NCBI GenBank assembly: GCA_003222535.1
Contig: QHWJ01000238.1
Location: forward strand, 5,270-69,269
Direction of reading: 5' to 3'
Length of the DNA stretch: 64,000 nt
DNA from: Acidobacteriota bacterium
Lineage (GTDB): Bacteria > Acidobacteriota > Vicinamibacteria > Vicinamibacterales > CAVVIG01
The notes beneath the pieces are model-generated. The model saw only the letters and a list, made by a program, of their open reading frames with translations, made no database searches and was not told the origin of the DNA. Numbering within the stretch: the first letter of the stretch is position 1; every line of letters begins with the position of its first letter. The translations under genes were made by a program, and so were the position numbers. Positions 1 to 64,000 of the stretch are shown piece by piece.

Positions 1-267
1 GGATGAGCTGAAACCATTTTCATCCCCATCCACGACTTCTGCCGATCCTGCCCGTAGTGCTCGTCCTGCCTGCCTGCTTCCTGCCGCCGCCGTTTTCGGG
101 CGCGACTGTATGGGACAAGCCCCAGTCTGGTGACCGTTGAGGTCGTCTCCTGCCCGCTCAGGTGCCTCCGCGGCCCGTTCGCTGAAAATGTAATCGCCAC
201 AAGCCCTTTCTCGTCTACCATCTACAGGATTTTCGAGGCCGCATCTGGCCTCGTGAGGAGACGCCTC

Positions 268-2382
<2,115 letters not shown>

Positions 2383-2383
2383 A

Positions 2384-2459
2384 GACTGGGGGCTGGGGAC
2401 TGGGGACTGGGAACTGCCGATCGTGTAATTCTGAATTCAGAATTCTGAATTCAGAATTC
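2384..2459. repeat. Periodic G-rich array (CTGGGGA x~4) followed by a GAATTC-based palindrome; probable bidirectional terminator
   Basis: The sequence gactgggggctggggactggggactgggaactg is followed by aattctgaattcagaattctgaattcagaattc, which is self-complementary. It lies between convergent stops at 2382 (+) and 2480 (-). Confidence 0.8.
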
Positions 2460-2479
2460 GCAAGGGCGCGGTTGAGGAA

Positions 2480-3472
2480 TCAGCCGCGCCCCTGTTTCTT
2501 GTCCGCGTAGTAGCGCGCCACGCACTGGTCCATCACCCAGGAGGCGCGCGCGCCGCTCTCGCCGGTGGATTCACATCGGCCGCAGCCGCCGAGCTCGTCG
2601 ACGATCGACTGAATGAGCGGTTGGTGCACGTGCGGCGGGTTGCGGATGGGCAGCACATCGGTGCCCCCTGCCCGCGAGACGAGCACGTCGCCGTCAATGA
2701 AGATCGGCGTCGTCAACACGCCGGCCGAGCCCGTGAAGACGAGCCGGTCGGCCGTTTCACCGGCGTTGAAATTCCAGACGCCCGTCCCGACGATGTCAGG
2801 GCCGATCTGAAAGGCTGCGGCGGTGGCGTCTTCAGCCGCATAGGTGCCGCCGCTGTTCACGGCGAAGCCCGACACCGCCCGGACGCGGCCTGCAAGAAAG
2901 TCGACCAGATCGAAGCAATGCGATGCGAGGTCGAGGAACGGGCCGGCGCCCGCGATCTCGGGATTGAACCGCCAGGCCCGGGCAGCGGCGCCCGTGGCCA
3001 GACGATCCGTGACGTGGACGTGAACGGCCGTCAGCCGTCCGATGGCACCATCGGCCAGCAGCTCGCGAACCTTCAGGAATCGCGGCAGCGCCCGGCGATA
3101 GTACGCCACCCAGAGCGGCAGCGCGCGCGCGTGGAAGGCCGCGACCATCTGCAGGCACTCGGCGTGATTCATCGCCATCGGTTTCTCGACGAGACACGGC
3201 TTGCCCGCGGCGGCGACGGCCAGCGCCAGCTCGCGATGGCTCGAGGGCGGCGTCGCCACATAGACGGCGTCCACATGCGGATCGGCGATGAGATCCTCGG
3301 CCAGCCCGTGGACCCGCTCCACGCCGTGCCGCCGTGCGAAGTCCTCAGCCCTGGCGCGGTCCCGCCGCATCACGGCGACCAGCGACGAACGATCGGCCTT
3401 CTGGAACCCGGGGCCGCTTTTGACCTCCGCGACGTCACCGCACCCGATGATGCCCCATCGGATCAGGTCCAT
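2480..3472 (-). CDS. Gfo/Idh/MocA family oxidoreductase
   Basis: ORF 2480..3505. The N-terminal Rossmann motif MDLIRWGIIGCGDVA starts at the ATG at 3472 (an alternative start is 3505). The EKP motif (LVEKPMA) is typical of the family. Confidence 0.85.
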   Translation of the reverse strand: MDLIRWGIIGCGDVAEVKSGPGFQKADRSSLVAVMRRDRARAEDFARRHGVERVHGLAEDLIADPHVDAVYVATPPSSHRELALAVAAAGKPCLVEKPMAMNHAECLQMVAAFHARALPLWVAYYRRALPRFLKVRELLADGAIGRLTAVHVHVTDRLATGAAARAWRFNPEIAGAGPFLDLASHCFDLVDFLAGRVRAVSGFAVNSGGTYAAEDATAAAFQIGPDIVGTGVWNFNAGETADRLVFTGSAGVLTTPIFIDGDVLVSRAGGTDVLPIRNPPHVHQPLIQSIVDELGGCGRCESTGESGARASWVMDQCVARYYADKKQGRG

Positions 3473-3568
3473 GCCTGTACGGGCTGATTGTAAGGTGTCA
3501 GACAACAGGCAAAAGGGTTACATGTTCGCGGTGTCGCGGCCTTGCAGATCCGCGTACGCTCGGCTAAA

Positions 3569-3690
3569 GAGCCTGTGAAAAAATGCGACGTTTGAACGCA
3601 AAGCTCGCAGAGCCCGCTAAGAAATCCTTGGGCATCTCTTCTTTGCGGCCTTTGCGGTCGTTGCGTTGAACGTGATTTCTTCACAGCCTC
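3569..3690. repeat. About 120 bp palindromic intergenic element (CGCA-rich / TGCG-rich arm family)
   Basis: The left arm gagcctgtgaaaaaatgcgacgtttgaacgcaaagctcgcagagcc is an imperfect reverse complement of the right arm tttgcggcctttgcggtcgttgcgttgaacgtgatttcttcacagcctc. Related copies lie at 23555..23673, 25921..25957, 31106..31297 and 59401..59440. Confidence 0.75.
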
Positions 3691-3817
3691 TAAAGCCTTC
3701 GGGCTCCCACGAAAACAGGCGAAAAGCCTTCGCGCTCCGCCCAAACACCTCTACTGGTCGCGCCTCCCCGATGAAGCGAGCACGACGTCCTGAGCGAACC
3801 ACTTAATGGGCTCTAAC

Positions 3818-3936
3818 AGGCTGCTGAAAAAAGCCAGCCTGAGGGCAGAGGGCAAAGGGCTGATGGCTGAAATGCGCCTGTTTTAGCCATTAGCCCTCAG
3901 CGCTTAGCCCTGCAGGATGCGTTTTTCATCATCCTG
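3818..3936. repeat. Cluster of three small hairpins / GCCCTCA-related motifs
   Basis: Three hairpins are visible: ggctg..cagcc (3818-3841), gggctgatggctgaaa / ttttagccattagccc (3857-3896) and gcaggatg..catcctgc (3912-3936). The agccctcag motif is shared with the heptamer array at 26446. Confidence 0.5.
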
Positions 3937-3950
3937 CTAAACTAAGCGCC

Positions 3951-4243
3951 CTAACGCGTCGCGACGACCGCGATCACCTCGATCTCGAGCAGGAATTCCG
4001 GCCGTGCGAGGTGGACGGCCTGCGCCTTCATGTCACCCGCGCCGACGACCGCGCCGTCCTTGTCCAGCGCAATCTGACCGGAGATGTACACCGTTTTCGC
4101 GGGTCCGGTGACCTCGACGCGTGCGTATACCCCGTTGGCTTCGACAGGGCGGGCGGATTGCTGCGCTTCACCTGCGCGCCACGCGCCTGGGCAAACGCGA
4201 CGATTGGCAGGAGCACGAACATAACGGAAAGCGTGAGACGCAT
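3951..4243 (-). pseudogene. RidA/YjgF-like remnant (frameshifted and internally deleted)
   Basis: The ATG at 4243 opens a signal-peptide-like ORF (MRLTLSVMFVLLPIVAFAQA) that ends after 71 aa. A different frame encodes VEANGVYARVEVTGPAKTVYISGQIALDKDGAVVGAGDMKAQAV..LARPEFLLEIEVIAVVATR* (stop at 3951-3953). This carries the RidA SGQ and EIE.IA signatures but lacks about 50 central residues. Confidence 0.4.
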
Positions 4244-4341
4244 CGCGACCCCTCCTGTTGGCTGGCTGGCTTATTCTGCGTCAGAAAGGCGATCTCGAAA
4301 CCGCGGCTCCCGGCACGAAACCGGGCTTTTGGGGAGGCGAT

Positions 4342-5004
4342 CTACGGCTTTTTCCGCGGAGGCTTTGGCGCCGGCCCGGGGCGGTATTCCAGCGTCACGT
4401 TGCTGACGACCGCGATCGGGCGCCCGGGCTGCGAGTAGGTGGCGGCACCATCGATCCGTTCAACCGCCAGCTTTTCGCCAAGCAGGCTCACCTGCGCTTC
4501 GCCTTCAGGAATTGCGACCGTGATCGACTCGGCACCGGTCGGCGCAACCGCCTTGACGCCGCCGCCCGCGCCGCCGCCGACTCGATCGACCAGATCCCTG
4601 GCCGTGCGGAACTCGTTCTGCACCACCGCCCGGCTGATCAACGTGTTGTCCATCGTCAACACGCCGATTGTGGCCGTGTAGCGCGCGTAGGCGCGGCGCG
4701 CCTTCACCTGCTCTTCCGAGTAGGTGTGCAGGTTGTGCAGATCGAAGGTGAGCGTCGCGGCGCCCTGGTGCGGAGGAATCTGGATGAGCACTCCCGCTGA
4801 GGGGTCGCGCTCTGCCATCACTTCGCAGAACGCCAGCCTCGTCTTGACGCCGACGCCCAGCGGCGCCGGACACGTCATGTCGGGAGCGATCGTCCTGGGC
4901 GCGGCGGGAGGCGCCGGAGCCGGCCTGCGGACGGGCTTACGGGTCTGCGACCACACGGGAGCCGCGAACGCCAGAACCACGAGCAGGGTAGAAGCGCGAC
5001 GCAT
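4342..5004 (-). CDS. Hypothetical secreted protein
   Basis: 220 aa ORF with a clear signal peptide (MRRASTLLVVLAFAAPVWSQ) and Pro/Ala-rich linkers at both ends. No recognisable domain. Confidence 0.6.
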   Translation of the reverse strand: MRRASTLLVVLAFAAPVWSQTRKPVRRPAPAPPAAPRTIAPDMTCPAPLGVGVKTRLAFCEVMAERDPSAGVLIQIPPHQGAATLTFDLHNLHTYSEEQVKARRAYARYTATIGVLTMDNTLISRAVVQNEFRTARDLVDRVGGGAGGGVKAVAPTGAESITVAIPEGEAQVSLLGEKLAVERIDGAATYSQPGRPIAVVSNVTLEYRPGPAPKPPRKKP

Positions 5005-5036
5005 GAGATCAGTATAAGACGGCGCACGCGGCTCGG

Positions 5037-7415
5037 CTAATGACTGGCGACGGTTGCCTGCTTCAAGTTCGCGTCGAAGAAGTCTTCGACCCGATGCCAG
5101 GCGTCCCGCAGCACGTGCTCGCGCGTGAAGTAGTGGAACTCCCCGGGATACGTCATAAACGAGACCAGATCGCCCTTCCCCTTCTTCAGCAGCTCGTCAA
5201 TGAGGCGGACCGAATGAAGGTAGGGGACGTTCACGTCGGACGTGCCATGCAGCACGAGCAGCGGGCGTGCGAGCCGATCAACGTGCGACAAGGGAGACGC
5301 CTGCGCGTACACCTTCGGATTCTGCTCGGGCGTGCCGATGCGGCTGACCGTCCAGCCGCCATGGTACGGATCCTCGTAGTACATCGCGTAGTCGGCGACG
5401 CCGGCGACGTCGACCGCGGCGCGATAGAGCGTCGGCTGGTCGGTGACGGCGATCAGCGTGAAGAAGCCGCCGTAGCTCAGACCCCAGATGCCGACGCGAT
5501 CCATGTCGACGTACGGCAGCGTCTTCAGGTAGTTCGTCACCATCCACGCGTCCTTCGCGTCGTTGCCGCCGACGTCCATGTAGACGCCCTCGCGCCATGC
5601 CTTGCCGTACCCGATGCTGCCGCGATAGTCCGGCATGATCACCACGTAGCCCTTCTGGAGCAGGTACTGGTGGAAGCTGTAATACACGGCGTAATTGCGC
5701 TGCACGTGCCAGCCGTCGTACCCCTGGTTCACGCCGTCACCGTGAATCCAGACGATCGCCGGGTGCTTCTTCGCGCGATCGAGGTTCTTCGGCACGAACA
5801 GCCAGGCCGGCACCTTCTGACCGTCGGGACCGGCATAGCTCACCATCTCGGGCTCGACAAACGCCGCGCGATCCATCGCCGCGGGCATCGAGTCGGACAG
5901 GCGGACCGGTTTCGTGGTTGGCGAGCCTGCCGCCTCCGCGCCGGACGCGCTTGGGTGAGCCTCGCCGGGGCTCGCTGGCGTCGAAGACGAGCGAAGGCGG
6001 GAAAGGCCCGCCGGACGGACGTCGGCGATCCAAAGATCCGCGGAGTTGTGGGGATCGGTGTGCTGGAAGACGAGCCGCGTGCCGTCGGGCGACCACTGCG
6101 GCGCGATGTCGGTGCCGCGGCCGCGGGTGATCGCCTCTATCGTGGCGCGCGCCGGGTCGGATCCGATCGTGGCGACGTAGAGATGACGATCGCCGTAGTG
6201 ATCCGGCTCGTTCGCGTCGAACGCGATGCGCGTGCTGTCCGGCGACCACTGGGGACGCCACGCTTCGAAGCGGCCTCTGGTAATCTGAATCGGCGACCCC
6301 GAAAGGGTCGCCCTACGATCGTTTTGCGGCGCTCCATCGACTGCCCTGCGGTCGTCTCGCGGCGCGCGCGAGTCGGGCGCGGGCATCACGTAGAGATGAT
6401 CCCAGCCGTCGCGATCGCTGAGGAACGCGATCCACTTACCGTCGGGTGACGGCTGCGATCCGCCGTTCGCGTCGCCGGTGATGCTCCAGAATTTTTCCTC
6501 GACGTCCTCGTGCAGCACTCTCGGCTCCCCTCCGCCGATGTCGACGAGCGTCGTCGTCCGCCGCTTGAAGTCGGCCGACGTGCGATCGACGAGGAAACGT
6601 CGCGCGTCGAGCCACCGGCGGCCGCCGAAGGCGCCGCCCTCCGCCAGCGGTCTGGGCGGACCGCCGGCGGCGGCGACGACGCTCGTGCCGCCCGGGACGT
6701 TTTCGCTGATCGTGTAGATGATTTTCGAGCCGGAGTACTGCGGCGTCTGCTCGTGCCGAATCGTGCGCGCGGCATCGTTGAACACAATCGATTGGCCGTC
6801 CGGCGACCAGCTCAGACCGCCAATCAGGTGGTTGTCCGCGCGGACCACGAGCGACTCGCGTCCGTCGGCGAGCGTGCGGACGATGAGGTCGCCTCCGCCG
6901 ACAGCGGCGCCACCACGCCCGGACGCGGCCGGAGCCGGAGCGCCTGGCGCGGGTGCGGCCTGCGACCGCACGAACGCAACGCGCGTTCCGTCAGGCGACA
7001 GCGTGATGCTCGATTCCGCCTGCGGTGTCGACCACACTGCGGCCGGCTCGCCGCCGCCGAGCGCGACCTGCCAGAGATCACCCTGGCGGGGGAAATACAC
7101 GCGCCGGCTGTCGGCGCTCCAGAACAATCCCGCGCCCTGGCCGTCGGCGAACCGGGTCAGCGCGCGCGCACCAGCGCGTCCCGAAGAAGGCGCGGCGTCC
7201 AGGTCAGCGACAAAAATGTTGGCGATGCCGGCGCGCTCCGACAAAAAGGCGACGTGCCGTCCGTCGGGCGACCAGACCGCGCTCGACGGATGGCGGATGT
7301 CGATCAACTGCTCGATCGTCAGCCGGCGCGCATCCGGCGGCTGCGGCCGCTGGGCCGCCAGCACGATGAACACCGTGACCGCCAGAGCCACGGCGATGGC
7401 GAGGAAGGATTTCAT
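5037..7415 (-). CDS. S9 family serine peptidase (prolyl oligopeptidase / DPP-like) with N-terminal TolB-like beta-propeller
   Basis: ORF 5037..7580. The likely start is the ATG at 7415 (MKSFLAIAVALAVTVFIVLAA signal/anchor). There are repeated WSPDG propeller motifs. The C-terminal alpha/beta hydrolase carries GLSYGG (GxSxGG). Confidence 0.9.
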   Translation of the reverse strand: MKSFLAIAVALAVTVFIVLAAQRPQPPDARRLTIEQLIDIRHPSSAVWSPDGRHVAFLSERAGIANIFVADLDAAPSSGRAGARALTRFADGQGAGLFWSADSRRVYFPRQGDLWQVALGGGEPAAVWSTPQAESSITLSPDGTRVAFVRSQAAPAPGAPAPAASGRGGAAVGGGDLIVRTLADGRESLVVRADNHLIGGLSWSPDGQSIVFNDAARTIRHEQTPQYSGSKIIYTISENVPGGTSVVAAAGGPPRPLAEGGAFGGRRWLDARRFLVDRTSADFKRRTTTLVDIGGGEPRVLHEDVEEKFWSITGDANGGSQPSPDGKWIAFLSDRDGWDHLYVMPAPDSRAPRDDRRAVDGAPQNDRRATLSGSPIQITRGRFEAWRPQWSPDSTRIAFDANEPDHYGDRHLYVATIGSDPARATIEAITRGRGTDIAPQWSPDGTRLVFQHTDPHNSADLWIADVRPAGLSRLRSSSTPASPGEAHPSASGAEAAGSPTTKPVRLSDSMPAAMDRAAFVEPEMVSYAGPDGQKVPAWLFVPKNLDRAKKHPAIVWIHGDGVNQGYDGWHVQRNYAVYYSFHQYLLQKGYVVIMPDYRGSIGYGKAWREGVYMDVGGNDAKDAWMVTNYLKTLPYVDMDRVGIWGLSYGGFFTLIAVTDQPTLYRAAVDVAGVADYAMYYEDPYHGGWTVSRIGTPEQNPKVYAQASPLSHVDRLARPLLVLHGTSDVNVPYLHSVRLIDELLKKGKGDLVSFMTYPGEFHYFTREHVLRDAWHRVEDFFDANLKQATVASH
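6292..6316. repeat. REP-like hairpin (GGCGACCCC-GAAA-GGGTCGCC-CTAC) inside the S9 peptidase CDS
   Basis: The sequence ggcgaccccgaaagggtcgccctac matches intergenic copies at 36415..36437 and at 53034..53132 (three copies). Here it is translated in frame as RRATLSGSP. Confidence 0.7.
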
Positions 7416-7711
7416 AACGGAGCAGTATACGACGCGACGATGGAGCCTCATCAAAGCGAACGCCTGCAATCCAACTTTTCGAACCGATACGGGCTTGTTG
7501 AGAAATTCACGAGAAAAGGCGATCGGCGGGACCCTCGGTTTGGTAAAGTCTGTGGTCGACGTAACGAAGCTTCGCCTCAAGACCGCCGAGTGACGATCCG
7601 CCGGCGAGCGAATCTTCGTTACCCCATCTTTCCTAGCGGGAGTTGGCTGAGGGACCGGCCCGAAGACGCCACGGCAAACCCGAAGTCGTTCAGGCTCAGG
7701 AGGAAGGCACT

Positions 7712-10603
7712 ATGAAACGGACTGTGAGTTTCTTCGCCGTGCTGATGGCCGTGGCGATCGCCACGCCGGCCAGCGCGCAGATTCAGACCGGCAGCATTCT
7801 CGTCAAGGCGACTGACGAGCAAGGGGGGGTCGTGCCCGGCGTGACGATCACGATCAGCAGTCCCGTGCTCGTCGCAGGATCCATGACTGGTGTCACGGAC
7901 GCCGGCGGCGTCAACCGGTTCCCCTCGCTCGTCCCGGGCACGTACGTCGTCAAAATCGAGCTCGCGGGATTCCAGACCATCATTCGCGAGAACATCCAGG
8001 TCCTCGTCGGGCAGACGACGCCCGTCGAGCTGTCGATGAAGCTCGCGAGCGTCGCCGAGACCATCACGGTCACCGGCGCCTCGCCGACCGTCGATACGAC
8101 GAGCGCGAATGTGGCGGTCAACCTGAGCGAGCAACTGATCCAATCGACCCCGGGCGGTCGCGACATCTGGGCGCTCCTCGAGTACAAGGTGCCCAGCCTG
8201 CTGATCACGCGCCCCGACGTGGGCGGCACCAACGGGGGCCTGCAGGGCACCTACAACGCCCGGGGCACCATGAGCACGCAGAACTCGCAGTACCTGAACG
8301 GCATCAACGTCGGCGATCCGAGCGCCATCGGTGCGGCCGGGTACTACTACGACTTCGATGCATTCGATGACATTCAGGTCTCGACCGGCGCGCACGACAT
8401 CACGGTGCCGACCGGCGGTGTGTTCCTGAACATGGTGACCAAGAGCGGCGGCAACCGGTGGGCCGGCCGCACGACGATCGCGTGGGAAGGCGACAAGACG
8501 CAGAGCCAGAACATCACGCCTGACCTGGGCAAGTACGGCTTCCTGCCGAACACCAACTCGGTGGACTACGTGTCCGACGTCAACGTCAGCGCCGGCGGCC
8601 CACTCGTCGCCAACAAGCTGCGCCTCTTCGGATCGCTGCGCGACTGGCGCGTCCACGTGAACGTGCCCGCGGCATTCTCGGCCAACGTGCTCGATCAGAC
8701 GAACATCGACTCGGGCTTGCTGAACCTCACGTATCAGCTCAACCAGAGCAACAAGCTCACCGGGTTCTACTCGCGGCAGCGCTACAGCAAGCCGAACCGC
8801 TTCCTCCAGGCGCCGACCACGACTCTCGTCAAGGACTCGACCAGCGACGAGGAGGACATCTTCAACGTGTACCAGGCGCTGTGGAACACGATCCCGACGA
8901 AGAATCTCTTCATCGACGCGCGCCTCGGGTACAACACGATCCTGTTCCCGACCTACCTCAACGGCAACGCCCAGTCGCTCACCGACAACGCGACCGGCAA
9001 CATCACCGGCAACTACACCGCGAACACCGTCCGCCACCGGCCACGCCTGCAGATCAATGCGACGGGGCAGTACTACGTCGATCAGGCGCTCGGCGGCCGT
9101 CACGAGTTCAAGTTCGGCTTCGACCAGACCCACGCCGCCGGCCGGGTCGAAACGACGCGCTTCGACGACGTGACGACGAACTGGAACAGCCAGACCGGAC
9201 TGGCGCAAAACGTCACGCTCTACGCGACGCCGTTCGCGACGGCCACGACGTTGAACGTGAGCGCGCTGTTCGTTCAGGACAGCTACTCCCTGAAGCGGCT
9301 CACCGTGACGGCCGGGGTGCGGTGGGAGTATCTGAACGGATACCTGCCCGATCAGTCGAGCCCCGAGACGCGGTGGACGGCGCTGGGCATTCCGGCGTTC
9401 GCGAATGTGCCGCGCTCTTTGTCGCAAACGGACGTCGTGACATGGAAGACGGCCGGCCCGCGTCTCGGTGCCGCGTACGACCTCACCGGCGACGGCAAGA
9501 CCGCTCTCAAAGCCTCGGCCGCGCGCTACTACTACACCATCTCGACCACCGGATTGCCGCTGGACAACGTGAACCCGAACTTCACGTACCAGGCGCAGTA
9601 CACGTGGAACGACGCGAATCGCGATCTCATTTTCCAGCCCGGCGAGCAGACCGGTTTGCCCGTCATCACCTCGGGCACGACGACGTCGGTCGATCCGGGG
9701 TATCGGCGGCCATATACCGACGAGTACGCGGGCGGCATCGATCGCGACCTCGGCCAGAACCTGAAGCTGAGCGTCGTCGCCACCTACCGACGCGAGAAGT
9801 ACCCGACGGCGACGTACAACCCGGCGTTCCCGTTCGCGACCACCCTTTCGACGCGCGCCGACACGGGGCCGGACGGCGTCGCGGGTACCGCGGACGACTC
9901 GACGCTCCAGTACTACAATCGGCTCTCCGCAACGAACCTGACGGTCGTCACCAACGATCCGACGTCGCTGCAGACCTACAAAGGTGTGGAAATCACCGGC
10001 ACGAAGCGGTTCTCGAACCGGTGGCAGATGCTGGCCGGGGTCACGCTCGCGAGAAGCGAGATCTCCGGGCTGAGCGTGAACACGACGCCCAACAGCCTGC
10101 TGAACGTCACGGGCCGCATCACGAGCCTGAACGCCACCACCACCGGATTAGGTACGGGCCAGACCGGCGATCACCCGTACATCTTCAAACTGACCGGCAC
10201 CTATGTGCTGCCGTTCCACGACGTCGCCGTGGCCGCGAACTTCCTCAGCCAGAGCGGCATTGCCTACACGCGCCAGGTGACAGGCATCCCGCTGACGGCT
10301 GGAGGCACGGCGAGCGTCAACGTCGAGCCGCTCGCCTCGCACCGGCTCGATCATCGCAATCAGCTGGACCTGCGGCTGTCGAAAACCGTCAAGCTCGGAG
10401 CGCGCGAGCTCGAAGGCGCCATCGACCTGTACAACGCCTTCAACGACAACAGCGTCTACGACGTGCGAACCGGCAGCGGCACGCTGACGTTCCTGCAGGA
10501 CGGCAATCCGAACGGCACGAGGAACGTGCTGCCGCAATTCGGGTCGCCGGCTTCGGTGCTGGCGCCAAGGATCGCGCGGTTCTCGGTGGCGTTCAAATTC
10601 TAG
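7712..10603 (+). CDS. TonB-dependent outer-membrane receptor with carboxypeptidase-regulatory-like N-domain (Oar-like)
   Basis: ORF 7643..10603. The ATG at 7712 follows AGGAGGA (7698-7704). The signal peptide is MKRTVSFFAVLMAVAIATPASAQ. It has a CarboxypepD_reg-like start (GSILVKATDEQGGVVPGVTITI), a long beta-barrel-like Asn/Thr/Gly-rich body and a C-terminal aromatic residue (..VAFKF*). Confidence 0.85.
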   Translation: MKRTVSFFAVLMAVAIATPASAQIQTGSILVKATDEQGGVVPGVTITISSPVLVAGSMTGVTDAGGVNRFPSLVPGTYVVKIELAGFQTIIRENIQVLVGQTTPVELSMKLASVAETITVTGASPTVDTTSANVAVNLSEQLIQSTPGGRDIWALLEYKVPSLLITRPDVGGTNGGLQGTYNARGTMSTQNSQYLNGINVGDPSAIGAAGYYYDFDAFDDIQVSTGAHDITVPTGGVFLNMVTKSGGNRWAGRTTIAWEGDKTQSQNITPDLGKYGFLPNTNSVDYVSDVNVSAGGPLVANKLRLFGSLRDWRVHVNVPAAFSANVLDQTNIDSGLLNLTYQLNQSNKLTGFYSRQRYSKPNRFLQAPTTTLVKDSTSDEEDIFNVYQALWNTIPTKNLFIDARLGYNTILFPTYLNGNAQSLTDNATGNITGNYTANTVRHRPRLQINATGQYYVDQALGGRHEFKFGFDQTHAAGRVETTRFDDVTTNWNSQTGLAQNVTLYATPFATATTLNVSALFVQDSYSLKRLTVTAGVRWEYLNGYLPDQSSPETRWTALGIPAFANVPRSLSQTDVVTWKTAGPRLGAAYDLTGDGKTALKASAARYYYTISTTGLPLDNVNPNFTYQAQYTWNDANRDLIFQPGEQTGLPVITSGTTTSVDPGYRRPYTDEYAGGIDRDLGQNLKLSVVATYRREKYPTATYNPAFPFATTLSTRADTGPDGVAGTADDSTLQYYNRLSATNLTVVTNDPTSLQTYKGVEITGTKRFSNRWQMLAGVTLARSEISGLSVNTTPNSLLNVTGRITSLNATTTGLGTGQTGDHPYIFKLTGTYVLPFHDVAVAANFLSQSGIAYTRQVTGIPLTAGGTASVNVEPLASHRLDHRNQLDLRLSKTVKLGARELEGAIDLYNAFNDNSVYDVRTGSGTLTFLQDGNPNGTRNVLPQFGSPASVLAPRIARFSVAFKF

Positions 10604-10613
10604 AAAGGGCGGG

Positions 10614-10675
10614 TAGGTCGCGTGGGTCGGGTAGGTCAGGTGCGACCAACCCGACCTACGTGACCCACCCGACCT
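10614..10675. terminator. 24-nt-arm inverted repeat; probable bidirectional terminator
   Basis: TAGGTCGCGTGGGTCGGGTAGGTC (10614-10637) pairs with GACCTACGTGACCCACCCGACCTA (10652-10675), with 3 mismatches and a 14-nt loop. It lies between convergent stops at 10603 and 10678. Confidence 0.65.
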
Positions 10676-10677
10676 AA

Positions 10678-11277
10678 TCAGTCTTCCCCCACGCAGGCGT
10701 ACCCCGTCGACTCGCGAATCCCCGGCACCGCACTCCGCAGCTTGATCAGCTCCAGGAATTCCATGCGCGTGCGCGCGTTGTTGCGGAAGGCGCCCTGCAT
10801 GGCGCTCGTCACCGCGAAGGAGTTCTGCTTCTCGACGCCGCGCATCGACATGCACAGGTGCGTCGCCTCCATGACGACGGCCACGCCGACCGGCGCGATC
10901 TTGTCGTGGATCGTGTCGGCGATCTGGTTCGTGAGCCGCTCCTGAACCTGGAGTCGGCGCGCGAAGACGTCGACCAGACGCGGGACCTTGCTGAGACCGA
11001 TCACTTTGTCGCTCGGGATATACGCGACGTGGCATTTGCCGAAAAACGGGAGCAGGTGGTGCTCGCACAGGCTGTAGAAGTCGATGTCCTTCACGATCAC
11101 CATCTCGCTATAATCGACCGTGAACAGGGCGTTGTTCACGACCTGGTCGATGTCCGCCCCGTATCCACTCGTGAGAAACTTGTACGCCTTCTCGACGCGT
11201 TTCGGCGTGTTGCGCAGGCCCTCGCGGTCGGGATCTTCGCCGAGGTCCGCCAGCAGCTTCCTGATCACATCCTGCAT
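10678..11277 (-). CDS. folE: GTP cyclohydrolase I
   Basis: 199 aa with the conserved core [22 protein letters not shown] and HLCMSMRGV. Confidence 0.95.
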
Positions 11278-11971
11278 CTTTCTATTCTATATCCCGGCCC
11301 CGGCGGCTCAATCGCCGGACGCCCTGTACGCCGGCCGGGCCGACATCGCCAGCGCGCGCCGCGCCGCCGACATGTGGGCCGCCACGCTGGCGGCCGATCC
11401 GCGAGATTTCGAAGCCGCGTGGAAGCTCGCGCGAGCAGACTACTGGCTCGGGGGCCACGCACCCGACCGCGAACGGCGCGCGTTTCTCGAGCACGGCATC
11501 GAGGCCGGGAAAAAGGCCGTCGCGGTACAGCCGAACCGGCCGGAAGGACACTTCTGGATCGCGGCCAACATGGGCGCGCTCGCCGAATCGTTCGGCCTTC
11601 GCCAGGGACTCAAATACCGAAAACCGATCAAGGAGGAGCTCGACACCGTCCTCCGTCTGGACAAGCGGTTCCTCGACGGCTCCGCCGACCGCGCGCTGGG
11701 ACGCTGGTACTTCAAGGTGCCGCGCGTGTTCGGCGGCAGCGCAAAGCTCGCCGAAGCGCATCTGCGCGCGTCGCTGACGTACGACCCGGCCGGCACGGCG
11801 TCACATTTCTTCCTTGCCGAGCTGTTGCTGGATCAAGGCCGAACCGACGAAGCGCGCGCCGAGCTGCAAAAGGTGCTCGACGCACCCCTCAATCCGGCGT
11901 GGGAGCCCGAGGGCCGGGACTTCAAGGAAAAGGCACGGAAGATTCTCGCAAGTCTGAAGTCTGAAGTCTGA
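11120..11971 (+). CDS. TPR-like protein (resembles TatT-family helical repeat proteins); start uncertain
   Basis: ORF 11120..11971. The body has helical-repeat character ([41 protein letters not shown]). The first 158 nt overlap the folE 5' end on the opposite strand. The next in-frame ATG is at 11372, so the true start is unresolved. Confidence 0.5.
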
Positions 11972-12001
11972 AGTCAGACTTCAGACTTCAAACTTCAGAC
12001 T
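11951..12001. terminator. Near-perfect palindrome of 7-nt units (AGTCTGA)n/(CTTCAGA)n
   Basis: The sequence agtctgaagtctgaagtctgaagtcagacttcagacttcaaacttcagactt is centred near 11976. Both convergent genes (stops at 11971 and 12002) terminate inside or at the edge of it. Confidence 0.7.
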
Positions 12002-12856
12002 TCATACTTCATACTTGTAAAAGCCTCGTCCGCTTTTTCGACCGAGGCGCCCAGCCAACACCATGCGTTTCAGCAGCGGCGGCGGCGCGTACGCCGGCTC
12101 GCGGAACTCCTCGAACATGATGTTCGCGATGTAGTACGTGGTGTCGAGGCCGACGAAGTCGAGCAGCGTGAACGGCCCCATCGGGTAGCCGCAGCCGAGC
12201 GTCATCCCCTTGTCGATGTCTTCGAGCGCGCCCAGGCCGTTCTCGTATGCGCGGATCGCATCGAGCAGATACGGCACCAGCAGCCGGTTGACGATGAAGC
12301 CCGGGCGATCGGGCGCCGTGATCGGCTCCTTCCCAAGCGACTCCGCAAAGGCGAACACGGTCTGATACGTCTCGTCGCTCGTCGTCAGGGCCCGGATCAC
12401 CTCGACCAGTTTCATGAGCGGGACCGGGTTGAAGAAATGCAGGCCGCCGAACCTGTCCGGCCGGGTCGTCGTGGCCGCGAGCTCTGTGATGCAAAGCGAC
12501 GAGGTGTTGGACACGAAGATGGTGCGGTCGTTGACGATCTTTTCGAGCGCCGTATAGGTCTGCTGCTTCTCCTCGAGGTTTTCGACGATCGCCTCGATGA
12601 CGAGATCGCAGTCCTTCAGTGCGTCGAAGGTCGTCGACCCGGACATATTGCCGAGCGTGGTGTCGCGCGCGCCGGCCGTCACCTTCCCCTTCGCGACGCC
12701 TTCGTCCAGAAACTTCTTGATGCGGCCGAGCCCTTTGTTCAGAAACGTCTCGTCCACTTCGCGAACGATCGTCTTGTAGCCGGCCGCCGCACACACCTGC
12801 GCGATCCCCGAACCCATCAGGCCGCAGCCCAACACGCCAACCGTCTTGATCTCCAT
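12002..12856 (-). CDS. hbd: 3-hydroxybutyryl-CoA / 3-hydroxyacyl-CoA dehydrogenase
   Basis: 284 aa with the NAD-binding motif VGVLGCGLMGSGIAQV, a SNTSSL motif and a C-terminal 3HCDH domain (GRKSGRGFY). Confidence 0.9.
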   Translation of the reverse strand: MEIKTVGVLGCGLMGSGIAQVCAAAGYKTIVREVDETFLNKGLGRIKKFLDEGVAKGKVTAGARDTTLGNMSGSTTFDALKDCDLVIEAIVENLEEKQQTYTALEKIVNDRTIFVSNTSSLCITELAATTTRPDRFGGLHFFNPVPLMKLVEVIRALTTSDETYQTVFAFAESLGKEPITAPDRPGFIVNRLLVPYLLDAIRAYENGLGALEDIDKGMTLGCGYPMGPFTLLDFVGLDTTYYIANIMFEEFREPAYAPPPLLKRMVLAGRLGRKSGRGFYKYEV

Positions 12857-12868
12857 CGTTGCCCTTAC

Positions 12869-12948
12869 GGTCCGCCTGAGGCGGACACTACGCGGTCGCT
12901 GAGAGTCCCCCTTCGTACGTGGCGTCCGGCTTCAGCCGGACGCCACGT
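12869..12948. repeat. Two REP-like hairpins (GGTCCGCCTGAGGCGGACACTACG and ACGTGGCGTCCGGC-TTCA-GCCGGACGCCACGT)
   Basis: The 14-bp-stem hairpin at 12917..12948 has its loop providing the stop codon of the upstream dehydrogenase ORF (end 12932). The family consensus GGTCCGGCTGAAGCCGGACAC recurs at 16770, 18130, 36362, 44489 and 44588. Confidence 0.75.
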
Positions 12949-14014
12949 CCGCCCGGTCAGGGCCGGATTTTCGCACGTGTGACGCAATATAGTCGCCTGT
13001 TTCACGCGTGCCGAGTGAGCCGCCGATCTCTTTCGTCCCGTTCCCGGTGACGACCGCGTCCTGCACGGCCGCTTCGATCGCGGCCGCTTCCTGTTTGAGC
13101 CCGAGAGACTCCAGCATGAGCGCGGCCGAGAGGATCGCGCCGATCGGATTGGCGACATTCTTCCCGGCAAGCGGCGGGGCCGACCCATGCACCGGCTCGA
13201 ACATCGATGTGCGGCCGGGATGGAGGTTGCCGGACGCCGCCAGGCCGAGGCCGCCCTGCAGCGCGGCCCCCAGGTCGGTAATGATGTCGCCGAAGAGGTT
13301 GTTGGTGACGATCACGTCGAATTGGGCCGGGTTCTGCACCATCAGCAGCACGAGGGCATCGATGTAGAGATGACGGGCCTCGACGCCGGGGTACTGCGGC
13401 GCCACTTCCTTGAGGACACGCTGCCACAAGGCATGACCCTGGGTCATCGCGTTGCTCTTGTCCGCCATGCACACGCGGCGCCGGCCGGTCGCCTTCGCGA
13501 ACTCGAAGGCGTGCTTCACGATCCGGTGCACGCCCTTGTACGTATTCAGCTCTTCCTGAATCGACACTTCATCGTTGGTCCCGGCCTTGAAGCGTCCGCC
13601 GATCCCGACATACAGGCCCTCGGTATTCTCGCGGAACACGACGAAGTTCACGTCCGCCACCGACCGATCCTTCAGCGGACAGAGCCGCGCGTCGAGCAGC
13701 TTGACCGGCCGGTAGTTGACGTAGAGATCGAGCTCGAACCGAATGCCGAGCAGGATGTCGCGCGCGTGCCGGTTGTCGGGCACGCGTGGATCACCGAGCG
13801 CGCCGATGAAGATCGCGTCGAAGTCGTCGCGCAGCATCGCGTAGCCGTTGGGCGGCATCGTGATGCCGGTCCGCAGGAAATGATCGGCGCTCCAGGGCAG
13901 CTTCTCGATATCGAACCGGTGCCCGAAGACGTCCCCGACCGCGCGCACGGCTTCGACCGCTTCCGCCGTCGTCTCGATGCCGATGCCGTCGCCGGGGATG
14001 ACAGCTATACGCAT
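12932..14014 (-). CDS. Isocitrate/isopropylmalate dehydrogenase family enzyme, tartrate / D-malate dehydrogenase (DmlA/TtuC)-like
   Basis: 360 aa with MRIAVIPGDGIG, VVFRENTEGLY, NLFGDIITDLGAAL and FEPVHGSAPPLAGKNVANP. The pattern is closer to DmlA/TtuC than to LeuB, from memory. Confidence 0.8.
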   Translation of the reverse strand: MRIAVIPGDGIGIETTAEAVEAVRAVGDVFGHRFDIEKLPWSADHFLRTGITMPPNGYAMLRDDFDAIFIGALGDPRVPDNRHARDILLGIRFELDLYVNYRPVKLLDARLCPLKDRSVADVNFVVFRENTEGLYVGIGGRFKAGTNDEVSIQEELNTYKGVHRIVKHAFEFAKATGRRRVCMADKSNAMTQGHALWQRVLKEVAPQYPGVEARHLYIDALVLLMVQNPAQFDVIVTNNLFGDIITDLGAALQGGLGLAASGNLHPGRTSMFEPVHGSAPPLAGKNVANPIGAILSAALMLESLGLKQEAAAIEAAVQDAVVTGNGTKEIGGSLGTRETGDYIASHVRKSGPDRADVASG

Positions 14015-14016
14015 CT

Positions 14017-14085
14017 GGTAATCGGGTAATCGGGTAATCGGGTAATTGATTGGTTAATTGATCGGGTCATTGATCGGGAATCGGC
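14017..14085. repeat. Octamer tandem array (GGTAATCG x3, then degenerate)
   Basis: The sequence ggtaatcgggtaatcgggtaatcgggtaattgattggttaattgatcgggtcattgatcgggaatcgg fills the spacer between two co-directional genes. Confidence 0.7.
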
Positions 14086-14120
14086 TGGCCGGCACATCGT
14101 GCCCACCTGTCTCACCGCCC

Positions 14121-15638
<1,518 letters not shown>

Positions 15639-15855
15639 TGAGAGTGCCGTACTGTGGACATCGGCTGCAACATCGTGGCGAAATGCCTCAGACACAGTGG
15701 CTTACGGATTCGGCTTGGATCCAAACTCTCGGGGTCAGCCGGAACGGGAACCTCAGGTGGGAGGGAGAATTGGGCGCAATATGCTTGAGTTTCCAGCGAG
15801 CGACGGTGGCATGAATCCTGAAGTACCGCCTGGTGTCCGAGGAGATGGACCAGCG

Positions 15856-16254
15856 ATGATGACCAACGTTGCAGCCACCACCGATTGCCTCCTGAACACC
15901 CCTCCCGCGGCGAACGCGCTGAAAGTGGTGATCGTCAACGGCAACCCGGAGATGCTCGAGCTGCTCGACACGATGCTCGCCGCCGGTCACTACGACGTCG
16001 TCTTCGTCGAGTCGAGCGAGCACGCGTATTCGCAGATCAAGCGGGTGCAGCCGAACCTCGTCATCCTGTGTGTCCGGATCGACGACGCCGAAGGATTTCA
16101 GGTGCTGTCGATGCTGAAGCTGGATGATGAGACCAGGGGGATTCCGGTGCTGACGTATACGACCGAATACGAGGGCCGGGAAACGGAAGAAGAGCTCCTC
16201 GAGCGCTCCGAGACCGAGTTGTTCTCGGCCAAGGCCGCGGTCTGGATGAACTGA
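15856..16254 (+). CDS. Receiver-like (pseudo-receiver) domain protein
   Basis: This is the C-terminal part of ORF 15529..16254. The start is chosen at the ATG at 15856, with GGAG 11 nt upstream; alternatives are 15781 and 15811. It has a CheY-like topology (LKVVIVNGNPEMLELLDTML..PNLVILCVRIDDAEGFQVL..IPVLTYT), but the acidic pocket reads NG and the phospho-acceptor position reads C. Confidence 0.55.
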   Translation: MMTNVAATTDCLLNTPPAANALKVVIVNGNPEMLELLDTMLAAGHYDVVFVESSEHAYSQIKRVQPNLVILCVRIDDAEGFQVLSMLKLDDETRGIPVLTYTTEYEGRETEEELLERSETELFSAKAAVWMN

Positions 16255-16278
16255 ATGGTGTTATAGTCGCGCCGGATC

Positions 16279-16653
16279 ATGGACGACTTAGAGGCCGTCG
16301 TTGGGCCCCGCGGAAACAACACGCGGGATGCAGAGCGTATTGAGATACTCGGCGAGCTCCACGGCGAAGTGATGGTCTTCCAGTCGATGGCGATCAAGGA
16401 AATCAGCCGCGCCGGCGCGCAGATTGAAACCGGGTTTCCTCTCCAGCTCGATTGCCTTCACGATTTTCGGCTGACGCTCGGCGATCGCTCCGTCGTCGTC
16501 AAGGGCCGCGTCGTGCACTGCAGCATCACCGAGGTCGAGCAGGAGCTGGTGCTCTACCGATCGGGGCTCGAGTTCATCGAGCCGTCCGACGGCGTGTCCA
16601 CGGTCATCTCGGAGTTCATCGACGCCATCAAAAACGGCCGGCGCGCGCTGTAG
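16279..16653 (+). CDS. PilZ-like domain protein (variant motifs)
   Basis: 124 aa. TRDAER (RxxxR) is followed about 25 residues later by EISRAGAQI, a variant of (D/N)xSxxG, and then a beta-barrel-like alternating pattern. Confidence 0.55.
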   Translation: MDDLEAVVGPRGNNTRDAERIEILGELHGEVMVFQSMAIKEISRAGAQIETGFPLQLDCLHDFRLTLGDRSVVVKGRVVHCSITEVEQELVLYRSGLEFIEPSDGVSTVISEFIDAIKNGRRAL

Positions 16654-16769
16654 CGATGAACGTCGCCCCCGCAGAGATCTCCAAAGACTTGACGGCTGAA
16701 AGGCTCGCCCTTCATCGCTCGCCTGAAGGCTTCGCGCTCCGCTGATGATGTCCTCGGCGTTCCTCGGTC

Positions 16770-16795
16770 GTGTCCGGCTTCAGCCGGACCGTGGT
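16770..16795. repeat. REP hairpin copy (reverse orientation)
   Basis: The sequence cgtgtccggcttcagccggaccgtgg lies immediately downstream of the M28 peptidase stop (16800). Confidence 0.75.
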
Positions 16796-16799
16796 GCCG

Positions 16800-18284
16800 T
16801 CAGTTCTGCTGCCCCGTTCGGACGGGCGTGTTCGCACGCGGCGGCGTGACGTAAGCCGTCACGAAGCTTTCGTGTCCGCCAGGGTCGACCGCAGCGACGC
16901 CGAAAACGTAGTCGTCGATCTGCATGTTGGGCAGAACCAGGTTGGTGACGTTGCCAACCAGCAGCTCATGCTGCCAGTCGGGGCCCCAGGCCTCGCGCCA
17001 GAAAATTCTGTACGCCGCCGCCCCCTGTACCGCATTCCATTTCAAGTTCGCATCGTAGCCGGACGGCGCGCGCGAGATCAGCGGCTGATTGCGGTCGCCC
17101 AGCACGCTCGGGGGCGGGGGCGCCAGCGCGAGCGTCGCGGCGGCGGCCGCGTTGACGCGCGCGTTCTGAGCGAGATACGGCAGCGAGATGCCTTCGTAGG
17201 TATCGCGCACGTCGTGCTGGCGAGTGAAGTTCTCCCGCGACTCCCGGAAGCCGACCGCGGTGAATCCGAGCTGGTTGTACGCCGAGTGGTCTCCACCGCG
17301 GCCGAACCGATCGGGACGCGCCATCGGACGCACTCTGTGCGACGGCACGTAGCGTCCGCCCCACCGCTGGACGAACCGGGCCAGCTCCCGCGACGGCGAA
17401 TCCTCGGGGCCTTCCGAATAGACGCGAATCGTCGCGCCGTCGACGATCCCGTTTCCACCGCGATCGCCACCGACGATGTCGTTGTTGAGAACCGCTTCGA
17501 TGGGAATCCTTTCGGCGACCGCTTTCTGCGCGTGCAGCCGCGCGCCCAGGAGCCCCTGCTCTTCGCCCACGTGGCACATGAACACGAGCGTCGCGTCGAA
17601 GTCGATGCCGCTCTGGCTGAAAATGCGCGCCAGTTCCATGGTCAACGCCGTACCGCTGCCGTCGTCGTTGACGCCGGGCGCGAGGTTGTCGAGCGGCGCG
17701 TTGGGATCGGCTGGCGCCGCCGCCGGCGCGTCGGGATCGCGCGGCGCGCCGCCCGCATTGGCGGCGCCCTGTCCGCCCGGACGAGCCACCGTGTCGTAGT
17801 GGCCGCTGACGTAGATTCGCCGCAGGCTTCGGCCCGGCAGAATCGCCATGACGTTGCGCATCTCGACGTTGCGCGTTACCCGGCCCTGCGGCGGGACCTG
17901 ATAGGTGTCGAAGCTGACCTTCAAATGCGGGTTGTAACTCGACATCTCGGTGAGGATCCATTGGCGCGCCGCCCCTATCCCGCGCGTCGTCGAGGTCGTC
18001 GACGAAAGCGAGCTGCGGGTCTCGAAGCTCTCGAGCTTCTTCAGAATGGCACCGAGACGCTCCTCCGACACCGTGCCGACGAGCTTGACGATCCGCGGAT
18101 CGAGATCGCCCGCGACGTCCTGCGCCGCCACGGTCCGGCTGAAGCCGGACACTACCGACACGACAACCGCCGTCAGCAGCGCCGCGCAGAAGCCGGTCGC
18201 GCGCGCGCACACCGAACCGTCGCCCGTCGCAGCGTCGCACCTCGCACTGTCGCACCCCGCACCTTCGCACGTCGTTCCAGTCAT
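16800..18284 (-). CDS. M28 family metallopeptidase with C-terminal FN3-like domain
   Basis: 494 aa with the M28 motifs GHYDTV, NDDGSGTALTMELARIF, HVGEEQGLLGA and NNDIVGG. The C-terminus (NLKWNAVQGAAAYRIFWR) is FN3-like. The ATG at 18284 overlaps the upstream stop (ATGA). Confidence 0.85.
   Translation of the reverse strand: MTGTTCEGAGCDSARCDAATGDGSVCARATGFCAALLTAVVVSVVSGFSRTVAAQDVAGDLDPRIVKLVGTVSEERLGAILKKLESFETRSSLSSTTSTTRGIGAARQWILTEMSSYNPHLKVSFDTYQVPPQGRVTRNVEMRNVMAILPGRSLRRIYVSGHYDTVARPGGQGAANAGGAPRDPDAPAAAPADPNAPLDNLAPGVNDDGSGTALTMELARIFSQSGIDFDATLVFMCHVGEEQGLLGARLHAQKAVAERIPIEAVLNNDIVGGDRGGNGIVDGATIRVYSEGPEDSPSRELARFVQRWGGRYVPSHRVRPMARPDRFGRGGDHSAYNQLGFTAVGFRESRENFTRQHDVRDTYEGISLPYLAQNARVNAAAAATLALAPPPPSVLGDRNQPLISRAPSGYDANLKWNAVQGAAAYRIFWREAWGPDWQHELLVGNVTNLVLPNMQIDDYVFGVAAVDPGGHESFVTAYVTPPRANTPVRTGQQN
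18130..18157. repeat. REP hairpin copy inside the M28 peptidase signal-peptide coding region
   Basis: The sequence cacggtccggctgaagccggacactacc is translated on the minus strand as VVSGFSRTV, within FCAALLTAVVVSVVSGFSRTVAAQD. Confidence 0.75.
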
Positions 18285-18685
18285 CCCTTCACCTTCAGGT
18301 GTTCGAGGTAGTCTCCCGATTCGATCCGCTGCGCGCGGCCGAGCGGGGCATTGTAGAAGTACGCCCAGGCGGTGGCGACGTGGCCGTCATCGAAGGTGAC
18401 GGACGTCTCGGTGCGCGTGTAAAGGCTTGAATCCGCGTCGCCCGATCGAAAGCCCTCGATCTCGTCCAATACCGCCAGCACCACGTCGGGATCCAGCATG
18501 CGATGCACTTCGCCCCGGACACGGCTGTCGAACGCGGGGACCGCCGCAGGAAAGATCCCGAGATCGAAGAGCGTCGCATGAATCCAGCCGCGGCCTTCCG
18601 GCGTCAGCTTGGCGTCGATGCGCGAACGGCCCGGCCGTTCGAAGCCGCTCATGAGCGTGCCGTAGAAAAAAACGAGATCCGTCAT
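18281..18685 (-). CDS. Gamma-glutamylcyclotransferase (AIG2/GGACT-like) family protein
   Basis: 134 aa with the N-terminal signature LVFFYGTLMSG and a central catalytic-type Glu region (LDEIEGF). Confidence 0.8.
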   Translation of the reverse strand: MTDLVFFYGTLMSGFERPGRSRIDAKLTPEGRGWIHATLFDLGIFPAAVPAFDSRVRGEVHRMLDPDVVLAVLDEIEGFRSGDADSSLYTRTETSVTFDDGHVATAWAYFYNAPLGRAQRIESGDYLEHLKVKG

Positions 18686-18793
18686 GGGCGGAAAATGATG
18701 GAACGTGGGCGTCGCTGGCGAGGAGTGTAGGGGGGCGGCCGGAAGGCGTCAAGCGCGCGCCCTCCGGCTGAGACAAACGCTCACGCCAATGCG

Positions 18794-19852
18794 CTAATGC
18801 GCGGGTTTGAAACCCTTGTTGGTGACCGCGCCAATCACGTCGAACACCTCGGCGGGCACCGAGAAGGACAACGCGACCGTCCTGCCAGTGCCACCGAGCT
18901 CGAGCGATTGCATCATCAGCTGCAGCTCGGGCCTCGAACCGGCGCTCATCTTCGCGAGCGCCAGGAAGCCGCGTACGACATCACGCAGGTTGGTCGCAGC
19001 TTCGTCGTCGCGCGCTTCCGCGCGCACGACGCCGCGGATGCCGCCGTTGATGTGACCGCTTGCCGAAAACCAGGTGATCGCGGGCAGCCGGCTCGAGATC
19101 GCCTCGGGAAGACGCGTGTGTGCGGTCAGCGCGTCGAAGCGGCCGACCGCCCAGACGTTGCCGCTGTCCATCTCGCGCACGAGGTTCATCAGAGCGTCGT
19201 TGCCGGTCACGCTTTCGAGGCCGGTCCGCGGGTTGTTGCCGGCGCGGTGCAGATCGACTGCGGACCGGATCAGCTTCGTGCTGCCAATCGCGGCCAGTCC
19301 CGGCTCGATGAAGGACAGCGACAGGCTGGCGGAATGGCCGTGCGCGGCGATGTCGCCAGCGCCGGCGTCCACCAGATCTTTGGGGTCCGCCACGATGAGA
19401 CGCTTGCCGTTGTAGTTCTCGACGTGCGCGCCGTGATCCCGCATCAACGCTTCGATCTTCACTTCGTCGAAGCGGCCCCGCGCCAGCACCATTCCCGCGC
19501 CCGGAGTGTTCGTGCCATCACGATCCGGATAGAGGCACGCGACGACCCGGTCGACGTCGGTTTCGAGATTGATCCCGGTCTGGTTCTGAAGTTCCTGCTG
19601 CCCGTTTTCCTGCATCGGCAGGGCGCGGTGAAGCTTCTGGCGCAGCTCCGAGGTCATGATCTCGTGCACGTTCGCGAACGCGATGGCCGCGGCGTCCCGC
19701 GGGACGTAAGCAAGCTCTTCGGGACCTCCCTGGCGGCCGAGCGCGCCGGCGGGGAACCCGACGTAGTAGGCGACCAGCCCGGTGCCCAGGCCCACGCCCA
19801 GGACCAACACCGAGACAATCACGAAATACCGGGTCCTTGTAGTCATGGACAC
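18794..19852 (-). CDS. Hypothetical membrane-anchored protein (last gene of the ABC operon)
   Basis: 352 aa with a single N-terminal TM helix (YFVIVSVLVLGVGLGTGLVAYYVGF). No recognisable domain. Confidence 0.55.
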   Translation of the reverse strand: MSMTTRTRYFVIVSVLVLGVGLGTGLVAYYVGFPAGALGRQGGPEELAYVPRDAAAIAFANVHEIMTSELRQKLHRALPMQENGQQELQNQTGINLETDVDRVVACLYPDRDGTNTPGAGMVLARGRFDEVKIEALMRDHGAHVENYNGKRLIVADPKDLVDAGAGDIAAHGHSASLSLSFIEPGLAAIGSTKLIRSAVDLHRAGNNPRTGLESVTGNDALMNLVREMDSGNVWAVGRFDALTAHTRLPEAISSRLPAITWFSASGHINGGIRGVVRAEARDDEAATNLRDVVRGFLALAKMSAGSRPELQLMMQSLELGGTGRTVALSFSVPAEVFDVIGAVTNKGFKPAH

Positions 19853-19922
19853 AGCCTCAAAGTCCTATACGCTCGCAGCTTCCCGACAGTTCCCGCCGTC
19901 AGTCAATTATGAGGCCAATTGG

Positions 19923-20771
19923 TCATTGCTCGAGCACGTATTCACGCTCCTCGACCGCGCGGCCGGCGAGCCACAGGGTCAGGCCGACGATGACCGCCAG
20001 GCAGAGCAGGCTTGTCGAGACAGTCGGCACCTCGCGAAACACCTGCATCAGCATGCTGACCGCCGAATCCTGTGGCATCTCGTGCCTGACCAGCGCCTGC
20101 AGGTAATAGGCGACCGTCAGACGCTTGAGGTACCCGGGAAACAAGAGCACGGCCGGCTCCCATCCGAAGGCGAAGACGAGCCCCAGGACGAGCGGCCGCC
20201 TGAGCGTGGTGCCGACGAGGGCAAAGACCGCGCCGTACGCCGCAAGGCCGATGGCCAGCATCCCCAAATCGGCCACCAGGGACGGAAACGCTCCGGCGAT
20301 GGCGCCCTGTCCAGTCGGCACGACGAGAAAGAACACGAGCATCACCGACGGCAGTACCAACAGAACCGTGCACACGAGATACGCGAAGTACTTGCCGAGG
20401 AGGACGGCGCTCCGCGGAATCGGGCGTGTGAACAAGTAGGTGATGGTTTTGTCATCCACCTCGTCGGCGATGAGCGAGGTGCCGTAGAACACGCCAAGCA
20501 CGGGAACGATGAACCTGAGGTAGAGCAGCCAGATCATCATGCCGAAGATCGCGGATCCGCCCGCCTGCACGCCGTTGATCTTCAGGCCCGACGCGTAGAG
20601 CGTGGCGGCGATCCGAAGGGCGGACGCGAGCAGCACCGGCCCGCCGAGGAGCACGCCGAGAAACACCGAGCGGCGCGACCACAACATCTGACCGAGCGAC
20701 AGATCGAACACCCGTCCCGCGGATGAGAGCAGGCCGGGCGCCCCTTCGGCGGGTCTGGCTGGCTGCGTCAT
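19923..20771 (-). CDS. ABC-2 type transporter permease
   Basis: This is the C-terminal 282 aa of ORF 19923..21656, starting at the ATG at 20771 (MTQPARPAEG..). It has six or more hydrophobic segments. The start overlaps the upstream stop (ATGA at 20768-20771). The upstream part of the long ORF is an Arg-rich out-of-frame artefact. Confidence 0.8.
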   Translation of the reverse strand: MTQPARPAEGAPGLLSSAGRVFDLSLGQMLWSRRSVFLGVLLGGPVLLASALRIAATLYASGLKINGVQAGGSAIFGMMIWLLYLRFIVPVLGVFYGTSLIADEVDDKTITYLFTRPIPRSAVLLGKYFAYLVCTVLLVLPSVMLVFFLVVPTGQGAIAGAFPSLVADLGMLAIGLAAYGAVFALVGTTLRRPLVLGLVFAFGWEPAVLLFPGYLKRLTVAYYLQALVRHEMPQDSAVSMLMQVFREVPTVSTSLLCLAVIVGLTLWLAGRAVEEREYVLEQ

Positions 20772-21697
20772 GACTTCACCAGGTACTGGAAAACGGCTTG
20801 CAGGTTGTCGTCGGGCGAGGTCACCTCGTGAATCGCGCCGTGTTCGCCTGACGCCGCGAGATCCGTGAGCCGTGTGTAGAATGCATCCGGACGGCCGGTC
20901 TGAACCACCACCGCCCCTTCCTCGAACTTCAGGCTCAACACATCGTCGTGGCCGAGGAACTCGCGCGCGAGCGCTCGCGTCTGGTCCGCCCTGACGTGGA
21001 CGGTGTGCGGATGCTCGTCGATGAGATCGCGGATCTGATGGACGTTGCCTTCGGCAAGGATACGTCCCTGATTGATCAGGAGGATGTTCGCCGTCATCGA
21101 TTCGATCTCGTGGAGGATATGGCTGGAGACAATGACGCCTTTGCCGGCGCGGCCCCAGTCCTTGATCATGCGGATCGTCTTGCGTCGCGCAATGGGATCC
21201 ATGCCGGCGAGCGGTTCGTCGAGAATCAGCAGGTCGGGATCGTGAGCGAGGGCCTGGGCCATCTTGACGCGCTGGCGCATGCCCTTGCTGTAGGCACCGA
21301 TTTTCTTGTGCGCGGCGTCGGTCAGCTCCACCATCTCGAGCGCGCGGCCCGCCATGGCGCCGGCAAGGGCGTCGGTGGCGCCGTTCAGCCGCACGAGCGC
21401 CGTCACCCATTCGAGCCCCGTCATGCGGTCGTAAAACGCGTCCTGTTCGGGACAGAACCCGATGCGCCGATAGAGCGCCGGGTTCCGCCAGATCGGCTCG
21501 CCGAGCACGGTGAGGCTGCCCTTGCTCGGTTTGAGCTGGCCGGTGACGAGCTTCATCAGCGTCGATTTGCCGGCGCCGTTGGGACCGAGCAACCCGGTGA
21601 TGCCGGCGGGCACGGTCACCGACACGTCGTTCAGGCCGATGACCTGCCCGTACCACTTCGACAGGTGTTCCGCGGTGACAAGGTCACCCGCCGTCAC
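20768..21697 (-). CDS. ABC transporter ATP-binding protein
   Basis: Walker A GPNGAGKST, signature YSKGMRQR and Walker B LLILDEP. The GTG at 21697 overlaps the upstream permease stop (GTGA). Confidence 0.9.
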   Translation of the reverse strand: MTAGDLVTAEHLSKWYGQVIGLNDVSVTVPAGITGLLGPNGAGKSTLMKLVTGQLKPSKGSLTVLGEPIWRNPALYRRIGFCPEQDAFYDRMTGLEWVTALVRLNGATDALAGAMAGRALEMVELTDAAHKKIGAYSKGMRQRVKMAQALAHDPDLLILDEPLAGMDPIARRKTIRMIKDWGRAGKGVIVSSHILHEIESMTANILLINQGRILAEGNVHQIRDLIDEHPHTVHVRADQTRALAREFLGHDDVLSLKFEEGAVVVQTGRPDAFYTRLTDLAASGEHGAIHEVTSPDDNLQAVFQYLVKS

Positions 21698-22533
21698 GCA
21701 ACCACCTCGACTCCGCGCACGCGGCGCTCGAGGATCACCCCTGAGATCACGATCAGGCCCGCGATCATCATCAGGGAGACCGGCCACGGCGTGTCGTACT
21801 TCAGCGGCTGGCGGAAGATGACGTCACCGATCTGGGAGAGATTGGCCGAAAAGGAAATCCACGAGAGCGACGTGCTGCGCGTCACGGCGTACAGCACGCC
21901 GTAGATCGCCTGCGTGAAGAAGATCACCGCGGCGTACAGAATCCCCACGTACCGGCTGCTCTTCGAGAGCGACGACAGCGCGAGCATCGCGGTGGCGACC
22001 ATGGTCACCTGGACGAACGAGAAGACGGTGATCGCGGGAAACAGAAAGATGTTGTTCTTGAAGAACGTGAAGTTGCCCGCGAAGCTGATCTGCACGATCA
22101 GCAACACGATGGCCGGCAGCCACGTCACGAGCGCGAGGAACGCCATCAGGATCGCGAGCTTGCCGAACACGTACTCCGCACGGGTCAACGGCTTCGACAA
22201 ATAGATCTGGAGCGCGTTGGCGCGCCGGTCGTTCGCGATCAAGCCGGCGCCGACGTAGACCGTCACGAAGAATACGAAAATCTGCTGCTGATCCAGGAAC
22301 TGCCGGAACGTCTCCGGCGTGGGCGCCAGAAACGCGGCCTGCGGCAGGTTCGTGGCCGCGTAGATCTGGACGGCGCGCACGAAGAACGGAAACCACGAGA
22401 CGAGCAGCAGGCCGAGGAACGCCCGCTTCGCGAAGAACGTGCGAATCCCCGCCCGCGTGATCACGATCCACCCGGTGCCTCCACGCGTCTTGTCGCCGCC
22501 GTATCGCCGATAGCCTTGATCGTGTATGGGCAT
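21694..22533 (-). CDS. ABC transporter permease (ABC-2-like)
   Basis: Starts at the ATG at 22533 (MPIHDQGYRRYGGDK..). It has multiple TM segments. The upstream extension of ORF 21694..22707 is Arg/Ser-rich and implausible. Confidence 0.8.
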   Translation of the reverse strand: MPIHDQGYRRYGGDKTRGGTGWIVITRAGIRTFFAKRAFLGLLLVSWFPFFVRAVQIYAATNLPQAAFLAPTPETFRQFLDQQQIFVFFVTVYVGAGLIANDRRANALQIYLSKPLTRAEYVFGKLAILMAFLALVTWLPAIVLLIVQISFAGNFTFFKNNIFLFPAITVFSFVQVTMVATAMLALSSLSKSSRYVGILYAAVIFFTQAIYGVLYAVTRSTSLSWISFSANLSQIGDVIFRQPLKYDTPWPVSLMMIAGLIVISGVILERRVRGVEVVA

Positions 22534-22570
22534 TGAGCTCGATCGTTGAGACTTGAGACTTTGCCAGTTG

Positions 22571-23506
<936 letters not shown>

Positions 23507-23554
23507 TCGTTTGGATATACGGCCTGGTGGACCGAAAAGGTCCGCCTTTTAGAA

Positions 23555-23673
23555 CTCTGTAGAGAAACCACACACAACGCAGAAACCGCGGAACCCGCAG
23601 AGAAAGATACGGAAGGTTTTTCTGCGCGTTCTGCGTGTTCTGCGTTCAACGTCGTGTTTCTTCACAAGCTCTG
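23555..23673. repeat. Palindromic CGCAGA/TCTGCG element (same family as 3569..3690)
   Basis: aacgcagaaaccgcggaacccgcagagaaa pairs with tttttctgcgcgttctgcgtgttctgcgtt. The flank cgtgtttcttcacaagctc is shared with the copy at 3672-3690. Confidence 0.75.
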
Positions 23674-23684
23674 TTCAGGCCCGT

Positions 23685-24251
23685 CTAGAGCACTCCCCGC
23701 AAGCCGAGCTCGTCGGCGCGCTCGCGCATGAACTCGATCACGTTGCCGATGTGCTCCTCGAGCGCCAGGCCGAGCGATGCGGCGCCGGCGTGCAGATCCT
23801 CGCGCTTCACCGCGCGAGCGAACGCCTTGTCCTTCATCCGCCTCACGACCGACTTCGCCTCGAGGTCCATCACGCTCTTGCTCGGCCGCACCAGCGCCGC
23901 CGCGGTAATGAAGCCGGCGAGCTCGTCGCAGGCGAACAGCGTCTTCTCGAGCAGGCTGTCGCGCGTCACGCCGGTGATTTCCATGGCGTGCGATCGGATC
24001 GCCCGAATCATCCACTCGGGATACCCCTTCTCCCGGAGGATCTCGCTGCCTTTGTCCGGATGATCGCCGAGCGTCGGCCAGCGCTCGTAGTCGAAGTCGT
24101 GCAGCAGCGCCGTGACGCCCCAGGCCTCTTCGTCCTCGCCGAACCTCCTGGCGTAGCCACGCACCGCGGCTTCTACGGCGATCGCGTGCTTCAGCAGGCT
24201 TTCGCCCTTCGTGTAATCGGTCAGCAGCGCCCAGGCATCGTCTCGATTCAT
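23685..24251 (-). CDS. HD domain-containing metal-dependent phosphohydrolase
   Basis: Start at the ATG at 24251 (MNRDDAWALLTDYTKGESLLKHAIAVEAAVRGYA), with an HD motif at ALLHDFDYE. This is a well-conserved family of about 190 aa. Confidence 0.85.
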   Translation of the reverse strand: MNRDDAWALLTDYTKGESLLKHAIAVEAAVRGYARRFGEDEEAWGVTALLHDFDYERWPTLGDHPDKGSEILREKGYPEWMIRAIRSHAMEITGVTRDSLLEKTLFACDELAGFITAAALVRPSKSVMDLEAKSVVRRMKDKAFARAVKREDLHAGAASLGLALEEHIGNVIEFMRERADELGLRGVL

Positions 24252-24285
24252 GGTAAGTTTCAGCATCTTAATGCAGGAGCGCTCG

Positions 24286-25770
24286 ATGGCCAATCCGACC
24301 GCCGCATCCGCGGCCGCCATGGGACTCGACACCGAGTTCCATCGCGGCCTCGGCCTCTACGACTCGACGATGGTCGTCGTCGGATCGATGATCGGATCGG
24401 GGATCTTCATCGTCTCGGCCGACATGGCGAGGAACATCGGCAGCGCCGGCTGGCTGTTCGGCGCGTGGATCCTCACGGGCGTGCTGACGGTGGTGGGCGC
24501 CCTCTCGTACGGCGAGCTGGCCGCGATGATGCCGCGCGCGGGTGGACAGTACGTCTATCTGCGGGAAGCGTTCTCGCCGCTGTGGGGATTCCTGTACGGC
24601 TGGACGCTGTTTCTCGTCATCCAGACCGGCACGATCGCGGCCGTCTCGGTCGGCTTCGCGCGCTACTTCGGCGTGCTGCTCCCATGGATCGCCGACGAGC
24701 GCTACCTGATCGCGCCGATCCACCTCTCGACCGGCTACGCCCTGTCTCTGTCGACGACGCAGCTCGTGGGCATCCTGCTGATCGCGCTCCTGACGTGGAC
24801 CAACACGCGCGGTCTCCAGTACGGCAGGATCATCCAGAACGTCTTCACCACGGCGAAAACCGGCGCGCTGCTCGGGCTGATTCTCGTCGGCCTGCTGCTT
24901 GGCTGGAATCAGACGGCCGTCGCGGACAACTTCGGCAACCTGTGGGACGCGCGGGGGGCCGTGGACCTCGTGCCGGGGCTCAGCGCCGTGACGGCGCTCG
25001 GCCTGTTCGTTGCGGTCTGCGTGTCGCAGACCGGTTCGCTCTTCTCCGCCGACGCATGGAACAACATCACGTTCACCGCCGGCGAGGTGAAGGACCCTCG
25101 ACGGAACGTGCCGCTCTCGCTCGCGCTCGGGACGGCCGTCGTCATCGGCCTGTTCCTGCTCGCGAACGTCGCGTACCTGGTCACCCTGCCGCTCGACCAG
25201 ATTCAGCACGCGCCGGGCGACCGCGTGGCGACGGCGACGTTGAACGCCATCTTTCCGGGGCTCGGTGCGACGATCATGGCGATCGGCATCATGATCTCCA
25301 CCTTCGGGTGCAACAACGGGCTGATCCTCGCGGGCGCCCGCGCGTACTACGCGATGGCGCGAGACGGGCTGTTCTTCGGGGCGTCCGGCGAACTGAACGA
25401 CGCGAAGGTGCCGGCGTGGGGCCTGCTGTTCCAGGGGCTGTGGGCGGCGCTCCTCGTGCTGCTGCGGACCTACGATCCGGCGACGCGCGCGTACGGCAAT
25501 CTCTACAACAACCTGCTGGATTACGTCATCTCGGCGGCGCTCATCTTCTACATTCTGACGATCGCGGGGATCTTCCGCCTGCGCAGCACGCGGCCGGACG
25601 CCGAGCGGCCATATCGCGCGCTCGGCTATCCCGTCGTCCCGGCGCTCTACATCGCCGGGGCCGCCGCCATTCTGCTCGTGCTGTTCATCTACCGCCCGGC
25701 CACGACGTGGCCGGGGCTGGTCATCGTGCTGCTCGGCGTACCGGTGTATTTCGCCTGGAAACCGAAGTGA
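24286..25770 (+). CDS. APC superfamily amino acid permease (LAT/SteT-like)
   Basis: The ATG at 24286 follows GGAG (24276-24279). It has about 12 TM segments, an N-terminal signature VVGSMIGSGIF and GELAAMMPRAGGQYVY. Confidence 0.9.
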   Translation: MANPTAASAAAMGLDTEFHRGLGLYDSTMVVVGSMIGSGIFIVSADMARNIGSAGWLFGAWILTGVLTVVGALSYGELAAMMPRAGGQYVYLREAFSPLWGFLYGWTLFLVIQTGTIAAVSVGFARYFGVLLPWIADERYLIAPIHLSTGYALSLSTTQLVGILLIALLTWTNTRGLQYGRIIQNVFTTAKTGALLGLILVGLLLGWNQTAVADNFGNLWDARGAVDLVPGLSAVTALGLFVAVCVSQTGSLFSADAWNNITFTAGEVKDPRRNVPLSLALGTAVVIGLFLLANVAYLVTLPLDQIQHAPGDRVATATLNAIFPGLGATIMAIGIMISTFGCNNGLILAGARAYYAMARDGLFFGASGELNDAKVPAWGLLFQGLWAALLVLLRTYDPATRAYGNLYNNLLDYVISAALIFYILTIAGIFRLRSTRPDAERPYRALGYPVVPALYIAGAAAILLVLFIYRPATTWPGLVIVLLGVPVYFAWKPK

Positions 25771-25884
25771 CAGAGCAGGTCAAGGCCGGGCGGACTGTAC
25801 GCACCGCCGACACGCCATTGCTCTCGAGACTCCGAATCGAGCCTGCCGCAGCACTGACGCTCGGGCGCACAACACCACGCGGTC

Positions 25885-25957
25885 GTAGCGCGAAGGCTTC
25901 AGCCGAGCGTCAGTCCACGTACAACGCAGAAACCGCGGAACCCGCAGAGAAAAACGG
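25885..25957. repeat. Half-copies of two repeat families (GCGCGAAGGCTTCAGCCGAGCG and AACGCAGAAACCGCGGAACCCGCAGAGA)
   Basis: The string gtagcgcgaaggcttcagccgagcg is identical to 44448-44472. The string aacgcagaaaccgcggaacccgcagaga is identical to 23576-23603. Confidence 0.7.
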
Positions 25958-25989
25958 TTAGGGTTTGCCCAGAGCGGATTCACCCCACC

Positions 25990-26445
25990 CTACGTTCGGC
26001 TGTGGGACGAAGCAAGGGCTTTTCGAATCACGGCGATCGCCGGGTTGGTGACGCGGTAACTCGCCAGATCCGGAACCGGCACCCAGCGAACGTCGGCCGC
26101 ATCCGACCCGCACGCCGCAGCGGCCCCCTTGTCGGAAACGCGACACCGATAGTCGATGATGATGTAGTGGTATTCGGCGCGACCGTCGGCGTCACGCCGG
26201 ATGCTGTCCAGGACCTCGACGACCGGTCCGACCTCGATGTCGAGGCACGTCTCCTCGCGCACCTCACGCACCAACGCGGCCTGCAGCGTCTCGCCGATCT
26301 CGACTGCGCCGCCCGGCAGGCTCCACTCGCCTTTCAATGGCTCCTGGCCGCGTTTCACCAGCAGTACGCGGTCGCCGTCAAGAATCACCGCGCCGACCGC
26401 CACAATCGGCCGCTCCGGATGGCGCCTGCCATCGGCCATCACCAT
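25990..26445 (-). CDS. NUDIX hydrolase
   Basis: 151 aa with the Nudix box [24 protein letters not shown]. Confidence 0.9.
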
Positions 26446-26522
26446 GCCCTCAGCCCTCAGCCCTCAGCCCTCAGCCCTCAGCCCTCAGCCCTCAGCCCTC
26501 AGCCCTCAGCCCTTAGCCCTTA
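26446..26522. repeat. Heptamer tandem array (GCCCTCA x9 + GCCCTTA x2)
   Basis: The array fills the whole spacer between the yjbQ stop (26524) and the nudix ATG (26445). The sense (minus) strand reads (TGAGGGC)n. Confidence 0.95.
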
Positions 26523-26523
26523 C

Positions 26524-26937
26524 TTAGACGCCGATCACTTTGACCACGACGCGCTTCTTGCGTTGCCCATCGAACTCCGCGTAGAACACCTGCTCCCACG
26601 GCCCGAGATCGAGCGCGCCGTTCGTGATCGGCAGGACCACCTGGTGACCCATGATGGTGCGCTTCAGGTGAGCATCGGCGTTGTCCTCACCCGTCTGGTG
26701 ATGCCGATAGTCGAGGCCCGACGGGGCGAGCTTCTCGAGCCAGACCTGGAAGTCGTGGATGAGACCGTCCTCCCAGTCGTTCACGTACACGCCGGAGGTG
26801 ATGTGCATCGCCGACACGAGCGCGGTGCCTTCCTTCACCCCGCTTTTCTTCACGATCGCCGCGACCTCGTCGGTGATACGTATGAACTCCTGCCGCTGCT
26901 TCGTGTTGAACAGGAGGTAATCGGTGTGAACTAACAC
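26524..26937 (-). CDS. yjbQ: YjbQ/UPF0047 family protein (secondary thiamine-phosphate synthase-like)
   Basis: 137 aa with [24 protein letters not shown] and [19 protein letters not shown] start at 26937. Confidence 0.9.
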
Positions 26938-26940
26938 TTG

Positions 26941-27004
26941 GTGAATTGGTGAATTGGTGAATTGGTGAATTGGTGACTTGGTAAGTTGGTGAATTGGTAA
27001 GTTA
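26941..27004. repeat. Octamer tandem array (GTGAATTG x8, three variant units)
   Basis: The sequence gtgaattggtgaattggtgaattggtgaattggtgacttggtaagttggtgaattggtaagtta fills the spacer between the tsaD stop and the yjbQ start. The last unit contains the tsaD stop codon. Confidence 0.95.
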
Positions 27005-28066
27005 CAACACCAGGGCCGCGTCCGCGTTGAGATCGAAGGACGCCGTCGACCCGGCGCGGAATTTCCGGAGCCCGGCGGCGGCGATCATCGCCGCGTTGTC
27101 GGTCGACAGGGCCAGGCCTGGCAGAAACGTCGGCACGTCACGGCGTGCGCCACGCGCCTGCAACTCGGCCCGCAGCCGGCTGTTCGCCGACACGCCGCCG
27201 GCGACGCCGACGCTCAGGGCCTGATACCGTCGCGCCGCCACGAACACCCGATCGATGAGCGCGGTGACCACGACGCGCTGGAAGCTCGCGCAGATGTCGG
27301 CGATTTCCTGGTCTGTGAACGAAGCGCGCTTGGCCGCGTCGTGCTGGCGCGCCCGGACGTGGCGCAGCACCGCCGTCTTGAGGCCGCTGAAGCTGAAGTC
27401 GAGATCCCCCCTCAGCTCCGGCGCGTTCCGGTCGGCGTGCGTCAGACGCGTCGTCGGCAACACCACCGCCCGATCGTCACCGCTCTTGGCCAATCGATCG
27501 ATCACGGGCCCGCCGGGATACCCGAGGCCGAGCAGCTTCGCGACCTTGTCGTACGCCTCGCCCGCCGCGTCGTCGCGCGTGCGGCTCAGACGCTGATAGG
27601 CTCCCGGCCGTTCGACGAGATACAGGCTCGTGTGGCCGCCGGAGACGACGAGGACGACGGAGGGCAGCGGCAGCTCACCATTCTGCAGAACGAGCGATTC
27701 GATGTGGCCGGCAAGATGGTGGACGGCGACCAGCGGAAGGCGGGCGGCGGCGGCGGCGGCCTTGGCGAACGACACGCCGACGAGCAGCGATCCGACGAGC
27801 CCCGGCCCCTGCGTGACCGCGACCGCGCCGAGGTCGGGCCACGCCGTTCCGGCCTCGGCGAGCGCGCGCTCGACCACAGCGCAGATGTCGCGGATGTGCT
27901 GCCGGGACGCGAGCTCCGGCACGACACCGCCCCACTCGCGATGAATCGCCACCTGCGAGGCGACGACGTTGGAGCGGATCGCCCATGGCTCGGCGGCGTC
28001 GCCGGTCTCTTCGACAACGGCGGCCGACGTTTCGTCGCAGGAAGTTTCGATACCGAGAATACGCAT
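27002..28066 (-). CDS. tsaD: tRNA N6-adenosine threonylcarbamoyltransferase
   Basis: 354 aa with [24 protein letters not shown] and SGGHT motifs. Confidence 0.95.
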
Positions 28067-28072
28067 GGTGTG

Positions 28073-28171
28073 CGCTCGGCTGAAGCCTTCGCGCTCCAGA
28101 GTGTCGACGTCCGCTCGGCTGAAGCCTTCGCGTCCAAAGTGTCGACGTAGCGCGAAGGCTTTGGCCGATCG
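28073..28171. repeat. 38-bp tandem duplication of the CGCTCGGCTGAAGCCTTCGCG element plus an inverted partial copy
   Basis: cgctcggctgaagccttcgcgctccagagtgtcgacgt is followed by ccgctcggctgaagccttcgcgtccaaagtgtcgacgt and then agcgcgaaggctttggcc, which can pair with the second unit. Confidence 0.8.
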
Positions 28172-28216
28172 TCTTCTCTTCGAATCGCGCTACGAAAACG
28201 ACGGAGCGCGAAGCGT

Positions 28217-29272
<1,056 letters not shown>

Positions 29273-29291
29273 CGGTCGATTGTACAGGGAT

Positions 29292-29439
29292 CGGTTCAGC
29301 GTTCAGCGTTCAGAGTTCAACGTTCGTTCTGTTCTAGGTTCTGGGTTCCAGGTTCCAGGTTCCGGGTTCTGGGTTCCTGGCGCGAAGCGCCGAACGAACC
29401 CTGCACCTCGAACCTTGAACCTTGAACTTGAACCCTGAC
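29292..29439. repeat. Periodic GGTTC-rich array facing a GAACC-rich array (long imperfect hairpin)
   Basis: The left side reads ggttcagcgttcagcgttcagagttcaacg..ggttccaggttccaggttccgggttctgggttcc. The right side reads gaaccctgcacctcgaaccttgaaccttgaacttgaaccc. It fills the spacer between the cdd stop and the mtnA start. Confidence 0.75.
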
Positions 29440-29445
29440 CGTGTT

Positions 29446-30285
29446 CTAGAGGAGCCTCGCGTCGAACGGCAGTGGCAGCAGGTTCTTGAGCTGGTGCGTG
29501 CCCTTTTCCTCATTGAGGTTTGCCAGCTGGATTTCGAGGTTGCCGCCGAACTCCCACAGTATCTGGCGGCACGCGCCGCACGGCGGCGTCGGCGCTTCGG
29601 TGTCGGCGACGATGGCGATGCGCGTGAAGGCGCGGTGGCCTTCGGAGAGCGCCTTGTACAGGGCGACGCGTTCGGCACACATCGTGAGGCCGTAGGTGGC
29701 GTTCTCGATGTTGCAGCCGGTGATGACGGTTCCGTCGACGGCCTCGAGCGCGGCGCCCACCTTGAAGTGCGAGAAGGCGGCGTCCGCGCGCTCGCGCGCG
29801 CGCCGCGCGGCGCCGACCAGATCGATGTCGCCGCCGTCTCGCACACGTCGCGGGCCGATCCTCCTCTCCCGGTGGGCGCGCCGATCCCCCTCCGGGCGGC
29901 CGACGTCCTTGACCCGGCGATCGAGCCCGGTGCGGCGATCGGCTTCGACGCGCGCCCGCCGCTCGTCGAGCAGCAGGCGGATGGGAGCGTTGCGCCGCAC
30001 GCCGTTCACCAGGTGCGTCACGCGCGCAATCTGATACAGCTGGGCGGTGATCGCGTGGACTTCCGTGTCGCGGTGGCAGCGCTCGGCGGCGGTCGCGTCG
30101 GTCCAGTACCGGACCGCGTAGAAGCGCATCGGGTGCGCCTCGTCGCGAATCATCTCGGCGCGGCCATACTCCTTGCGGACCATGAGCGCCTCGAAGTCGG
30201 TCGAGATCGTCAGGAACTCGGCTTCGCGGCCCGGCATGACCTCGACGAGCGACACGGACAGCCGCCGGCCATCAGAGCTGTCCAA
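29446..30285 (-). CDS. cdd: Cytidine deaminase fused to an N-terminal ABM/Dabb-like domain via an Arg-rich linker
   Basis: The C-terminal approximately 130 aa are FSHFKVGAALEAVDGTVITGCNIENATYGLTMCAERVA..PCGACRQ (CAE and PCxxC zinc motifs). The N-terminal approximately 100 aa (LSVSLVEVMPGREAEFL..FYAVRYWTD) resemble a ferredoxin-like ABM fold. The linker is DRRTGLDRRVKDVGRPEGDRRAHRERR. No internal ATG or GTG lies before the deaminase domain. Confidence 0.8.
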   Translation of the reverse strand: MDSSDGRRLSVSLVEVMPGREAEFLTISTDFEALMVRKEYGRAEMIRDEAHPMRFYAVRYWTDATAAERCHRDTEVHAITAQLYQIARVTHLVNGVRRNAPIRLLLDERRARVEADRRTGLDRRVKDVGRPEGDRRAHRERRIGPRRVRDGGDIDLVGAARRARERADAAFSHFKVGAALEAVDGTVITGCNIENATYGLTMCAERVALYKALSEGHRAFTRIAIVADTEAPTPPCGACRQILWEFGGNLEIQLANLNEEKGTHQLKNLLPLPFDARLL

Positions 30286-31090
30286 TGATTCCCTCCAGCA
30301 GCGCGGTGAACTGCCCCCGGATCCGGCGCGCCGTTTCCATCACTTCCGCGTGATCGAGCGGCTGCGGCAGCACACCGGCCGCCATGTTCGTGATGCACGA
30401 GATGCCGAGCACGTCCATCCTCATGTGGCGCGCCGCGATAGCCTCGGGAACAGTCGACATCCCGACGGCGTCGGCGCCTATCGTCCTGAGATATCGGATC
30501 TCGGCGGGTGTTTCATAGCTGGGGCCCAGGACGCCGGCGTAGATGCCGTGCGGGAGCGGCAGGGCGATCGCCGTCCCCTGCCGATCGGCAATTCCACGCA
30601 ATCGTGAGGAGTAGACCTCGGTCATGTCCGGGAATCTCGCGCCAAACCGCTCATCGTTTTCACCCACGAGCGGGTTGCTCCCCATCAGGTTGATGTGGTC
30701 GTCGATCACCATCAGCGCGCCCCGCGAGAAGCCGGTGTTCACGCCCCCGGCGGCGTTGGTCAGGATGAGCGTCCTGACGCCAAGGAGGCCGAGCGCACGA
30801 ACGGCGAACGTGACTGCCCGGACGTCGCGGCCTTCATACAGGTGGCTCCGGCCGGCGAGCGCCGCGATCGTCCGGCCCCGGGTCTTCCCGACGACCAGCT
30901 TGCCCTCGTGACCGACGACGCGCGATGCCGGCCAGTATGGCAGCTCGCCGTACGGCATCGTCACCGGGGCGTCCAGCGAGCTCGCGAAATCGCCCAGGCC
31001 TGATCCCAAGACGACGCCGACTTGTGGAACTTCCGGAATTCGTGACCGAATCGCGTCGGCCGCGTCCTTCACCTGATCGTAGTAGCTCAT
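30272..31090 (-). CDS. punA: Purine nucleoside phosphorylase (PunA/PNP-I type)
   Basis: 272 aa with VGVVLGSGLG, LTNAAGG, NDERFGARFPDM and GADAVGMSTVPE. Its 3' end overlaps the cdd start by 14 nt. Confidence 0.9.
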   Translation of the reverse strand: MSYYDQVKDAADAIRSRIPEVPQVGVVLGSGLGDFASSLDAPVTMPYGELPYWPASRVVGHEGKLVVGKTRGRTIAALAGRSHLYEGRDVRAVTFAVRALGLLGVRTLILTNAAGGVNTGFSRGALMVIDDHINLMGSNPLVGENDERFGARFPDMTEVYSSRLRGIADRQGTAIALPLPHGIYAGVLGPSYETPAEIRYLRTIGADAVGMSTVPEAIAARHMRMDVLGISCITNMAAGVLPQPLDHAEVMETARRIRGQFTALLEGIIGQL

Positions 31091-31105
31091 CCCACCGCCT
31101 GTTAC

Positions 31106-31297
31106 GGAACCACGAAGATCACGAAGATCACACGAAGTTCACGAAGAAGACCACGTTTTCAACGCAGAGCGCGCAAAGCACGCAGAGATTGTGGCGACCG
31201 CCGCCGCGGAGCGGCGCTCAGTCTTTTTCGTGTTCTTCGTGTCCTTCGTGCTTTCGTGGTTGCCTTTGCTTTCTGCGCGCCCTGCGTTCAACGTCGT
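31106..31297. repeat. Composite repeat: CACGAA array + CGCAGA arm, then TTCGTG array + TCTGCG arm (interleaved inverted repeats)
   Basis: The four blocks, in order, are: A = cacgaagatcacgaagatcacacgaagttcacgaagaagaccacg; B = aacgcagagcgcgcaaagcacgcagaga; A' = tcgtgttcttcgtgtccttcgtgctttcgtgg; B' = ctttctgcgcgccctgcgttcaacgtcgt. Confidence 0.75.
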
Positions 31298-31306
31298 CGC
31301 CCGGGG

Positions 31307-32566
31307 CTACAGCAGGAAACCCGCGATCGTCGCCGTCATGAAGTTCGCCAGCGTACCGGCGAACATCGCGCGCAGGCCGAGCCGCGCGAGATCGTGACGG
31401 CGATTCGGCGCCAGCGCGCCGATGCCGCCAATCTGGATCCCGATCGAGCTGAAGTTGGCGAAGCCGCACAGCGCAAACGTCGCGATCGTGAACGACTTCG
31501 AATCGATCGATCCCTTGAGCGGCCCGAGCTGCGAATACGCGACGAACTCGTTCAGCGCCATCCGCGTCCCGAGCAGGTTGCCGATTTTCGGCGCGTCAGA
31601 CCACGGCACGCCCATGCTCCAGGCGACCGGCGCAAAGACCCAGCCGAATATTCTCTGCAGGCTGATGTCGGCGAACCCCAGAAGGTAGGCTAACCCCAGG
31701 ATGTAGTTGACCATGGCGATCAGCGCCAGAAACGAGATGAGCATGGCGCCGACGTTCAAGGCGAGCTGCAGCCCTTCGCCCGTGCCGCGGCCGGCCGCGT
31801 CGATGACGTTGACGTCGGACAACTCCACTTCGATCTTCACCGAGCCCATCGTCTTCGGCACCTCGGTTTCAGGCACCAGCATCTTGGCCATCATGATCGT
31901 GCCGGGCGCCGTCATGATGACGGCCGTGAGCAGATGCTTGGCCTCGATCCCGAACAGGATGTAGGCCGCCATGATGCCGCCCGAAATGTGGGCCATGCCG
32001 GACGTCATCACCGTCATCAGCTCGGATTCGGTCATCTCCGGCAGATACGGGCGAATCGTCAGCGGCGCTTCGGTCTGCCCCATGAAGATGCTGGCCGCCA
32101 CGTTCAGCGACTCGGCGCCGCTGCACTTCATGACCCGCTGCATCACCAGCGCGAACAGGCGCACGACGAGCTGCATCACCCCGTAGTAATAGAGGATCGC
32201 GAACAGCGCCGCGATAAAGATGATCGTCGGCAGCACCTGGAAGGCGAAGATGACGCCGTACCGCGCGCCTTCCGGCCCCAGCGCGCCGATCATCGCCCGG
32301 CTCCAGACGCTGCCGTCGCCCAGCGGGCCGAATACGAACGCCGCGCCGACGCCCGCAAAGCCGAGGAGCTTGTTGATGGCCTTGCCGAGCGCCTCGAATA
32401 CGCGCTGGCCAATCGCCGTCTTCAACACGATCAGGGCGAAGACGATCTGCAGGCTCAGGCCCCATGCCACGGTCGTCCAGTTGATCGCCCGCCGGTTCTT
32501 CGAGAACGCGACGGCGATCGCCAGAATCACGACCGCGCCGAACATCGGCTGCAGAATGCCGGGCAT
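31307..32566 (-). CDS. nupC: NupC/CNT family nucleoside transporter
   Basis: Start at the ATG at 32566 (MPGILQPMFGAVVILAIAVAFSKNRRAINW), overlapping the pdp stop by 1 nt (TGATG). It is multi-TM, with FMGQTEAP and GFANFSSIGI motifs. The upstream 95 codons of ORF 31307..32851 are Arg-rich read-through of the pdp antiframe. Confidence 0.9.
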   Translation of the reverse strand: MPGILQPMFGAVVILAIAVAFSKNRRAINWTTVAWGLSLQIVFALIVLKTAIGQRVFEALGKAINKLLGFAGVGAAFVFGPLGDGSVWSRAMIGALGPEGARYGVIFAFQVLPTIIFIAALFAILYYYGVMQLVVRLFALVMQRVMKCSGAESLNVAASIFMGQTEAPLTIRPYLPEMTESELMTVMTSGMAHISGGIMAAYILFGIEAKHLLTAVIMTAPGTIMMAKMLVPETEVPKTMGSVKIEVELSDVNVIDAAGRGTGEGLQLALNVGAMLISFLALIAMVNYILGLAYLLGFADISLQRIFGWVFAPVAWSMGVPWSDAPKIGNLLGTRMALNEFVAYSQLGPLKGSIDSKSFTIATFALCGFANFSSIGIQIGGIGALAPNRRHDLARLGLRAMFAGTLANFMTATIAGFLL

Positions 32567-33870
32567 CAGCGAACCTCTCCCACGATCAGAGGGCCGCGCG
32601 CCGGCCGCCCGTCGCCGATGGTGATGGCCTGGTTCGTCAGCCGGATGGCCGCTTCGAGACGGACGCAGTCGCGATAATGCAGCTCGAGCACGGCATCGCC
32701 GGCGCGAACGGCGTCTCCCGGCTTCGCGATGACCCTGATGCCCACCGCGGGATCGACGGCGTCTTCGACCCGGTCGCGCCCGGCGCCAAGCGCCACCGAC
32801 GCCCGGCCGACGAGCTCCGCGTCGATCGACGCCACGTAGCCGTCCCGGCACGCGGAGACGAGGTGGCGGTCGTCCACATGCGGCAACCGATCGTAGTCGT
32901 CGACGACCCTCGGATCGCCGCCCTGGATCTCGATGATCCGCCGAAAGCGCTCGAGGCCCGCGCCCGACGCGATGGCGCGCCGGGCCTGCTCGTCGGCTGC
33001 GGCGAGGTCGTCGGCGACCCTTCCCAGCACGAGCATCCGGGCCGTCAATTCCACGGAGACATCAATCAGGTCGTTCGGCCCGCGGCCCTTCAACACCTCG
33101 AGGCACTCGATCACTTCCATGGCGTTGCCGACGGCGCAGCCGAGCGGCGCGTCCATCGCGGTGATGATCGCTTCGGTCTTGACGCCCGACGCCTTGCCGA
33201 TCGTGACGAGCGACTCGGCGAGCCGCCGCGAGTCTGCTTCTGTTTTCATGAACGCGCCGCTGCCGGTTTTCACGTCGAGCACGAGCGCGTCGATGCCTTC
33301 CGCGATCTTCTTGCTCATGATCGACGCGCTGATGAGCGGGATGCTCTCGACCGTGCCGGTCACGTCGCGCAGCGCGTAGAGCTTCCTGTCGGCGGGGGCA
33401 ATCTCGGCGGTCGGGCCGATCATCGCGAAACCGGCCCGAGCGAGCGCCGCTTTCATCTCCTCGAGCGACAGGTTCACCCGGAACCCGGGAATCGCTTCGA
33501 GCTTGTCGAGGGTGCCGCCGGTATGGCCGAGGCCGCGGCCCGACATCATCGGCACCGGCACGCCGCAGGCGGCGGCGAGCGGCGCGAGAATCAGCGACGT
33601 CTTGTCGCCGACGCCGCCGGTGCTGTGCTTGTCGACCTTCACGCCGGGGATGTCACCGAGATCGACCCGCACGCCGGAGTGGACCATCGCGTCGGTGAGC
33701 CACGCGGTCTCTTCCGCCGTCATGCCCCGCAGGACAACGGCCATCAACAGCGCGGACGCCTGGTAGTCGGGGAGCGTCCCGGCCGTCACGCCGTCGACGA
33801 AATATCGGATCTCTTCAAGGGAAAGCGCCCGCCCGTCCCGCTTGGAAGCGATGATGTCGACGGCGCGCAT
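32566..33870 (-). CDS. deoA: Thymidine / pyrimidine-nucleoside phosphorylase
   Basis: 434 aa with IIASKRDG, DKHSTGGVGD, SGRGLGHTGGTLDKLE and a C-terminal PYNP domain. Confidence 0.95.
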   Translation of the reverse strand: MRAVDIIASKRDGRALSLEEIRYFVDGVTAGTLPDYQASALLMAVVLRGMTAEETAWLTDAMVHSGVRVDLGDIPGVKVDKHSTGGVGDKTSLILAPLAAACGVPVPMMSGRGLGHTGGTLDKLEAIPGFRVNLSLEEMKAALARAGFAMIGPTAEIAPADRKLYALRDVTGTVESIPLISASIMSKKIAEGIDALVLDVKTGSGAFMKTEADSRRLAESLVTIGKASGVKTEAIITAMDAPLGCAVGNAMEVIECLEVLKGRGPNDLIDVSVELTARMLVLGRVADDLAAADEQARRAIASGAGLERFRRIIEIQGGDPRVVDDYDRLPHVDDRHLVSACRDGYVASIDAELVGRASVALGAGRDRVEDAVDPAVGIRVIAKPGDAVRAGDAVLELHYRDCVRLEAAIRLTNQAITIGDGRPARGPLIVGEVR

Positions 33871-33925
33871 TCGGCGGGCAGTATATCGGATCGGCGGCTC
33901 GCAGCCCGTTGCGGAAGTCCGCGAG

Positions 33926-34020
33926 GGACCTTCACGTCGGCCCGACTCATGTAGTGAGGACCTGCACGTCCGCCCGACTCATGCAGCGCGGACCCTCACG
34001 CCGGCGACACGGCGGACCTG
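33926..34020. repeat. 32-bp direct repeats (about 2.75 copies) in a divergent promoter region
   Basis: ggaccttcacgtcggcccgactcatgtagtga is followed by ggacctgcacgtccgcccgactcatgcagcgc and then ggaccctcacgccggcgacacggc. The array lies between the pdp start (33870) and the HEAT-protein start (34085). Confidence 0.8.
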
Positions 34021-34084
34021 AATGCGCGCTCTACGGCGATTTTTCACAGCCTCTCCAGGCTGAGCGTCCAGCATAATCAGACGC

Positions 34085-36304
34085 GTGGCCCAGGTATCCC
34101 AGCTGTCCGCCGAGCTCACGCGGAGCCTGCTGCAACTGGCCCGCGCTCTGCTGGTGGCCGTACGGAACTGGACGCTGTATCCGCCCGAGCATCCGACGGT
34201 CGCCGTTTCGATCAAACGACTGGCCGCCGCGATTCGCGAATCGTCGTTCGGCGCCGCGTTCTCGCTCGGCGTCACGCCGGACACGCTGATGATCGAAGGC
34301 ACGCTGGCGGACGCCAGCCAGACCGGCATCGCCGAAGCCGCCGCGCTCCTCCACGACCGCGACATCCTGGCGGTCACCTTCGTGGGCGACGTTCCGCAGG
34401 AGGCCATTCACGCGCTCCTGCGCGTGCTGACGCTGGACGGTGCGGAACGGCGCCGCCGTGGCGGACCGAAATGCATCTGGGAGACCGCAGGTCACCCGTC
34501 TATCTCGCTCGAGCAGATCGACTACGACAAGGTCCTCGCGCGAAACGAAGGCGAGATCGCCGAACCGGCCAAACGCGACGACCTCTGGCGCTCGATCGTG
34601 CTGTCGATTGCCGGCGGCCAGAAAACGGTCTTCGACGAGCGCGCCCAGCAGCGTCTGCTCGCCATCGCCGGCAGTTCCGGCGACATCGCCGATCTCGCGA
34701 CGGCGGTGATGGCGCCGATGTGCGCGCCGGACGGCTCGCCCATGCTCACCTCGCAGGCGGCCATCGTCCTGGCGGCATTCCGCCACCTCTCGAACATCGT
34801 CTCGGTGATGTCGCCCGACCGCATGCCCGAGGTCATGAGCAACCTGGCCGCCGCGGCCACGCAGCTCGATCCGCACGTCGTCATGCAGGTGCTGCAGAGC
34901 CAGGACGACGACCCCACCGGTGTGGCGGTCGTCAGCGGCATCGCCGGGGCGTTCGACGATGTGAAGGTCGCGCAACTGCTGGCGACCGCGCTCGCGCTCG
35001 ATGGTCAGGCGTCGGACCGCCTCGCCACGATCTTCAACACGATTGCCCCTGACGAGGATCGCAAGAAGCGTGTCCTGACGCTCACGCGCAGCCTCCTGAG
35101 CGAAACCGATTTCGGGCGATCGGGACAGTTCCAGGTGCTCTGGGCCTCGACCGAAGCGCTGCTCGTCTCGTACAACGACAAGCCGTTTCTGTCCGATAAG
35201 TACAGGGCCGAGCTCGACGGCGCAGGCGGCCGTGCGGAGCGGATGTCAGTCGTCGATCTGCCGTCGGAGCTGCCCGACTGGCTGGAGAGCCTCGGCCAGG
35301 CGAACGTCCGGGTCCTGTCGGTCACGATGCTGATCGATCTCTTCACGCTCGAGCTCGATCCCGACCGCGGCTCTGAAATCGCCGCGGACCTGGAAGCGCT
35401 GTCCGAGGACCTGCTGATGTCCGGCTCGTATGAGGAGGCGGTGACGGTGACCCGCGCCCTCCAGGCGCGCGGCACGACGGCCGGCAGCATCGGACATGAG
35501 GCGAGCCGGCTGGCGCTCGATCGGCTCGGCGAATCGCTGGCGATGCGCGAAACCGTGGGGCTCATCGGCGACGTGGATGAGGCTGGCTGGGCCGCGATCC
35601 AGGCGGTGATCGACGCCGTCGGCGTCGCCAGCGTCGAGGCATTGAAGGCGGCGGTCTCGGTCGAGCACGACGGGATCGCCACCGAGCGCGCCGAGGCGAT
35701 CATCGTCGGCTTCGGACGGCGTTCGGTGAGTCGCGTCGCGTCGCTGGTCGGGGACTCGCGCTGGTTCGTCCAGCGCCGCGGCGCGCGGCTGCTCGGCCTG
35801 ATCGGCGCCGCCGAGGCCGTGCCGATGCTGCAGCCGCTGCTGCGCCAGACCGATCCGCGGGTGGCGCGAGCGGCCATTACGGCGCTGGGTGCGATCCCGG
35901 ATCCGGCGGCGGTGCGGGCCATTCAGACGGTCCTGCGGTCGGCGACCGGCACGCTGCGCCGCGCCGTCATCGACGCGCTGGTCGCCGAACGCGACCCGCG
36001 GGTGGTCCCGATGCTCGTGCGCATCATCGAGGAGAGCCAGGCGCTCGGCAAAGATCATGACGTCGTGCTCGAGACGATCGAGGGCCTCGCGACCGTCGGC
36101 ACCGACGCGGCCGTGCCGGTCCTCGCGACCATGGCGCAGCGGCGCGCGCTGTTCGGCCGGAAGAAGCTGCGCGCGCTGAAGGAGCGCAGCGTCGACGCGC
36201 TCGCGCGTGTCGGCGGCGCGAAAGCCAATACGGTCCTCAAGGAGGCGGCGCAGACCGGCGACCGGATGCTCAAGAAGATTGTTGGACAGCGGGGTCGAAG
36301 CTAG
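34085..36304 (+). CDS. Large HEAT-repeat protein, paralog A1 (unassigned N-terminal and central regions)
   Basis: 739 aa with a GTG start. The C-terminal third has PBS-lyase/HEAT-like repeats (LLGLIGAAEAVPMLQPLLRQTDPRVARAAITALGAIPDPAAV..). The N-terminal module is shared with the HD-GYP neighbours. Confidence 0.75.
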   Translation: MAQVSQLSAELTRSLLQLARALLVAVRNWTLYPPEHPTVAVSIKRLAAAIRESSFGAAFSLGVTPDTLMIEGTLADASQTGIAEAAALLHDRDILAVTFVGDVPQEAIHALLRVLTLDGAERRRRGGPKCIWETAGHPSISLEQIDYDKVLARNEGEIAEPAKRDDLWRSIVLSIAGGQKTVFDERAQQRLLAIAGSSGDIADLATAVMAPMCAPDGSPMLTSQAAIVLAAFRHLSNIVSVMSPDRMPEVMSNLAAAATQLDPHVVMQVLQSQDDDPTGVAVVSGIAGAFDDVKVAQLLATALALDGQASDRLATIFNTIAPDEDRKKRVLTLTRSLLSETDFGRSGQFQVLWASTEALLVSYNDKPFLSDKYRAELDGAGGRAERMSVVDLPSELPDWLESLGQANVRVLSVTMLIDLFTLELDPDRGSEIAADLEALSEDLLMSGSYEEAVTVTRALQARGTTAGSIGHEASRLALDRLGESLAMRETVGLIGDVDEAGWAAIQAVIDAVGVASVEALKAAVSVEHDGIATERAEAIIVGFGRRSVSRVASLVGDSRWFVQRRGARLLGLIGAAEAVPMLQPLLRQTDPRVARAAITALGAIPDPAAVRAIQTVLRSATGTLRRAVIDALVAERDPRVVPMLVRIIEESQALGKDHDVVLETIEGLATVGTDAAVPVLATMAQRRALFGRKKLRALKERSVDALARVGGAKANTVLKEAAQTGDRMLKKIVGQRGRS

Positions 36305-36361
36305 GAGCGTGTGATGGGACTCCTCGGGTGGGGTCCGCATTCAGTCGGACCCAATCGGCGC

Positions 36362-36437
36362 TGGTCCGGCTGAAGCCGGACACTACCGAGTCCCACCACA
36401 GGCTGCGGGAGCGCGGCGACCCTTGAAAGGGTCGACC
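36362..36437. repeat. Two REP hairpins (GGTCCGGCTGAAGCCGGACACTACCGA and GGCGACCCTTGAAAGGGTCGACC)
   Basis: Both are exact family members of elements seen at 18130/44489 and at 6292/53034. Confidence 0.8.
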
Positions 36438-36462
36438 TTCATCGGGCGCGGACTGAGGATTC

Positions 36463-37818
36463 ATGGACGAGAAGAAAGCCGAAGAACTGATCCGGCGGCT
36501 CGCCGCGGCCCTGCGCGGCACCGAGCTGTACTCGGCAACACACCCGCTGGTCCAGCGCGGCGTCGACTCCCTGACGGCGGCGGCCCATGAGGGTCTTCAG
36601 CGCACGCCGACGGTGATCATCGGGTTCCTCGGCGACGAGGTCGTCGTCGACGGCACGCGACTGCCGAAAAGCACGGCGTCGCTGATTGGATTCGCCCGCG
36701 ATTTGCGCGATCGCGGCATCGAGAAGGTGACGCTCAACCGCGGCCTCTCGCGGGCGGAAGTCGTCGGTCTCATCGCGGCCTTCAGCGACCGCGCGTCGCC
36801 CGTGCCGCTTGCGGACAGGCTGATCGCGCGCGGCGTCCGGAACGTCACGCTGGGCCGCATCGTGGTCGACGAGGTGAGCGACGACGAGGCGGGCATCGCG
36901 GCGGCCAGACGGGTCTACGGCACCGCGGTCGAGACCGCCGAGATGCTCTGGAACGCGGCCCAGGCCGGCGATCTGCCGGATCCCGGCGCCGCGCGCAAGA
37001 TCATCGACGGTCTGGCGCGGCTCGTCACGCAGGATCGGACGTCGTTGATGGCGCTGACCGCGCTGAAGAAGTACGACAACTACACGTTCACGCACATGGT
37101 GAACGTGTCGGCGCTCGCCATGGCCCAGGCGCGCGCGCTGAACATCGACGGCCCGCTGCTGCGCGAGTTCGGGTTTGCCGCGCTGATGCACGACATCGGC
37201 AAGGTGCACACGCCGCTCGAGGTCCTGAACAAGCCGGGCAAGCTGAGCAAGGACGAGTTCGACGTCATGAAGCGCCATGTCGTGGACGGCGCCCACATTC
37301 TACGGCGCACGCCCGAGATGCCGGCGCTGGCGCCGATTGTCGCGTTCGAGCATCACCTGAAGCAGGATCTGAGCGGGTACCCGGAGAACATCGGCGACCG
37401 GAAGCTGAATCTGTGCACCATGATCGTCTCCATCGCCGACGTGTTCGATGCCCTTCGGAGCAACCGTCCGTACCGGCAGGGTCTCGCCACGGTTCGCATT
37501 CGGAGCATCATGAGCGAGCAGGACAATCCGGCGTTCAACCAGGTGCTGCTCAAGCGCTTCGTCAACCTGATGGGCCTGTTTCCGGTCGGCAATCTGGTGC
37601 GCCTCAACACGGGCGAGATCGCGGTCGTCACCGCCGAGCACCCGACCGATCCGTTCCGGCCGCAGGTGAAGATCATCATGGACACGGACGGCGGGATGCT
37701 CGAGGAGCCGGTGCTCGCCAATACGTGGGAGCGTGACGGGCGGGGCGAACATCCGCATGCGGTGGTCGAGGCCGTCGATCCGGAGTCGACCGACATCGAT
37801 CCGCTCACTTACCTCTGA
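36463..37818 (+). CDS. HD-GYP domain protein, paralog B1 (putative cyclic-di-nucleotide phosphodiesterase)
   Basis: 451 aa. The ATG follows GAGGA. It has THMVNV, LMHDIGK, KPGKLSKDEFDVMKRH, FEHHLKQDLSGYP and ADVFDALRSNRPY. Confidence 0.9.
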   Translation: MDEKKAEELIRRLAAALRGTELYSATHPLVQRGVDSLTAAAHEGLQRTPTVIIGFLGDEVVVDGTRLPKSTASLIGFARDLRDRGIEKVTLNRGLSRAEVVGLIAAFSDRASPVPLADRLIARGVRNVTLGRIVVDEVSDDEAGIAAARRVYGTAVETAEMLWNAAQAGDLPDPGAARKIIDGLARLVTQDRTSLMALTALKKYDNYTFTHMVNVSALAMAQARALNIDGPLLREFGFAALMHDIGKVHTPLEVLNKPGKLSKDEFDVMKRHVVDGAHILRRTPEMPALAPIVAFEHHLKQDLSGYPENIGDRKLNLCTMIVSIADVFDALRSNRPYRQGLATVRIRSIMSEQDNPAFNQVLLKRFVNLMGLFPVGNLVRLNTGEIAVVTAEHPTDPFRPQVKIIMDTDGGMLEEPVLANTWERDGRGEHPHAVVEAVDPESTDIDPLTYL

Positions 37819-37866
37819 GAGTTGGTGAGTTGGTGAGTTGGTGAGTTGGCGAGTTGGTGAGTTGGT
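37819..37866. repeat. Octamer tandem array (GAGTTGGT x6, then degenerate to about 37900)
   Basis: The sequence gagttggtgagttggtgagttggtgagttggcgagttggtgagttggt starts at the nucleotide after the B1 stop. Confidence 0.9.
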
Positions 37867-37915
37867 GATGGTGAGTGGAGGGTGGGGACTGAGTGGTGAT
37901 TGAGCGCGGCGAGAC

Positions 37916-40207
37916 ATGAGCGACACAGATCAGCAGGTCACCCATTGGCCGGCTCGCCCCGTTCCGGCCGACGTGGCTGCACCGCTCGGCGCCTCTGACA
38001 CGGCGCGGCTCACCGATTTCGCACGGGCGTGCAAAGCGGCCGCGCGCGCGGTCGTGCTGTATCCGGGCGGCCATCCGGCCATCGCCGCCACGCTCGGCCG
38101 CATCGCCCACATCACGTCGGCGGCGGCACAGTCCGGGTCGCTCACGATCACGGTATTGCCCGACGGTCTGCTGCTGGACGATCGGCCGCCGGCCCGCGCC
38201 GACGCGGCCATCACCGAGCTCGCGACGCTCCTGCACAGTCACCTCATCGGACAACTGACCGTCCACGCGGGCGGCGACGTCGAGGCGTGGCGGGCTTTCC
38301 TCGTCCTCCTCGGGCGATCGGCGGAGGCGGTGCGCGCCGACGGCGGCATCTCGCGCGTGTGGACGACGATGGCAGGCCGCCACGTCGAGCTGCGCGAGAT
38401 CGATTACGCCGAGGTGCTGCGCGAGCGCTCCGGCGGCGACCGGGCGATATGGAATCGCGTCATCGCCAACTGCTTGCAGGGCAGCGCCTTCGAGCTCGAT
38501 GAGCCCGGAATCCGTGAGCTGCTGGGCATCGCGGGCGACAGCGACCAGCTCGTCGAGCTCATGACGACGATCGAGGCGAGCGCCGGCGCCGCCGGGGGCG
38601 TCGGCACGAAGACCGCCGCCCTCATGCGCATGCTGCGCGGCATCGTCGACGTCGTCTCGAAGAACGACCCGGAGCGGCTCGAGCCGGTGCTGCGGAACAT
38701 GGCGTCCGCCGTGGGCCACTGCTCGCCCGAGATGCTGCTCGCGCTGCTCGGCCCGCAAGGCGACGAGGAAGGACCGCGGCTGATGCAGGCGGTCATCAGC
38801 CGCATGACCGACACGACGATCGCGCGCTTCGTCGCGCGCCATGTGATCGCGGAGAGCACGCCCACCAACCGGCTCGCGCAGGCCTTTCAAACGCTCGTGC
38901 GCGACGGCGATCAGCAGCAGCGCCTGCTCGCGCTCGCGCGCGACGATGTCGCGGCGTCTCCCCTTGGAAGCACGGAGGGGTTCGAGTCGGTCTGGAACCA
39001 CGTCGCGGAGGAGCTGCTCACCTCCTACTCCGACGAGCCGTTCGTGTCGGACGCCTATGGCAACGAGCTGTCGGGTGCGCGGATGCAGGCGGTCGAAGTG
39101 GAACACGTGAGCGACGATCCGCCCGAGCGGATCGGCGCGTGGCTCAGAACGATCGCCACCACGGCGCTTCGCGCGCTCGACCTCGCACTGGTGCTCGATC
39201 TGCTGCGGATCGAGCAGGAGGAGGATCGCTGGGGCGCGCTGATGAAGCCCGTCGTCGGGCTGCTCGAGGATCTGCTGCTGGTGGGCGACTTCGACGCGAC
39301 GCTCGCGGTGATCGAGGTGCTGGTGAAGGAAGCCGGCGGCAACGGATCGACGGCTCGCCGTCAACATGCGATCACGGCGATCGATCTGTTGATCGCCGGC
39401 ACGATGATGCGGCACGTCACCACCCATCTCGCGACGATCGACGAGGCGCAGTTCGAGCGCGTGAAGGCGATGTGCGTCTCGCTCGGCGAAGTGCTCGTGC
39501 GCCCGCTCGCCGAAGCGCTGTCGGTCGAAGCGCGGCCGCGCACGCGGGAGCGCCTGACGTCGATTCTCATCGCCTTCGGGTCGGTCGGCCGCCGGACGAT
39601 CGAGCGGCTGAAGAGCTCTCAGAATCCGGCGGTCCGCCGGACGGCGATCTACCTGATGCGCGAGTTCGGCGGCAGCGATGCGCTGCCGGACCTCACCGAG
39701 CTGCTCGACGACAGCGAGCAGCAGGTGCAGCGCGAGGCGGTGCGCGCGATCCTCAACGTCGGCACCGACGCCGCGTACCGCATCCTCGAACAGGCGCTCG
39801 GCAGCGGCACGGCGCGCTCGCGCGAGGCGATCATGCAGTCGATCGGCCTGGTCCGGGACGAGCGGGCCGCGCCGCTGTTCGCCTACATCCTCGGGCACAT
39901 CGATCACCGCGGCGCGCTCGCCCCGGTCTATCTGCGCGCGATTGAATCACTGGGCGCGCTGCGCGATCCGGCCGGCATCGCGCCGCTGCGCGACGCCCTG
40001 TACAGGGGCGAGTGGTGGGCGCCGCGGCGCACGGCGGCGCTCAGGGGCGCGGTGGCGCTGGCGCTGGCGCGCATCGACACGCCCGAGTCGGTCGCGGTGC
40101 TCGAGGAGGCGGTCACGCGGGGATCGCGCGGGATCCGCACGGCCGCACGCACGCAGCTGACGGCCGGCCGCGCGCGCCGGCTCGCCGGACGCGGAGGAAA
40201 CGCATGA
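37916..40207 (+). CDS. Large HEAT-repeat protein, paralog A2
   Basis: 763 aa, colinear with A1 (for example LLTSYSDEPFVSDAYGNELSGA versus LLVSYNDKPFLSDKYRAELDGA). It has C-terminal HEAT-like repeats (NPAVRRTAIYLMREFGGSDALPDLTELLDDSEQQVQREAVRAIL). Confidence 0.75.
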   Translation: MSDTDQQVTHWPARPVPADVAAPLGASDTARLTDFARACKAAARAVVLYPGGHPAIAATLGRIAHITSAAAQSGSLTITVLPDGLLLDDRPPARADAAITELATLLHSHLIGQLTVHAGGDVEAWRAFLVLLGRSAEAVRADGGISRVWTTMAGRHVELREIDYAEVLRERSGGDRAIWNRVIANCLQGSAFELDEPGIRELLGIAGDSDQLVELMTTIEASAGAAGGVGTKTAALMRMLRGIVDVVSKNDPERLEPVLRNMASAVGHCSPEMLLALLGPQGDEEGPRLMQAVISRMTDTTIARFVARHVIAESTPTNRLAQAFQTLVRDGDQQQRLLALARDDVAASPLGSTEGFESVWNHVAEELLTSYSDEPFVSDAYGNELSGARMQAVEVEHVSDDPPERIGAWLRTIATTALRALDLALVLDLLRIEQEEDRWGALMKPVVGLLEDLLLVGDFDATLAVIEVLVKEAGGNGSTARRQHAITAIDLLIAGTMMRHVTTHLATIDEAQFERVKAMCVSLGEVLVRPLAEALSVEARPRTRERLTSILIAFGSVGRRTIERLKSSQNPAVRRTAIYLMREFGGSDALPDLTELLDDSEQQVQREAVRAILNVGTDAAYRILEQALGSGTARSREAIMQSIGLVRDERAAPLFAYILGHIDHRGALAPVYLRAIESLGALRDPAGIAPLRDALYRGEWWAPRRTAALRGAVALALARIDTPESVAVLEEAVTRGSRGIRTAARTQLTAGRARRLAGRGGNA

Positions 40208-41565
40208 CCGCTCCGCGCTTTCAGCTCGCCGACGAGGTTCTCCGGCGCTTCGCCGCGTCGTTGCGATCGGCGCAGCTCTATTCTCCGGGCCACCCGATCA
40301 TCGGGCGCAACCTCGAGTCGCTCTCCGGCGCGTTCCAGCTGCTCCACAGCCTGCAGCCCGCGGTCGTCATCGGCCTGGTCGGCGAGGAAGTGATCGTCGA
40401 CGACATGCCGATGGCCAGGGCGGACACGCTCGGCCCGCTCGTGCGGCGCCTGCAGCAGAGCGGCGTCGACCGGATCACCGTCGACCGGGGCGTCACGGCC
40501 GGCGAGATCGCGACCTTCGTCAGCGCGGTCACCACGATCGACGCGCGAAACGGCGACGGCGCCGAGGCCTTCCCGCCGATGGCCCACATCCGGGTCGGCC
40601 GCGTCACCGTCGAGCAGCGCGTCGAGAGCAGCCTGACCGACATGGCGACGATCAAGCGGCTCTACAGCGACGCCGTCACGGTCGCCAGCGATGTCTGGGA
40701 CAGCGCGCAGAGCGAAGGACGGCCCGACGCCACCGTCGCGCGGACGATGATCGACGGGCTCGCCCAGGCGGTCGCGCAGAACCGGACGGCGCTCCTCGCG
40801 CTCACCACCCTCAAGAACTACGACAACTACACGTTCACGCACATGGTGAACGTCTCGATTCTCACGATGGGCCAGGCGCGCGGGCTCGGCATGGACGGCG
40901 CGCTGTTGCGCGAGTTCGGCCTCGCCGCCCTGATGCACGACATCGGCAAGGTGCGCACGCCGATCGACATCCTGAACAAGGCCGAGAAGCTCACCGATGC
41001 CGAGTTCGCGATCATGAAGCGCCACACCGTCGACGGCGCCGAGATCCTGCGGATGACCCCGGAGGTGCCGGCGCTCGCGCCGGTCGTCGCCTTCGAGCAT
41101 CACCTGCGGATCGACGGCTCCGGCTACCCGGACGGCGTGTCGCGATCGTCGCTCAACATCGGCACCATGCTCTGCAGCATCGCCGACGTGTACGACGCCA
41201 TGCGATCGCAGCGGAGCTACCAGCAATCGTTTCCAACGGATCGGATCCTCGCGGTGCTCAAGCGCAACGACGGGACGCAGTTCGATCAGCATCTCGTCCG
41301 GCGCTTCGTGCAGTTGATCGGCATCTACCCGGCCGGTACGCTCGTGCGCCTGAACACGGGCGAAGTGGCCGTCGTGATGAGCGTCTACGCGCCCGACCCG
41401 TACCGCCCGCACGTCCGCGTCCTCCTCGGCCGCGACAGCAGCCGCCTCGACCTGCCGTTCGACCTGAATCTGTGGGAGACGAGCGACGATCCGCAGCGTC
41501 CCGCGTCCATCGTCGCGCCGCTCGACTCCACCAACTACCAGTTCGACCCGCTGCTGCTGATGTAA
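40204..41565 (+). CDS. HD-GYP domain protein, paralog B2
   Basis: The ATG at 40204 overlaps the A2 stop (ATGA). It has THMVNV, LMHDIGK, FEHHLRIDGSGYP and ADVYDAMRSQRSY. The upstream part of ORF 40012..41565 is discarded. Confidence 0.9.
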   Translation: MTAPRFQLADEVLRRFAASLRSAQLYSPGHPIIGRNLESLSGAFQLLHSLQPAVVIGLVGEEVIVDDMPMARADTLGPLVRRLQQSGVDRITVDRGVTAGEIATFVSAVTTIDARNGDGAEAFPPMAHIRVGRVTVEQRVESSLTDMATIKRLYSDAVTVASDVWDSAQSEGRPDATVARTMIDGLAQAVAQNRTALLALTTLKNYDNYTFTHMVNVSILTMGQARGLGMDGALLREFGLAALMHDIGKVRTPIDILNKAEKLTDAEFAIMKRHTVDGAEILRMTPEVPALAPVVAFEHHLRIDGSGYPDGVSRSSLNIGTMLCSIADVYDAMRSQRSYQQSFPTDRILAVLKRNDGTQFDQHLVRRFVQLIGIYPAGTLVRLNTGEVAVVMSVYAPDPYRPHVRVLLGRDSSRLDLPFDLNLWETSDDPQRPASIVAPLDSTNYQFDPLLLM

Positions 41566-41650
41566 GATCCATCAAGTCTCAAGGCTCAAGGCTCACGTTT
41601 CAACGCTCGGGCCTGGACGTTCACGTCTCAACGCTCGAAGGAAGGCCCAC

Positions 41651-43261
41651 GTGCGGAAGATCGCCACCGCGGTCGCCCTCGCGACCCTGCCCGGGCCGGG
41701 GCCGCATGCGGCACCGGAGCTTCGGCCGAAGCTCGCCGTGATCATCGTCGTGGATCAGATGCGGGCCGATTACGTCGACCGGTTCAACGGCCAGTGGACA
41801 CGCGGCCTCAAGCGGATGGTCACGCAGGGCGCCTGGTTCGAGCACGCGGCGTATCCGTACTTGTCGACACTAACCTGTGCCGGCCATGCGACGATTTCCA
41901 CCGGTTCGTTCCCGCACGTGCACGGGGTGTTTCAGAACACGTGGTGGGACCGCGACGCGCGGAAGCTGATGACGTGCACCGAGGATCCGCGGGCGACGGC
42001 CATCGGCTACGGCGCGCCCGTGACGGGCGGAGACAGCGCCTACCGGCTGCAGGTGCCGACGTTCGCCGACCAGATGCGCACGCGTCGCCAGGCCCGCGTC
42101 GTCGCGCTGTCGCTCAAGGACCGCAGCGCCGTCATGCTGGCGGGCCACGGCGGCGATGCGGTCGTCTGGCTGAGTAACACGCTCGACGGGTGGGAAAGCT
42201 CCTCGGCGTACGCGCAAGCCCGCCTACCGGCCATCGAGGCGTTTCTCGAGGCCAATCCGATGGCGGCCGATTTCGGCAAAACGTGGGATCGCCGCCTGCC
42301 GGTGGCCTCGTATTCCGGCCCGGATGAGGGCGCCGGCGAAGCGCCGCCGGAGGGATGGACGCGGAAGTTTCCGCACACCCTGAACGGCGCCAGGGGCAAA
42401 CCGGACGCCGTGTTCATGGCGCAATGGGTGCGGAGCCCGTTTGCCGACGCCTATCTCGGGCGATTTGCGGCGTCGCTCGTGAGATCGCTGGAGCTCGGCA
42501 AACATGAGAGTACCGACGTACTCGCCGTCAGCTTCTCGAGTCCCGACTTCGTGGGGCACGCCTTCGGTCCCCGGAGCCATGAGGTCCAGGACGTCTACGC
42601 CCATCTCGACCAGACGCTCGGCACGCTGTTCGACGGGCTCGATGCGCAGGTCGGGAAGGATCAGTGGGTCGTCGGGCTCACCGCCGATCACGGCGTCACG
42701 CCGATTCCGGAGCAGCTCGTGGCCGAGAGCACAGATGCTGGCCGCATCAATGGCGCCGCCATCTCCGAAGCGGTCGAGCGGGTGGTGAGGCCGGTGCTCG
42801 GCGAGGGACGGCACGTCACGATGCTGAACATCAACGATCTGTACTTCGAACCTGGCGTCTACGCGGGAATTCGCAAGTCGCGCGAGCTGCTGGACGCCGT
42901 GATGGCGGCCATCGCCGCGCGTCCCGGCATCTTGCGCGTCTTTCGCGCCGAAGAGGTGCGCGGCGCCGAGAAATCGAAAGACCCGCTGCTGCGCGCCGCC
43001 GCGCTCAGCTATTTCCCGGGGCGCAGCGGCGATCTGATCCTCGTGCCGAAGCCCGGATGGATGATCTCCAACGCCGGCACGACGCACGGGTCGTCGAGCG
43101 ACGACGATCAGCGCGTGCCGCTGCTGTTCATGGGTCCCGGCATCAAGCCGGGAACGTATCAGCAGCCGGTCACGCCGGCCGATCTCGCCCCGACACTCGC
43201 GGCCCTGTCAGGGCTGTCTCTCTCCAAAGCCGAAGGTCATGCTCTGCCATGCATCCAGTAA
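41651..43261 (+). CDS. Alkaline phosphatase superfamily protein (type I phosphodiesterase / nucleotide pyrophosphatase-like)
   Basis: 536 aa with a GTG start. It has IIVVDQMRADY, TLTCAGHATISTGSFPHVHG (nucleophile Thr region) and a late DHG/HGS metal-ligand pattern. Confidence 0.8.
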   Translation: MRKIATAVALATLPGPGPHAAPELRPKLAVIIVVDQMRADYVDRFNGQWTRGLKRMVTQGAWFEHAAYPYLSTLTCAGHATISTGSFPHVHGVFQNTWWDRDARKLMTCTEDPRATAIGYGAPVTGGDSAYRLQVPTFADQMRTRRQARVVALSLKDRSAVMLAGHGGDAVVWLSNTLDGWESSSAYAQARLPAIEAFLEANPMAADFGKTWDRRLPVASYSGPDEGAGEAPPEGWTRKFPHTLNGARGKPDAVFMAQWVRSPFADAYLGRFAASLVRSLELGKHESTDVLAVSFSSPDFVGHAFGPRSHEVQDVYAHLDQTLGTLFDGLDAQVGKDQWVVGLTADHGVTPIPEQLVAESTDAGRINGAAISEAVERVVRPVLGEGRHVTMLNINDLYFEPGVYAGIRKSRELLDAVMAAIAARPGILRVFRAEEVRGAEKSKDPLLRAAALSYFPGRSGDLILVPKPGWMISNAGTTHGSSSDDDQRVPLLFMGPGIKPGTYQQPVTPADLAPTLAALSGLSLSKAEGHALPCIQ

Positions 43262-43599
43262 GGCGCGCGCAGCCCGACGCCTTTTCATCCCGCGTGCTCT
43301 CGGTCGTCCGGCGCATTCCGCCCGGGCGAGTGGCGACATATGGCGAGGTGGCCGCGCTCGCGGGACGTCCGCGCGCGGCGCGCGCCGTCGGCAACATCAT
43401 GCGCGGTTGCGGCCGCCCCGACGTGCCCTGTCACCGCGTGATCGCCGCGGGCGGGCGCCTTGGCGGATACGGCGGGAGCGAGACGCTCAAGCGGTCGCTG
43501 CTGGCGGCGGAAGGCGTGATCGTCTCCGGCTCGCGCATCCGCGAGCTCGACCGGGTCCGCTGGCCCGCGACCCGCAGGCGAGCGCCGCGAACGTCCTGA
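43249..43599 (+). CDS. MGMT family protein (methylated-DNA-protein-cysteine methyltransferase DNA-binding domain only)
   Basis: The ATG at 43249 is in the frame of ORF 42664..43599. It has IPPGRVATYGEVAALAG and the PCHRV active-site motif. At about 116 aa, it lacks the N-terminal Ada/Ogt domain. Confidence 0.85.
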   Translation: MHPVRRAQPDAFSSRVLSVVRRIPPGRVATYGEVAALAGRPRAARAVGNIMRGCGRPDVPCHRVIAAGGRLGGYGGSETLKRSLLAAEGVIVSGSRIRELDRVRWPATRRRAPRTS

Positions 43600-43632
43600 A
43601 CGTTCAGACCTGTTTTTCTCGTATCTGCTAGC

Positions 43633-44217
43633 GTGACCGCCCCTAAGCAACGCCCGCCAATCCCTTTCCCGTCTAAAGAGGCGACGGTGGGCTCCGCAGA
43701 GGACCTTGTCGCCCGGTGTCAGGCGGGCGACGTCGAGGCGTTCGAGACGATCTACCGGCAGCACGCGTCACGGCTCTATACGCTGGCGTGTCGGATGGCC
43801 GGGTCGCCCGAAGACGGCGAAGACCTGCTCCAGGAGATCTTCCTCCAGGCGTATCGGAAGCTGGGAAGCTTCAAAGGCGACGCGACGCTGGGCACGTGGC
43901 TGTATCGGCTGGCGCTCAACCATTGTCTTGATTACGTGCGCAGCCGGCGGGCGAAAATGAACAAGCTGACGTCGGCCATCGAGGGTGAGATCGCATGCGA
44001 ACCGGCGGCCCGCCGTGAAACGCCGATCGCGCGCCTGGATCTGGAGCGCGCCGTCGAACGGCTGCCTGAAGGGTGCCGCGAGGCGTTCGTCCTGCACGAC
44101 GTCGAAGGGTTCGATCACAAAGAGGTCGGCAGGCTGCTCGGCATCGCCGAGGGCACCTCGAAATCGCAGGTGTTCAAGGCGCGCATGAAGCTGCGCGCGT
44201 TGCTCGGGAAACCGTAA
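43633..44217 (+). CDS. ECF-type RNA polymerase sigma-70 family factor
   Basis: Region 2 (FETIYRQHASRLYTLACRM..DLLQEIFLQAY) and region 4 (EAFVLHDVEGFDHKEVGRLLGIAEGTSKSQVFKAR). Confidence 0.9.
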   Translation: MTAPKQRPPIPFPSKEATVGSAEDLVARCQAGDVEAFETIYRQHASRLYTLACRMAGSPEDGEDLLQEIFLQAYRKLGSFKGDATLGTWLYRLALNHCLDYVRSRRAKMNKLTSAIEGEIACEPAARRETPIARLDLERAVERLPEGCREAFVLHDVEGFDHKEVGRLLGIAEGTSKSQVFKARMKLRALLGKP

Positions 44218-45089
44218 TGCATCCGAATGAGGACGCCATCCACGCTTACGTCGACGGGTCGCTCGGCGCCGCCGAACGGACCGGGATCGATCGGCACGTC
44301 GCATCGTGCGCGTCGTGCCGTCAGCTTCTCGAGGATCTGCGCGAGATCCTCCGAGCGGCGAAAGCGCTCGAGCTGCGCGAGCCGCCGGCCCGCGTCTGGT
44401 CGCGTCTCGAGCGCGCGATCACACTCGAACGCGACGACGCCGAACCCGTAGCGCGAAGGCTTCAGCCGAGCGGCATGGCGAGCGACACAGGTCCGGCTGA
44501 AGCCGGACACGACCGGAGGGCGTCGGGAGCGCGAGGCCCGGCCTCTGGAGCGCGAACGCTTCAGCCGAGCGGCACGGCGAGCGACACAGGTCGGGCTGAA
44601 GCCGGACACGACCGGAGGGCGACATGGCTCGCCGCGGCGGCGGCGGTCGTGCTCGCGACGGCCGTCGGCCTCCGCTTCATGCCGTCGGGCGGTGAGAGTG
44701 TCCGGAGCGGTGCGCCCGCCACGACCACGGTCGCGGAAGGCGACCGAGCGGAGTCGGTCGAAACGGAGCTGCGGCAGGCCGAAGCGCATTACGAGAAGGC
44801 CATCAAGGGGCTCGAACAGATTGCGAGCGCCGAGCGGAACGCGCTGGACCCGCGAACCGCGGCGACGCTGCAGAGGAATCTCGCGGTGATCGATCAGGCC
44901 ATCACCGAGAGCCGTGCGGCGGTGCGGTCCGAGCCCGCCAGCGAGCCGGCGCAGCAGAGCCTCCTCGAAAACTTCAAGAGCAAGATCGCGCTGCTGCAGG
45001 ACACCGTGGCGCTCATCAACGAAATGCGCAAGGGCAACGAGGCTGGAGCGGCGCGCATCGTATCCGGGCTCAAACAAAAGGGCGACTGA
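44217..45089 (+). CDS. Anti-sigma factor (zf-HC2 type), single-pass membrane protein
   Basis: The ATG overlaps the sigma-factor stop (TAATG). It has an HxxxCxxC motif (HVASCASCRQLL) and a TM helix WLAAAAAVVLATAVGL. The linker contains two in-frame REP-derived units. Confidence 0.8.
   Translation: MHPNEDAIHAYVDGSLGAAERTGIDRHVASCASCRQLLEDLREILRAAKALELREPPARVWSRLERAITLERDDAEPVARRLQPSGMASDTGPAEAGHDRRASGARGPASGARTLQPSGTASDTGRAEAGHDRRATWLAAAAAVVLATAVGLRFMPSGGESVRSGAPATTTVAEGDRAESVETELRQAEAHYEKAIKGLEQIASAERNALDPRTAATLQRNLAVIDQAITESRAAVRSEPASEPAQQSLLENFKSKIALLQDTVALINEMRKGNEAGAARIVSGLKQKGD
44451..44621. repeat. Two 72-nt composite REP units 99 nt apart, inside the anti-sigma CDS
   Basis: gcgcgaaggcttcagccgagcggcatggcgagcgacacaggtccggctgaagccggacacgaccggagggcg (44451-44522) is repeated with 4 substitutions at 44550-44621. 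Confidence 0.9.
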
Positions 45090-45090
45090 C

Positions 45091-46116
45091 ATGCGATTCA
45101 CACTGCCGTTCGTGATGGCCGGGCTCGCGATGGCGGCCGTTTCAGCCGGGGCGCAGGATGCCGGCCAGCGGATCGTGCGGCGCGACGCGGTACGGGCTGG
45201 TGCGCGCGCCTACCAGGGCCGCAGCGGGCCGGAACAGACCGAGCGGTTCTCGCGGAAGGTGAAGGTCGGCCGCGATGCCCGGGTCAGCATCGACAACGTC
45301 GCCGGCAACATCGTGGTCACCGGCGGGTCGGGCGACGAGGTCTCGATCGAGGCGGTCAAGCGGACGCGCGGGGACCGAGGCGAGCTGGCGAAGGTCCGGA
45401 TCACGGTCGACGAGCGGGCCGGTCGGGTCGACGTGCGCACGGAGGGCGAGCAGAATCGCGGCTGGCGCGGCAGCCAGGTGTCGGTCGATTACACCGTGAC
45501 CGTGCCAGCGTCTGCGTCGGTCGATCTGCATTCGGTGTCCGGCTCGATGAGAGTCACCGGGGTGCGTGGATCGCTTCGGGCCGAGACCGTGAGCGGGAAT
45601 GTGACGACGACCGACACGCCGAAGCTGGAAGTCGCCAAGAGCATCTCGGGCGACGTGTCGCTCACGGGCGCCGCCGCCGAGGGCGATCTGTCGGCCGCCA
45701 GCGTGAGTGGAAGCGTGACGGCCAGAGGGCTGAAGGCGCACGGGCTCGACCTCGGCTCGATCAGCGGCGACATCATGCTCAGCGACGTGACGTGCGATCG
45801 CCTGGGCATCAAGTCGGTGAGCGGCAGCGTCGAGTACGCGGGCTCCCTCGTGAAAGGCGGCCGCTACGAGATCAACTCGCACTCGGGGAGCGTGCGCCTC
45901 ACGCTCTCGAACCCGCCCGGTTTCGAGCTCGCCGCGAACAGCTTCAGCGGCACGATTCGATCCGATTTCCCGATGATCATCGGCGGCGACCGCGATCGGG
46001 ACCGTGGGCGCCGGCGCGGGGGCAACAACCGGTCGATTCGCGCCACATTCGGAGACGGCAGCGCGACGGTCACCGTCCGAACCTTCAGCGGCGAAATCGT
46101 CATTGCCAAACGCTAA
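45091..46116 (+). CDS. DUF4097-like beta-helical protein (putative adhesin-fold, sigma/anti-sigma-associated)
   Basis: The ATG at 45091 gives the signal peptide MRFTLPFVMAGLAMAAVSAGAQD. It has repeated SGSV/SGDV/SGNV turns (SVSGSMRVTG, VSGNVTT, ISGDVSLTG, VSGSVTARG, ISGDIML). Confidence 0.7.
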   Translation: MRFTLPFVMAGLAMAAVSAGAQDAGQRIVRRDAVRAGARAYQGRSGPEQTERFSRKVKVGRDARVSIDNVAGNIVVTGGSGDEVSIEAVKRTRGDRGELAKVRITVDERAGRVDVRTEGEQNRGWRGSQVSVDYTVTVPASASVDLHSVSGSMRVTGVRGSLRAETVSGNVTTTDTPKLEVAKSISGDVSLTGAAAEGDLSAASVSGSVTARGLKAHGLDLGSISGDIMLSDVTCDRLGIKSVSGSVEYAGSLVKGGRYEINSHSGSVRLTLSNPPGFELAANSFSGTIRSDFPMIIGGDRDRDRGRRRGGNNRSIRATFGDGSATVTVRTFSGEIVIAKR

Positions 46117-46221
46117 CAGCCCGTGGTGAAAGTCTTCCCAGCCCATCCGGGGCGGCACTCGGCTTGCTCCGACGCCTGTATACTTGAGCGGAAGTTCAGA
46201 TCAGCGTTTTTGGAGGCACTG

Positions 46222-46749
46222 ATGAAGGAATTTGTTCTTGTCGGAGCTCTGGTGGGGGCGCTGACCACCTGCGTGTCCTTCGCACAAACAGCGGAGAAAC
46301 CCGCAGCCAGGCCGGCGCGCAAAGCGGTCGCAGGTAATCAGGGCGCCGGTCACACGGCCCCGAAGGCACAGCCGACGACCGACGCGGCGCCTGCCGCGCC
46401 GGCGGGGCAACTGCAGCTCGGCTCGGTCCGCATCCCGAAGACGGTCAAGGCCGACGGCAAACCGCTGCCGTCAGGCACGTATCAGGTGCGCCTGACGCCG
46501 CAGACGGCAGCGCCCGTGGCCAAAGGCCAGACGGCGACGCTCGAGCGTTGGGTCGAGTTCGTGAAGGGCGGCAAGGTCGCGGGCCGCGAGGTCGTGACGA
46601 TCATCCCGCAGTCAGAGATCGCCAAGGTGCAGAAAGACGCGCCGCCGCGCGCCAATTCGGCGAAGGTCGAGACGCTGAAGGGCGGCGACTACATGCGGCT
46701 GTGGATCAACAAGAGCGGGAACCACTACCTCGTGCACTTCCCCGTATAG
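46222..46749 (+). CDS. Hypothetical secreted protein
   Basis: The ATG at 46222 follows GGAGG (46212-46216). It has the signal peptide MKEFVLVGALVGALTTCVSFAQ and a Pro/Ala-rich linker. No known domain. Confidence 0.55.
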   Translation: MKEFVLVGALVGALTTCVSFAQTAEKPAARPARKAVAGNQGAGHTAPKAQPTTDAAPAAPAGQLQLGSVRIPKTVKADGKPLPSGTYQVRLTPQTAAPVAKGQTATLERWVEFVKGGKVAGREVVTIIPQSEIAKVQKDAPPRANSAKVETLKGGDYMRLWINKSGNHYLVHFPV

Positions 46750-47020
46750 AGAGCTTCGCCCCTCGGGGCTGATGGCTGAGGGCACGAACCCTCGGCCTTC
46801 TGTGTGCGCCGGGCGTCGTGCTGTCATTGATAGCATGTCTGGAAACACGCAACACGTATCTGCCACCGGCGTCAGCTACGTGAATCCGTTTCTGCCGGTC
46901 TAACCCGCGAACATCGTGGTCGCCCCGGCGGCAAGGTGAAGGTGATGTGCCGCCACCGCTGAAGCGGTCTCGACGCGACCCGGCCCGGCCTCACCCGACC
47001 GACGCGACCCTGGACTCGGA

Positions 47021-48601
47021 CTAGACCGCCATGACATCGAACTGCTCGTGGTGGAGATGCGCGTCAGCCTTGATGGTGACGTTCTTCCCGGTCGTCTGCT
47101 TCAGGTCGTTCACCACGGCGCTCTCTTCTTCCTTCAGCGCACGCGCGATATCAGGGTTCACGCGCAGCAGCAGCCCGTGGCCGTTGAGATCCGGCCCGAC
47201 TTTCTTCACCTCGTTCAAGATCTCGTAGCAGATCGTCGAGCTCGATTTGATCACGCCGCTGCCGGCGCAGTACGGACACGGCTCGGTGAGGACGCGCTCG
47301 AGGCTCTGCTTCACGCGCTTGCGCGTGATGATGACGAGCCCGAAGTCCGAGACCTGCAGCGCCTTCGACGGCGACCGGTCCTTCTTGAGCTCCAGCTCCA
47401 CGGCCTGGAGGACCTTCAGCCGGTTCTTCCGGTCCTCCATGTCGATGAAGTCGAGCACGATGATGCCGCCCAGATCGCGCAGCCGGATCTGCCGCACGAT
47501 CTCCTTCACCGCCTCCAGGTTCGTCTTGATGATCGTGTCCTCGAGCCGGCCGGACGATTTCTTCCCGACGTAGCGTCCGGTGTTGACGTCGATCGCCACG
47601 AGCGCCTCGGTCTGGTTGATCACGATCGACCCGCCCGATTTCAGCCACACCTTGCTCTTCAGCGCCTTGTCGATCTCGGCCTGGACGCCGTACTCGTCGA
47701 AAATCGGGAACGGCTTCGAGTAGAGCTTCACCTTCGGCGCGAGGTTCGGCATGATCCGCTCGACGAGCTCGACGACACGCTGGTATTCCTGCCCGTTGTC
47801 GATCCGGATCGCCTGAAAGTCCTCGGTCAGGAGGTCCCGCAGCAGCCGGCTGACGATGCTCTGCTCCTGGAACAGCACGGCCGGAGCGCGCGACGACTCG
47901 TTCCGCTGGCGCATCTGGGTCCAGATCTTGTGGAACGCTTCGAGGTCGCCGATGATGTCCTCTTTGGGACGGCCGCTCGCGGCCGTGCGGATGATGACGC
48001 CGCCGGTAAAGCCGTGCGCCTCGCGGAACTCGCGGACGATGCCGCGGAGGCGGCTGCGCTCGTCGCGCGATTCAATCTTGCGGGAGACGCCGATGTGGTC
48101 CACGGTCGGCATGAACACCAGGAAGCGCCCGGGCATGGTTACGTGCGAGGTGAGGCGCGCGCCCTTGGTGCCGAGCGGCTCCTTGACCACCTGGACGATG
48201 ATCTCCTGGCCTTCCTTGAGGAGCTCGTCGATCTTGGGCTGGGGGCGCTCGCGGTCGCCCCTCGACTCGGCGCGCGGCGATGGCGAGCCCGTCGAACCCT
48301 CGCGATCCCGGCCCTTGACAGCGTCGATCTTCTCGTCGTCGTCGTCGCCGGCCAGCTTGTCGAACTCGTCCAGCGTGTCGATGACGTCGGCCACGTAGAG
48401 GAAGCCGTCGCGCTCGAGCCCGACATCGATGAAGGAAGACTGCATGCCGGGCAGCACTTTCGACACGCGGCCCTTGTAGACGTTGCCGACGACGCCGCGA
48501 TGCCTTTCGCGCTCGACGAACACTTCCGCGACGAGGTCGTCTTCGAGGATGGCCACCATGGTCTCGTGGCCGTTGGAGGAGACGATCATCTCCTTCGTCA
48601 T
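47021..48601 (-). CDS. rng: Ribonuclease G/E family endoribonuclease
   Basis: 526 aa with an S1 domain (GNVYKGRVSKVLPGMQSSFIDVG), LVAIDVNTG and DLGGIIVLDFIDM. It sits in the position classically occupied by rng after the mre genes. Confidence 0.9.
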   Translation of the reverse strand: MTKEMIVSSNGHETMVAILEDDLVAEVFVERERHRGVVGNVYKGRVSKVLPGMQSSFIDVGLERDGFLYVADVIDTLDEFDKLAGDDDDEKIDAVKGRDREGSTGSPSPRAESRGDRERPQPKIDELLKEGQEIIVQVVKEPLGTKGARLTSHVTMPGRFLVFMPTVDHIGVSRKIESRDERSRLRGIVREFREAHGFTGGVIIRTAASGRPKEDIIGDLEAFHKIWTQMRQRNESSRAPAVLFQEQSIVSRLLRDLLTEDFQAIRIDNGQEYQRVVELVERIMPNLAPKVKLYSKPFPIFDEYGVQAEIDKALKSKVWLKSGGSIVINQTEALVAIDVNTGRYVGKKSSGRLEDTIIKTNLEAVKEIVRQIRLRDLGGIIVLDFIDMEDRKNRLKVLQAVELELKKDRSPSKALQVSDFGLVIITRKRVKQSLERVLTEPCPYCAGSGVIKSSSTICYEILNEVKKVGPDLNGHGLLLRVNPDIARALKEEESAVVNDLKQTTGKNVTIKADAHLHHEQFDVMAV

Positions 48602-48618
48602 TCACGAACTCCCTGGAC

Positions 48619-49713
48619 TCAGTTCGTGAATCTGCGCATGCGTACGTTGAGCACCAGCCCGAAGCTCGCGAGCGTCGCGATCATCGACGACCCTCCGTAG
48701 CTCATGAGCGGAAGCGTCAGCCCTTTGACGGGCGCCAGCCCTGCCGACATGGTGATGTTGTAGACCACCTGGAAGGTGAAGCTGGCGAGCACGCCAAGCA
48801 CGAGGTGCGATCCGAGCCGATCCTTGGCCAGACGGGCCGCCTCGAGCGCGCGCAGAATCACAAACAGATAGAGGCCGAGCGCCACGAGGACGCCGGCAAA
48901 ACCCTGCTCCTCGGCGAGCACCGAGAAGATGAAATCGTTGTGGGCGACAGGGAGAAAGCGCAGCTGGCCCTGCGTCCCCTGCTTGAACCCCTTGCCGGAG
49001 ACTCCCCCCGATCCGACCGTGATGCGCGCCTGGATCTGCTGGTAGCCGGCGCCTTTTGCATCCTGCGACGGGTCGAGGAACGTCGAGATACGGGATTTCT
49101 GATAGTCCTTGAGCGCAAACTTCCACGCGACCGGTGCCGCGAGAAGCAGGCAGAGGAACAGCATGCCGAGAATGCGCATCCGCATTCCGGCGAGGTACGC
49201 GATCGCCAGAAACACCGGCAGCAGCGTCACGGCCGTGCCGAGGTCGGGCTCCTTCGCGATCAATCCGAACGGAATGGCGGTCAGCAGGCCGCCGATGGCG
49301 AGGTCGGTCCAGGCCGGGTCGCCGCGGTTCTCGCCGAAGTACTTGGCGAGCACCAGCGCGACGCCGACCTTGGCGAACTCCGACGGTTGCAGGTTGAAGC
49401 CTTTCAGCGCAATCCAGCGCCGGGCGCCCATCTGCACCGTGCCGAAGAACATGACGTAGACGAGCAGCGCCAGCAGGGCGAGGTAGATGAGGTGCGACTT
49501 GTCGGTGAACGTGCGGTAGTCGAGCGTCAGCATGAACACCATCGCGCCCACGCCAAGGACGATGGCGTAGAGCTGCGTGATGTAGAGGCGCGAGGTGGCG
49601 CGTGTCGGGTCGGTGGTCGTGCTGTAGATCATCGCGACGCCCAGCGCGCAGAGCGCGAGCACCGCGACGACCAGCGCCCAGTCGATGTGATAGTACAGGC
49701 GCCTTTCGAACAT
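48619..49713 (-). CDS. rodA: Rod shape-determining protein RodA (SEDS family)
   Basis: 364 aa and multi-TM, with QPSEFAK, HNDFIFS and LPLMSYGGSS motifs. Confidence 0.9.
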   Translation of the reverse strand: MFERRLYYHIDWALVVAVLALCALGVAMIYSTTTDPTRATSRLYITQLYAIVLGVGAMVFMLTLDYRTFTDKSHLIYLALLALLVYVMFFGTVQMGARRWIALKGFNLQPSEFAKVGVALVLAKYFGENRGDPAWTDLAIGGLLTAIPFGLIAKEPDLGTAVTLLPVFLAIAYLAGMRMRILGMLFLCLLLAAPVAWKFALKDYQKSRISTFLDPSQDAKGAGYQQIQARITVGSGGVSGKGFKQGTQGQLRFLPVAHNDFIFSVLAEEQGFAGVLVALGLYLFVILRALEAARLAKDRLGSHLVLGVLASFTFQVVYNITMSAGLAPVKGLTLPLMSYGGSSMIATLASFGLVLNVRMRRFTN

Positions 49714-49719
49714 GGCGGG

Positions 49720-51627
49720 TCAGTTCTGTCCGCCGGTCTCGGCGGCGGCCGGCTTCCTGGCGTACGGATCCTTGTAGTCCAGCCTCAGCTGCTCGTGCGT
49801 CGGCGGCGGCGGCAGCGGCCGCCCATCCTGCTTCGCGAAAAACGTGTCGAGAATATGATGCGCGACAGCCGCCGCATTCGGTCCGTGGATGCCGTGCTCG
49901 AGGAACACGACGCCGGCGATCTTCGGGTCGTCGCGCGGCGCGAAGAAGACGAACCAGCCGTTGTCGCGCAGATCCTTGTTGCTCCTCGCGGCCGCCACGC
50001 GGCCGGTGTTCGAGATCACCTGCGCCGTCCCGGTCTTGCCGCTGATGTCCTTCCCGACAATCCGCGCCCGGCCGCCCGTGCCGCCGCCGTTGACCACGCT
50101 CCAGAGCCCGTCGCGGATCGCCTGCAGCTTGGCGGGATTGATGTCCACTTTCGACTGGGGCGGCGGCGGCGGCACGCTCTTCCATCCCTGACCGTCGTCG
50201 ACCGCTTTGAGGAGATGCGGCGTCACGCGCGTGCCGCCGTTGGCCAGCGTCGCCATGTAGACGGCCATCGAGACCGGCGTGACCGATACCTGTCCCTGGC
50301 CGATGCCGACCGATATCGTTTCGCCTGCGTACCACTTCTCGTGCATCTTCTCGCGTTTCCATTCCGTCGACGGCACGAGCCCCTGCACTTCATTCGGAAG
50401 ATCGATCCCGCTCTTGACGCCGAGCCCGAGCGCGGTCGCCCACTTGTTGATCTTGTCGATACCGACCAGGTTGGCGACCGTGTAGAAATACACGTCGCAC
50501 GACTGCTCGATCGCATGGCGCAGATCGATCGAGCCGTGGCCCCCCTTCTTCCAGCACTTGAACGGACGCCCATAGAATGTGGCGGCGCCAACGCAATGCG
50601 CGTGGAAATCGGGCGTGATGATCCCTTCTTCGAGCGCGGCGAGTGCCACCGCCATCTTGAACGTCGAGCCGGGCGAATAGCGCCCTTGAATCGCGCGATC
50701 CTGCAGCGGCTTCAGTTCGTCGCTGTTGAGAGACGCCCACGTGACGCGATCGATCCCGGCCGCAAATGCGTTCGGGTCGTAGGCGGGCACGCTCGTGAAC
50801 GCCAGCACGTCGCCGTTGCCGGGATCGAGCACCACCGACGCGCCATTGAATCCCGCGGCCTTGAACCCGTCCTCGACCGCTTTCTGAACATCGGCATCGA
50901 TCGTCAACTGCAGCCGCTTGCCCTCGGTCGGCTCGTCTTCCTCGAGCGTCCGGATCTCGCGGCCCACGCTGTTGACGACGACTTTCTTGGCGCCGTCGGC
51001 CCCCATCAGGAGCTTGTTGTACACCTTCTCCACGCCCGCCTGCCCGACGATGTCGCCGCTCTTGAGGTCGTCGCTTTCCGACACCTGCGCGTCGTTGACT
51101 TCGCCCACGTACCCGAACAGATGCGCCGCCATGGTCTCCGGATATCGGCGCGTCGGAACCTGCTCGACAACGATGTCGGGCAACTCGAAGTCGAGGCGCC
51201 GCGCCTTGACGGCCGCCACCTGCGCGAGCGTCGCGTCCTGCACGACCATGATCGGGCGATACGTGGGCTCGCGGCGATGGCGATCGACGATCGAGCGCAC
51301 GCCCGCCTCGTCGAGCCCGAGGACGGCCGACAGCAGCCGAATCGTGCGATTCAGATCCTTGGTGCGTTCGCGAACGATGGAGATGCTGTACGACCCGCGG
51401 TTGTCGACGAGGATCTTGCCGGTGCGGTCGAGCACGAGGCCGCGCGGCGCGCGCAGCGCCAGCGTCCGCTGGTGGTTGTTCTCGGCCATTTCCTCGAACT
51501 TGGCGTGCTGCACCACCTGCAGCACCCAGAAGCTGACGGCGAGGATGGAAAAGACGACCGTGATGACGTATTGCAGGATCGACAGGCGCGCCGTGAGCCT
51601 GCGGCGATCTTCTACTTGGGCAACCAT
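49720..51627 (-). CDS. mrdA: Penicillin-binding protein 2 (elongasome transpeptidase)
   Basis: 635 aa with an N-terminal TM helix, a PBP dimerisation domain, STFK (SxxK), SCD-type (SxN-like) and KTGTA motifs. Confidence 0.9.
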   Translation of the reverse strand: MVAQVEDRRRLTARLSILQYVITVVFSILAVSFWVLQVVQHAKFEEMAENNHQRTLALRAPRGLVLDRTGKILVDNRGSYSISIVRERTKDLNRTIRLLSAVLGLDEAGVRSIVDRHRREPTYRPIMVVQDATLAQVAAVKARRLDFELPDIVVEQVPTRRYPETMAAHLFGYVGEVNDAQVSESDDLKSGDIVGQAGVEKVYNKLLMGADGAKKVVVNSVGREIRTLEEDEPTEGKRLQLTIDADVQKAVEDGFKAAGFNGASVVLDPGNGDVLAFTSVPAYDPNAFAAGIDRVTWASLNSDELKPLQDRAIQGRYSPGSTFKMAVALAALEEGIITPDFHAHCVGAATFYGRPFKCWKKGGHGSIDLRHAIEQSCDVYFYTVANLVGIDKINKWATALGLGVKSGIDLPNEVQGLVPSTEWKREKMHEKWYAGETISVGIGQGQVSVTPVSMAVYMATLANGGTRVTPHLLKAVDDGQGWKSVPPPPPQSKVDINPAKLQAIRDGLWSVVNGGGTGGRARIVGKDISGKTGTAQVISNTGRVAAARSNKDLRDNGWFVFFAPRDDPKIAGVVFLEHGIHGPNAAAVAHHILDTFFAKQDGRPLPPPPTHEQLRLDYKDPYARKPAAAETGGQN

Positions 51628-51639
51628 ATCAGGACCAAT

Positions 51640-52182
51640 TTACCGCCGCAGGCGGCTCTTCGCCGCCCGCCGGCGCTCGACCGCTCCCGGTAAAAGCTCG
51701 ACCATCTGAAACGCCACGACGCCGACGACGGCGTTCGCGGCCGACTGGACGCCCACCTCGGCGTAGGGCGCGCCGAAATGCCGCAGGTCGAGCAGCGTGT
51801 ACAGCCCCATGAACACGACCCCGTGCATGACGCTTGCAGCGAAAAACACGACGAACCGCGGCAGCGGCTGCGAGACGATGAACTGGGTGCCAATCACCCC
51901 CGCCAGAAACCCCACCATCGTCTTCGCCAGCCCGCCGATCCCGATGACGCCGTTTGGCAGCCCGCCGATCCCCATGACGGCATTCGGCAGGAGCGCGTCC
52001 TGCACGAGCCCCGCGAACGTGCCGGTCAGCAGGCCGGTCGCCGGCCCCGACGTGAGCGCCACGTAGACGACGACGACGAGCACCAGATCCACTGCCGCCG
52101 CGCCGCGCACGAAAAACCGGGCCAGCGTCGTCTGGAGCGCGAGAGCGGCGACCACCGCCAGGATGACCCCGGCAGCCTTCAC
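51640..52182 (-). CDS. mreD: Rod shape-determining protein MreD
   Basis: 180 aa and polytopic. It lies between mreC and mrdA, and its start overlaps the mreC stop by 4 nt. Confidence 0.8.
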   Translation of the reverse strand: MKAAGVILAVVAALALQTTLARFFVRGAAAVDLVLVVVVYVALTSGPATGLLTGTFAGLVQDALLPNAVMGIGGLPNGVIGIGGLAKTMVGFLAGVIGTQFIVSQPLPRFVVFFAASVMHGVVFMGLYTLLDLRHFGAPYAEVGVQSAANAVVGVVAFQMVELLPGAVERRRAAKSRLRR

Positions 52183-53027
52183 TCGGAGACTCCCGCGGCT
52201 GCCTCTTTCGCCGGCGTCGGCGTCAACACCACGAGCACTTCTTCGAGCTGCGAGAAGTCGACTGCCGGCTTGACGACAATGCGCTTGAACGCCGGCCCAT
52301 TTTTCTCCACGGTTTCAACGCGCCCGATGATGAAGCCCTTGGGATAAATGCCGTCGATCCCCGACGTCACCACGACGTCGCCGACCGCGATGTCGGAGGC
52401 CTCCGACACGTATTGCATCTGCAGGCGCTCGTTGCCGCCGCCGACGACGACGCCCTGCGCCCGCGTGCGCTCGACGATGGCGCCGGCCGCCGCGTTGCGG
52501 TCGATGAGCAGCTGCACTTTCGCCGACCGTGCGCTCGGCGCGACGAGGCGGCCGACGACGCCGGCCGGCGCGATCACCGCCATGTCGGGCCCCAGGCCGT
52601 CGCGCGTGCCTTTGTCGATCGTCAGCGTCCGGAAATCGGGCATCGCCGCCGCGCCGATGATCTCCGCCGCGGTGGTCCTGAGGTTCACGCGATCGCGCAG
52701 CTCGAGCATCTTCTCCAGGCCGCGCGCCCGATCGGCGAGCGCGCGCTGTTCCTGCGACGCGATCTCGGCCGCGGCCAGCTGCCGCTTCAGCTCCTCGTTC
52801 TCGGCTCGCAGGTTCCGCAGGCCGACGTAGCCGCTCCACAGCCGGCGGACGCCCGACACGCCGCCCGACAGGACCCGCTGCACCTCGGAGAAGATGCCGG
52901 AAGTCAACGATTCGCGCACCGGCACGCCGGAGCGGGAGTTCACCTGAGCGGAAATGAGCAGGACGAGCCCCAGCATCACGGCGAGGAACAGGTAGCCGGA
53001 GCGTTGACGGATGTCCTGAAGGGCCAT
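52179..53027 (-). CDS. mreC: Rod shape-determining protein MreC
   Basis: 282 aa with an N-terminal TM helix, a coiled coil (LRAENEELKRQLAAAE) and a C-terminal beta domain (VVTSGIDGIYPKGFIIG). Confidence 0.85.
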   Translation of the reverse strand: MALQDIRQRSGYLFLAVMLGLVLLISAQVNSRSGVPVRESLTSGIFSEVQRVLSGGVSGVRRLWSGYVGLRNLRAENEELKRQLAAAEIASQEQRALADRARGLEKMLELRDRVNLRTTAAEIIGAAAMPDFRTLTIDKGTRDGLGPDMAVIAPAGVVGRLVAPSARSAKVQLLIDRNAAAGAIVERTRAQGVVVGGGNERLQMQYVSEASDIAVGDVVVTSGIDGIYPKGFIIGRVETVEKNGPAFKRIVVKPAVDFSQLEEVLVVLTPTPAKEAAAGVSE

Positions 53028-53033
53028 AAGAGT

Positions 53034-53132
53034 GGCGACCCTGAAAGCGTTGCCCTACACGGCGACCCCCGAAAGGATCGCCCTACGGGTACAGTCGCGT
53101 TCCACGGGTAGGGCGACCCTTTCAGGGTCGGC
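53034..53132. repeat. Three copies of the GGCGACCC-GAAAG-GxTxGCCCTAC REP hairpin (two direct, one inverted)
   Basis: The copies are ggcgaccctgaaagcgttgccctac (53034), ggcgacccccgaaaggatcgccctac (53061) and gtagggcgaccctttcagggtcggc (53108-53132). Together they fill the mreB-mreC spacer. Confidence 0.85.
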
Positions 53133-54142
53133 TAGTCAATCGAGATCTTTCGCAACAGGTTGAAGTCCGACAGCATCTTCCCGGCGCCGAGCACGACCGA
53201 TGACAGCGGGTCCTCCGCCATCGCGAGCGGCAGGCCGGTTTCTTCGCGCAGCCGCTTGTCGAGATTCTTCAGCATCGAGCCGCCGCCGGTCAGCACGATC
53301 CCGCGGTCGACGATGTCGGCCGACAGCTCGGGGGGCGTGCGCTCGAGCGCGACGCGCACCGCGTCGACGATGACGTTGACGGTTTCGGCGAGCGCCTCGC
53401 GAATCTCCTCGTCGGTGATCGTGATCGTCTTCGGCACGCCCTCGATCAGATGCCGCCCCTTGATCTCCATCGTCATCCGCTCCTCGAGCGGGTAGGCGGA
53501 GCCGACCTCGATCTTGATCGCCTCGGCGGTGCGTTCACCGATGAGCAGGTTGTACTGCTTCTTGATGTACTGGATGATCGCTTCGTCCATCTCGTTGCCC
53601 GCGACCCTCACCGCCTTGCTGTAGACGATGCCCGCGAGCGAGATGACGGCGATGTCGGTCGTGCCGCCGCCGATGTCCACGATCATGTTGCCGGAGGGTT
53701 CGGTGATCGGCATGCCCGCGCCGATCGCCGCGGCCATCGCCTCTTCGACCAGGTGCACCTCGCTCGCCTTCGCGCGGTACGCGCTGTCCTTGACCGCGCG
53801 CTTTTCGACCTGCGTGATCTCCGACGGCACCCCGATGACGATCCGCGGGCGGACCCAGACGTTGCGGTTGTGCGCCTTCTTGATGAAGTAGGTCAGCATC
53901 TTCTCGGTGACCTCGAAGTCGGCGATGACGCCGTCCTTCATCGGCTTGATGGCGACGATGTTGCCGGGCGTGCGCCCCAGCATGTCCTTGGCGTCCTTGC
54001 CGACCGCCTCGACGCGGCCGTTCACCTTGTTGATCGCCACGATTGACGGCTCGTTGACCACGATCCCCTTGCCGCGGGCGTACACGCAGGTGTTGGCCGT
54101 ACCCAGGTCGATGGCCAGGTCACTGGAAAACAGCGAAAGCAT
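53132..54142 (-). CDS. mreB: Rod shape-determining actin homolog MreB
   Basis: Start at the ATG at 54142 ([21 protein letters not shown]). It has DIGGGTTD and LTGGGS motifs. Confidence 0.95.
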
Positions 54143-54217
54143 CGAACGAAGGCTCAAGAAGGCTCCTTGTGGGGACGAGTCGTGCAAAAGTGTAATGGCG
54201 CTCAGGGCGTTCTGTGG

Positions 54218-55378
54218 TTAGTTATCGGCAGGAGCGATGGCGGCCTGAATACCGTTCTTCCCAGATTCCTTGACCCGGTACATCGCCATGTCCGCGGCCT
54301 GGACGAGCTCCTCGGCCGATGCGGCCACGTCGGGCAGCGTCGCGACGCCGACCGACGCCGTGAGGTGAATGTCGAGCCCGTTGTCGACCAGAAACCTGTG
54401 CGCCGCGATCCGCTCGCGGATGCGCTCGCCGACCGCGAACGCGCCCTCGCCCCCCGTGTCCGGCAGGACCAGCGCGAACTCGTCGCCACCGAAGCGTGAG
54501 ACCACGTCGGTCTCGCGGGCGCTGCTGCGGATCACCGCCGCCGCTTCCACCAGGGCGCGGCTGCCGAACAGATGCCCGTGCGTGTCGTTGATGCTCTTGA
54601 ACCCGTCCAGATCGAGGAACAGCAGTGAGAGCGGGCGTCCGCTGCGCGACGCGCGCTTGGTTTCCCGCCGCAGCACCAGGTTCAGATACCGTGAGTTGTA
54701 CAGATGCGTCAGATCATCGGTGACCGACAGCGCCTCGGCGCGCCTGAGCAGCAGCGCGTTGTCGAGGGCGACCGACGCCGGCTCCAGCAGGATCCGCACG
54801 GCGCGCAGCATGCTCGCCGCGAGCCGCGGCTCCCGCGCCGACGCCTGGCGATCGAGCGCCATGAGAGCGCCGACGCAGCGGCCGCGGCAGCTCAGGGGAA
54901 ACGCAAGGACCGCGCCCACCGACGGATCCGAGATCCGGGAATCGCATTTCAGATCGGCGGCGGCGAACTCCTGGCCGCGGCTCATCACCCACGTCGCGAT
55001 CGCGAAGACCGCCCGCCCCATGTCCGGCATCAGGCCGCGATCGGCGAGCACGGACAATTCGCCGGAGAGATTGGACGAGACGACGGCCCAGCAGGGCGCC
55101 GGCACCCACGTCGCCGAGCGCTCGACGACCAGCTCGGCGATCTTCGGCGGCTCGAGCGTCGTGTTCACGGCGCGGACGATGTCGATGAGCGCGTCGCGCC
55201 GTTCGACGTGACTGCGCAGGGCGCGCTGAAACACACGCAGCCTCGTCGCGAGATCCAGTCCCGGCGTCGTCAACGAGACTTCGCTCGCGCGACGGAGCCT
55301 CGACCCGGCTTTTCCTGCCGGACCGACCGCCTGATACAGCGCGACGGGAATCTTTGTGGCTCGACTGGTTGGGGACAT
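54218..55378 (-). CDS. GAF-GGDEF diguanylate cyclase
   Basis: 386 aa with a central GAF-like region. The C-terminus has RETD (an RxxD I-site) five residues before GGDEF (SRFGGDEFALVL). Confidence 0.9.
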   Translation of the reverse strand: MSPTSRATKIPVALYQAVGPAGKAGSRLRRASEVSLTTPGLDLATRLRVFQRALRSHVERRDALIDIVRAVNTTLEPPKIAELVVERSATWVPAPCWAVVSSNLSGELSVLADRGLMPDMGRAVFAIATWVMSRGQEFAAADLKCDSRISDPSVGAVLAFPLSCRGRCVGALMALDRQASAREPRLAASMLRAVRILLEPASVALDNALLLRRAEALSVTDDLTHLYNSRYLNLVLRRETKRASRSGRPLSLLFLDLDGFKSINDTHGHLFGSRALVEAAAVIRSSARETDVVSRFGGDEFALVLPDTGGEGAFAVGERIRERIAAHRFLVDNGLDIHLTASVGVATLPDVAASAEELVQAADMAMYRVKESGKNGIQAAIAPADN

Positions 55379-55517
55379 CCGCTAAGTGGTTCTATCCTCT
55401 ACGAATATAGCACACGCGCACCGGTAACTGCTTGCCACGCCGTAAGTTCATGACGTACCATGGTTGTTTCACCCATGCCGCCAAGCTGACGGCCGACGGC
55501 GCTCATTCAGGTGTTTT

Positions 55518-57437
55518 ATGACCATGCTCGATCGGATGCGCCGCCACAGGGACTGGCTCAAGTGGAGCCTGGGCCTTGTCTGCGTGGCGTTCGTCCTTTT
55601 CTACATTCCGGACTTCCTGCGCGGCAGCGGTGCCGACGCGGCGTCGAGCGACACGATTGCGAAGGTCGACGGCCACGAGATTAGAAGTGGCGAGTTCCGC
55701 CGGACCTACCAAGCCCAGCTGCAGGCGTATCGCTCGGCCTACGGCGGCAACATGAACGAACAACTGCTGAAGCAGCTCGGCGTCGAGCGGCAGATCCTCC
55801 AGCAGATGGTCGACGAGCGGGCCGCACTGGCCGAAGCGGATCGGCTCGGCATCAGCGTGAGCGACGAGGAAGTCCGGCAGCGGATTTTCGCGATGCCCGC
55901 GTTCCAGGAAAACGGCGGGTTCATCGGCGAGGCGCGCTACCAGCAGTTGCTGCGGATGCAGCGGCCGCCGATGACGCCGTCCGAGTTCGAGGACAACGTG
56001 CGCCGGAGCCTCGCCGTCGAAAAGCTGCGCGCGTCGCTCACCGACTGGCTGTCGGTCCCCGACAAGGAGCTCGAGCGCGAGTACCGGCGCCGCAACGACA
56101 AGGTCAAGCTCGCCGTCGTCAGCTTCACCGCCGACAGCTTCCGGACGCAGGTGACCGCCACCGACGCCGACATCGCGAGCCACTTCGAGGCGCACACGGC
56201 TGAGTTCAAGATCCCGGAGAAGCGCAAGATCCGGTATCTGCTGATCGACATCGACGCGATGCGCGCGAAGGTCGTGGTCCCGCAGGCCGACATCGAGCGC
56301 GCGTACAACAACAACAGCCAGCAGTACGAGACGCCGGAGCAGGTGCGAGCGAGCCACATCCTGCTGAAGACCGAAGGCAAGGACGACGCCGCCGTGAAAG
56401 CGAAGGCCGAGGAGCTGCTCAAGCAGGCGAGGGGGGGCGCCGACTTCGCGGAGCTCGCCAGAAAGAGCTCCGAGGACGAGGCGAGCGCGAAGAACGGCGG
56501 CGACCTCGACTACTTCGGCCGCGGGCGGATGGTGCCCGAATTCGATTCGGCCGTCTTCGCGATGCAGCCCGGCACGATCAGCGACCTGGTGAAAACACAG
56601 TACGGCTACCACGTCATCAAGCTCGTGGACAAAAAGAACGCGACGACGCGGCCGCTGTCGGAAGTCCGGCAGCAGCTCGCCGACCAGCTCGCTTACGAGC
56701 GCGCGCAGGCGCAGGCTGCCGATCTCGCGAAGAGCCTCGAAAAGCAGATCAGCAGGCCGGCGGATCTCGACAAGGTCGCCAAGGCGCAGGGTCTCAGCGT
56801 CCAGGAATCCGGCTTCTTCGCGCGCGACGAACCGATTCTCGGGCTGGGGCCGTCGCCGGAGGCGGCGAACCGCGCGTTCGAGATGAAGCCGAACGACGTT
56901 GCCGGACCGCTGCGCGCCTCGCGCGGGTTCGTGTTCGAGACGCTCGTCGCCAGGCAGGATGCCTACGTGCCGAAGGTCGACGAGGTGAAGGAACGGGTGC
57001 GCGAGGAAGTGGTCAAACAGAAGGCGCGCGACGCCAGCCGGCAGAAAGCGGCGGAGATCGCGGCGAAGCTGAAGTCCGCGCCTGATTTCGAGAAGGCGGC
57101 GAAGAGCGCCGGCCTCGAAGCCAAGAAAACCGAGCTCATCACGCAGGACGCGCCGATTCCCGACCTGGGCGCCGCACCCGCCGTCGACGACGCGGCATTC
57201 ACGCTTCCCGTCGGTGCGGTCAGCGATCCGATCGCGACCGGCAGCGGGACCGCGGTGATCAAGGTGCTGGAAAAGAAGGAAGTGACGCCCGAAGAGTGGA
57301 CTTCGGCGAAGGATCGCTTCAGGGAGGAGCTGCTGACCGACCGCCGCAGCCGCTTCTTCAGCTCCTACATGGCGAAGGCGAAGAAGAACATGAAGATCGA
57401 CGTCAACGCCGAAGCGCTCCAGCGCGCGGCGTCGTAA
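55518..57437 (+). CDS. PpiD/SurA-like periplasmic chaperone with parvulin PPIase domain
   Basis: Start at the ATG at 55518 or 55524 (MLDRMRRHRDWLKWSLGLVCVAFVLFYIP, an N-terminal anchor). The parvulin core is VRASHILLK..GGDLDYFGRGRMVPEFD..GYHVIKL. Confidence 0.8.
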   Translation: MTMLDRMRRHRDWLKWSLGLVCVAFVLFYIPDFLRGSGADAASSDTIAKVDGHEIRSGEFRRTYQAQLQAYRSAYGGNMNEQLLKQLGVERQILQQMVDERAALAEADRLGISVSDEEVRQRIFAMPAFQENGGFIGEARYQQLLRMQRPPMTPSEFEDNVRRSLAVEKLRASLTDWLSVPDKELEREYRRRNDKVKLAVVSFTADSFRTQVTATDADIASHFEAHTAEFKIPEKRKIRYLLIDIDAMRAKVVVPQADIERAYNNNSQQYETPEQVRASHILLKTEGKDDAAVKAKAEELLKQARGGADFAELARKSSEDEASAKNGGDLDYFGRGRMVPEFDSAVFAMQPGTISDLVKTQYGYHVIKLVDKKNATTRPLSEVRQQLADQLAYERAQAQAADLAKSLEKQISRPADLDKVAKAQGLSVQESGFFARDEPILGLGPSPEAANRAFEMKPNDVAGPLRASRGFVFETLVARQDAYVPKVDEVKERVREEVVKQKARDASRQKAAEIAAKLKSAPDFEKAAKSAGLEAKKTELITQDAPIPDLGAAPAVDDAAFTLPVGAVSDPIATGSGTAVIKVLEKKEVTPEEWTSAKDRFREELLTDRRSRFFSSYMAKAKKNMKIDVNAEALQRAAS

Positions 57438-57440
57438 GAC

Positions 57441-57606
57441 GACACCACGAAACGCACGAAAGAAATACACGAAGCGCACGAAAAAGAATTCTTTGTGCTT
57501 TACGTGTTCTTGCGGCCGCCGTCAGGAAAAAGAATCTGTTTTTTCGTGGCTTTCGTGGCTTTTCGTGGCTTACGTGTTTTTGTATTATTTTCGTGTCTTT
57601 CGTCGC
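57441..57606. repeat. CACGAA-rich array, GAATTC-centred hairpin, then TTCGTG-rich array
   Basis: The left part is acaccacgaaacgcacgaaagaaatacacgaagcgcacgaaaaagaattctttgtgctttacgtg. The right part is ttttcgtggctttcgtggcttttcgtggcttacgtg..ttttcgtgtctttcgtcgc. It lies between convergent stops at 57437 and 57606. Confidence 0.8.
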
Positions 57607-59381
57607 TAACGTAAGAACGTAAAGGGCATCAGCGCGAGCGGTTCCCCGCGGTGGAACATCGCGAACGGGCCGCGCATGATGCGCAGCGCCTCGATCTCGC
57701 CCTTCGACAGGTTCGCGTCCAGCCACGCGCCGATGGCGGCCGCCTGGTTCGATTCGCTGGAGCCGCCGAACTGAGCCGACAGCAGCTCGTAGAAGGTCTT
57801 CCGGGGCGGATACACCACCAGCTCGACGTCGCTGTCCGCCGCGATTTTCGCCCGCTGCTTGGCGATCGCCAGCGCGCGATCGAGCCCGCCGAGCTCGTCG
57901 ACGAGGCCGTTCTGCTTCGCCTGGCGCCCCGTCCACACACGGCCTTGCGCGAGCGCGTCGATCTTCTCCGGCGTGCTGTGCCGCGAGTCGGCCGCCTTCT
58001 CCACGAACTGGTCGTAGAACGCCTGCAGCTGCTCCTGCAGCTTCTTCAGCTCTCCCGGATTGTAGGGACGCGCCGGCGAGTTGATCTCGGCGTTCCGGCC
58101 GATGCTCGTCGACTCGATGTGCGCGCCGAGCTTCTCGTAGACCCCGCCGGTGACGAACTTCCCACCGAAGATGCCAATCGATCCCGTCAGCGTCGACGGC
58201 TGCGCGACGATCACCTGCGCCGGCATCGCGATGTAGTATCCGCCCGACGCGGCCAGATCCGACATCGACACGACGAGCGGCCGATCGGCCCGCTCGTTCT
58301 TCGTGATGACGAGCTCACGCCAGATCGCGTCGGAGGCCGTCGCGGATCCGCCCGGGCTGTCGATGCGCAGCACGATGGCGCGCACGGCGCTGTCGCGGCG
58401 CGCCTCGCGGATGTACTCGATCAGCGTGTCCGAGCCGGCGACGGCGCCGTTCACCGGGTCGTAGCCGCTCTTGCCGCTGTTGATGGTGCCGGTCGCATAG
58501 ATGACGGCGACGCGCGGACCCTTGTTCAGGCCCACCGATGCCGGGCTGACGCGCGCATAGTCGTCGGTGTCGAGCTGGCGGCGATGCTCGCCGGCGCGGA
58601 GCTTGTCGTCCACCTGATCTTCGTAGGCCACGTCGTCGACGAGGCCGGCACGCAGGGCGTCTTCCGGCAGAAACGGACCCTGGTCGAGAATCCCGCGGAC
58701 GTCGGCTTCGGTCTTCTTCCGCCCGTCGGCGATGCCGCGCACGATCTGCTCGAACAGATCGCGGTTCATCGACTCGTCCATCTCCCGGTGCGCGGCCGTG
58801 TAGCCCTTTTCCTTGAAGGTGTTGACGGCGGTCTTGTAGTCGCCGATGCGATGCAGATCAGGATAGGCGCCGATCTTGTCGAAGGTGCCGCGGAGGAACA
58901 GCTCGTAGGTCGCGACGCCGACCAGATCCAGCGGCGTCGACGGCATCAGGAAGACTCTGTCGGCGGCCGTCGCCAGATAGTACTCACGGTCGCCGCCGTA
59001 CTCGACATAGGCGTAGATCGGCTTGCCCGACTTCTTGAAATCGAGGACTGCGTCGCGGATCTCCTGCACCTTGGCCCAGAAGGGCGAATCGAACCCGGTC
59101 GGCTTCAGCAGCACCGCGCGGACGCGCGAGTCGACCTTGGCCTTCCGAAGGTTGTCCACGATTGACCGCACGGTCGGCGTCTTCACGCCCCGCAGGTAGC
59201 CGACCACGTCGTTGGGCGCGAGCTCGGTGAGCGCGCCGCCGACGCGCAGCACGAGCGTCGCGTTGGAAGGCACCGACGGCTCGCGCCCGAAGGCGAGATA
59301 CAGCAGCGCGAAGCCGACGATCGAAAGGAAGAACGCCACGCCGAGCAGCGTGAAGAGGATTGCAAAACCGCGGCGAGCCAT
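57606..59381 (-). CDS. sppA: Signal peptide peptidase SppA, 67K type
   Basis: Start at the ATG at 59381 (MARRGFAILFTLLGVAFFLSIVGFALLYLAF). It has two S49 domains, with catalytic-region motifs DLAASGGYY and GKF/GSIG. Confidence 0.9.
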   Translation of the reverse strand: MARRGFAILFTLLGVAFFLSIVGFALLYLAFGREPSVPSNATLVLRVGGALTELAPNDVVGYLRGVKTPTVRSIVDNLRKAKVDSRVRAVLLKPTGFDSPFWAKVQEIRDAVLDFKKSGKPIYAYVEYGGDREYYLATAADRVFLMPSTPLDLVGVATYELFLRGTFDKIGAYPDLHRIGDYKTAVNTFKEKGYTAAHREMDESMNRDLFEQIVRGIADGRKKTEADVRGILDQGPFLPEDALRAGLVDDVAYEDQVDDKLRAGEHRRQLDTDDYARVSPASVGLNKGPRVAVIYATGTINSGKSGYDPVNGAVAGSDTLIEYIREARRDSAVRAIVLRIDSPGGSATASDAIWRELVITKNERADRPLVVSMSDLAASGGYYIAMPAQVIVAQPSTLTGSIGIFGGKFVTGGVYEKLGAHIESTSIGRNAEINSPARPYNPGELKKLQEQLQAFYDQFVEKAADSRHSTPEKIDALAQGRVWTGRQAKQNGLVDELGGLDRALAIAKQRAKIAADSDVELVVYPPRKTFYELLSAQFGGSSESNQAAAIGAWLDANLSKGEIEALRIMRGPFAMFHRGEPLALMPFTFLR

Positions 59382-59458
59382 AGCAGGCACCCTCGTTGAA
59401 CCGCAGAGCGCGCAGAACGCAGAGGACTCTTTCCTCTGCAATCCCGGCGGCATCCGCG

Positions 59459-60347
59459 ATGGCGTTTTTGAGTATAGTCCCTCGCACGGACACGCTGCTG
59501 CCGGACGTGCGCTCTGCGTGGCTGATGAGGCGCCTGAACGTGGCGTTCACGATGGCCGGGCTGCTGACGCTCGCGCTGGGGATTGGCGCGACGACCGCGG
59601 TTTTCCCGCTCGTCTAGCGACTCGTCAACGACGAGCTCGCGCGGCTGTATCTGCCGCCGCAGCCGCTCGGCTACCGGTTCGAGCAGTGGCCGCGTCGGCC
59701 CCTGTTCCGATCGAGATCGTCGTCACGTCTCGAACGTGCTGAAGGACGGCAACGACCATAAGACGCAGCCCGAAGTCTACCGCCTCTTTCGGGACGGCGC
59801 GCGCTGCGACGGGCGTTTCGACCTCGTGACCAGGATCGAGGGCGCGCCTTCGTTGCTTTCGACAACGGGTGCGCGCGATGGTCCCGAGCGCCGCGCCCAC
59901 AGCGGCGGTCGAGACGCTGCCGCTGGCGAAGCGCGTTGCCGAATCGATGGATCAACCGCGATTTGCGATGACCGTGCTCGTCTCGTTTGCGGCTCTGGCG
60001 TTTGCGCTCGCGTCGATCGGACTCTACGGCGTGTTGTCGTACGGCGTGTCGCAGCGCCGCCGCGAGTTCGACGTGCGCGCAGCGCTCGGCGCGTCGCCGC
60101 GCGATCTCGTCGCGCTCGTCGTGCGCGAGGCGCTGACCGTCACCGCAACGGGCTCGCCATCGGCCTCGTGGCCGCCGCGGCAGCGACGCGGCTGATGCAG
60201 GGCCTGCTGTACGGCGTCGCACCGCTCGACGCCGTGTCGTTTGTCGCGGCCCCGATGGCGCTGGTGCCGGTCGCGGTCTTCGCGTGCCTGTTGCCGGCCA
60301 GTCGCGCGGCGTCCACCGATCCGGCCGACGCGCTGCGGTGTGAATGA
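59459..60347 (+). pseudogene. Decayed MacB/FtsX-type (ADOP-like) ABC permease
   Basis: The N-terminal fragment MAFLSI..LLPDVRSAWLMRRLNVAFTMAGLLTLALGIGATTAVFPLV ends at the in-frame TAG at 59615-59617. The C-terminal FtsX segments are split over two frames (..FAMTVLVSFAALAFALASIGLYGVLSYGVSQRRREF.. and ..GLAIGLVAAAAATRLMQGLLYGVAPLDAVSF..DPADALRCE*). About 500 central residues of a typical family member are missing. Confidence 0.7.
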
Positions 60348-60614
60348 CGTTCCGAATGACACAGGCGCGCGCGGTCGAACCACCGCGTGGGCGGGGCACG
60401 GCGGCTGGCTGCGCGTGGAGCGCCTTCCTCATCGTGCCAATCGACGCAACCCCGTTTCGCTGCCGTTCAACCTCTGAGCAGCATCTGCCAACCGGGTGAC
60501 GGGACGCGCGGCCATTCCTGCAGCGCTTCGGTCGAGTGGCCGAACCCTCCCCGCGAGTTCCCGAATATTTTCACATCGCGCGGATCGGCATCATCTTCGC
60601 AATTCGACGATGCT

Positions 60615-61028
60615 ATGATCCGCCGCGCTCGCATGACCATCGATCGTCTCAAGAAGCGAATGGACGGCCGCTTCACGGCGCTGGAGCGACGGGTGAACGG
60701 CCGTTTCACCGAACTGGAGCGGCGGATGAACGGCCGCTTCACCGAACTGGAGCGGCGGATGAACGGCCGCTTCACAAAACTCGAGCGCCGGACGAACCGC
60801 CGCTTTGCGTCCGTGGACGCTCGATTCGACGACGTCGACGCTCGATTCGCCGCAGTAGACGCCCGTCTGGACCGAATGGAAGCGCGCATCAGCGCCCGAT
60901 TGGATTCGGTCATCGAGAAGCTTGATACTCACTTTTTGATCAACAAAAACCATTTCGATCATCACACGGTGATACTGCATGAGCACGACGACCGTCTCAA
61001 AGACCTCGAGCGGCAAACGGGCACGTGA
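60615..61028 (+). CDS. Hypothetical coiled-coil protein built of 11-residue and 7-residue tandem repeats
   Basis: The ATG at 60615 is in ORF 60387..61028. The repeats are MDGRFTALERRV / NGRFTELERRM x2 / NGRFTKLERRT / NRRFASV, followed by DARFDDV / DARFAAV / DARLDRM. The 3' half is visibly AT-richer than its surroundings. Confidence 0.5.
   Translation: MIRRARMTIDRLKKRMDGRFTALERRVNGRFTELERRMNGRFTELERRMNGRFTKLERRTNRRFASVDARFDDVDARFAAVDARLDRMEARISARLDSVIEKLDTHFLINKNHFDHHTVILHEHDDRLKDLERQTGT
60662..60793. repeat. 33-bp tandem repeat, 4 copies (plus a fifth degenerate one)
   Basis: The units at 60695-60727 and 60728-60760 differ by a single nucleotide. Confidence 0.9.
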
Positions 61029-61383
61029 ACGAGCGCGCGTTTCCGCTGCGAAGGAGGCATTCATACGCGCCGTCCGCACGCTGCGTCCGACGAGGCATAC
61101 CGGCGGCCGGAAACGCGAAGCGCGCCGGTGGCTCGATGTGCTCGCCGCGCGGAGTACAAACGGGGTACGGTGCCCCAATCCGATCACGATCGAGGAAGGC
61201 GCACGACTTCGCAGCCAGGCGTTTGACGATCTCAAGGCGAGCGACAAAGTGCTGTTCGACGCTGTCATGGAATGCATGGATGATCGAATGATCGCCGACT
61301 ATGGGATCACGATCGCCGAGTGGAGCGCTCGGGGGCGTCGCCGCATGCGCCGACTGGCCAAGATCCGCGCGACGCTCAAGTAG
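60979..61383 (+). CDS. Hypothetical basic protein
   Basis: 134 aa ORF overlapping the previous ORF by 50 nt in another frame. It has an Arg/Lys-rich N-terminus and no recognisable domain. Coding status is uncertain. Confidence 0.35.
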   Translation: MSTTTVSKTSSGKRARERARVSAAKEAFIRAVRTLRPTRHTGGRKREARRWLDVLAARSTNGVRCPNPITIEEGARLRSQAFDDLKASDKVLFDAVMECMDDRMIADYGITIAEWSARGRRRMRRLAKIRATLK

Positions 61384-61448
61384 TCGCCGTCGCTCTCCCT
61401 GCGTTCGGGCCGCGGCGCACCTCCAGCGCTTCGGCGAGGCTCGCCGGA

Positions 61449-61476
61449 TTCACAGGGGGCTGAGGCGGGGTATACT
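61449..61476 (+). promoter_or_regulatory. Candidate sigma-70-type promoter for tRNA-Leu
   Basis: TTCACA (61449-61454), a 16-nt spacer, then TATACT (61471-61476), about 33 nt upstream of the mature tRNA 5' end. Confidence 0.4.
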
Positions 61477-61508
61477 GAGCGTTCCGGCCCGCGAAGTTTT
61501 TCACCACT

Positions 61509-61594
61509 GCGGAAGTGGCGGAACGGCAGACGCGCTAGCCTCAGGAGCTAGTTGGAGCAATCCAGTGGGGGTTCGAATCCCCCCTTCCGCACCA
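61509..61594 (+). tRNA. tRNA-Leu (anticodon CAG), class II with long variable arm, encoded CCA
   Basis: The cloverleaf was folded by hand. Acceptor stem GCGGAAG/CTTCCGC, D-stem GCG/CGC, anticodon stem CTAGC/GCTAG with loop CTCAGGA, variable arm TTGGAGCAATCCAGT, T-arm GGGGG-TTCGAAT-CCCCC, discriminator A plus CCA. Confidence 0.93.
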
Positions 61595-61602
61595 TCGACG
61601 AA

Positions 61603-61634
61603 AAGGGGCCAGCGTTTCCTGGCCCTTTGTCGTT
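61603..61634 (+). terminator. Rho-independent terminator after the tRNA
   Basis: The stem GGGGCCAG/CTGGCCC has the loop CGTTTC and is followed by TTTGTCGTT. Confidence 0.6.
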
Positions 61635-61789
61635 CACGAACGGACTTGCCCATAGATACGCCTTCAAGACAGATCGGGATCTGCCTGTTTCGAGCGCCAG
61701 CTGATCCGGGCATCCGGCGCGGACTGTATTCTTCGCTCCGCAAGACGCGACGCCGTCGATCGCCTGTCAGGAGGGACTACGATCAGCAG

Positions 61790-63151
61790 GTGTTGCCTCC
61801 TCTTCGGACGGTCAGAGCCGCCTTCCTCGGCGGCTTCATGCTGATCTTCACGGTATGGCTGACGTCGACCTACTACGTCACCGGGCGCCTCGCGGAGGCC
61901 CAGGCGCGGAGTGCGTCCATTTACGCGCAATTCCTGAGGGATCAGGAGCTGCTCTTCACAATCAGCCGCCAGGTGCTGCTCGGATCCGTCTACGTTCGCG
62001 ACGCGTTGATTGAGTCCGCGGAACAGTCTGCAGCCGTTGCCCACTATCAGATACGAAACCTGCAAGCGCAGGTCGAGCGGGAGCTGGAGCACTACGAGAC
62101 GATCGACTCCTCCGTCGACGCCGCGGCCTGGAGGCGCCTCGAGAAGGAGCTTCGTGATTACTGGGAAACGGCGGCGCGGCTGACGGCGCCGGAATCAGCC
62201 AGCCGGACATGGAAGGCGGCGTCCTCACTGCTTCATACGCAGGTGATCCAGCAGCGAGAGGTGATCACTCAGTTGTCGGACGAGATCCGTCAGATGATGG
62301 CGCGCGACTACCTCCAGGAAGAAAAGCAGCTCAACGACGTACACGTTCAACTGCGCCGGCGCTTGTGGGAGACAACGGCCGTTGCCGTGATCCTCGGATT
62401 TGGCGTGGCGTTCCTGGCGACGCGGTACGCCGCCCGGCTCGAAGCGCAGATTCGTGAAGACCACGCTGAAGTCGCTCGCAACAGAGGGGATTTGCAGCGT
62501 CTATCGGAACGGCTCGTACGCGTGCAGGAGGACGAGCGGCGGACCGTCGCGCGCGAGCTCCACGACGAGATCGGGCAGGCCTTGACGGCCGTGAAGGTCG
62601 AGCTGGCGGTCGCCCTACGCTCAGTGGGCGCCGACCGACGGGCCGTGGCGGCGCTCGCTGAAGCGCGAATGGTGACGGAACACGCGTTGAGCAACGTGCG
62701 CGACTTGTCGCAATTACTTCGGCCGGCCATGCTCGACGACTTCGGGTTGCCCGACACGCTCAAGTGGTATCTTCGGAAGTTCTCCGATCGCACAGGCATC
62801 CGGACCGAGCTGGTCGACGATCGCCTCTCCGAGCGGCTCCCCACGGACGTCGAAGTGTCAGCCTACCGGGCCATCCAGGAGGGACTCACCAACGTGTCCC
62901 GACACGCCCACGCAACCTCGTGTCGCGTGTTCGTACAGCGCCTTCCGTCATCGCTCATCGTCACCGTCGAAGACGACGGGCGCGGATTCCGGGCAGGCCG
63001 CGATTCGACCGGCGATCAGGGCGCGGGACTCGGACTGGTCGGCATTCGCGAGCGGGCTGTCAATCTGGGTGGCACCTTCCGGATTGAAAGCGGTGACAAA
63101 GGCACTCGCCTCACCATTGAGTTCCCGCTGACCGCCGGTGCGCAGGCGTGA
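61790..63151 (+). CDS. Sensor histidine kinase, NarX/DegS-like (HisKA_3 + HATPase_c)
   Basis: Part of ORF 61301..63151, whose 5' part runs across the tRNA and is rejected. The start is taken at the GTG at 61790 (alternative: ATG at 61838), just before TM1 (AAFLGGFMLIFTVWLTSTYYV). A second TM follows, then the H-box VQEDERRTVARELHDEIGQ, an N-box (LTNVSRHA) and a G-box (DDGRGF..GLGLVGIRER). Confidence 0.85.
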   Translation: MLPPLRTVRAAFLGGFMLIFTVWLTSTYYVTGRLAEAQARSASIYAQFLRDQELLFTISRQVLLGSVYVRDALIESAEQSAAVAHYQIRNLQAQVERELEHYETIDSSVDAAAWRRLEKELRDYWETAARLTAPESASRTWKAASSLLHTQVIQQREVITQLSDEIRQMMARDYLQEEKQLNDVHVQLRRRLWETTAVAVILGFGVAFLATRYAARLEAQIREDHAEVARNRGDLQRLSERLVRVQEDERRTVARELHDEIGQALTAVKVELAVALRSVGADRRAVAALAEARMVTEHALSNVRDLSQLLRPAMLDDFGLPDTLKWYLRKFSDRTGIRTELVDDRLSERLPTDVEVSAYRAIQEGLTNVSRHAHATSCRVFVQRLPSSLIVTVEDDGRGFRAGRDSTGDQGAGLGLVGIRERAVNLGGTFRIESGDKGTRLTIEFPLTAGAQA

Positions 63152-63152
63152 G

Positions 63153-63803
63153 ATGAAAACGGTGCGAATCGTCCTCGCGGACGATCACACGCTCGTCCGC
63201 CAGGGTCTGCGAAAAATCCTCGAGGCACAGTCCGGATGGGAGGTGGTTGGGGAAGCCGCGGACGGCCAGGAGGCCGTTCGACAGGTCGTCGAGCTCAAGC
63301 CGGACGTCGTGATTCTGGATCTCGCAATGCCGCGACTGAATGGCATCGACGCGACCCAGCAGATCGTCCGCCGCCTCGCGTCGGTCCGCGTGCTTGTGCT
63401 GAGCATGCATGCCGACGAGGTCTATGTGACACGGGCTCTCAAAGCCGGAGCCCACGGCTACCTGCTGAAAGATTCCGCGGACACGGATCTGTTCCGCGCG
63501 GTCACTGCCTTGACGCAAAACAAGTCGTTCTTCAGCCCGGCGGTCTCTCGCGTCATGCTGGATGACTATGTCCGGCAGCTCGCGGAGCGCGGCATCACGG
63601 ATCGCTATGACACGCTTTCGGAACGCGAACGTGAGGTGTTCCAGCTCATCGCCGAGGGTCGTGTGAACAAAGACATTGCCGAGCTGCTGCATCTGAGCCC
63701 GAGCACCGTCGAGACGCACCGCGCCCACATCATGGAAAAGCTCGATGTGCACAGCGCCGCGGGAATCGTCCTCTACGCGGTGCGCAAGGGCATTATTTCG
63801 TAG
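63153..63803 (+). CDS. NarL/FixJ family response regulator (REC + LuxR HTH)
   Basis: The ATG at 63153 lies 1 nt after the kinase stop. It has MKTVRIVLADDH, DVVILDLAMPRLNG and the HTH ERERE VFQLIAEGRVNKDIAELLHLSPSTVETHRAHIMEKL. Confidence 0.93.
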   Translation: MKTVRIVLADDHTLVRQGLRKILEAQSGWEVVGEAADGQEAVRQVVELKPDVVILDLAMPRLNGIDATQQIVRRLASVRVLVLSMHADEVYVTRALKAGAHGYLLKDSADTDLFRAVTALTQNKSFFSPAVSRVMLDDYVRQLAERGITDRYDTLSEREREVFQLIAEGRVNKDIAELLHLSPSTVETHRAHIMEKLDVHSAAGIVLYAVRKGIIS

Positions 63804-64000
63804 CCCTTTCTCTCCGTTGATGAACGAGCGTTGACCAGGTCCCAGATCGCCTCGCCCCACCCGAACGGACCGCACCCGTTGATGAGCCGGGCGGTCGGCA
63901 CCCTCCGCAACAGGGAGGCGGCGTCGACAAAGTCGCTCTGGACCACCACGGGGATGTCGACCGCCTGGAGCAGGCGGATCTCGCCCGGATCCCTTGCGAG
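63773..64000 (-). CDS. C-terminal fragment of a HAD-IIB-like hydrolase (mannosyl/glucosyl-3-phosphoglycerate phosphatase-like); 5' end outside the window
   Basis: The open frame from the window edge reads LARDPGEIRLLQAVDIPVVVQS..RLINGCGPFGWGEAIWDLV, which resembles the YedP/MpgP C-terminus (LLE..D..V.V....GPEGW). The stop TAG at 63773-63775 overlaps the response-regulator 3' end by 31 nt. Confidence 0.4.
   Translation of the reverse strand, partial: LARDPGEIRLLQAVDIPVVVQSDFVDAASLLRRVPTARLINGCGPFGWGEAIWDLVNARSSTERKGYEIMPLRTA

Follow-up and report, generated by a model that had tools for sequence, protein, structure and literature searches.

A copy-number-variable heptanucleotide array between yjbQ and a Nudix hydrolase gene, one of many period-7 and period-8 intergenic repeats in Vicinamibacterales

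Heptameric simple sequence repeats (SSRs) are over-represented in many bacteria, especially in large high-GC genomes, and slippage related to the polymerase footprint has been hypothesised for them (Mrázek 2007, as cited in PMC4692102). Among such repeats, the G-rich heptamers GGGAATC (Xanthomonas) and GGGGA(C/T)T (Nostoc) were characterised by Rehm et al. (2015, PLoS One), with no function assigned to them (PMC4692102). These repeats are intergenic, lie mostly between aligned ORFs and often overlap stop codons. They comprise 2 to 26 units, most often four, differ in length between close relatives, frequently occur as inverted pairs and form G-quadruplexes (G4s) in vitro (PMC4692102). MacGregor (2015) reported TAACTGA direct repeats in marine Beggiatoaceae, cyanobacteria and Bacteroidetes, for which a translational role was suggested but remained unproven (PMC4679880). 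Engineered RNA G4s that mask the Shine-Dalgarno (SD) sequence in E. coli are known from the Hartig laboratory (cited in PMC4692102).

Here, we investigated a heptanucleotide array in a 64-kb window from a soil acidobacterium of the Vicinamibacterales, the window being the whole stretch of DNA that was analysed. The features at this site are the following.

Positions 25990 to 26445, minus strand: Nudix hydrolase gene (nudix), 151 aa, PF00293 with E = 2e-23, ATG at 26443-26445
Positions 26446 to 26522, minus strand: heptanucleotide tandem array (the focal array), sense strand (TAAGGGC)2(TGAGGGC)9, filling the yjbQ-nudix spacer
Positions 26454 to 26458, minus strand: SD-like GAGGG motif within the penultimate unit, placed 8 nt before the nudix AUG
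Positions 26523 to 26526, minus strand: yjbQ stop codon TAA and one G, the resulting TAAG being a truncated unit in register with the array
Positions 26524 to 26937, minus strand: yjbQ (UPF0047 / secondary thiamine-phosphate synthase family), 137 aa, GTG start
Positions 26938 to 27001, minus strand: octanucleotide array filling the tsaD-yjbQ spacer, sense strand CTTACCAA TTCACCAA CTTACCAA GTCACCAA (TTCACCAA)4
Positions 27002 to 28066, minus strand: tsaD gene, the first gene of an apparent tsaD-yjbQ-nudix transcription unit

The plus strand of the window reads exactly (GCCCTCA)9(GCCCTTA)2 from 26446 to 26522, that is, 77 nt, and TRF reported a period of 7, 10.7 copies, 98% matches and a score of 143 for it. 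The array lies 1 nt from the yjbQ stop and 0 nt from the nudix start, both genes being on the minus strand, and the sense RNA at the junction is UAA-G-(UAAGGGC)2(UGAGGGC)9-AUG. A preliminary description of this DNA had given the same minus-strand reading, running straight into the nudix AUG, and the sequence confirms it. The same description took the whole spacer to be 77 nt of repeat. The array sequence was correct but the length was not, as one base (26523, G) sits between the yjbQ TAA stop and the array and brings the spacer to 78 nt. GAGGG and UGA had been assigned to each unit; this holds for the nine proximal units, but the two distal ones carry UAA and AAGGG instead. Successive UGA/UAA triplets shift frame because 7 mod 3 = 1, and stop codons do fall in all three frames, as had been stated. 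The GAGGG of the last unit lies 7 nt upstream of an alternative, in-frame AUG at 26437-26439, two codons downstream of the first, and other gene callers give nudix products of 151 aa or 149 aa.

The yjbQ product was identified by Pfam PF01894 (E = 9e-38) and TIGR00149 (118 bits, cut-off 67.75). When 25700-29600 was scanned for promoters and terminators, no such site was found between tsaD, yjbQ and nudix; because nothing promoter-like or terminator-like separates the three genes, they are likely to be co-transcribed. A 310-aa plus-strand ORF with ALSPQPS repeats also crosses the focal array. REP, MITE and CRISPR-type repeats were considered and rejected, as the array is purely head-to-tail, with neither spacers nor an inverted partner at the site. 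The Rfam search of the whole window at the gathering cut-off gave a tRNA at 61509-61591 alone and no match at any array.

The focal array has much in common with the repeats of Rehm et al.: a unit of 7 nt made up of a single G3 tract and a 4-nt loop, a co-directional intergenic site, proximity to a stop codon, length variation and a four-unit mode. However, its unit is GGGCTGA/GGGCTAA, which is neither the GGGAATC/GGGANTN/GGGNATC of Xanthomonas nor the GGGGA(C/T)T of Nostoc, and its host is an acidobacterium. In addition, it takes up its entire spacer and, on the sense strand, runs right up to the start codon, whereas the start-proximal repeats of Rehm et al. are mostly on the non-coding strand. 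With the TAACTGA repeats it shares an intergenic heptamer a few nt before starts, stop triplets (TAA, TGA) and housekeeping neighbours. TAACTGA is a single conserved unit genome-wide, mostly in 2-6 copies, in contrast to the diverse units and higher copy numbers found here. The STRR heptamers of Calothrix and Nostoc (cited in PMC4692102) are likewise tandem and non-coding, but the phylum differs. The focal array combines an iterated unit, a non-coding site, a variable unit number and a genome-wide excess of its kind, and is by these properties a bacterial heptameric intergenic SSR/VNTR. To our knowledge, its unit matches no known cyanobacterial STRR unit.

We explored the variation in copy number among other assemblies of the locus. 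An exact look-up of the YjbQ and Nudix proteins yielded 16 further distinct contigs (soil metagenomes, two MAGs), so that the sample comprised 17 independent assemblies of the same population including the window, from ENA, NCBI and JGI sources, with identical or near-identical YjbQ/Nudix. The alleles have 3, 4 (seven times), 7, 8, 8, 9, 11 (the window), 12, 15, 15 and 15 units. These numbers come from consensus metagenome assemblies, which show heterogeneity within a population only indirectly. The contigs with k141_ names, at least, were built from short reads with k = 141, and alleles of more than about 19 units would break such contigs and hence could not be recovered. The modal allele has four units (7/17), which echoes the four-unit preference of the Xanthomonas G-rich heptamers (PMC4692102).

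Length differed even where the surroundings did not. Two alleles of 15 and 4 units (L006 and L008) had 0 differences over 1470 nt of flanks, and so had two alleles of 7 and 15 units (L096 and L099). The array thus changes much faster than point substitutions build up, and 4 versus 15 units within identical flanks mark it as a fast-mutating VNTR. The TAAGGGC block ranges from 1 to 7 units and the TGAGGGC block from 2 to 10; the sizes vary independently and the blocks are never mixed, which is the pattern expected from local slippage. All alleles start with TAA-G-TAAG[G/A]GC, the exception being the divergent allele L098. An apparent 184-nt spacer in L098 was rejected as a scaffold N-gap artefact, the readable copy being a degenerate four-unit allele. 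The earlier suggestion that the site is slippage-prone and variable in copy number is therefore strongly supported, since 3-15 units occur in 17 assemblies, even within identical flanks; the number in relatives, which it had proposed to check, is not invariant. The octamer array between tsaD and yjbQ (CTTACCAA/TTCACCAA) also varies, with 6, 7 or 8 units among other assemblies. It is the same kind of element as the focal array, with an unrelated unit that is not G-rich.

To place the focal array in its lineage, we collected 80 species-representative loci by a YjbQ scan (77-89% identity), nearly all labelled Vicinamibacterales or Acidobacteriota. TRF was run on these loci together with the window (1.4 Mb), and arrays of at least 3 copies were kept. 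There were 154 period-7, 47 period-8 and 29 period-9 arrays; periods 5, 6 and 11 were nearly absent. Period-7 arrays numbered 0 in Markov-shuffled loci, 0 in 50 kb of S. meliloti pSymB (64% GC) and 0 in 50 kb of E. coli. Most of the period-7 arrays (132/154) were intergenic according to gene calls in the relatives that were GC3-based and crude. The density, about one period-7/8 array per 5-7 kb, looks high and was measured on syntenic fragments rather than whole genomes. The 201 period-7/8 arrays represented 133 distinct canonical units, and they were present in every gene-orientation context.

The position of the arrays relative to the neighbouring genes showed no significant preference of the kind that Rehm et al. 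saw for the upstream stop, as 58 were nearer the upstream stop and 47 nearer the downstream start (p = 0.33). Units with a stop triplet were commoner on the sense strand (32 versus 17 discordant, p = 0.04), a surplus that could reflect selection instead of seeding at stop codons.

The arrays in the window belong to the same picture. It contains 10 period-7 and 3 period-8 arrays, all of them outside genes according to our own detector and often 0-2 nt from a stop or start codon. Their units are mutually unrelated: GACTGGG, AATTCAG, AAGTCTG/TCAGACT, ATCGGGTA, GTTCAGC, GTTCCAG, GAACCTT, GAGTTGGT and TCAAGGC. The arrays away from the tsaD-yjbQ-nudix genes include the following.

Positions 2384 to 2459, plus strand: (GGGGACT-like)x4.7 array, its start 1 nt past a stop codon, followed by a palindromic (AATTCTG/AATTCAG) array
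Positions 11950 to 12016, no strand assigned: (AAGTCTG)n and then its complement (TCAGACT)n between convergent genes, forming a joint 26-29-bp hairpin
Positions 14013 to 14078, minus strand: octamer array (sense TACCCGAT) running into the ATG of the gene at 12932-14014
Positions 29294 to 29438, no strand assigned: heptamer arrays GTTCAGC, GTTCCAG and GAACCTT upstream of mtnA, partly inverted mutually
Positions 37817 to 37876, plus strand: (GAGTTGGT)x7 octamer array beginning within the stop codon of the gene at 36463-37818

Vicinamibacterales thus have a strong, sequence-independent excess of 7-8-bp intergenic repeats, of which we found no earlier description. We found no bacterial paper with the (TGAGGGC)n repeat sequence and nothing in the literature tying Vicinamibacter, Vicinamibacterales or Acidobacteria to tandem or heptamer repeats; Huang and Mrázek (2014) have nothing specific on heptamers in Acidobacteria (PMC4060949). 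The preference for period 7, the high GC content and the non-coding location are shared with the general heptanucleotide excess of Mrázek, Guo and Shah (2007, PNAS; as cited in PMC4692102) and of Huang and Mrázek (2014; PMC4060949). Slippage tied to the polymerase footprint, the origin proposed for that general excess (Mrázek 2007, as cited in PMC4692102), may apply here too. The host is presumably a free-living soil organism, similar to the large high-GC non-pathogen genomes that are cited from Mrázek (2007). Inverted pairing and the lack of an association with phase-variable genes are common to the Vicinamibacterales arrays and those of Rehm et al. However, Rehm et al. singled out one G-rich unit family, whereas 133 units occur here and G-rich ones are not enriched.

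The yjbQ-nudix junction itself was compared in 51 related species in which nudix directly follows yjbQ. Here the two genes mostly overlap or nearly touch, with junctions of -25 to +6 nt. Clean arrays occur in five of the 51 species, with TTGAGGAT, TGAGGATT, ATTGGCG x24, CTCGGGA x12 and ATTGCAGG x8, and several further species have degenerate or inverted arrays at this place. We also considered whether the junction is an array hotspot and rejected it, since 5/51 (10%) stands against 88/641 (13.7%) in the co-directional background. Because the junctions of the relatives are mostly overlapping or tight, we conclude that in the window lineage the focal array was recently inserted, or expanded, at a junction that used to be coupled. 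One relative reads TGAGGGAG at the junction and three others read TAAGGG after the stop, which suggests that the focal unit was possibly seeded from the stop-codon region (TAAGGG/TGAGGG).

These results may best be explained if the focal array is a hypermutable heptanucleotide SSR generated by slippage, which serves as a near-neutral spacer and whose uniform units keep the local initiation context; we consider this probable. Slipped-strand mispairing in replication would have created the array and would keep resizing it. It would be one case of the lineage-wide, sequence-independent excess of 7-bp and 8-bp repeats in Vicinamibacterales non-coding DNA, and it would have grown within an ancestrally overlapping or few-nt yjbQ-nudix junction. 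Its persistence may have several grounds. A period-7 array should be unable to spread into coding sequence, and the UGA/UAA of each unit would close all three frames. Moreover, the 20-30 nt before the nudix AUG, with GAGG(G) 8 nt upstream, would be identical at any copy number. The array may therefore be tolerated because each unit re-creates the same proximal ribosome-binding context. With uniform units and a constant AUG-proximal context, the array should affect nudix expression little and in no regulated way, and is probably close to neutral. A regulatory role as an RNA G4 (rG4) or as a "tuner" is unsupported and considered unlikely.

Contingency loci in the sense of Moxon et al. are reportedly found in host-adapted pathogens, where units of 1-5 nt in ORFs or in the -35/-10 spacing are said to switch surface or restriction genes ON/OFF. 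The focal array shares with them a slippage-driven, hypermutable copy number. However, its 7-nt unit lies between cistrons, with no consequence for frame or promoter spacing, beside a Nudix hydrolase gene. Thus the hypermutable number was found here, whereas the location in an ORF or in promoter spacing and the control of a surface, host-interaction or R-M gene were not.

As a contingency locus or expression rheostat, the array would, by rapid gain and loss of units, alter how far the nudix start lies from the yjbQ stop, and with it the degree of translational coupling or re-initiation, giving heritable, selectable variation in Nudix level. The extreme variability of copy number at near-zero flank divergence agrees with this view. 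Given an overlapping or tight ancestral junction, coupling probably existed before the array broke it, and the repeated SD-like motifs could hold scanning ribosomes. We nevertheless regard it as unlikely. All alleles retain ...UGAGGGC-UGA[G/A]GGC-AUG before nudix, so the proximal context is invariant. For alleles of 3 to 16 units, the predicted canonical energy needed to open the region from -15 to +5 around the AUG stays between 9.5 and 11.2 kcal/mol; this is flat, so that copy number is not predicted to tune accessibility. These energies are from the canonical model only: gquad combined with hard constraints yielded inconsistent numbers, seemingly since the 'unpaired' constraint does not act on G4s, and these were discarded. 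An intergenic array with stop codons in every frame allows no ON/OFF frame switching, and no promoter spacing is affected. The downstream gene encodes a generic Nudix hydrolase, neither a surface nor a host-interaction protein, and the rate of arrays at the junction is at or below background (10% versus 13.7%). Rehm et al. likewise saw no tie between their repeats and phase-variable gene classes (PMC4692102). The earlier proposals of a contingency locus and of a translation tuner for nudix are unsupported, given the constant AUG-proximal units, the flat predicted opening energy of the ribosome-binding site (RBS), the housekeeping gene downstream and the background rate of junction arrays. The GAGGG may possibly act as the SD sequence of nudix. 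Such a role is not required, because SD-like motifs at -18 to -4 precede only about 20% of the lineage genes, compared with 9% in a control stretch.

The G4 potential of the site is real at the level of sequence. Eleven GGG tracts with 4-nt loops had been noted as fitting the canonical rule several times over, and we confirmed 8 overlapping G3N1-7 motifs in the sense RNA; the suggested G4Hunter run gave a mean of 1.26 for the array. From this it may be proposed that an rG4, or a DNA G4 on the non-template strand, forms where at least 4 UGAGGGC units are present and masks GAGGG or insulates nudix from yjbQ, with the consequence that nudix translation would depend on K+ and structure. The DNA oligo (GGGAATC)3GGG shares this G3N4 arrangement and folds into a G4 that depends on K+ and whose T1/2 in 100 mM KCl is 50.4 C (PMC4692102); by analogy, in-vitro G4 formation by the focal array is plausible. 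The modal allele has four units, the minimum for an intramolecular G4. In ViennaRNA, the G4 model placed a G4 in the MFE when the array was folded in context (-59.6 versus -57.1 kcal/mol, a gain of 2.5). For the array alone, the G4 model gave no energy gain over the canonical fold, a GGCU/GGCU wobble hairpin of -26.6 kcal/mol (z = -2.1) in which GGCU pairs with GGCU via G.U/G-C/C-G/U.G in stacked 4-bp helices; the hairpin is thus as good as any G4 solution. The G-tracts overlap the putative ribosome-binding motif before the start, as in the Hartig constructs (cited in PMC4692102). However, those G4s are artificial, and at the focal array no natural selection for a G4 is detectable.

The comparative evidence makes a regulatory G4 distinctly unlikely. 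Five of the 17 alleles, L098 among them, retain just 2-3 intact GGG tracts, because they contain TGAGGTC, TAAGAGC or TGAAGGC variants or have three units only. Units bearing G3/C3 make up 28% of the heptamer arrays, and 22-32% would be expected from intergenic composition, so G-tract arrays are not enriched in the lineage. Of the 105 arrays that lie in co-directional spacers, 9 carry four or more G3 tracts on the sense strand and 11 carry them on the antisense strand; the sense-strand GC skew is about 0, and SD-like motifs in the units are as frequent on one strand as on the other (7 sense versus 8 antisense). Neither the conservation of four GGG tracts nor the sense-strand preference that would characterise a functional rG4 regulator was therefore observed. 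Equivalent spacers are filled by units that are not G-rich, for example the adjacent tsaD-yjbQ spacer. RNA G4s are reportedly mostly unfolded in bacteria, which also counts against this explanation. Of the earlier proposal of an rG4 or structured insulator, the sequence capacity stands, but the comparative evidence opposes selection for a G4. The G4 potential of the array is most likely an incidental by-product of this particular unit, because the lineage has hundreds of repeats with unrelated sequences.

Length and structure could also act together. The arrays might be evolvable inter-cistronic modules, in which length sets uncoupling and G-rich units (UGAGGGC) add a K+-dependent G4 that masks the RBS once four tracts are present. 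If so, the 3-15-unit series at yjbQ-nudix would be a natural expression rheostat, and a lineage-specific process would build regulatory DNA (RBSs, stops, hairpin terminators) from simple repeats. We consider this quite improbable.

The array might instead be a platform for a repeat-recognising protein or RNA (S1, Csp or CsrA-like, as suggested for TAACTGA) or a DNA-structural element (curvature, nucleoid organisation). In Beggiatoaceae, heptamer repeats just before start codons have been suggested to serve post-transcriptional regulators as target sites (PMC4679880), and runs of four or more TGAGGGC units are found in over 120 unrelated metagenome contigs, whose GC ranges from 34 to 75%. However, no single sequence-specific binder can account for a class with 133 different units among 201 arrays; no array of the window matches an Rfam family, and the arrays are not restricted to one gene orientation. 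Unlike what was proposed for the TAACTGA repeats, there is no sign of a dedicated binder here, and we regard this explanation as very improbable.

An assembly or sequencing artefact, to which short-read assembly of tandem repeats is prone, or a coding repeat in the 310-aa plus-strand ORF (reading ALSPQPS...) that spans the array is scarcely credible: the former is effectively refuted already by independent assemblies, since the array was recovered in 17 of them from ENA, NCBI and JGI with clean 7-nt steps, every array is shorter than the k-mer (k = 141) of the k141_ contigs and analogous arrays lie on 0.6-4 Mb contigs in related MAGs, and in the latter case the ORF overlaps two well-supported minus-strand genes and 7-nt indels would shift its frame.

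Taken by itself, the locus is of small importance, being an ordinary bacterial heptanucleotide SSR with the G4 potential that composition alone would give. Of more value are the pattern across the lineage and the natural series of alleles. Because their units are so diverse, the Vicinamibacterales (soil Acidobacteriota, represented here by metagenome assemblies only) separate period-7 slippage from unit-specific function, and this diversity bears on why bacteria favour heptamers. The alleles of 3, 4, 7, 8, 9, 11, 12 and 15 units, together with variants that break G-tracts in otherwise identical sequence, could be used to ask whether repeats or quadruplexes affect translation of the downstream cistron. 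The arrays can also serve as hypervariable markers of strains and are likely to break contigs when soil metagenomes are assembled. One array of the window (2384-2416) carries GGGGACT, the same unit that Rehm et al. studied in Nostoc.

We found (TGAGGGC)n arrays, of 4–24 units among the matches listed, in at least 120 unrelated metagenome contigs (L101–L220) from diverse habitats. This simple sequence repeat is therefore recurrent across many bacteria and is not peculiar to the yjbQ–nudix spacer. The contigs bearing it had a GC content of 34–75% among the matches listed, and in some of the listed metagenome contigs an inverted (GCCCTCA)n partner was close to the array.

At the same junction in two related species (L029, 10409–10440, and L036), the array consists of TGAGGATY octamers and has the yjbQ stop codon as its beginning. 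This array appears to supply nudix with both an SD-like GAGGA and a TTG start codon, so that the translation-initiation region of nudix is partly made of repeat units. Octamer arrays were also found in the window, two of them abutting gene ends.

Octamer arrays in the window
26938–27001, minus strand (sense), CTTACCAA TTCACCAA CTTACCAA GTCACCAA (TTCACCAA)4, entire tsaD–yjbQ spacer
14013–14078, sense-strand units TACCCGAT, abuts the ATG of gene 12932–14014
37817–37876, units GAGTTGGT, starting within the codon that terminates the HDIG-domain gene 36463–37818

The first of these directly abuts the yjbQ GTG start, and an SD-like motif is absent where the two meet. Across other assemblies, its unit number was 6, 7 or 8. 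In several genes of the window, a −10-like TANNNT box (for example ctataatcgaccGTG and tacaatcgaccgATG) ends 6–8 nt before the start codon.

Starts with a TANNNT box upstream
start at 11120
start at 34085
gene 28217–29272, minus strand
gene 4342–5004, minus strand
start at 16279
gene 22571–23506, minus strand

Together with these boxes, the finding that only about 20% of genes carry an SD-like motif suggests that leaderless or SD-independent initiation is frequent in this lineage.

Heptamer arrays that are wholly or partly inverted were also observed.

Inverted heptamer arrays
11950–12016, (AAGTCTG)x4 with the complementary (TCAGACT)x6 directly after it, between convergent genes
29294–29438, three arrays (GTTCAGC, GTTCCAG and GAACCTT), upstream of mtnA

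The first pair, flanked by genes 11120–11971 (plus strand) and 12002–12856 (minus strand), forms a hairpin of two inverted arrays whose arms are 26–29 nt long, 90–96% complementary and 1–2 nt apart; it is possibly a bidirectional terminator. Similar pairs were found in four relatives (L030, L076, L022 and L028), and Xanthomonas has them too (Rehm 2015, PMC4692102). The arrays upstream of mtnA are inverted in part (arms of 36 nt, 72% complementary). A TACAAT box immediately precedes the mtnA ATG, and the proximal GCTGAAC units occupy the expected −35 position relative to it.

The 20-nt element GCGAAGGCTTCAGCCGAGCG has 8 dispersed copies in the window at up to 3 mismatches (0.05 expected), and is a REP-like intergenic element.

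Regions holding copies of GCGAAGGCTTCAGCCGAGCG
25890–25909
28073–28131
28152–28227
44453–44571
16716–16735

Upstream of tsaD it is contained in a 39-bp tandem duplication, and downstream of nudix a copy lies in the opposite orientation; thus, the tsaD–yjbQ–nudix unit is bracketed.

Two further arrays lie near the window start.

Arrays after gene 130–2382
2384–2459 region, (GGGGACT-like)x4.7, 1 nt past the stop of the gene
2427–2459, perfectly self-complementary AATTCTGAATTCAG array, after the GGGGACT-like array

The GGGGACT-like unit is the Nostoc unit GGGGAYT studied by Rehm et al. (2015; PMC4692102), and its array (G4Hunter 1.97) ranks second among the G4 candidates of the window. Gene 130–2382 (plus strand) encodes a 750-aa radical-SAM protein, best matched by NF045702 (Tes, the tetraether lipid synthase of archaea) at 310 bits, under the 450-bit cut-off; it may bear on membrane-spanning lipid synthesis in Acidobacteria. 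At 60656–60805, outside the confidently gene-called region, there is a probably coding tandem repeat of 33 bp (4.5 copies, 85% matches), with a period divisible by 3.

Follow-up and report, generated by a model that had tools for sequence, protein, structure and literature searches.

In-frame REP doublets in the juxtamembrane linker of a predicted ECF anti-sigma factor from Vicinamibacterales

The window, i.e., the whole stretch of 64,000 nucleotides that was analyzed, derives from a soil acidobacterium and contains a predicted anti-sigma factor gene in which an inverted pair of dispersed palindromic repeats is present twice and is translated in frame. The favored reading, to which a probability of roughly 0.8 is assigned, is that REP doublets have been tolerated in a permissive linker and subsequently grew and shrank in number through recombination or slippage. 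The resulting change in linker length is most likely neutral or nearly so. Through the comparison of both orthologues and strains, the case shows non-coding palindromic repeats becoming protein sequence. Moreover, it shows that such repeats can drive rapid in-frame length change of a signaling protein, while the folded domains are left undisturbed.

The host operon and its anti-sigma factor

From its sequence, the host gene is predicted to encode a zf-HC2 anti-sigma factor, adjoining the gene of an ECF sigma factor. The latter gene, an ECF sigma-70 family member (43633..44217, plus strand), matches the Pfam domains Sigma70_r2 (4.2e-17) and Sigma70_r4_2 (5.2e-16) and scores 93 bits with the NCBIfam model sigma70-ECF, of which the cutoff is 42.9. 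Its stop codon overlaps with the start codon of the anti-sigma factor (TAATG), and the two genes are adjacent and co-oriented. The anti-sigma ORF (44217..45089, plus strand) comprises 290 aa that are predicted to form a zf-HC2 domain, a linker, one transmembrane helix and a helical C-terminal domain. The N-terminal domain matches Pfam zf-HC2 (PF13490) with 35.2 bits against a cutoff of 22.2 and contains the HxxxCxxC zinc-binding motif, with H27, C31 and C34 being invariant across 30 orthologues. Weak profile matches were additionally obtained for RslA (3hug_B, E 0.002), DdvA and RsiW, and the C-terminal helical domain matched no named family in Pfam or NCBIfam. The gene downstream (45091..46116, plus strand), which would share the operon, encodes a DUF4097 protein (toastrack, LiaG-like; Pfam DUF4097 3.2e-19, with an NCBIfam LiaG match). 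The gene order sigma, anti-sigma, DUF4097 is repeated in two of the related loci, L138 and L139.

The linker is cytoplasmic, juxtamembrane and hypervariable (44421..44624, plus strand). It spans residues 69-136 and is, with 68 aa, the longest among about 135 orthologues; its predicted translation includes ARRLQPSGMASDTGPAEAGHDR. It is directly followed by the transmembrane helix WLAAAAAVVLATAVGLRF (44625..44678, plus strand), in which a WLxAAAA motif is invariant among orthologues. An AF2 model of the ORF places helices at residues 5-74 and 174-288 and the transmembrane helix at 132-153, while residues 75-131 are devoid of secondary structure and have block-mean pLDDT values of 26-41; over residues 48-172, pLDDT stays under 50. 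According to this model, the insert sits in a disordered linker outside the folded domains, just before the transmembrane helix. In composition, the linker differs from its surroundings: GC3 is 0.66 versus 0.82 and 0.86 in the flanks, GC2 is 0.72 versus 0.50, and the codon log-likelihood is -0.21 versus +0.22 and +0.36. The segment looks like unameliorated non-coding DNA and carries no coding-type codon signature.

Anatomy of the duplicated unit

In a preliminary description of this DNA, a unit was reported to occur twice, in frame and 99 nt apart, within the linker. A repeat finder indeed delimits a direct repeat of 73 nt, at 44450-44522 and 44549-44621, of which 70 of the 73 positions are identical (96%). 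The start-to-start spacing of 99 nt equals 33 codons, and both units lie in frame within ORF 44217-45089. They differ only at 44458 (G/C), 44476 (T/C) and 44494 (C/G), the longest exact run that they have in common being 29 nt. Over the 99-nt period, only 73 nt are repeated. The ORF translation agrees with the one given earlier: the units are translated as ARRLQPSGMASDTGPAEAGHDRRA and ARTLQPSGTASDTGRAEAGHDRRA, followed by WLAAAAAVVLATAVGL of the transmembrane segment. The frames read through the units (VARRLQPS, GPAEAGHYR) contain no stop codon, and the ORF is open across both.

Unit 1 (44450..44522, plus strand) is made up of a REP-A, a 17-nt spacer, an inverted REP-B and a tail, with an inter-REP stem of 11 bp between A and B. 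REP-A (44448..44473, plus strand) consists of a GTAG tag at 44448-44451 and the imperfect palindrome GCGCGAAGGCTTCAGCCGAGCG, and is read as V-A-R-R-L-Q-P-S. REP-B (44490..44513, minus strand, inverted versus REP-A) is read as G-P-A-E-A-G-H-D, and its tag is GTCG, a mutated GTAG. In unit 2 (44549..44621, plus strand), the head of REP-A2 is GGAG (44547-44550) and REP-B2 lies at 44589-44612; both hairpins of this unit are weakened by substitutions (AAGG>AACG and CCGG>CGGG). Two GTAG-type REP hairpins from different families, inverted with respect to each other, make up the unit, a doublet organized like a REPIN or BIME. BIMEs hold heterotypic Y/Z REP pairs, which are comparable to the A/B pair described here.

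The sequence between the units shows how the second copy may have arisen. The 26-nt spacer is composed of 5 nt of filler and a partial REP-A of 21 nt, GGAGCGCGAGGCCCGGCCTCT (44526..44546, plus strand). This 21-mer is homologous to a 21-mer located upstream of REP-A in the outgroup loci L060, L061 and L098, and by manual comparison 17 of its 21 positions are identical to those in L061 and L098. A clean tandem duplication of 99 nt was rejected on this ground. The anatomy would instead correspond to a duplicative insertion of 78 nt, placed 21 nt upstream of the original. Of the earlier proposal that a palindromic element was taken up in the linker and then tandemly expanded, the uptake of a REP doublet and its duplication are retained, while the tandem mode is replaced by the 78-nt duplicative insertion.

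Repeats can be mishandled in metagenome assemblies, and the 99-nt period, with only 1.74 copies, is not listed by TRF. An assembly error, or a gene broken at the repeat, is nevertheless highly improbable as the source of the observation. Three assemblies that are independent of one another, represented by the window, L058 and L138 (from JGI and ENA), contain the identical two-unit sequence, and the three differences between the units argue against a trivial graph loop. The ORF is open, and both conserved domains lie in one frame. The same holds for 121 of the 140 extracted orthologue ORFs (that of the window included), in which the N-terminal CxxC and the C-terminal motif share one frame, the remaining ORFs being mostly partial loci or cases of a wrong automatic start choice. 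Based on the three assemblies and the intact ORFs, both artefact and pseudogene were rejected.

Two dispersed REP families

Besides in the linker, both motifs occur elsewhere in the window. Motif A (GCGCGAAGGCTTCAGCCGAGCG, at most 3 mismatches) has eight matches, namely 16716-, 25888+, 28073-, 28112-, 28150+, 28206+, 44451+ and 44550+, and motif B (GGTCCGGCTGAAGCCGGACAC) has six, namely 12922-, 16770-, 18132+, 36363+, 44490+ and 44589+. Shuffled sequences are expected to give none for either motif, so that 14 matches per 64 kb stand against 0. The copies that the preliminary description had placed outside the linker all exist, with the positions 25889, 18130 and 36362 being off by 1-2 nt. Its statement that these motifs are otherwise intergenic is largely borne out, as they are almost entirely extragenic. 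The exception is the REP-B copy at 18132..18152 (plus strand), which falls within the part of an M28 peptidase ORF (16800..18212/18284, minus strand) that codes for the signal peptide, and which encodes VSGFSRT. A REP-B variant (12922..12942, minus strand) is situated at the 3′ end of ORF 12932..14014 (minus strand), where the TGA of the hairpin loop is the stop codon of the ORF. The extragenic copies comprise a single REP-A with a GTAG head (25888..25909, plus strand), a REP-A plus REP-B pair between convergent genes (16716..16790, minus strand), a REP-B with a B-like partner hairpin downstream of gene 34085..36304 (36331..36383, plus strand), and a cluster of four REP-A copies (28073-, 28112-, 28150+, 28206+; 28073..28227) that includes an inverted doublet and is flanked by two minus-strand genes.

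Both families are also dispersed in related Vicinamibacterales contigs. An nhmmer census (E<=1e-3) was made over 1.36 Mb of related loci, of which 86% is coding according to a crude codon-bias gene caller. For family A, 35 copies were assigned to the linker, 17 to intergenic regions, 5 to gene edges and 0 to CDS, and for family B 20, 11, 7 and 1, respectively; these calls of coding versus intergenic are approximate, as the gene caller misses some small genes, e.g., the PF01035 gene near 43250-43600. Taken together, the copies of A and B outside the anti-sigma linker are 28 intergenic, 12 gene-edge and 1 CDS. The heads of family A are either GTAG (44448, 25885, 28146) or GGAG (44547, 28073, 16716, 28203). 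Family B reads, on the opposite strand, GTAGTGTCCGGCTT(C/T)AGCCGGACC in most copies, which contains the GTAG tag; both B copies in the window gene are tagged GTCG and L138 has GTAG. A and B are dispersed, mostly extragenic GTAG-type REP families of this genome and its relatives.

The architectures found in linkers are A> A< (13 times), A> B< (10 times) and A> B< A> B< (twice), while the extragenic ones include A< A> (5 times), the cluster at 28073-28227 and A< B> at 16716-16791. Linker doublets are convergent, with GTAG outward, and extragenic doublets are mostly divergent. In other lineages, the anti-sigma linker is occupied by repeat families D and E, which are intergenic as well. For annotation, it is of importance that the peptides GARGFQPSG, GPAKAGHY, ARLKGSRS, VSGFSRT and VRLKPDTT recur in predicted proteins of these organisms, where they are derived from repeats and are no functional motifs.

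The hairpins as RNA or DNA elements

In the B hairpin, a perfect stem of 7 bp (GTCCGGC/GCCGGAC) encloses the loop TGAA (-8.2 kcal/mol, z -2.4). The A hairpin, with stems of 3 bp and 3 bp around an internal loop, is weak alone (z 0.06). The fold z-scores of units 1 and 2 are unexceptional (-1.4 and -0.6), while extragenic doublets reach -3.65 (DNA fold, 28073..28227) and -4.05 (DNA fold, 36331..36383). Rfam at gathering thresholds identified over the window only a tRNA (61509-61591), and thus no known RNA family at the repeat.

These folds bear on a different explanation, in which selection acts on the hairpins as an RNA or DNA element of the operon and the reading frame is merely a constraint. 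Such an element could stabilize or process the mRNA, uncoupling sigma and the N-terminal part of the anti-sigma factor from the rest, or it could cause ribosome pausing. An action of REPs on mRNA has been proposed (PMC3733652). Moreover, different hairpin families (A/A′, A/B, D/D′ and E/E′) are found at one place across lineages, many orthologous loci additionally have REPs at the junction between the sigma and anti-sigma genes, and the modules are near consensus, the rare GGT and GGA codons included, against 55-65% four-fold identity in the flanks. However, the RNA fold of 44440-44630 is no better than that of shuffles (z -0.94), and in unit 2 both stems are lost. In addition, the clade of the window has no REP at the sigma/anti-sigma junction, the modules are decayed or absent in many orthologues, and basal linkers count 12-25 aa. 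This explanation is considered improbable.

Linkers of orthologues and sister strains

Among the about 135 orthologues, linker length ranges from 12 to 68 aa, against an identity of 60-100% in the domains on either side. Across orthologues, at least four families of palindromic repeats make up the linker, a fast-evolving mosaic in which they are always read in frame. The preliminary description would have been contradicted by the same linker sequence in orthologues from genomes without REPs. Distant orthologues from REP-poor backgrounds have linkers of 12-25 aa without module, so that this contradiction does not arise. The linkers of L042-L044, L003 and L018 count 12-16 aa and likewise contain no module. 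In general, linker modules track extragenic REP density and the distance from the window: density drops from 0.81 per 10 kb, with modules in 12 of 34 linkers, to 0.15 per 10 kb, with modules in 0 of 15. Rather than being specific to this genome, the presence of REPs in the linker is old and recurs throughout the order; the duplication alone is recent.

The A, B and A′ modules in linkers are always read in one frame and always arranged in one A> X< order, which fits a single ancient insertion followed by vertical descent. Against such a course, the linker modules are only 0-3 mismatches away from the consensus, amid four-fold sites that are merely 55-65% identical. Pure neutral decay is insufficient to explain this; gene conversion, re-insertion or selection is needed. 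A further, doubtful reading is that REP doublets would preferentially land or persist in the linker of this anti-sigma family, either because a GTAG-bearing remnant repeatedly recruits the REP machinery or because gene conversion from the genomic REP pool refreshes the copy; in an alternative form of this reading, the hairpins would be selected as an intra-operon RNA element for the balance between sigma and anti-sigma factor. If the landing-site or gene-conversion version were true, part of a gene would undergo concerted evolution with the non-coding repeats of its genome.

An insertion of 33 or 66 residues had been expected to show up in an alignment of orthologues, and a difference of 33 residues is seen at the level of strains. 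L059/P0002 represents a strain that is 99.4-99.5% identical, has one unit and is 33 aa shorter. Its unit is chimeric, agreeing with copy 1 at 44458 but with copy 2 at 44476 and 44494, and the strain lacks the 21-mer that is kept by the outgroups L060, L061 and L098. The single-unit strain is best read, from these diagnostic sites, as the product of a recombinational deletion. The reverse order, with the single-unit allele as the ancestor, was rejected as less parsimonious, as it takes three extra substitutions and a de novo 21-mer versus none for the deletion. The single unit could in principle also result from the collapse of a short-read assembly.

Altogether, four pairs of near-identical strains show in-frame linker indels, of 99, 15, 21 and 15 nt. 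A phase-variable contingency repeat was rejected, as every observed indel has a length divisible by three and the ORF remains open. The linker range of 12 to 68 aa and the exclusive occurrence of multiples of three in four independent pairs could also indicate that linker length is adaptive and tunable by the repeats, affecting either the tethering of the sigma-binding domain or the speed of its release after intramembrane proteolysis. Yet, indels that are solely in frame are what remains under purifying selection against frameshifts, the linker is composed like unameliorated non-coding DNA, and the WLAAAAA boundary is conserved, with both domains unchanged. Adaptive length is therefore deemed unlikely. 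Under the favored reading of a permissive linker, the functional effect of the altered spacing between the sigma-binding domain and the membrane is probably small.

Possible course of events

The following scenario is proposed. An ancestor of the REP-rich lineages would have acquired a REP doublet in the linker, where its being tolerated would be due to the lack of structure in this segment. In the lineage of the window, the A-spacer-B unit plus 5 nt (78 nt) would then have been copied to a position 21 nt upstream of the original, from which the 99-nt periodicity results. The copying may have been caused by recombination or template switching between REP-A heads; RAYT-mediated insertion appears less likely. 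Later, homologous recombination between the two units would have deleted 99 nt in the sister strain. The predicted consequence of the duplication is a tether with 33 extra flexible residues between the sigma-binding domain and the membrane.

A tblastn search with an approximate RAYT-like query against the window and 139 loci (1.38 Mb, which covers part of the genome only) gave a best E of 2.8; with such a query and coverage, this negative carries little weight. As no cognate RAYT was found in these 1.38 Mb, the A and B elements are regarded as putatively mobile.

Comparison with known systems

GTAG-tagged REPs are short palindromes, many of which form inverted dimers, and they are mostly extragenic and located downstream of ORFs (Di Nocera, De Gregorio and Rocco 2013, BMC Genomics 14:522, PMC3733652). 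The GTAG can provide the TAG stop codon of an ORF, and a minority of these REPs lie wholly within ORFs and in frame, dimers then accounting for 20-30 aa and clusters for 43-82 aa (PMC3733652). It has been suggested that intragenic REPs occupy flexible linkers or loops, and in orthologous recB genes they are found at about one site (PMC3733652). All these features are also seen here. The present case differs from that survey, in which neither Vicinamibacterales nor an ECF anti-sigma factor as host gene is included, by the presence of at least four repeat families in one orthologous linker, by copy-number polymorphism at the strain level and by the heterotypic A/B doublet.

In Rickettsia, protein-coding genes carry in-frame RPE insertions (Ogata et al., 2000, as cited in PMC3733652). 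As far as that account goes, they resemble the present repeats in being palindromic and translated as extra segments of conserved, apparently functional proteins. They differ in size (about 100-150 nt), in belonging to other families (CGTC-type RPE-4, RPE-6) and in residing in a reduced intracellular genome, and the same account reports no tandem expansion inside a linker (PMC3733652).

The REPIN/RAYT system and the BIMEs of E. coli (Bertels and Rainey 2011, PMC3116915; Messing et al., 2012, PMC3479197) have in common with the A and B elements an inverted REP pair with a short spacer and a GTAG head, clusters with alternating orientation and the conservation of a family across related genomes. 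In contrast to REPIN/RAYT, the approximate query found no RAYT match in 1.38 Mb, and the A/B linker doublets have an inter-REP stem of just 11 bp. The host protein itself resembles the ZAS/zf-HC2 class I anti-sigma factors RslA, RsiW, ChrR and DdvA in its N-terminal HxxxCxxC domain, its adjoining ECF sigma gene and its single transmembrane helix, but it differs from them by the REP-derived hypervariable linker and by a C-terminal helical domain outside the named families.

A literature search retrieved no description of REPs in Vicinamibacteria. The linker described here is a further example of the known phenomenon of intragenic REPs and no new kind of system; it extends this phenomenon to the Vicinamibacterales, a lineage that is abundant in soil yet has been studied little.

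The duplicated unit and its host operon

A direct repeat of 73 nt was detected by the repeat finder at 44450-44522 and 44549-44621, with copies that are 96% identical and differ at three positions (44458 G/C, 44476 T/C and 44494 C/G). Both copies are situated inside ORF 44217..45089(+), the translation of which contains ...DDAEPVARRLQPSGMASDTGPAEAGHDRRASGARGPASGARTLQPSGTASDTGRAEAGHDRRATWLAAAAAVVLATAVGL..., and since the start-to-start distance of 99 nt equals 33 codons, they are in frame, as the preliminary description had it. The 26 nt separating them consist of 5 nt of filler and a 21-mer that is a partial REP-A (GGAGCGCGAGGCCCGGCCTCT, 44526-44546). Motif A, GCGCGAAGGCTTCAGCCGAGCG, has eight matches in the window at ≤3 mismatches and motif B, GGTCCGGCTGAAGCCGGACAC, has six, while shuffles predict none for either.

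The upstream ORF 43633-44217 encodes an ECF sigma factor (Sigma70_r2, Sigma70_r4_2; NCBIfam sigma70-ECF), whose stop codon overlaps the start of the anti-sigma gene (TAATG). The product of ORF 44217-45089 carries a zf-HC2 domain (35.2 bits versus a cutoff of 22.2), in which H27, C31 and C34, the HxxxCxxC signature of zinc-binding anti-sigma factors, are invariant among orthologs; its family profile weakly matches RslA (3hug_B), DdvA and RsiW. A DUF4097/LiaG-like gene follows directly, a gene order that is repeated on related contigs. In this gene (45091..46116), the related locus L058 lacks 51 nt (45223-45273, 17 codons, SGPEQTERFSRKVKVGR) with a GGCCGC direct repeat at their borders; the strains differ here by an in-frame microhomology indel. 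In an AlphaFold2 model based on 30 orthologs, with pLDDT below 50 across residues 48-172, N-terminal helices (5-74) are followed by a segment devoid of secondary structure (75-131), a helix formed by the WLAAAAA... segment (132-153) and a C-terminal domain that is again helical. The model thus places the repeat in a tether that lacks structure and directly precedes the membrane helix, where it had been located from the sequence.

Anatomy of the REP modules

Both modules of the unit are REP-like, each being an imperfect palindrome preceded by a GTAG head. Module A reads G(T/G)AGCGCGA(A)GGCTTCAGCCGAGCG, and module B, on the opposite strand, GTAGTGTCCGGCTT(C/T)AGCCGGACC, with a perfect 7-bp stem. 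REP-A is in forward and REP-B in inverted orientation, separated by a 17-nt spacer and with their heads outward, which gives the unit the form of a REPIN/BIME-like inverted doublet. The modules have an 11-nt core in common (GGCTTCAGCCG / CGGCTGAAGCC), and in unit 1 this core is predicted to pair. Each module is open in five of its six frames (for A in its GGAG-headed form), and the frame in use is free of stop codons. No RAYT match was found in the window and the related loci, a weak test that covered these sequences and used an approximate query.

Copies outside the linker

According to the gene calls, the extragenic REP copies of the window (16716-16790, 25888, 28073-28227 and 36331-36383) lie between convergent or co-directional genes. 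Among them are doublets that fold far better than shuffles (z -3.65 and -4.05), and the REP-B consensus is highly conserved in extragenic copies across many different MAGs. A census at E<=1e-3 covered 1.36 Mb, i.e., the window and the loci after removal of duplicates, 86% of which is coding according to a crude gene caller. Outside the linker, it yielded 28 intergenic matches, 12 at gene edges and one in a CDS; outside the linker, A and B modules are essentially extragenic. The intergenic location previously ascribed to the other motif copies, at coordinates 1-2 nt off, holds for most of them but not for the copy at 18132, the sole CDS match. This REP-B copy (18132-18152) encodes VSGFSRT where the signal peptide of an M28 peptidase (ORF 16800..18212/18284, minus strand) ends, just before a VAA|Q cleavage-like site. 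A VVSGFSRT-like sequence is kept in orthologs down to about 66% identity. More distant orthologs have non-REP sequence of equal length (LASGLSQP, LASAFGQT), so that the copy does not have the appearance of an insertion that merely added length. In the annotated N-terminal extensions of several M28 orthologs, VRLKPDTT corresponds to REP-B read in a different frame, ahead of the true start.

Many of the gene-edge matches fall in the short sigma/anti-sigma spacer of other lineages, where the GTAG head provides the TAG stop codon of the sigma gene. In many loci one or two REPs fill this spacer, 20-90 nt upstream of the anti-sigma start: REP-A in L006, L017, L020 and L093, and REP-B in L133, L018, L097, L069, L064, L102, L014, L022, L034 and L092, the head supplying that stop codon in many of them, e.g., the four REP-A loci, L133 and L018. 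The window clade, with its two genes overlapping (TAATG), has neither spacer nor REP there. At 12880-12942, ORF 12932..14014(-) has its 3′ end within a REP-B variant, and its stop codon is the TGA of the hairpin loop; about 30 nt from this variant (12922-12942) lies a related REP, GTAGTGTCCGCCTCAGGCGGACC, with a compensatory stem swap from GGC/GCC to GCC/GGC. A tandem pair of REP-A copies with a 39-nt period (28073-28148) directly precedes the start of ORF 27002..28066(-), the N-terminus of which presumably resembles TsaD/Kae1.

Short-period (7-9 nt) tandem arrays, each with its own unit, occur in many intergenic regions of the window (2384-2459, 10606-10641, 11950-12016, 14013-14078, 23620-23645, 26446-26520, 26938-26998, 29294-29438, 31111-31258, 37819-37876, 41572-41595 and 57541-57576). 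Examples are GCCCTCA x10.7, TTGGTGAA x7.6 and GAGTTGGT x7.5. Several are followed by an inverted array, such as (AAGTCTG)n and then (TCAGACT)n at 11950-12016. A 33-nt tandem repeat (60656-60805, 4.5 copies, 85% match, unit GCGGATGAACGGCCGCTTCACCGAACTGGAGCG) in predicted ORF 60615..61028 would, if translated, give an 11-aa protein repeat. The sole Rfam match in the window at gathering threshold is a tRNA gene (61509-61591, 58.8 bits), which the crude gene caller left unflagged and which overlaps the listed ORF 61301..63151.

The linker across the family

A protein search returned 1,966 homologs, and DNA of 139 related loci was retrieved from genome and metagenome collections; record titles put the family in Vicinamibacterales (Acidobacteriota subgroup 6). 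At every locus, the linker was extracted between the conserved anchors ERAI and WLAAAA. Outside it, orthologs are 60-100% identical to the window protein, while the linker itself varies from 12 to 68 aa, the window having the longest. At the DNA level, linkers are mosaics of forward REP-A (translated as GARGFQPSG, ARRLQPSG or GARAFQAS), inverted REP-A (DARLKGSRS, ARLKASRY), inverted REP-B (GPAKAGHY, GPAEAGRY), doublets of a second hairpin family, D (GAAAAGGGGCCGTACCCCTTTTC ... GGAAAAGGGGTACGGCCCCTTTTC, KGPYPF...KRGTAPF), and family E, short tandem repeat arrays followed by inverted copies (STQNPQNPQ...LRVLRSTS). The latter are arrays of the same kind as those between genes in the window, translated here in other lineages. 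D and E are also found intergenically, in other loci and in the window. With nhmmer profiles, the architecture A> A< was found 13 times, A> B< 10 times, B< alone 11 times and A> B< A> B< twice, in the window and L138. When loci are ordered by a rough NJ analysis of the flanks, A> A< and A> B< alternate with each other, even within the window clade at >=90% identity, and D and E each turn up at several unconnected positions.

Modules become rarer and linkers shorter with growing distance from the window and with decreasing local density of extragenic A/B copies. At 0.72-0.90 identity outside the linker, with 0.81 extragenic A/B copies per 10 kb, 12 of 34 linkers carry a module, against 0 of 15 below 0.60, where the density is 0.15 per 10 kb. 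REP-poor orthologs with the same linker would have spoken against a REP origin; the opposite was found. The closest group (identity >=0.9) has a median linker length of 46 aa, and the most distant one has 23 aa.

The codon-position signature seen elsewhere in the gene is absent from the window linker (GC3 0.66 versus 0.82 and 0.86; GC2 0.72 versus 0.50), whose codon log-likelihood is negative. This composition fits DNA of non-coding origin that is read through. The N-terminal CxxC and the C-terminal motif stand in one frame in 121 of the 140 ORFs extracted from the window and the loci, the remainder being mostly partial loci or automatic start-site misassignments; an artefact or a pseudogene is a very remote prospect. 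Adaptive tuning of tether length seems improbable to us. An RNA-level role of the hairpins is about as doubtful: folded as RNA, the whole linker region is unremarkable (z -0.94), both stems are gone from unit 2 (z -0.6), and neither analysis gave a sign of selection on structure inside the gene. Where flanking four-fold sites of orthologs are only 55-65% identical to the window, a linker module may still differ from the REP consensus at no more than 0-3 positions (B 26/26 in L078; A 25/25 in L082 and L111), and all modules share the same frame and order. This is not accounted for by simple neutral decay and points to one of three causes: sequence constraint, recurrent site-specific insertion, or gene conversion by REPs elsewhere in the genome.

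History of the duplication

In-frame indels in the linker distinguish the members of four near-identical pairs: window/L059 (99 nt; 99.4-99.5% DNA identity), L079/L076 (15 nt; 99.56%), L061/L098 (21 nt; 99.2%) and L007/L125 (15 nt; 98.4%). A 33-residue difference among relatives, which the preliminary description had proposed to look for, thus exists between the window and L059 (= P0002), which has a single unit. Both units are present in L058 (99.8% identical to the window) and in L138, from a different archive, in which the second REP-B is nearer to consensus (GGTCCGG...CACTAC). At 44458 the single unit of L059 agrees with copy 1, whereas at 44476 and 44494 it agrees with copy 2, as a crossover inside a 17-nt stretch identical between the units would produce. 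Collapse in short-read assembly retains a slight chance as an explanation of this unit, but the longest exact stretch common to the units is 29 nt. L059 also lacks the 21-mer. Compared manually, this 21-mer shares 17/21 positions with one that precedes REP-A in the outgroups L060, L061 and L098. The most parsimonious order of events starts from an ancestor in which one unit came after the 21-mer; a duplicative insertion of 78 nt upstream of the 21-mer then gave the window allele, and a recombinational deletion of 99 nt led to L059.

Altogether, we consider it probable (about 0.8) that the disordered anti-sigma linker tolerated a REP doublet, that this doublet was duplicated, and that recombination between repeats later removed part of it again, all with hardly any effect on function or none. 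The earlier observation of a palindromic element taken up as linker and then expanded is real, and its interpretation is supported.

Comparison with known REP systems

GTAG-tagged REP families, frequently forming inverted dimers, have been described before (Di Nocera et al., 2013; PMC3733652). These REPs prefer positions downstream of ORFs, where GTAG can supply TAG stop codons. Some lie wholly within ORFs, dimers encoding 20-30 aa and clusters 43-82 aa, and such inserts were suggested to sit in flexible linkers; orthologous recB genes carry REPs at about the same site, and the in-frame RPEs of Rickettsia are cited as well (PMC3733652). The anti-sigma linker matches each of these features. Our literature search found no description of REPs in Vicinamibacteria. 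New compared to the earlier work are the lineage, the host gene, the presence of several repeat families in one linker, and the comparison of near-identical strains, which gives direct evidence that the linker has recently expanded and contracted.
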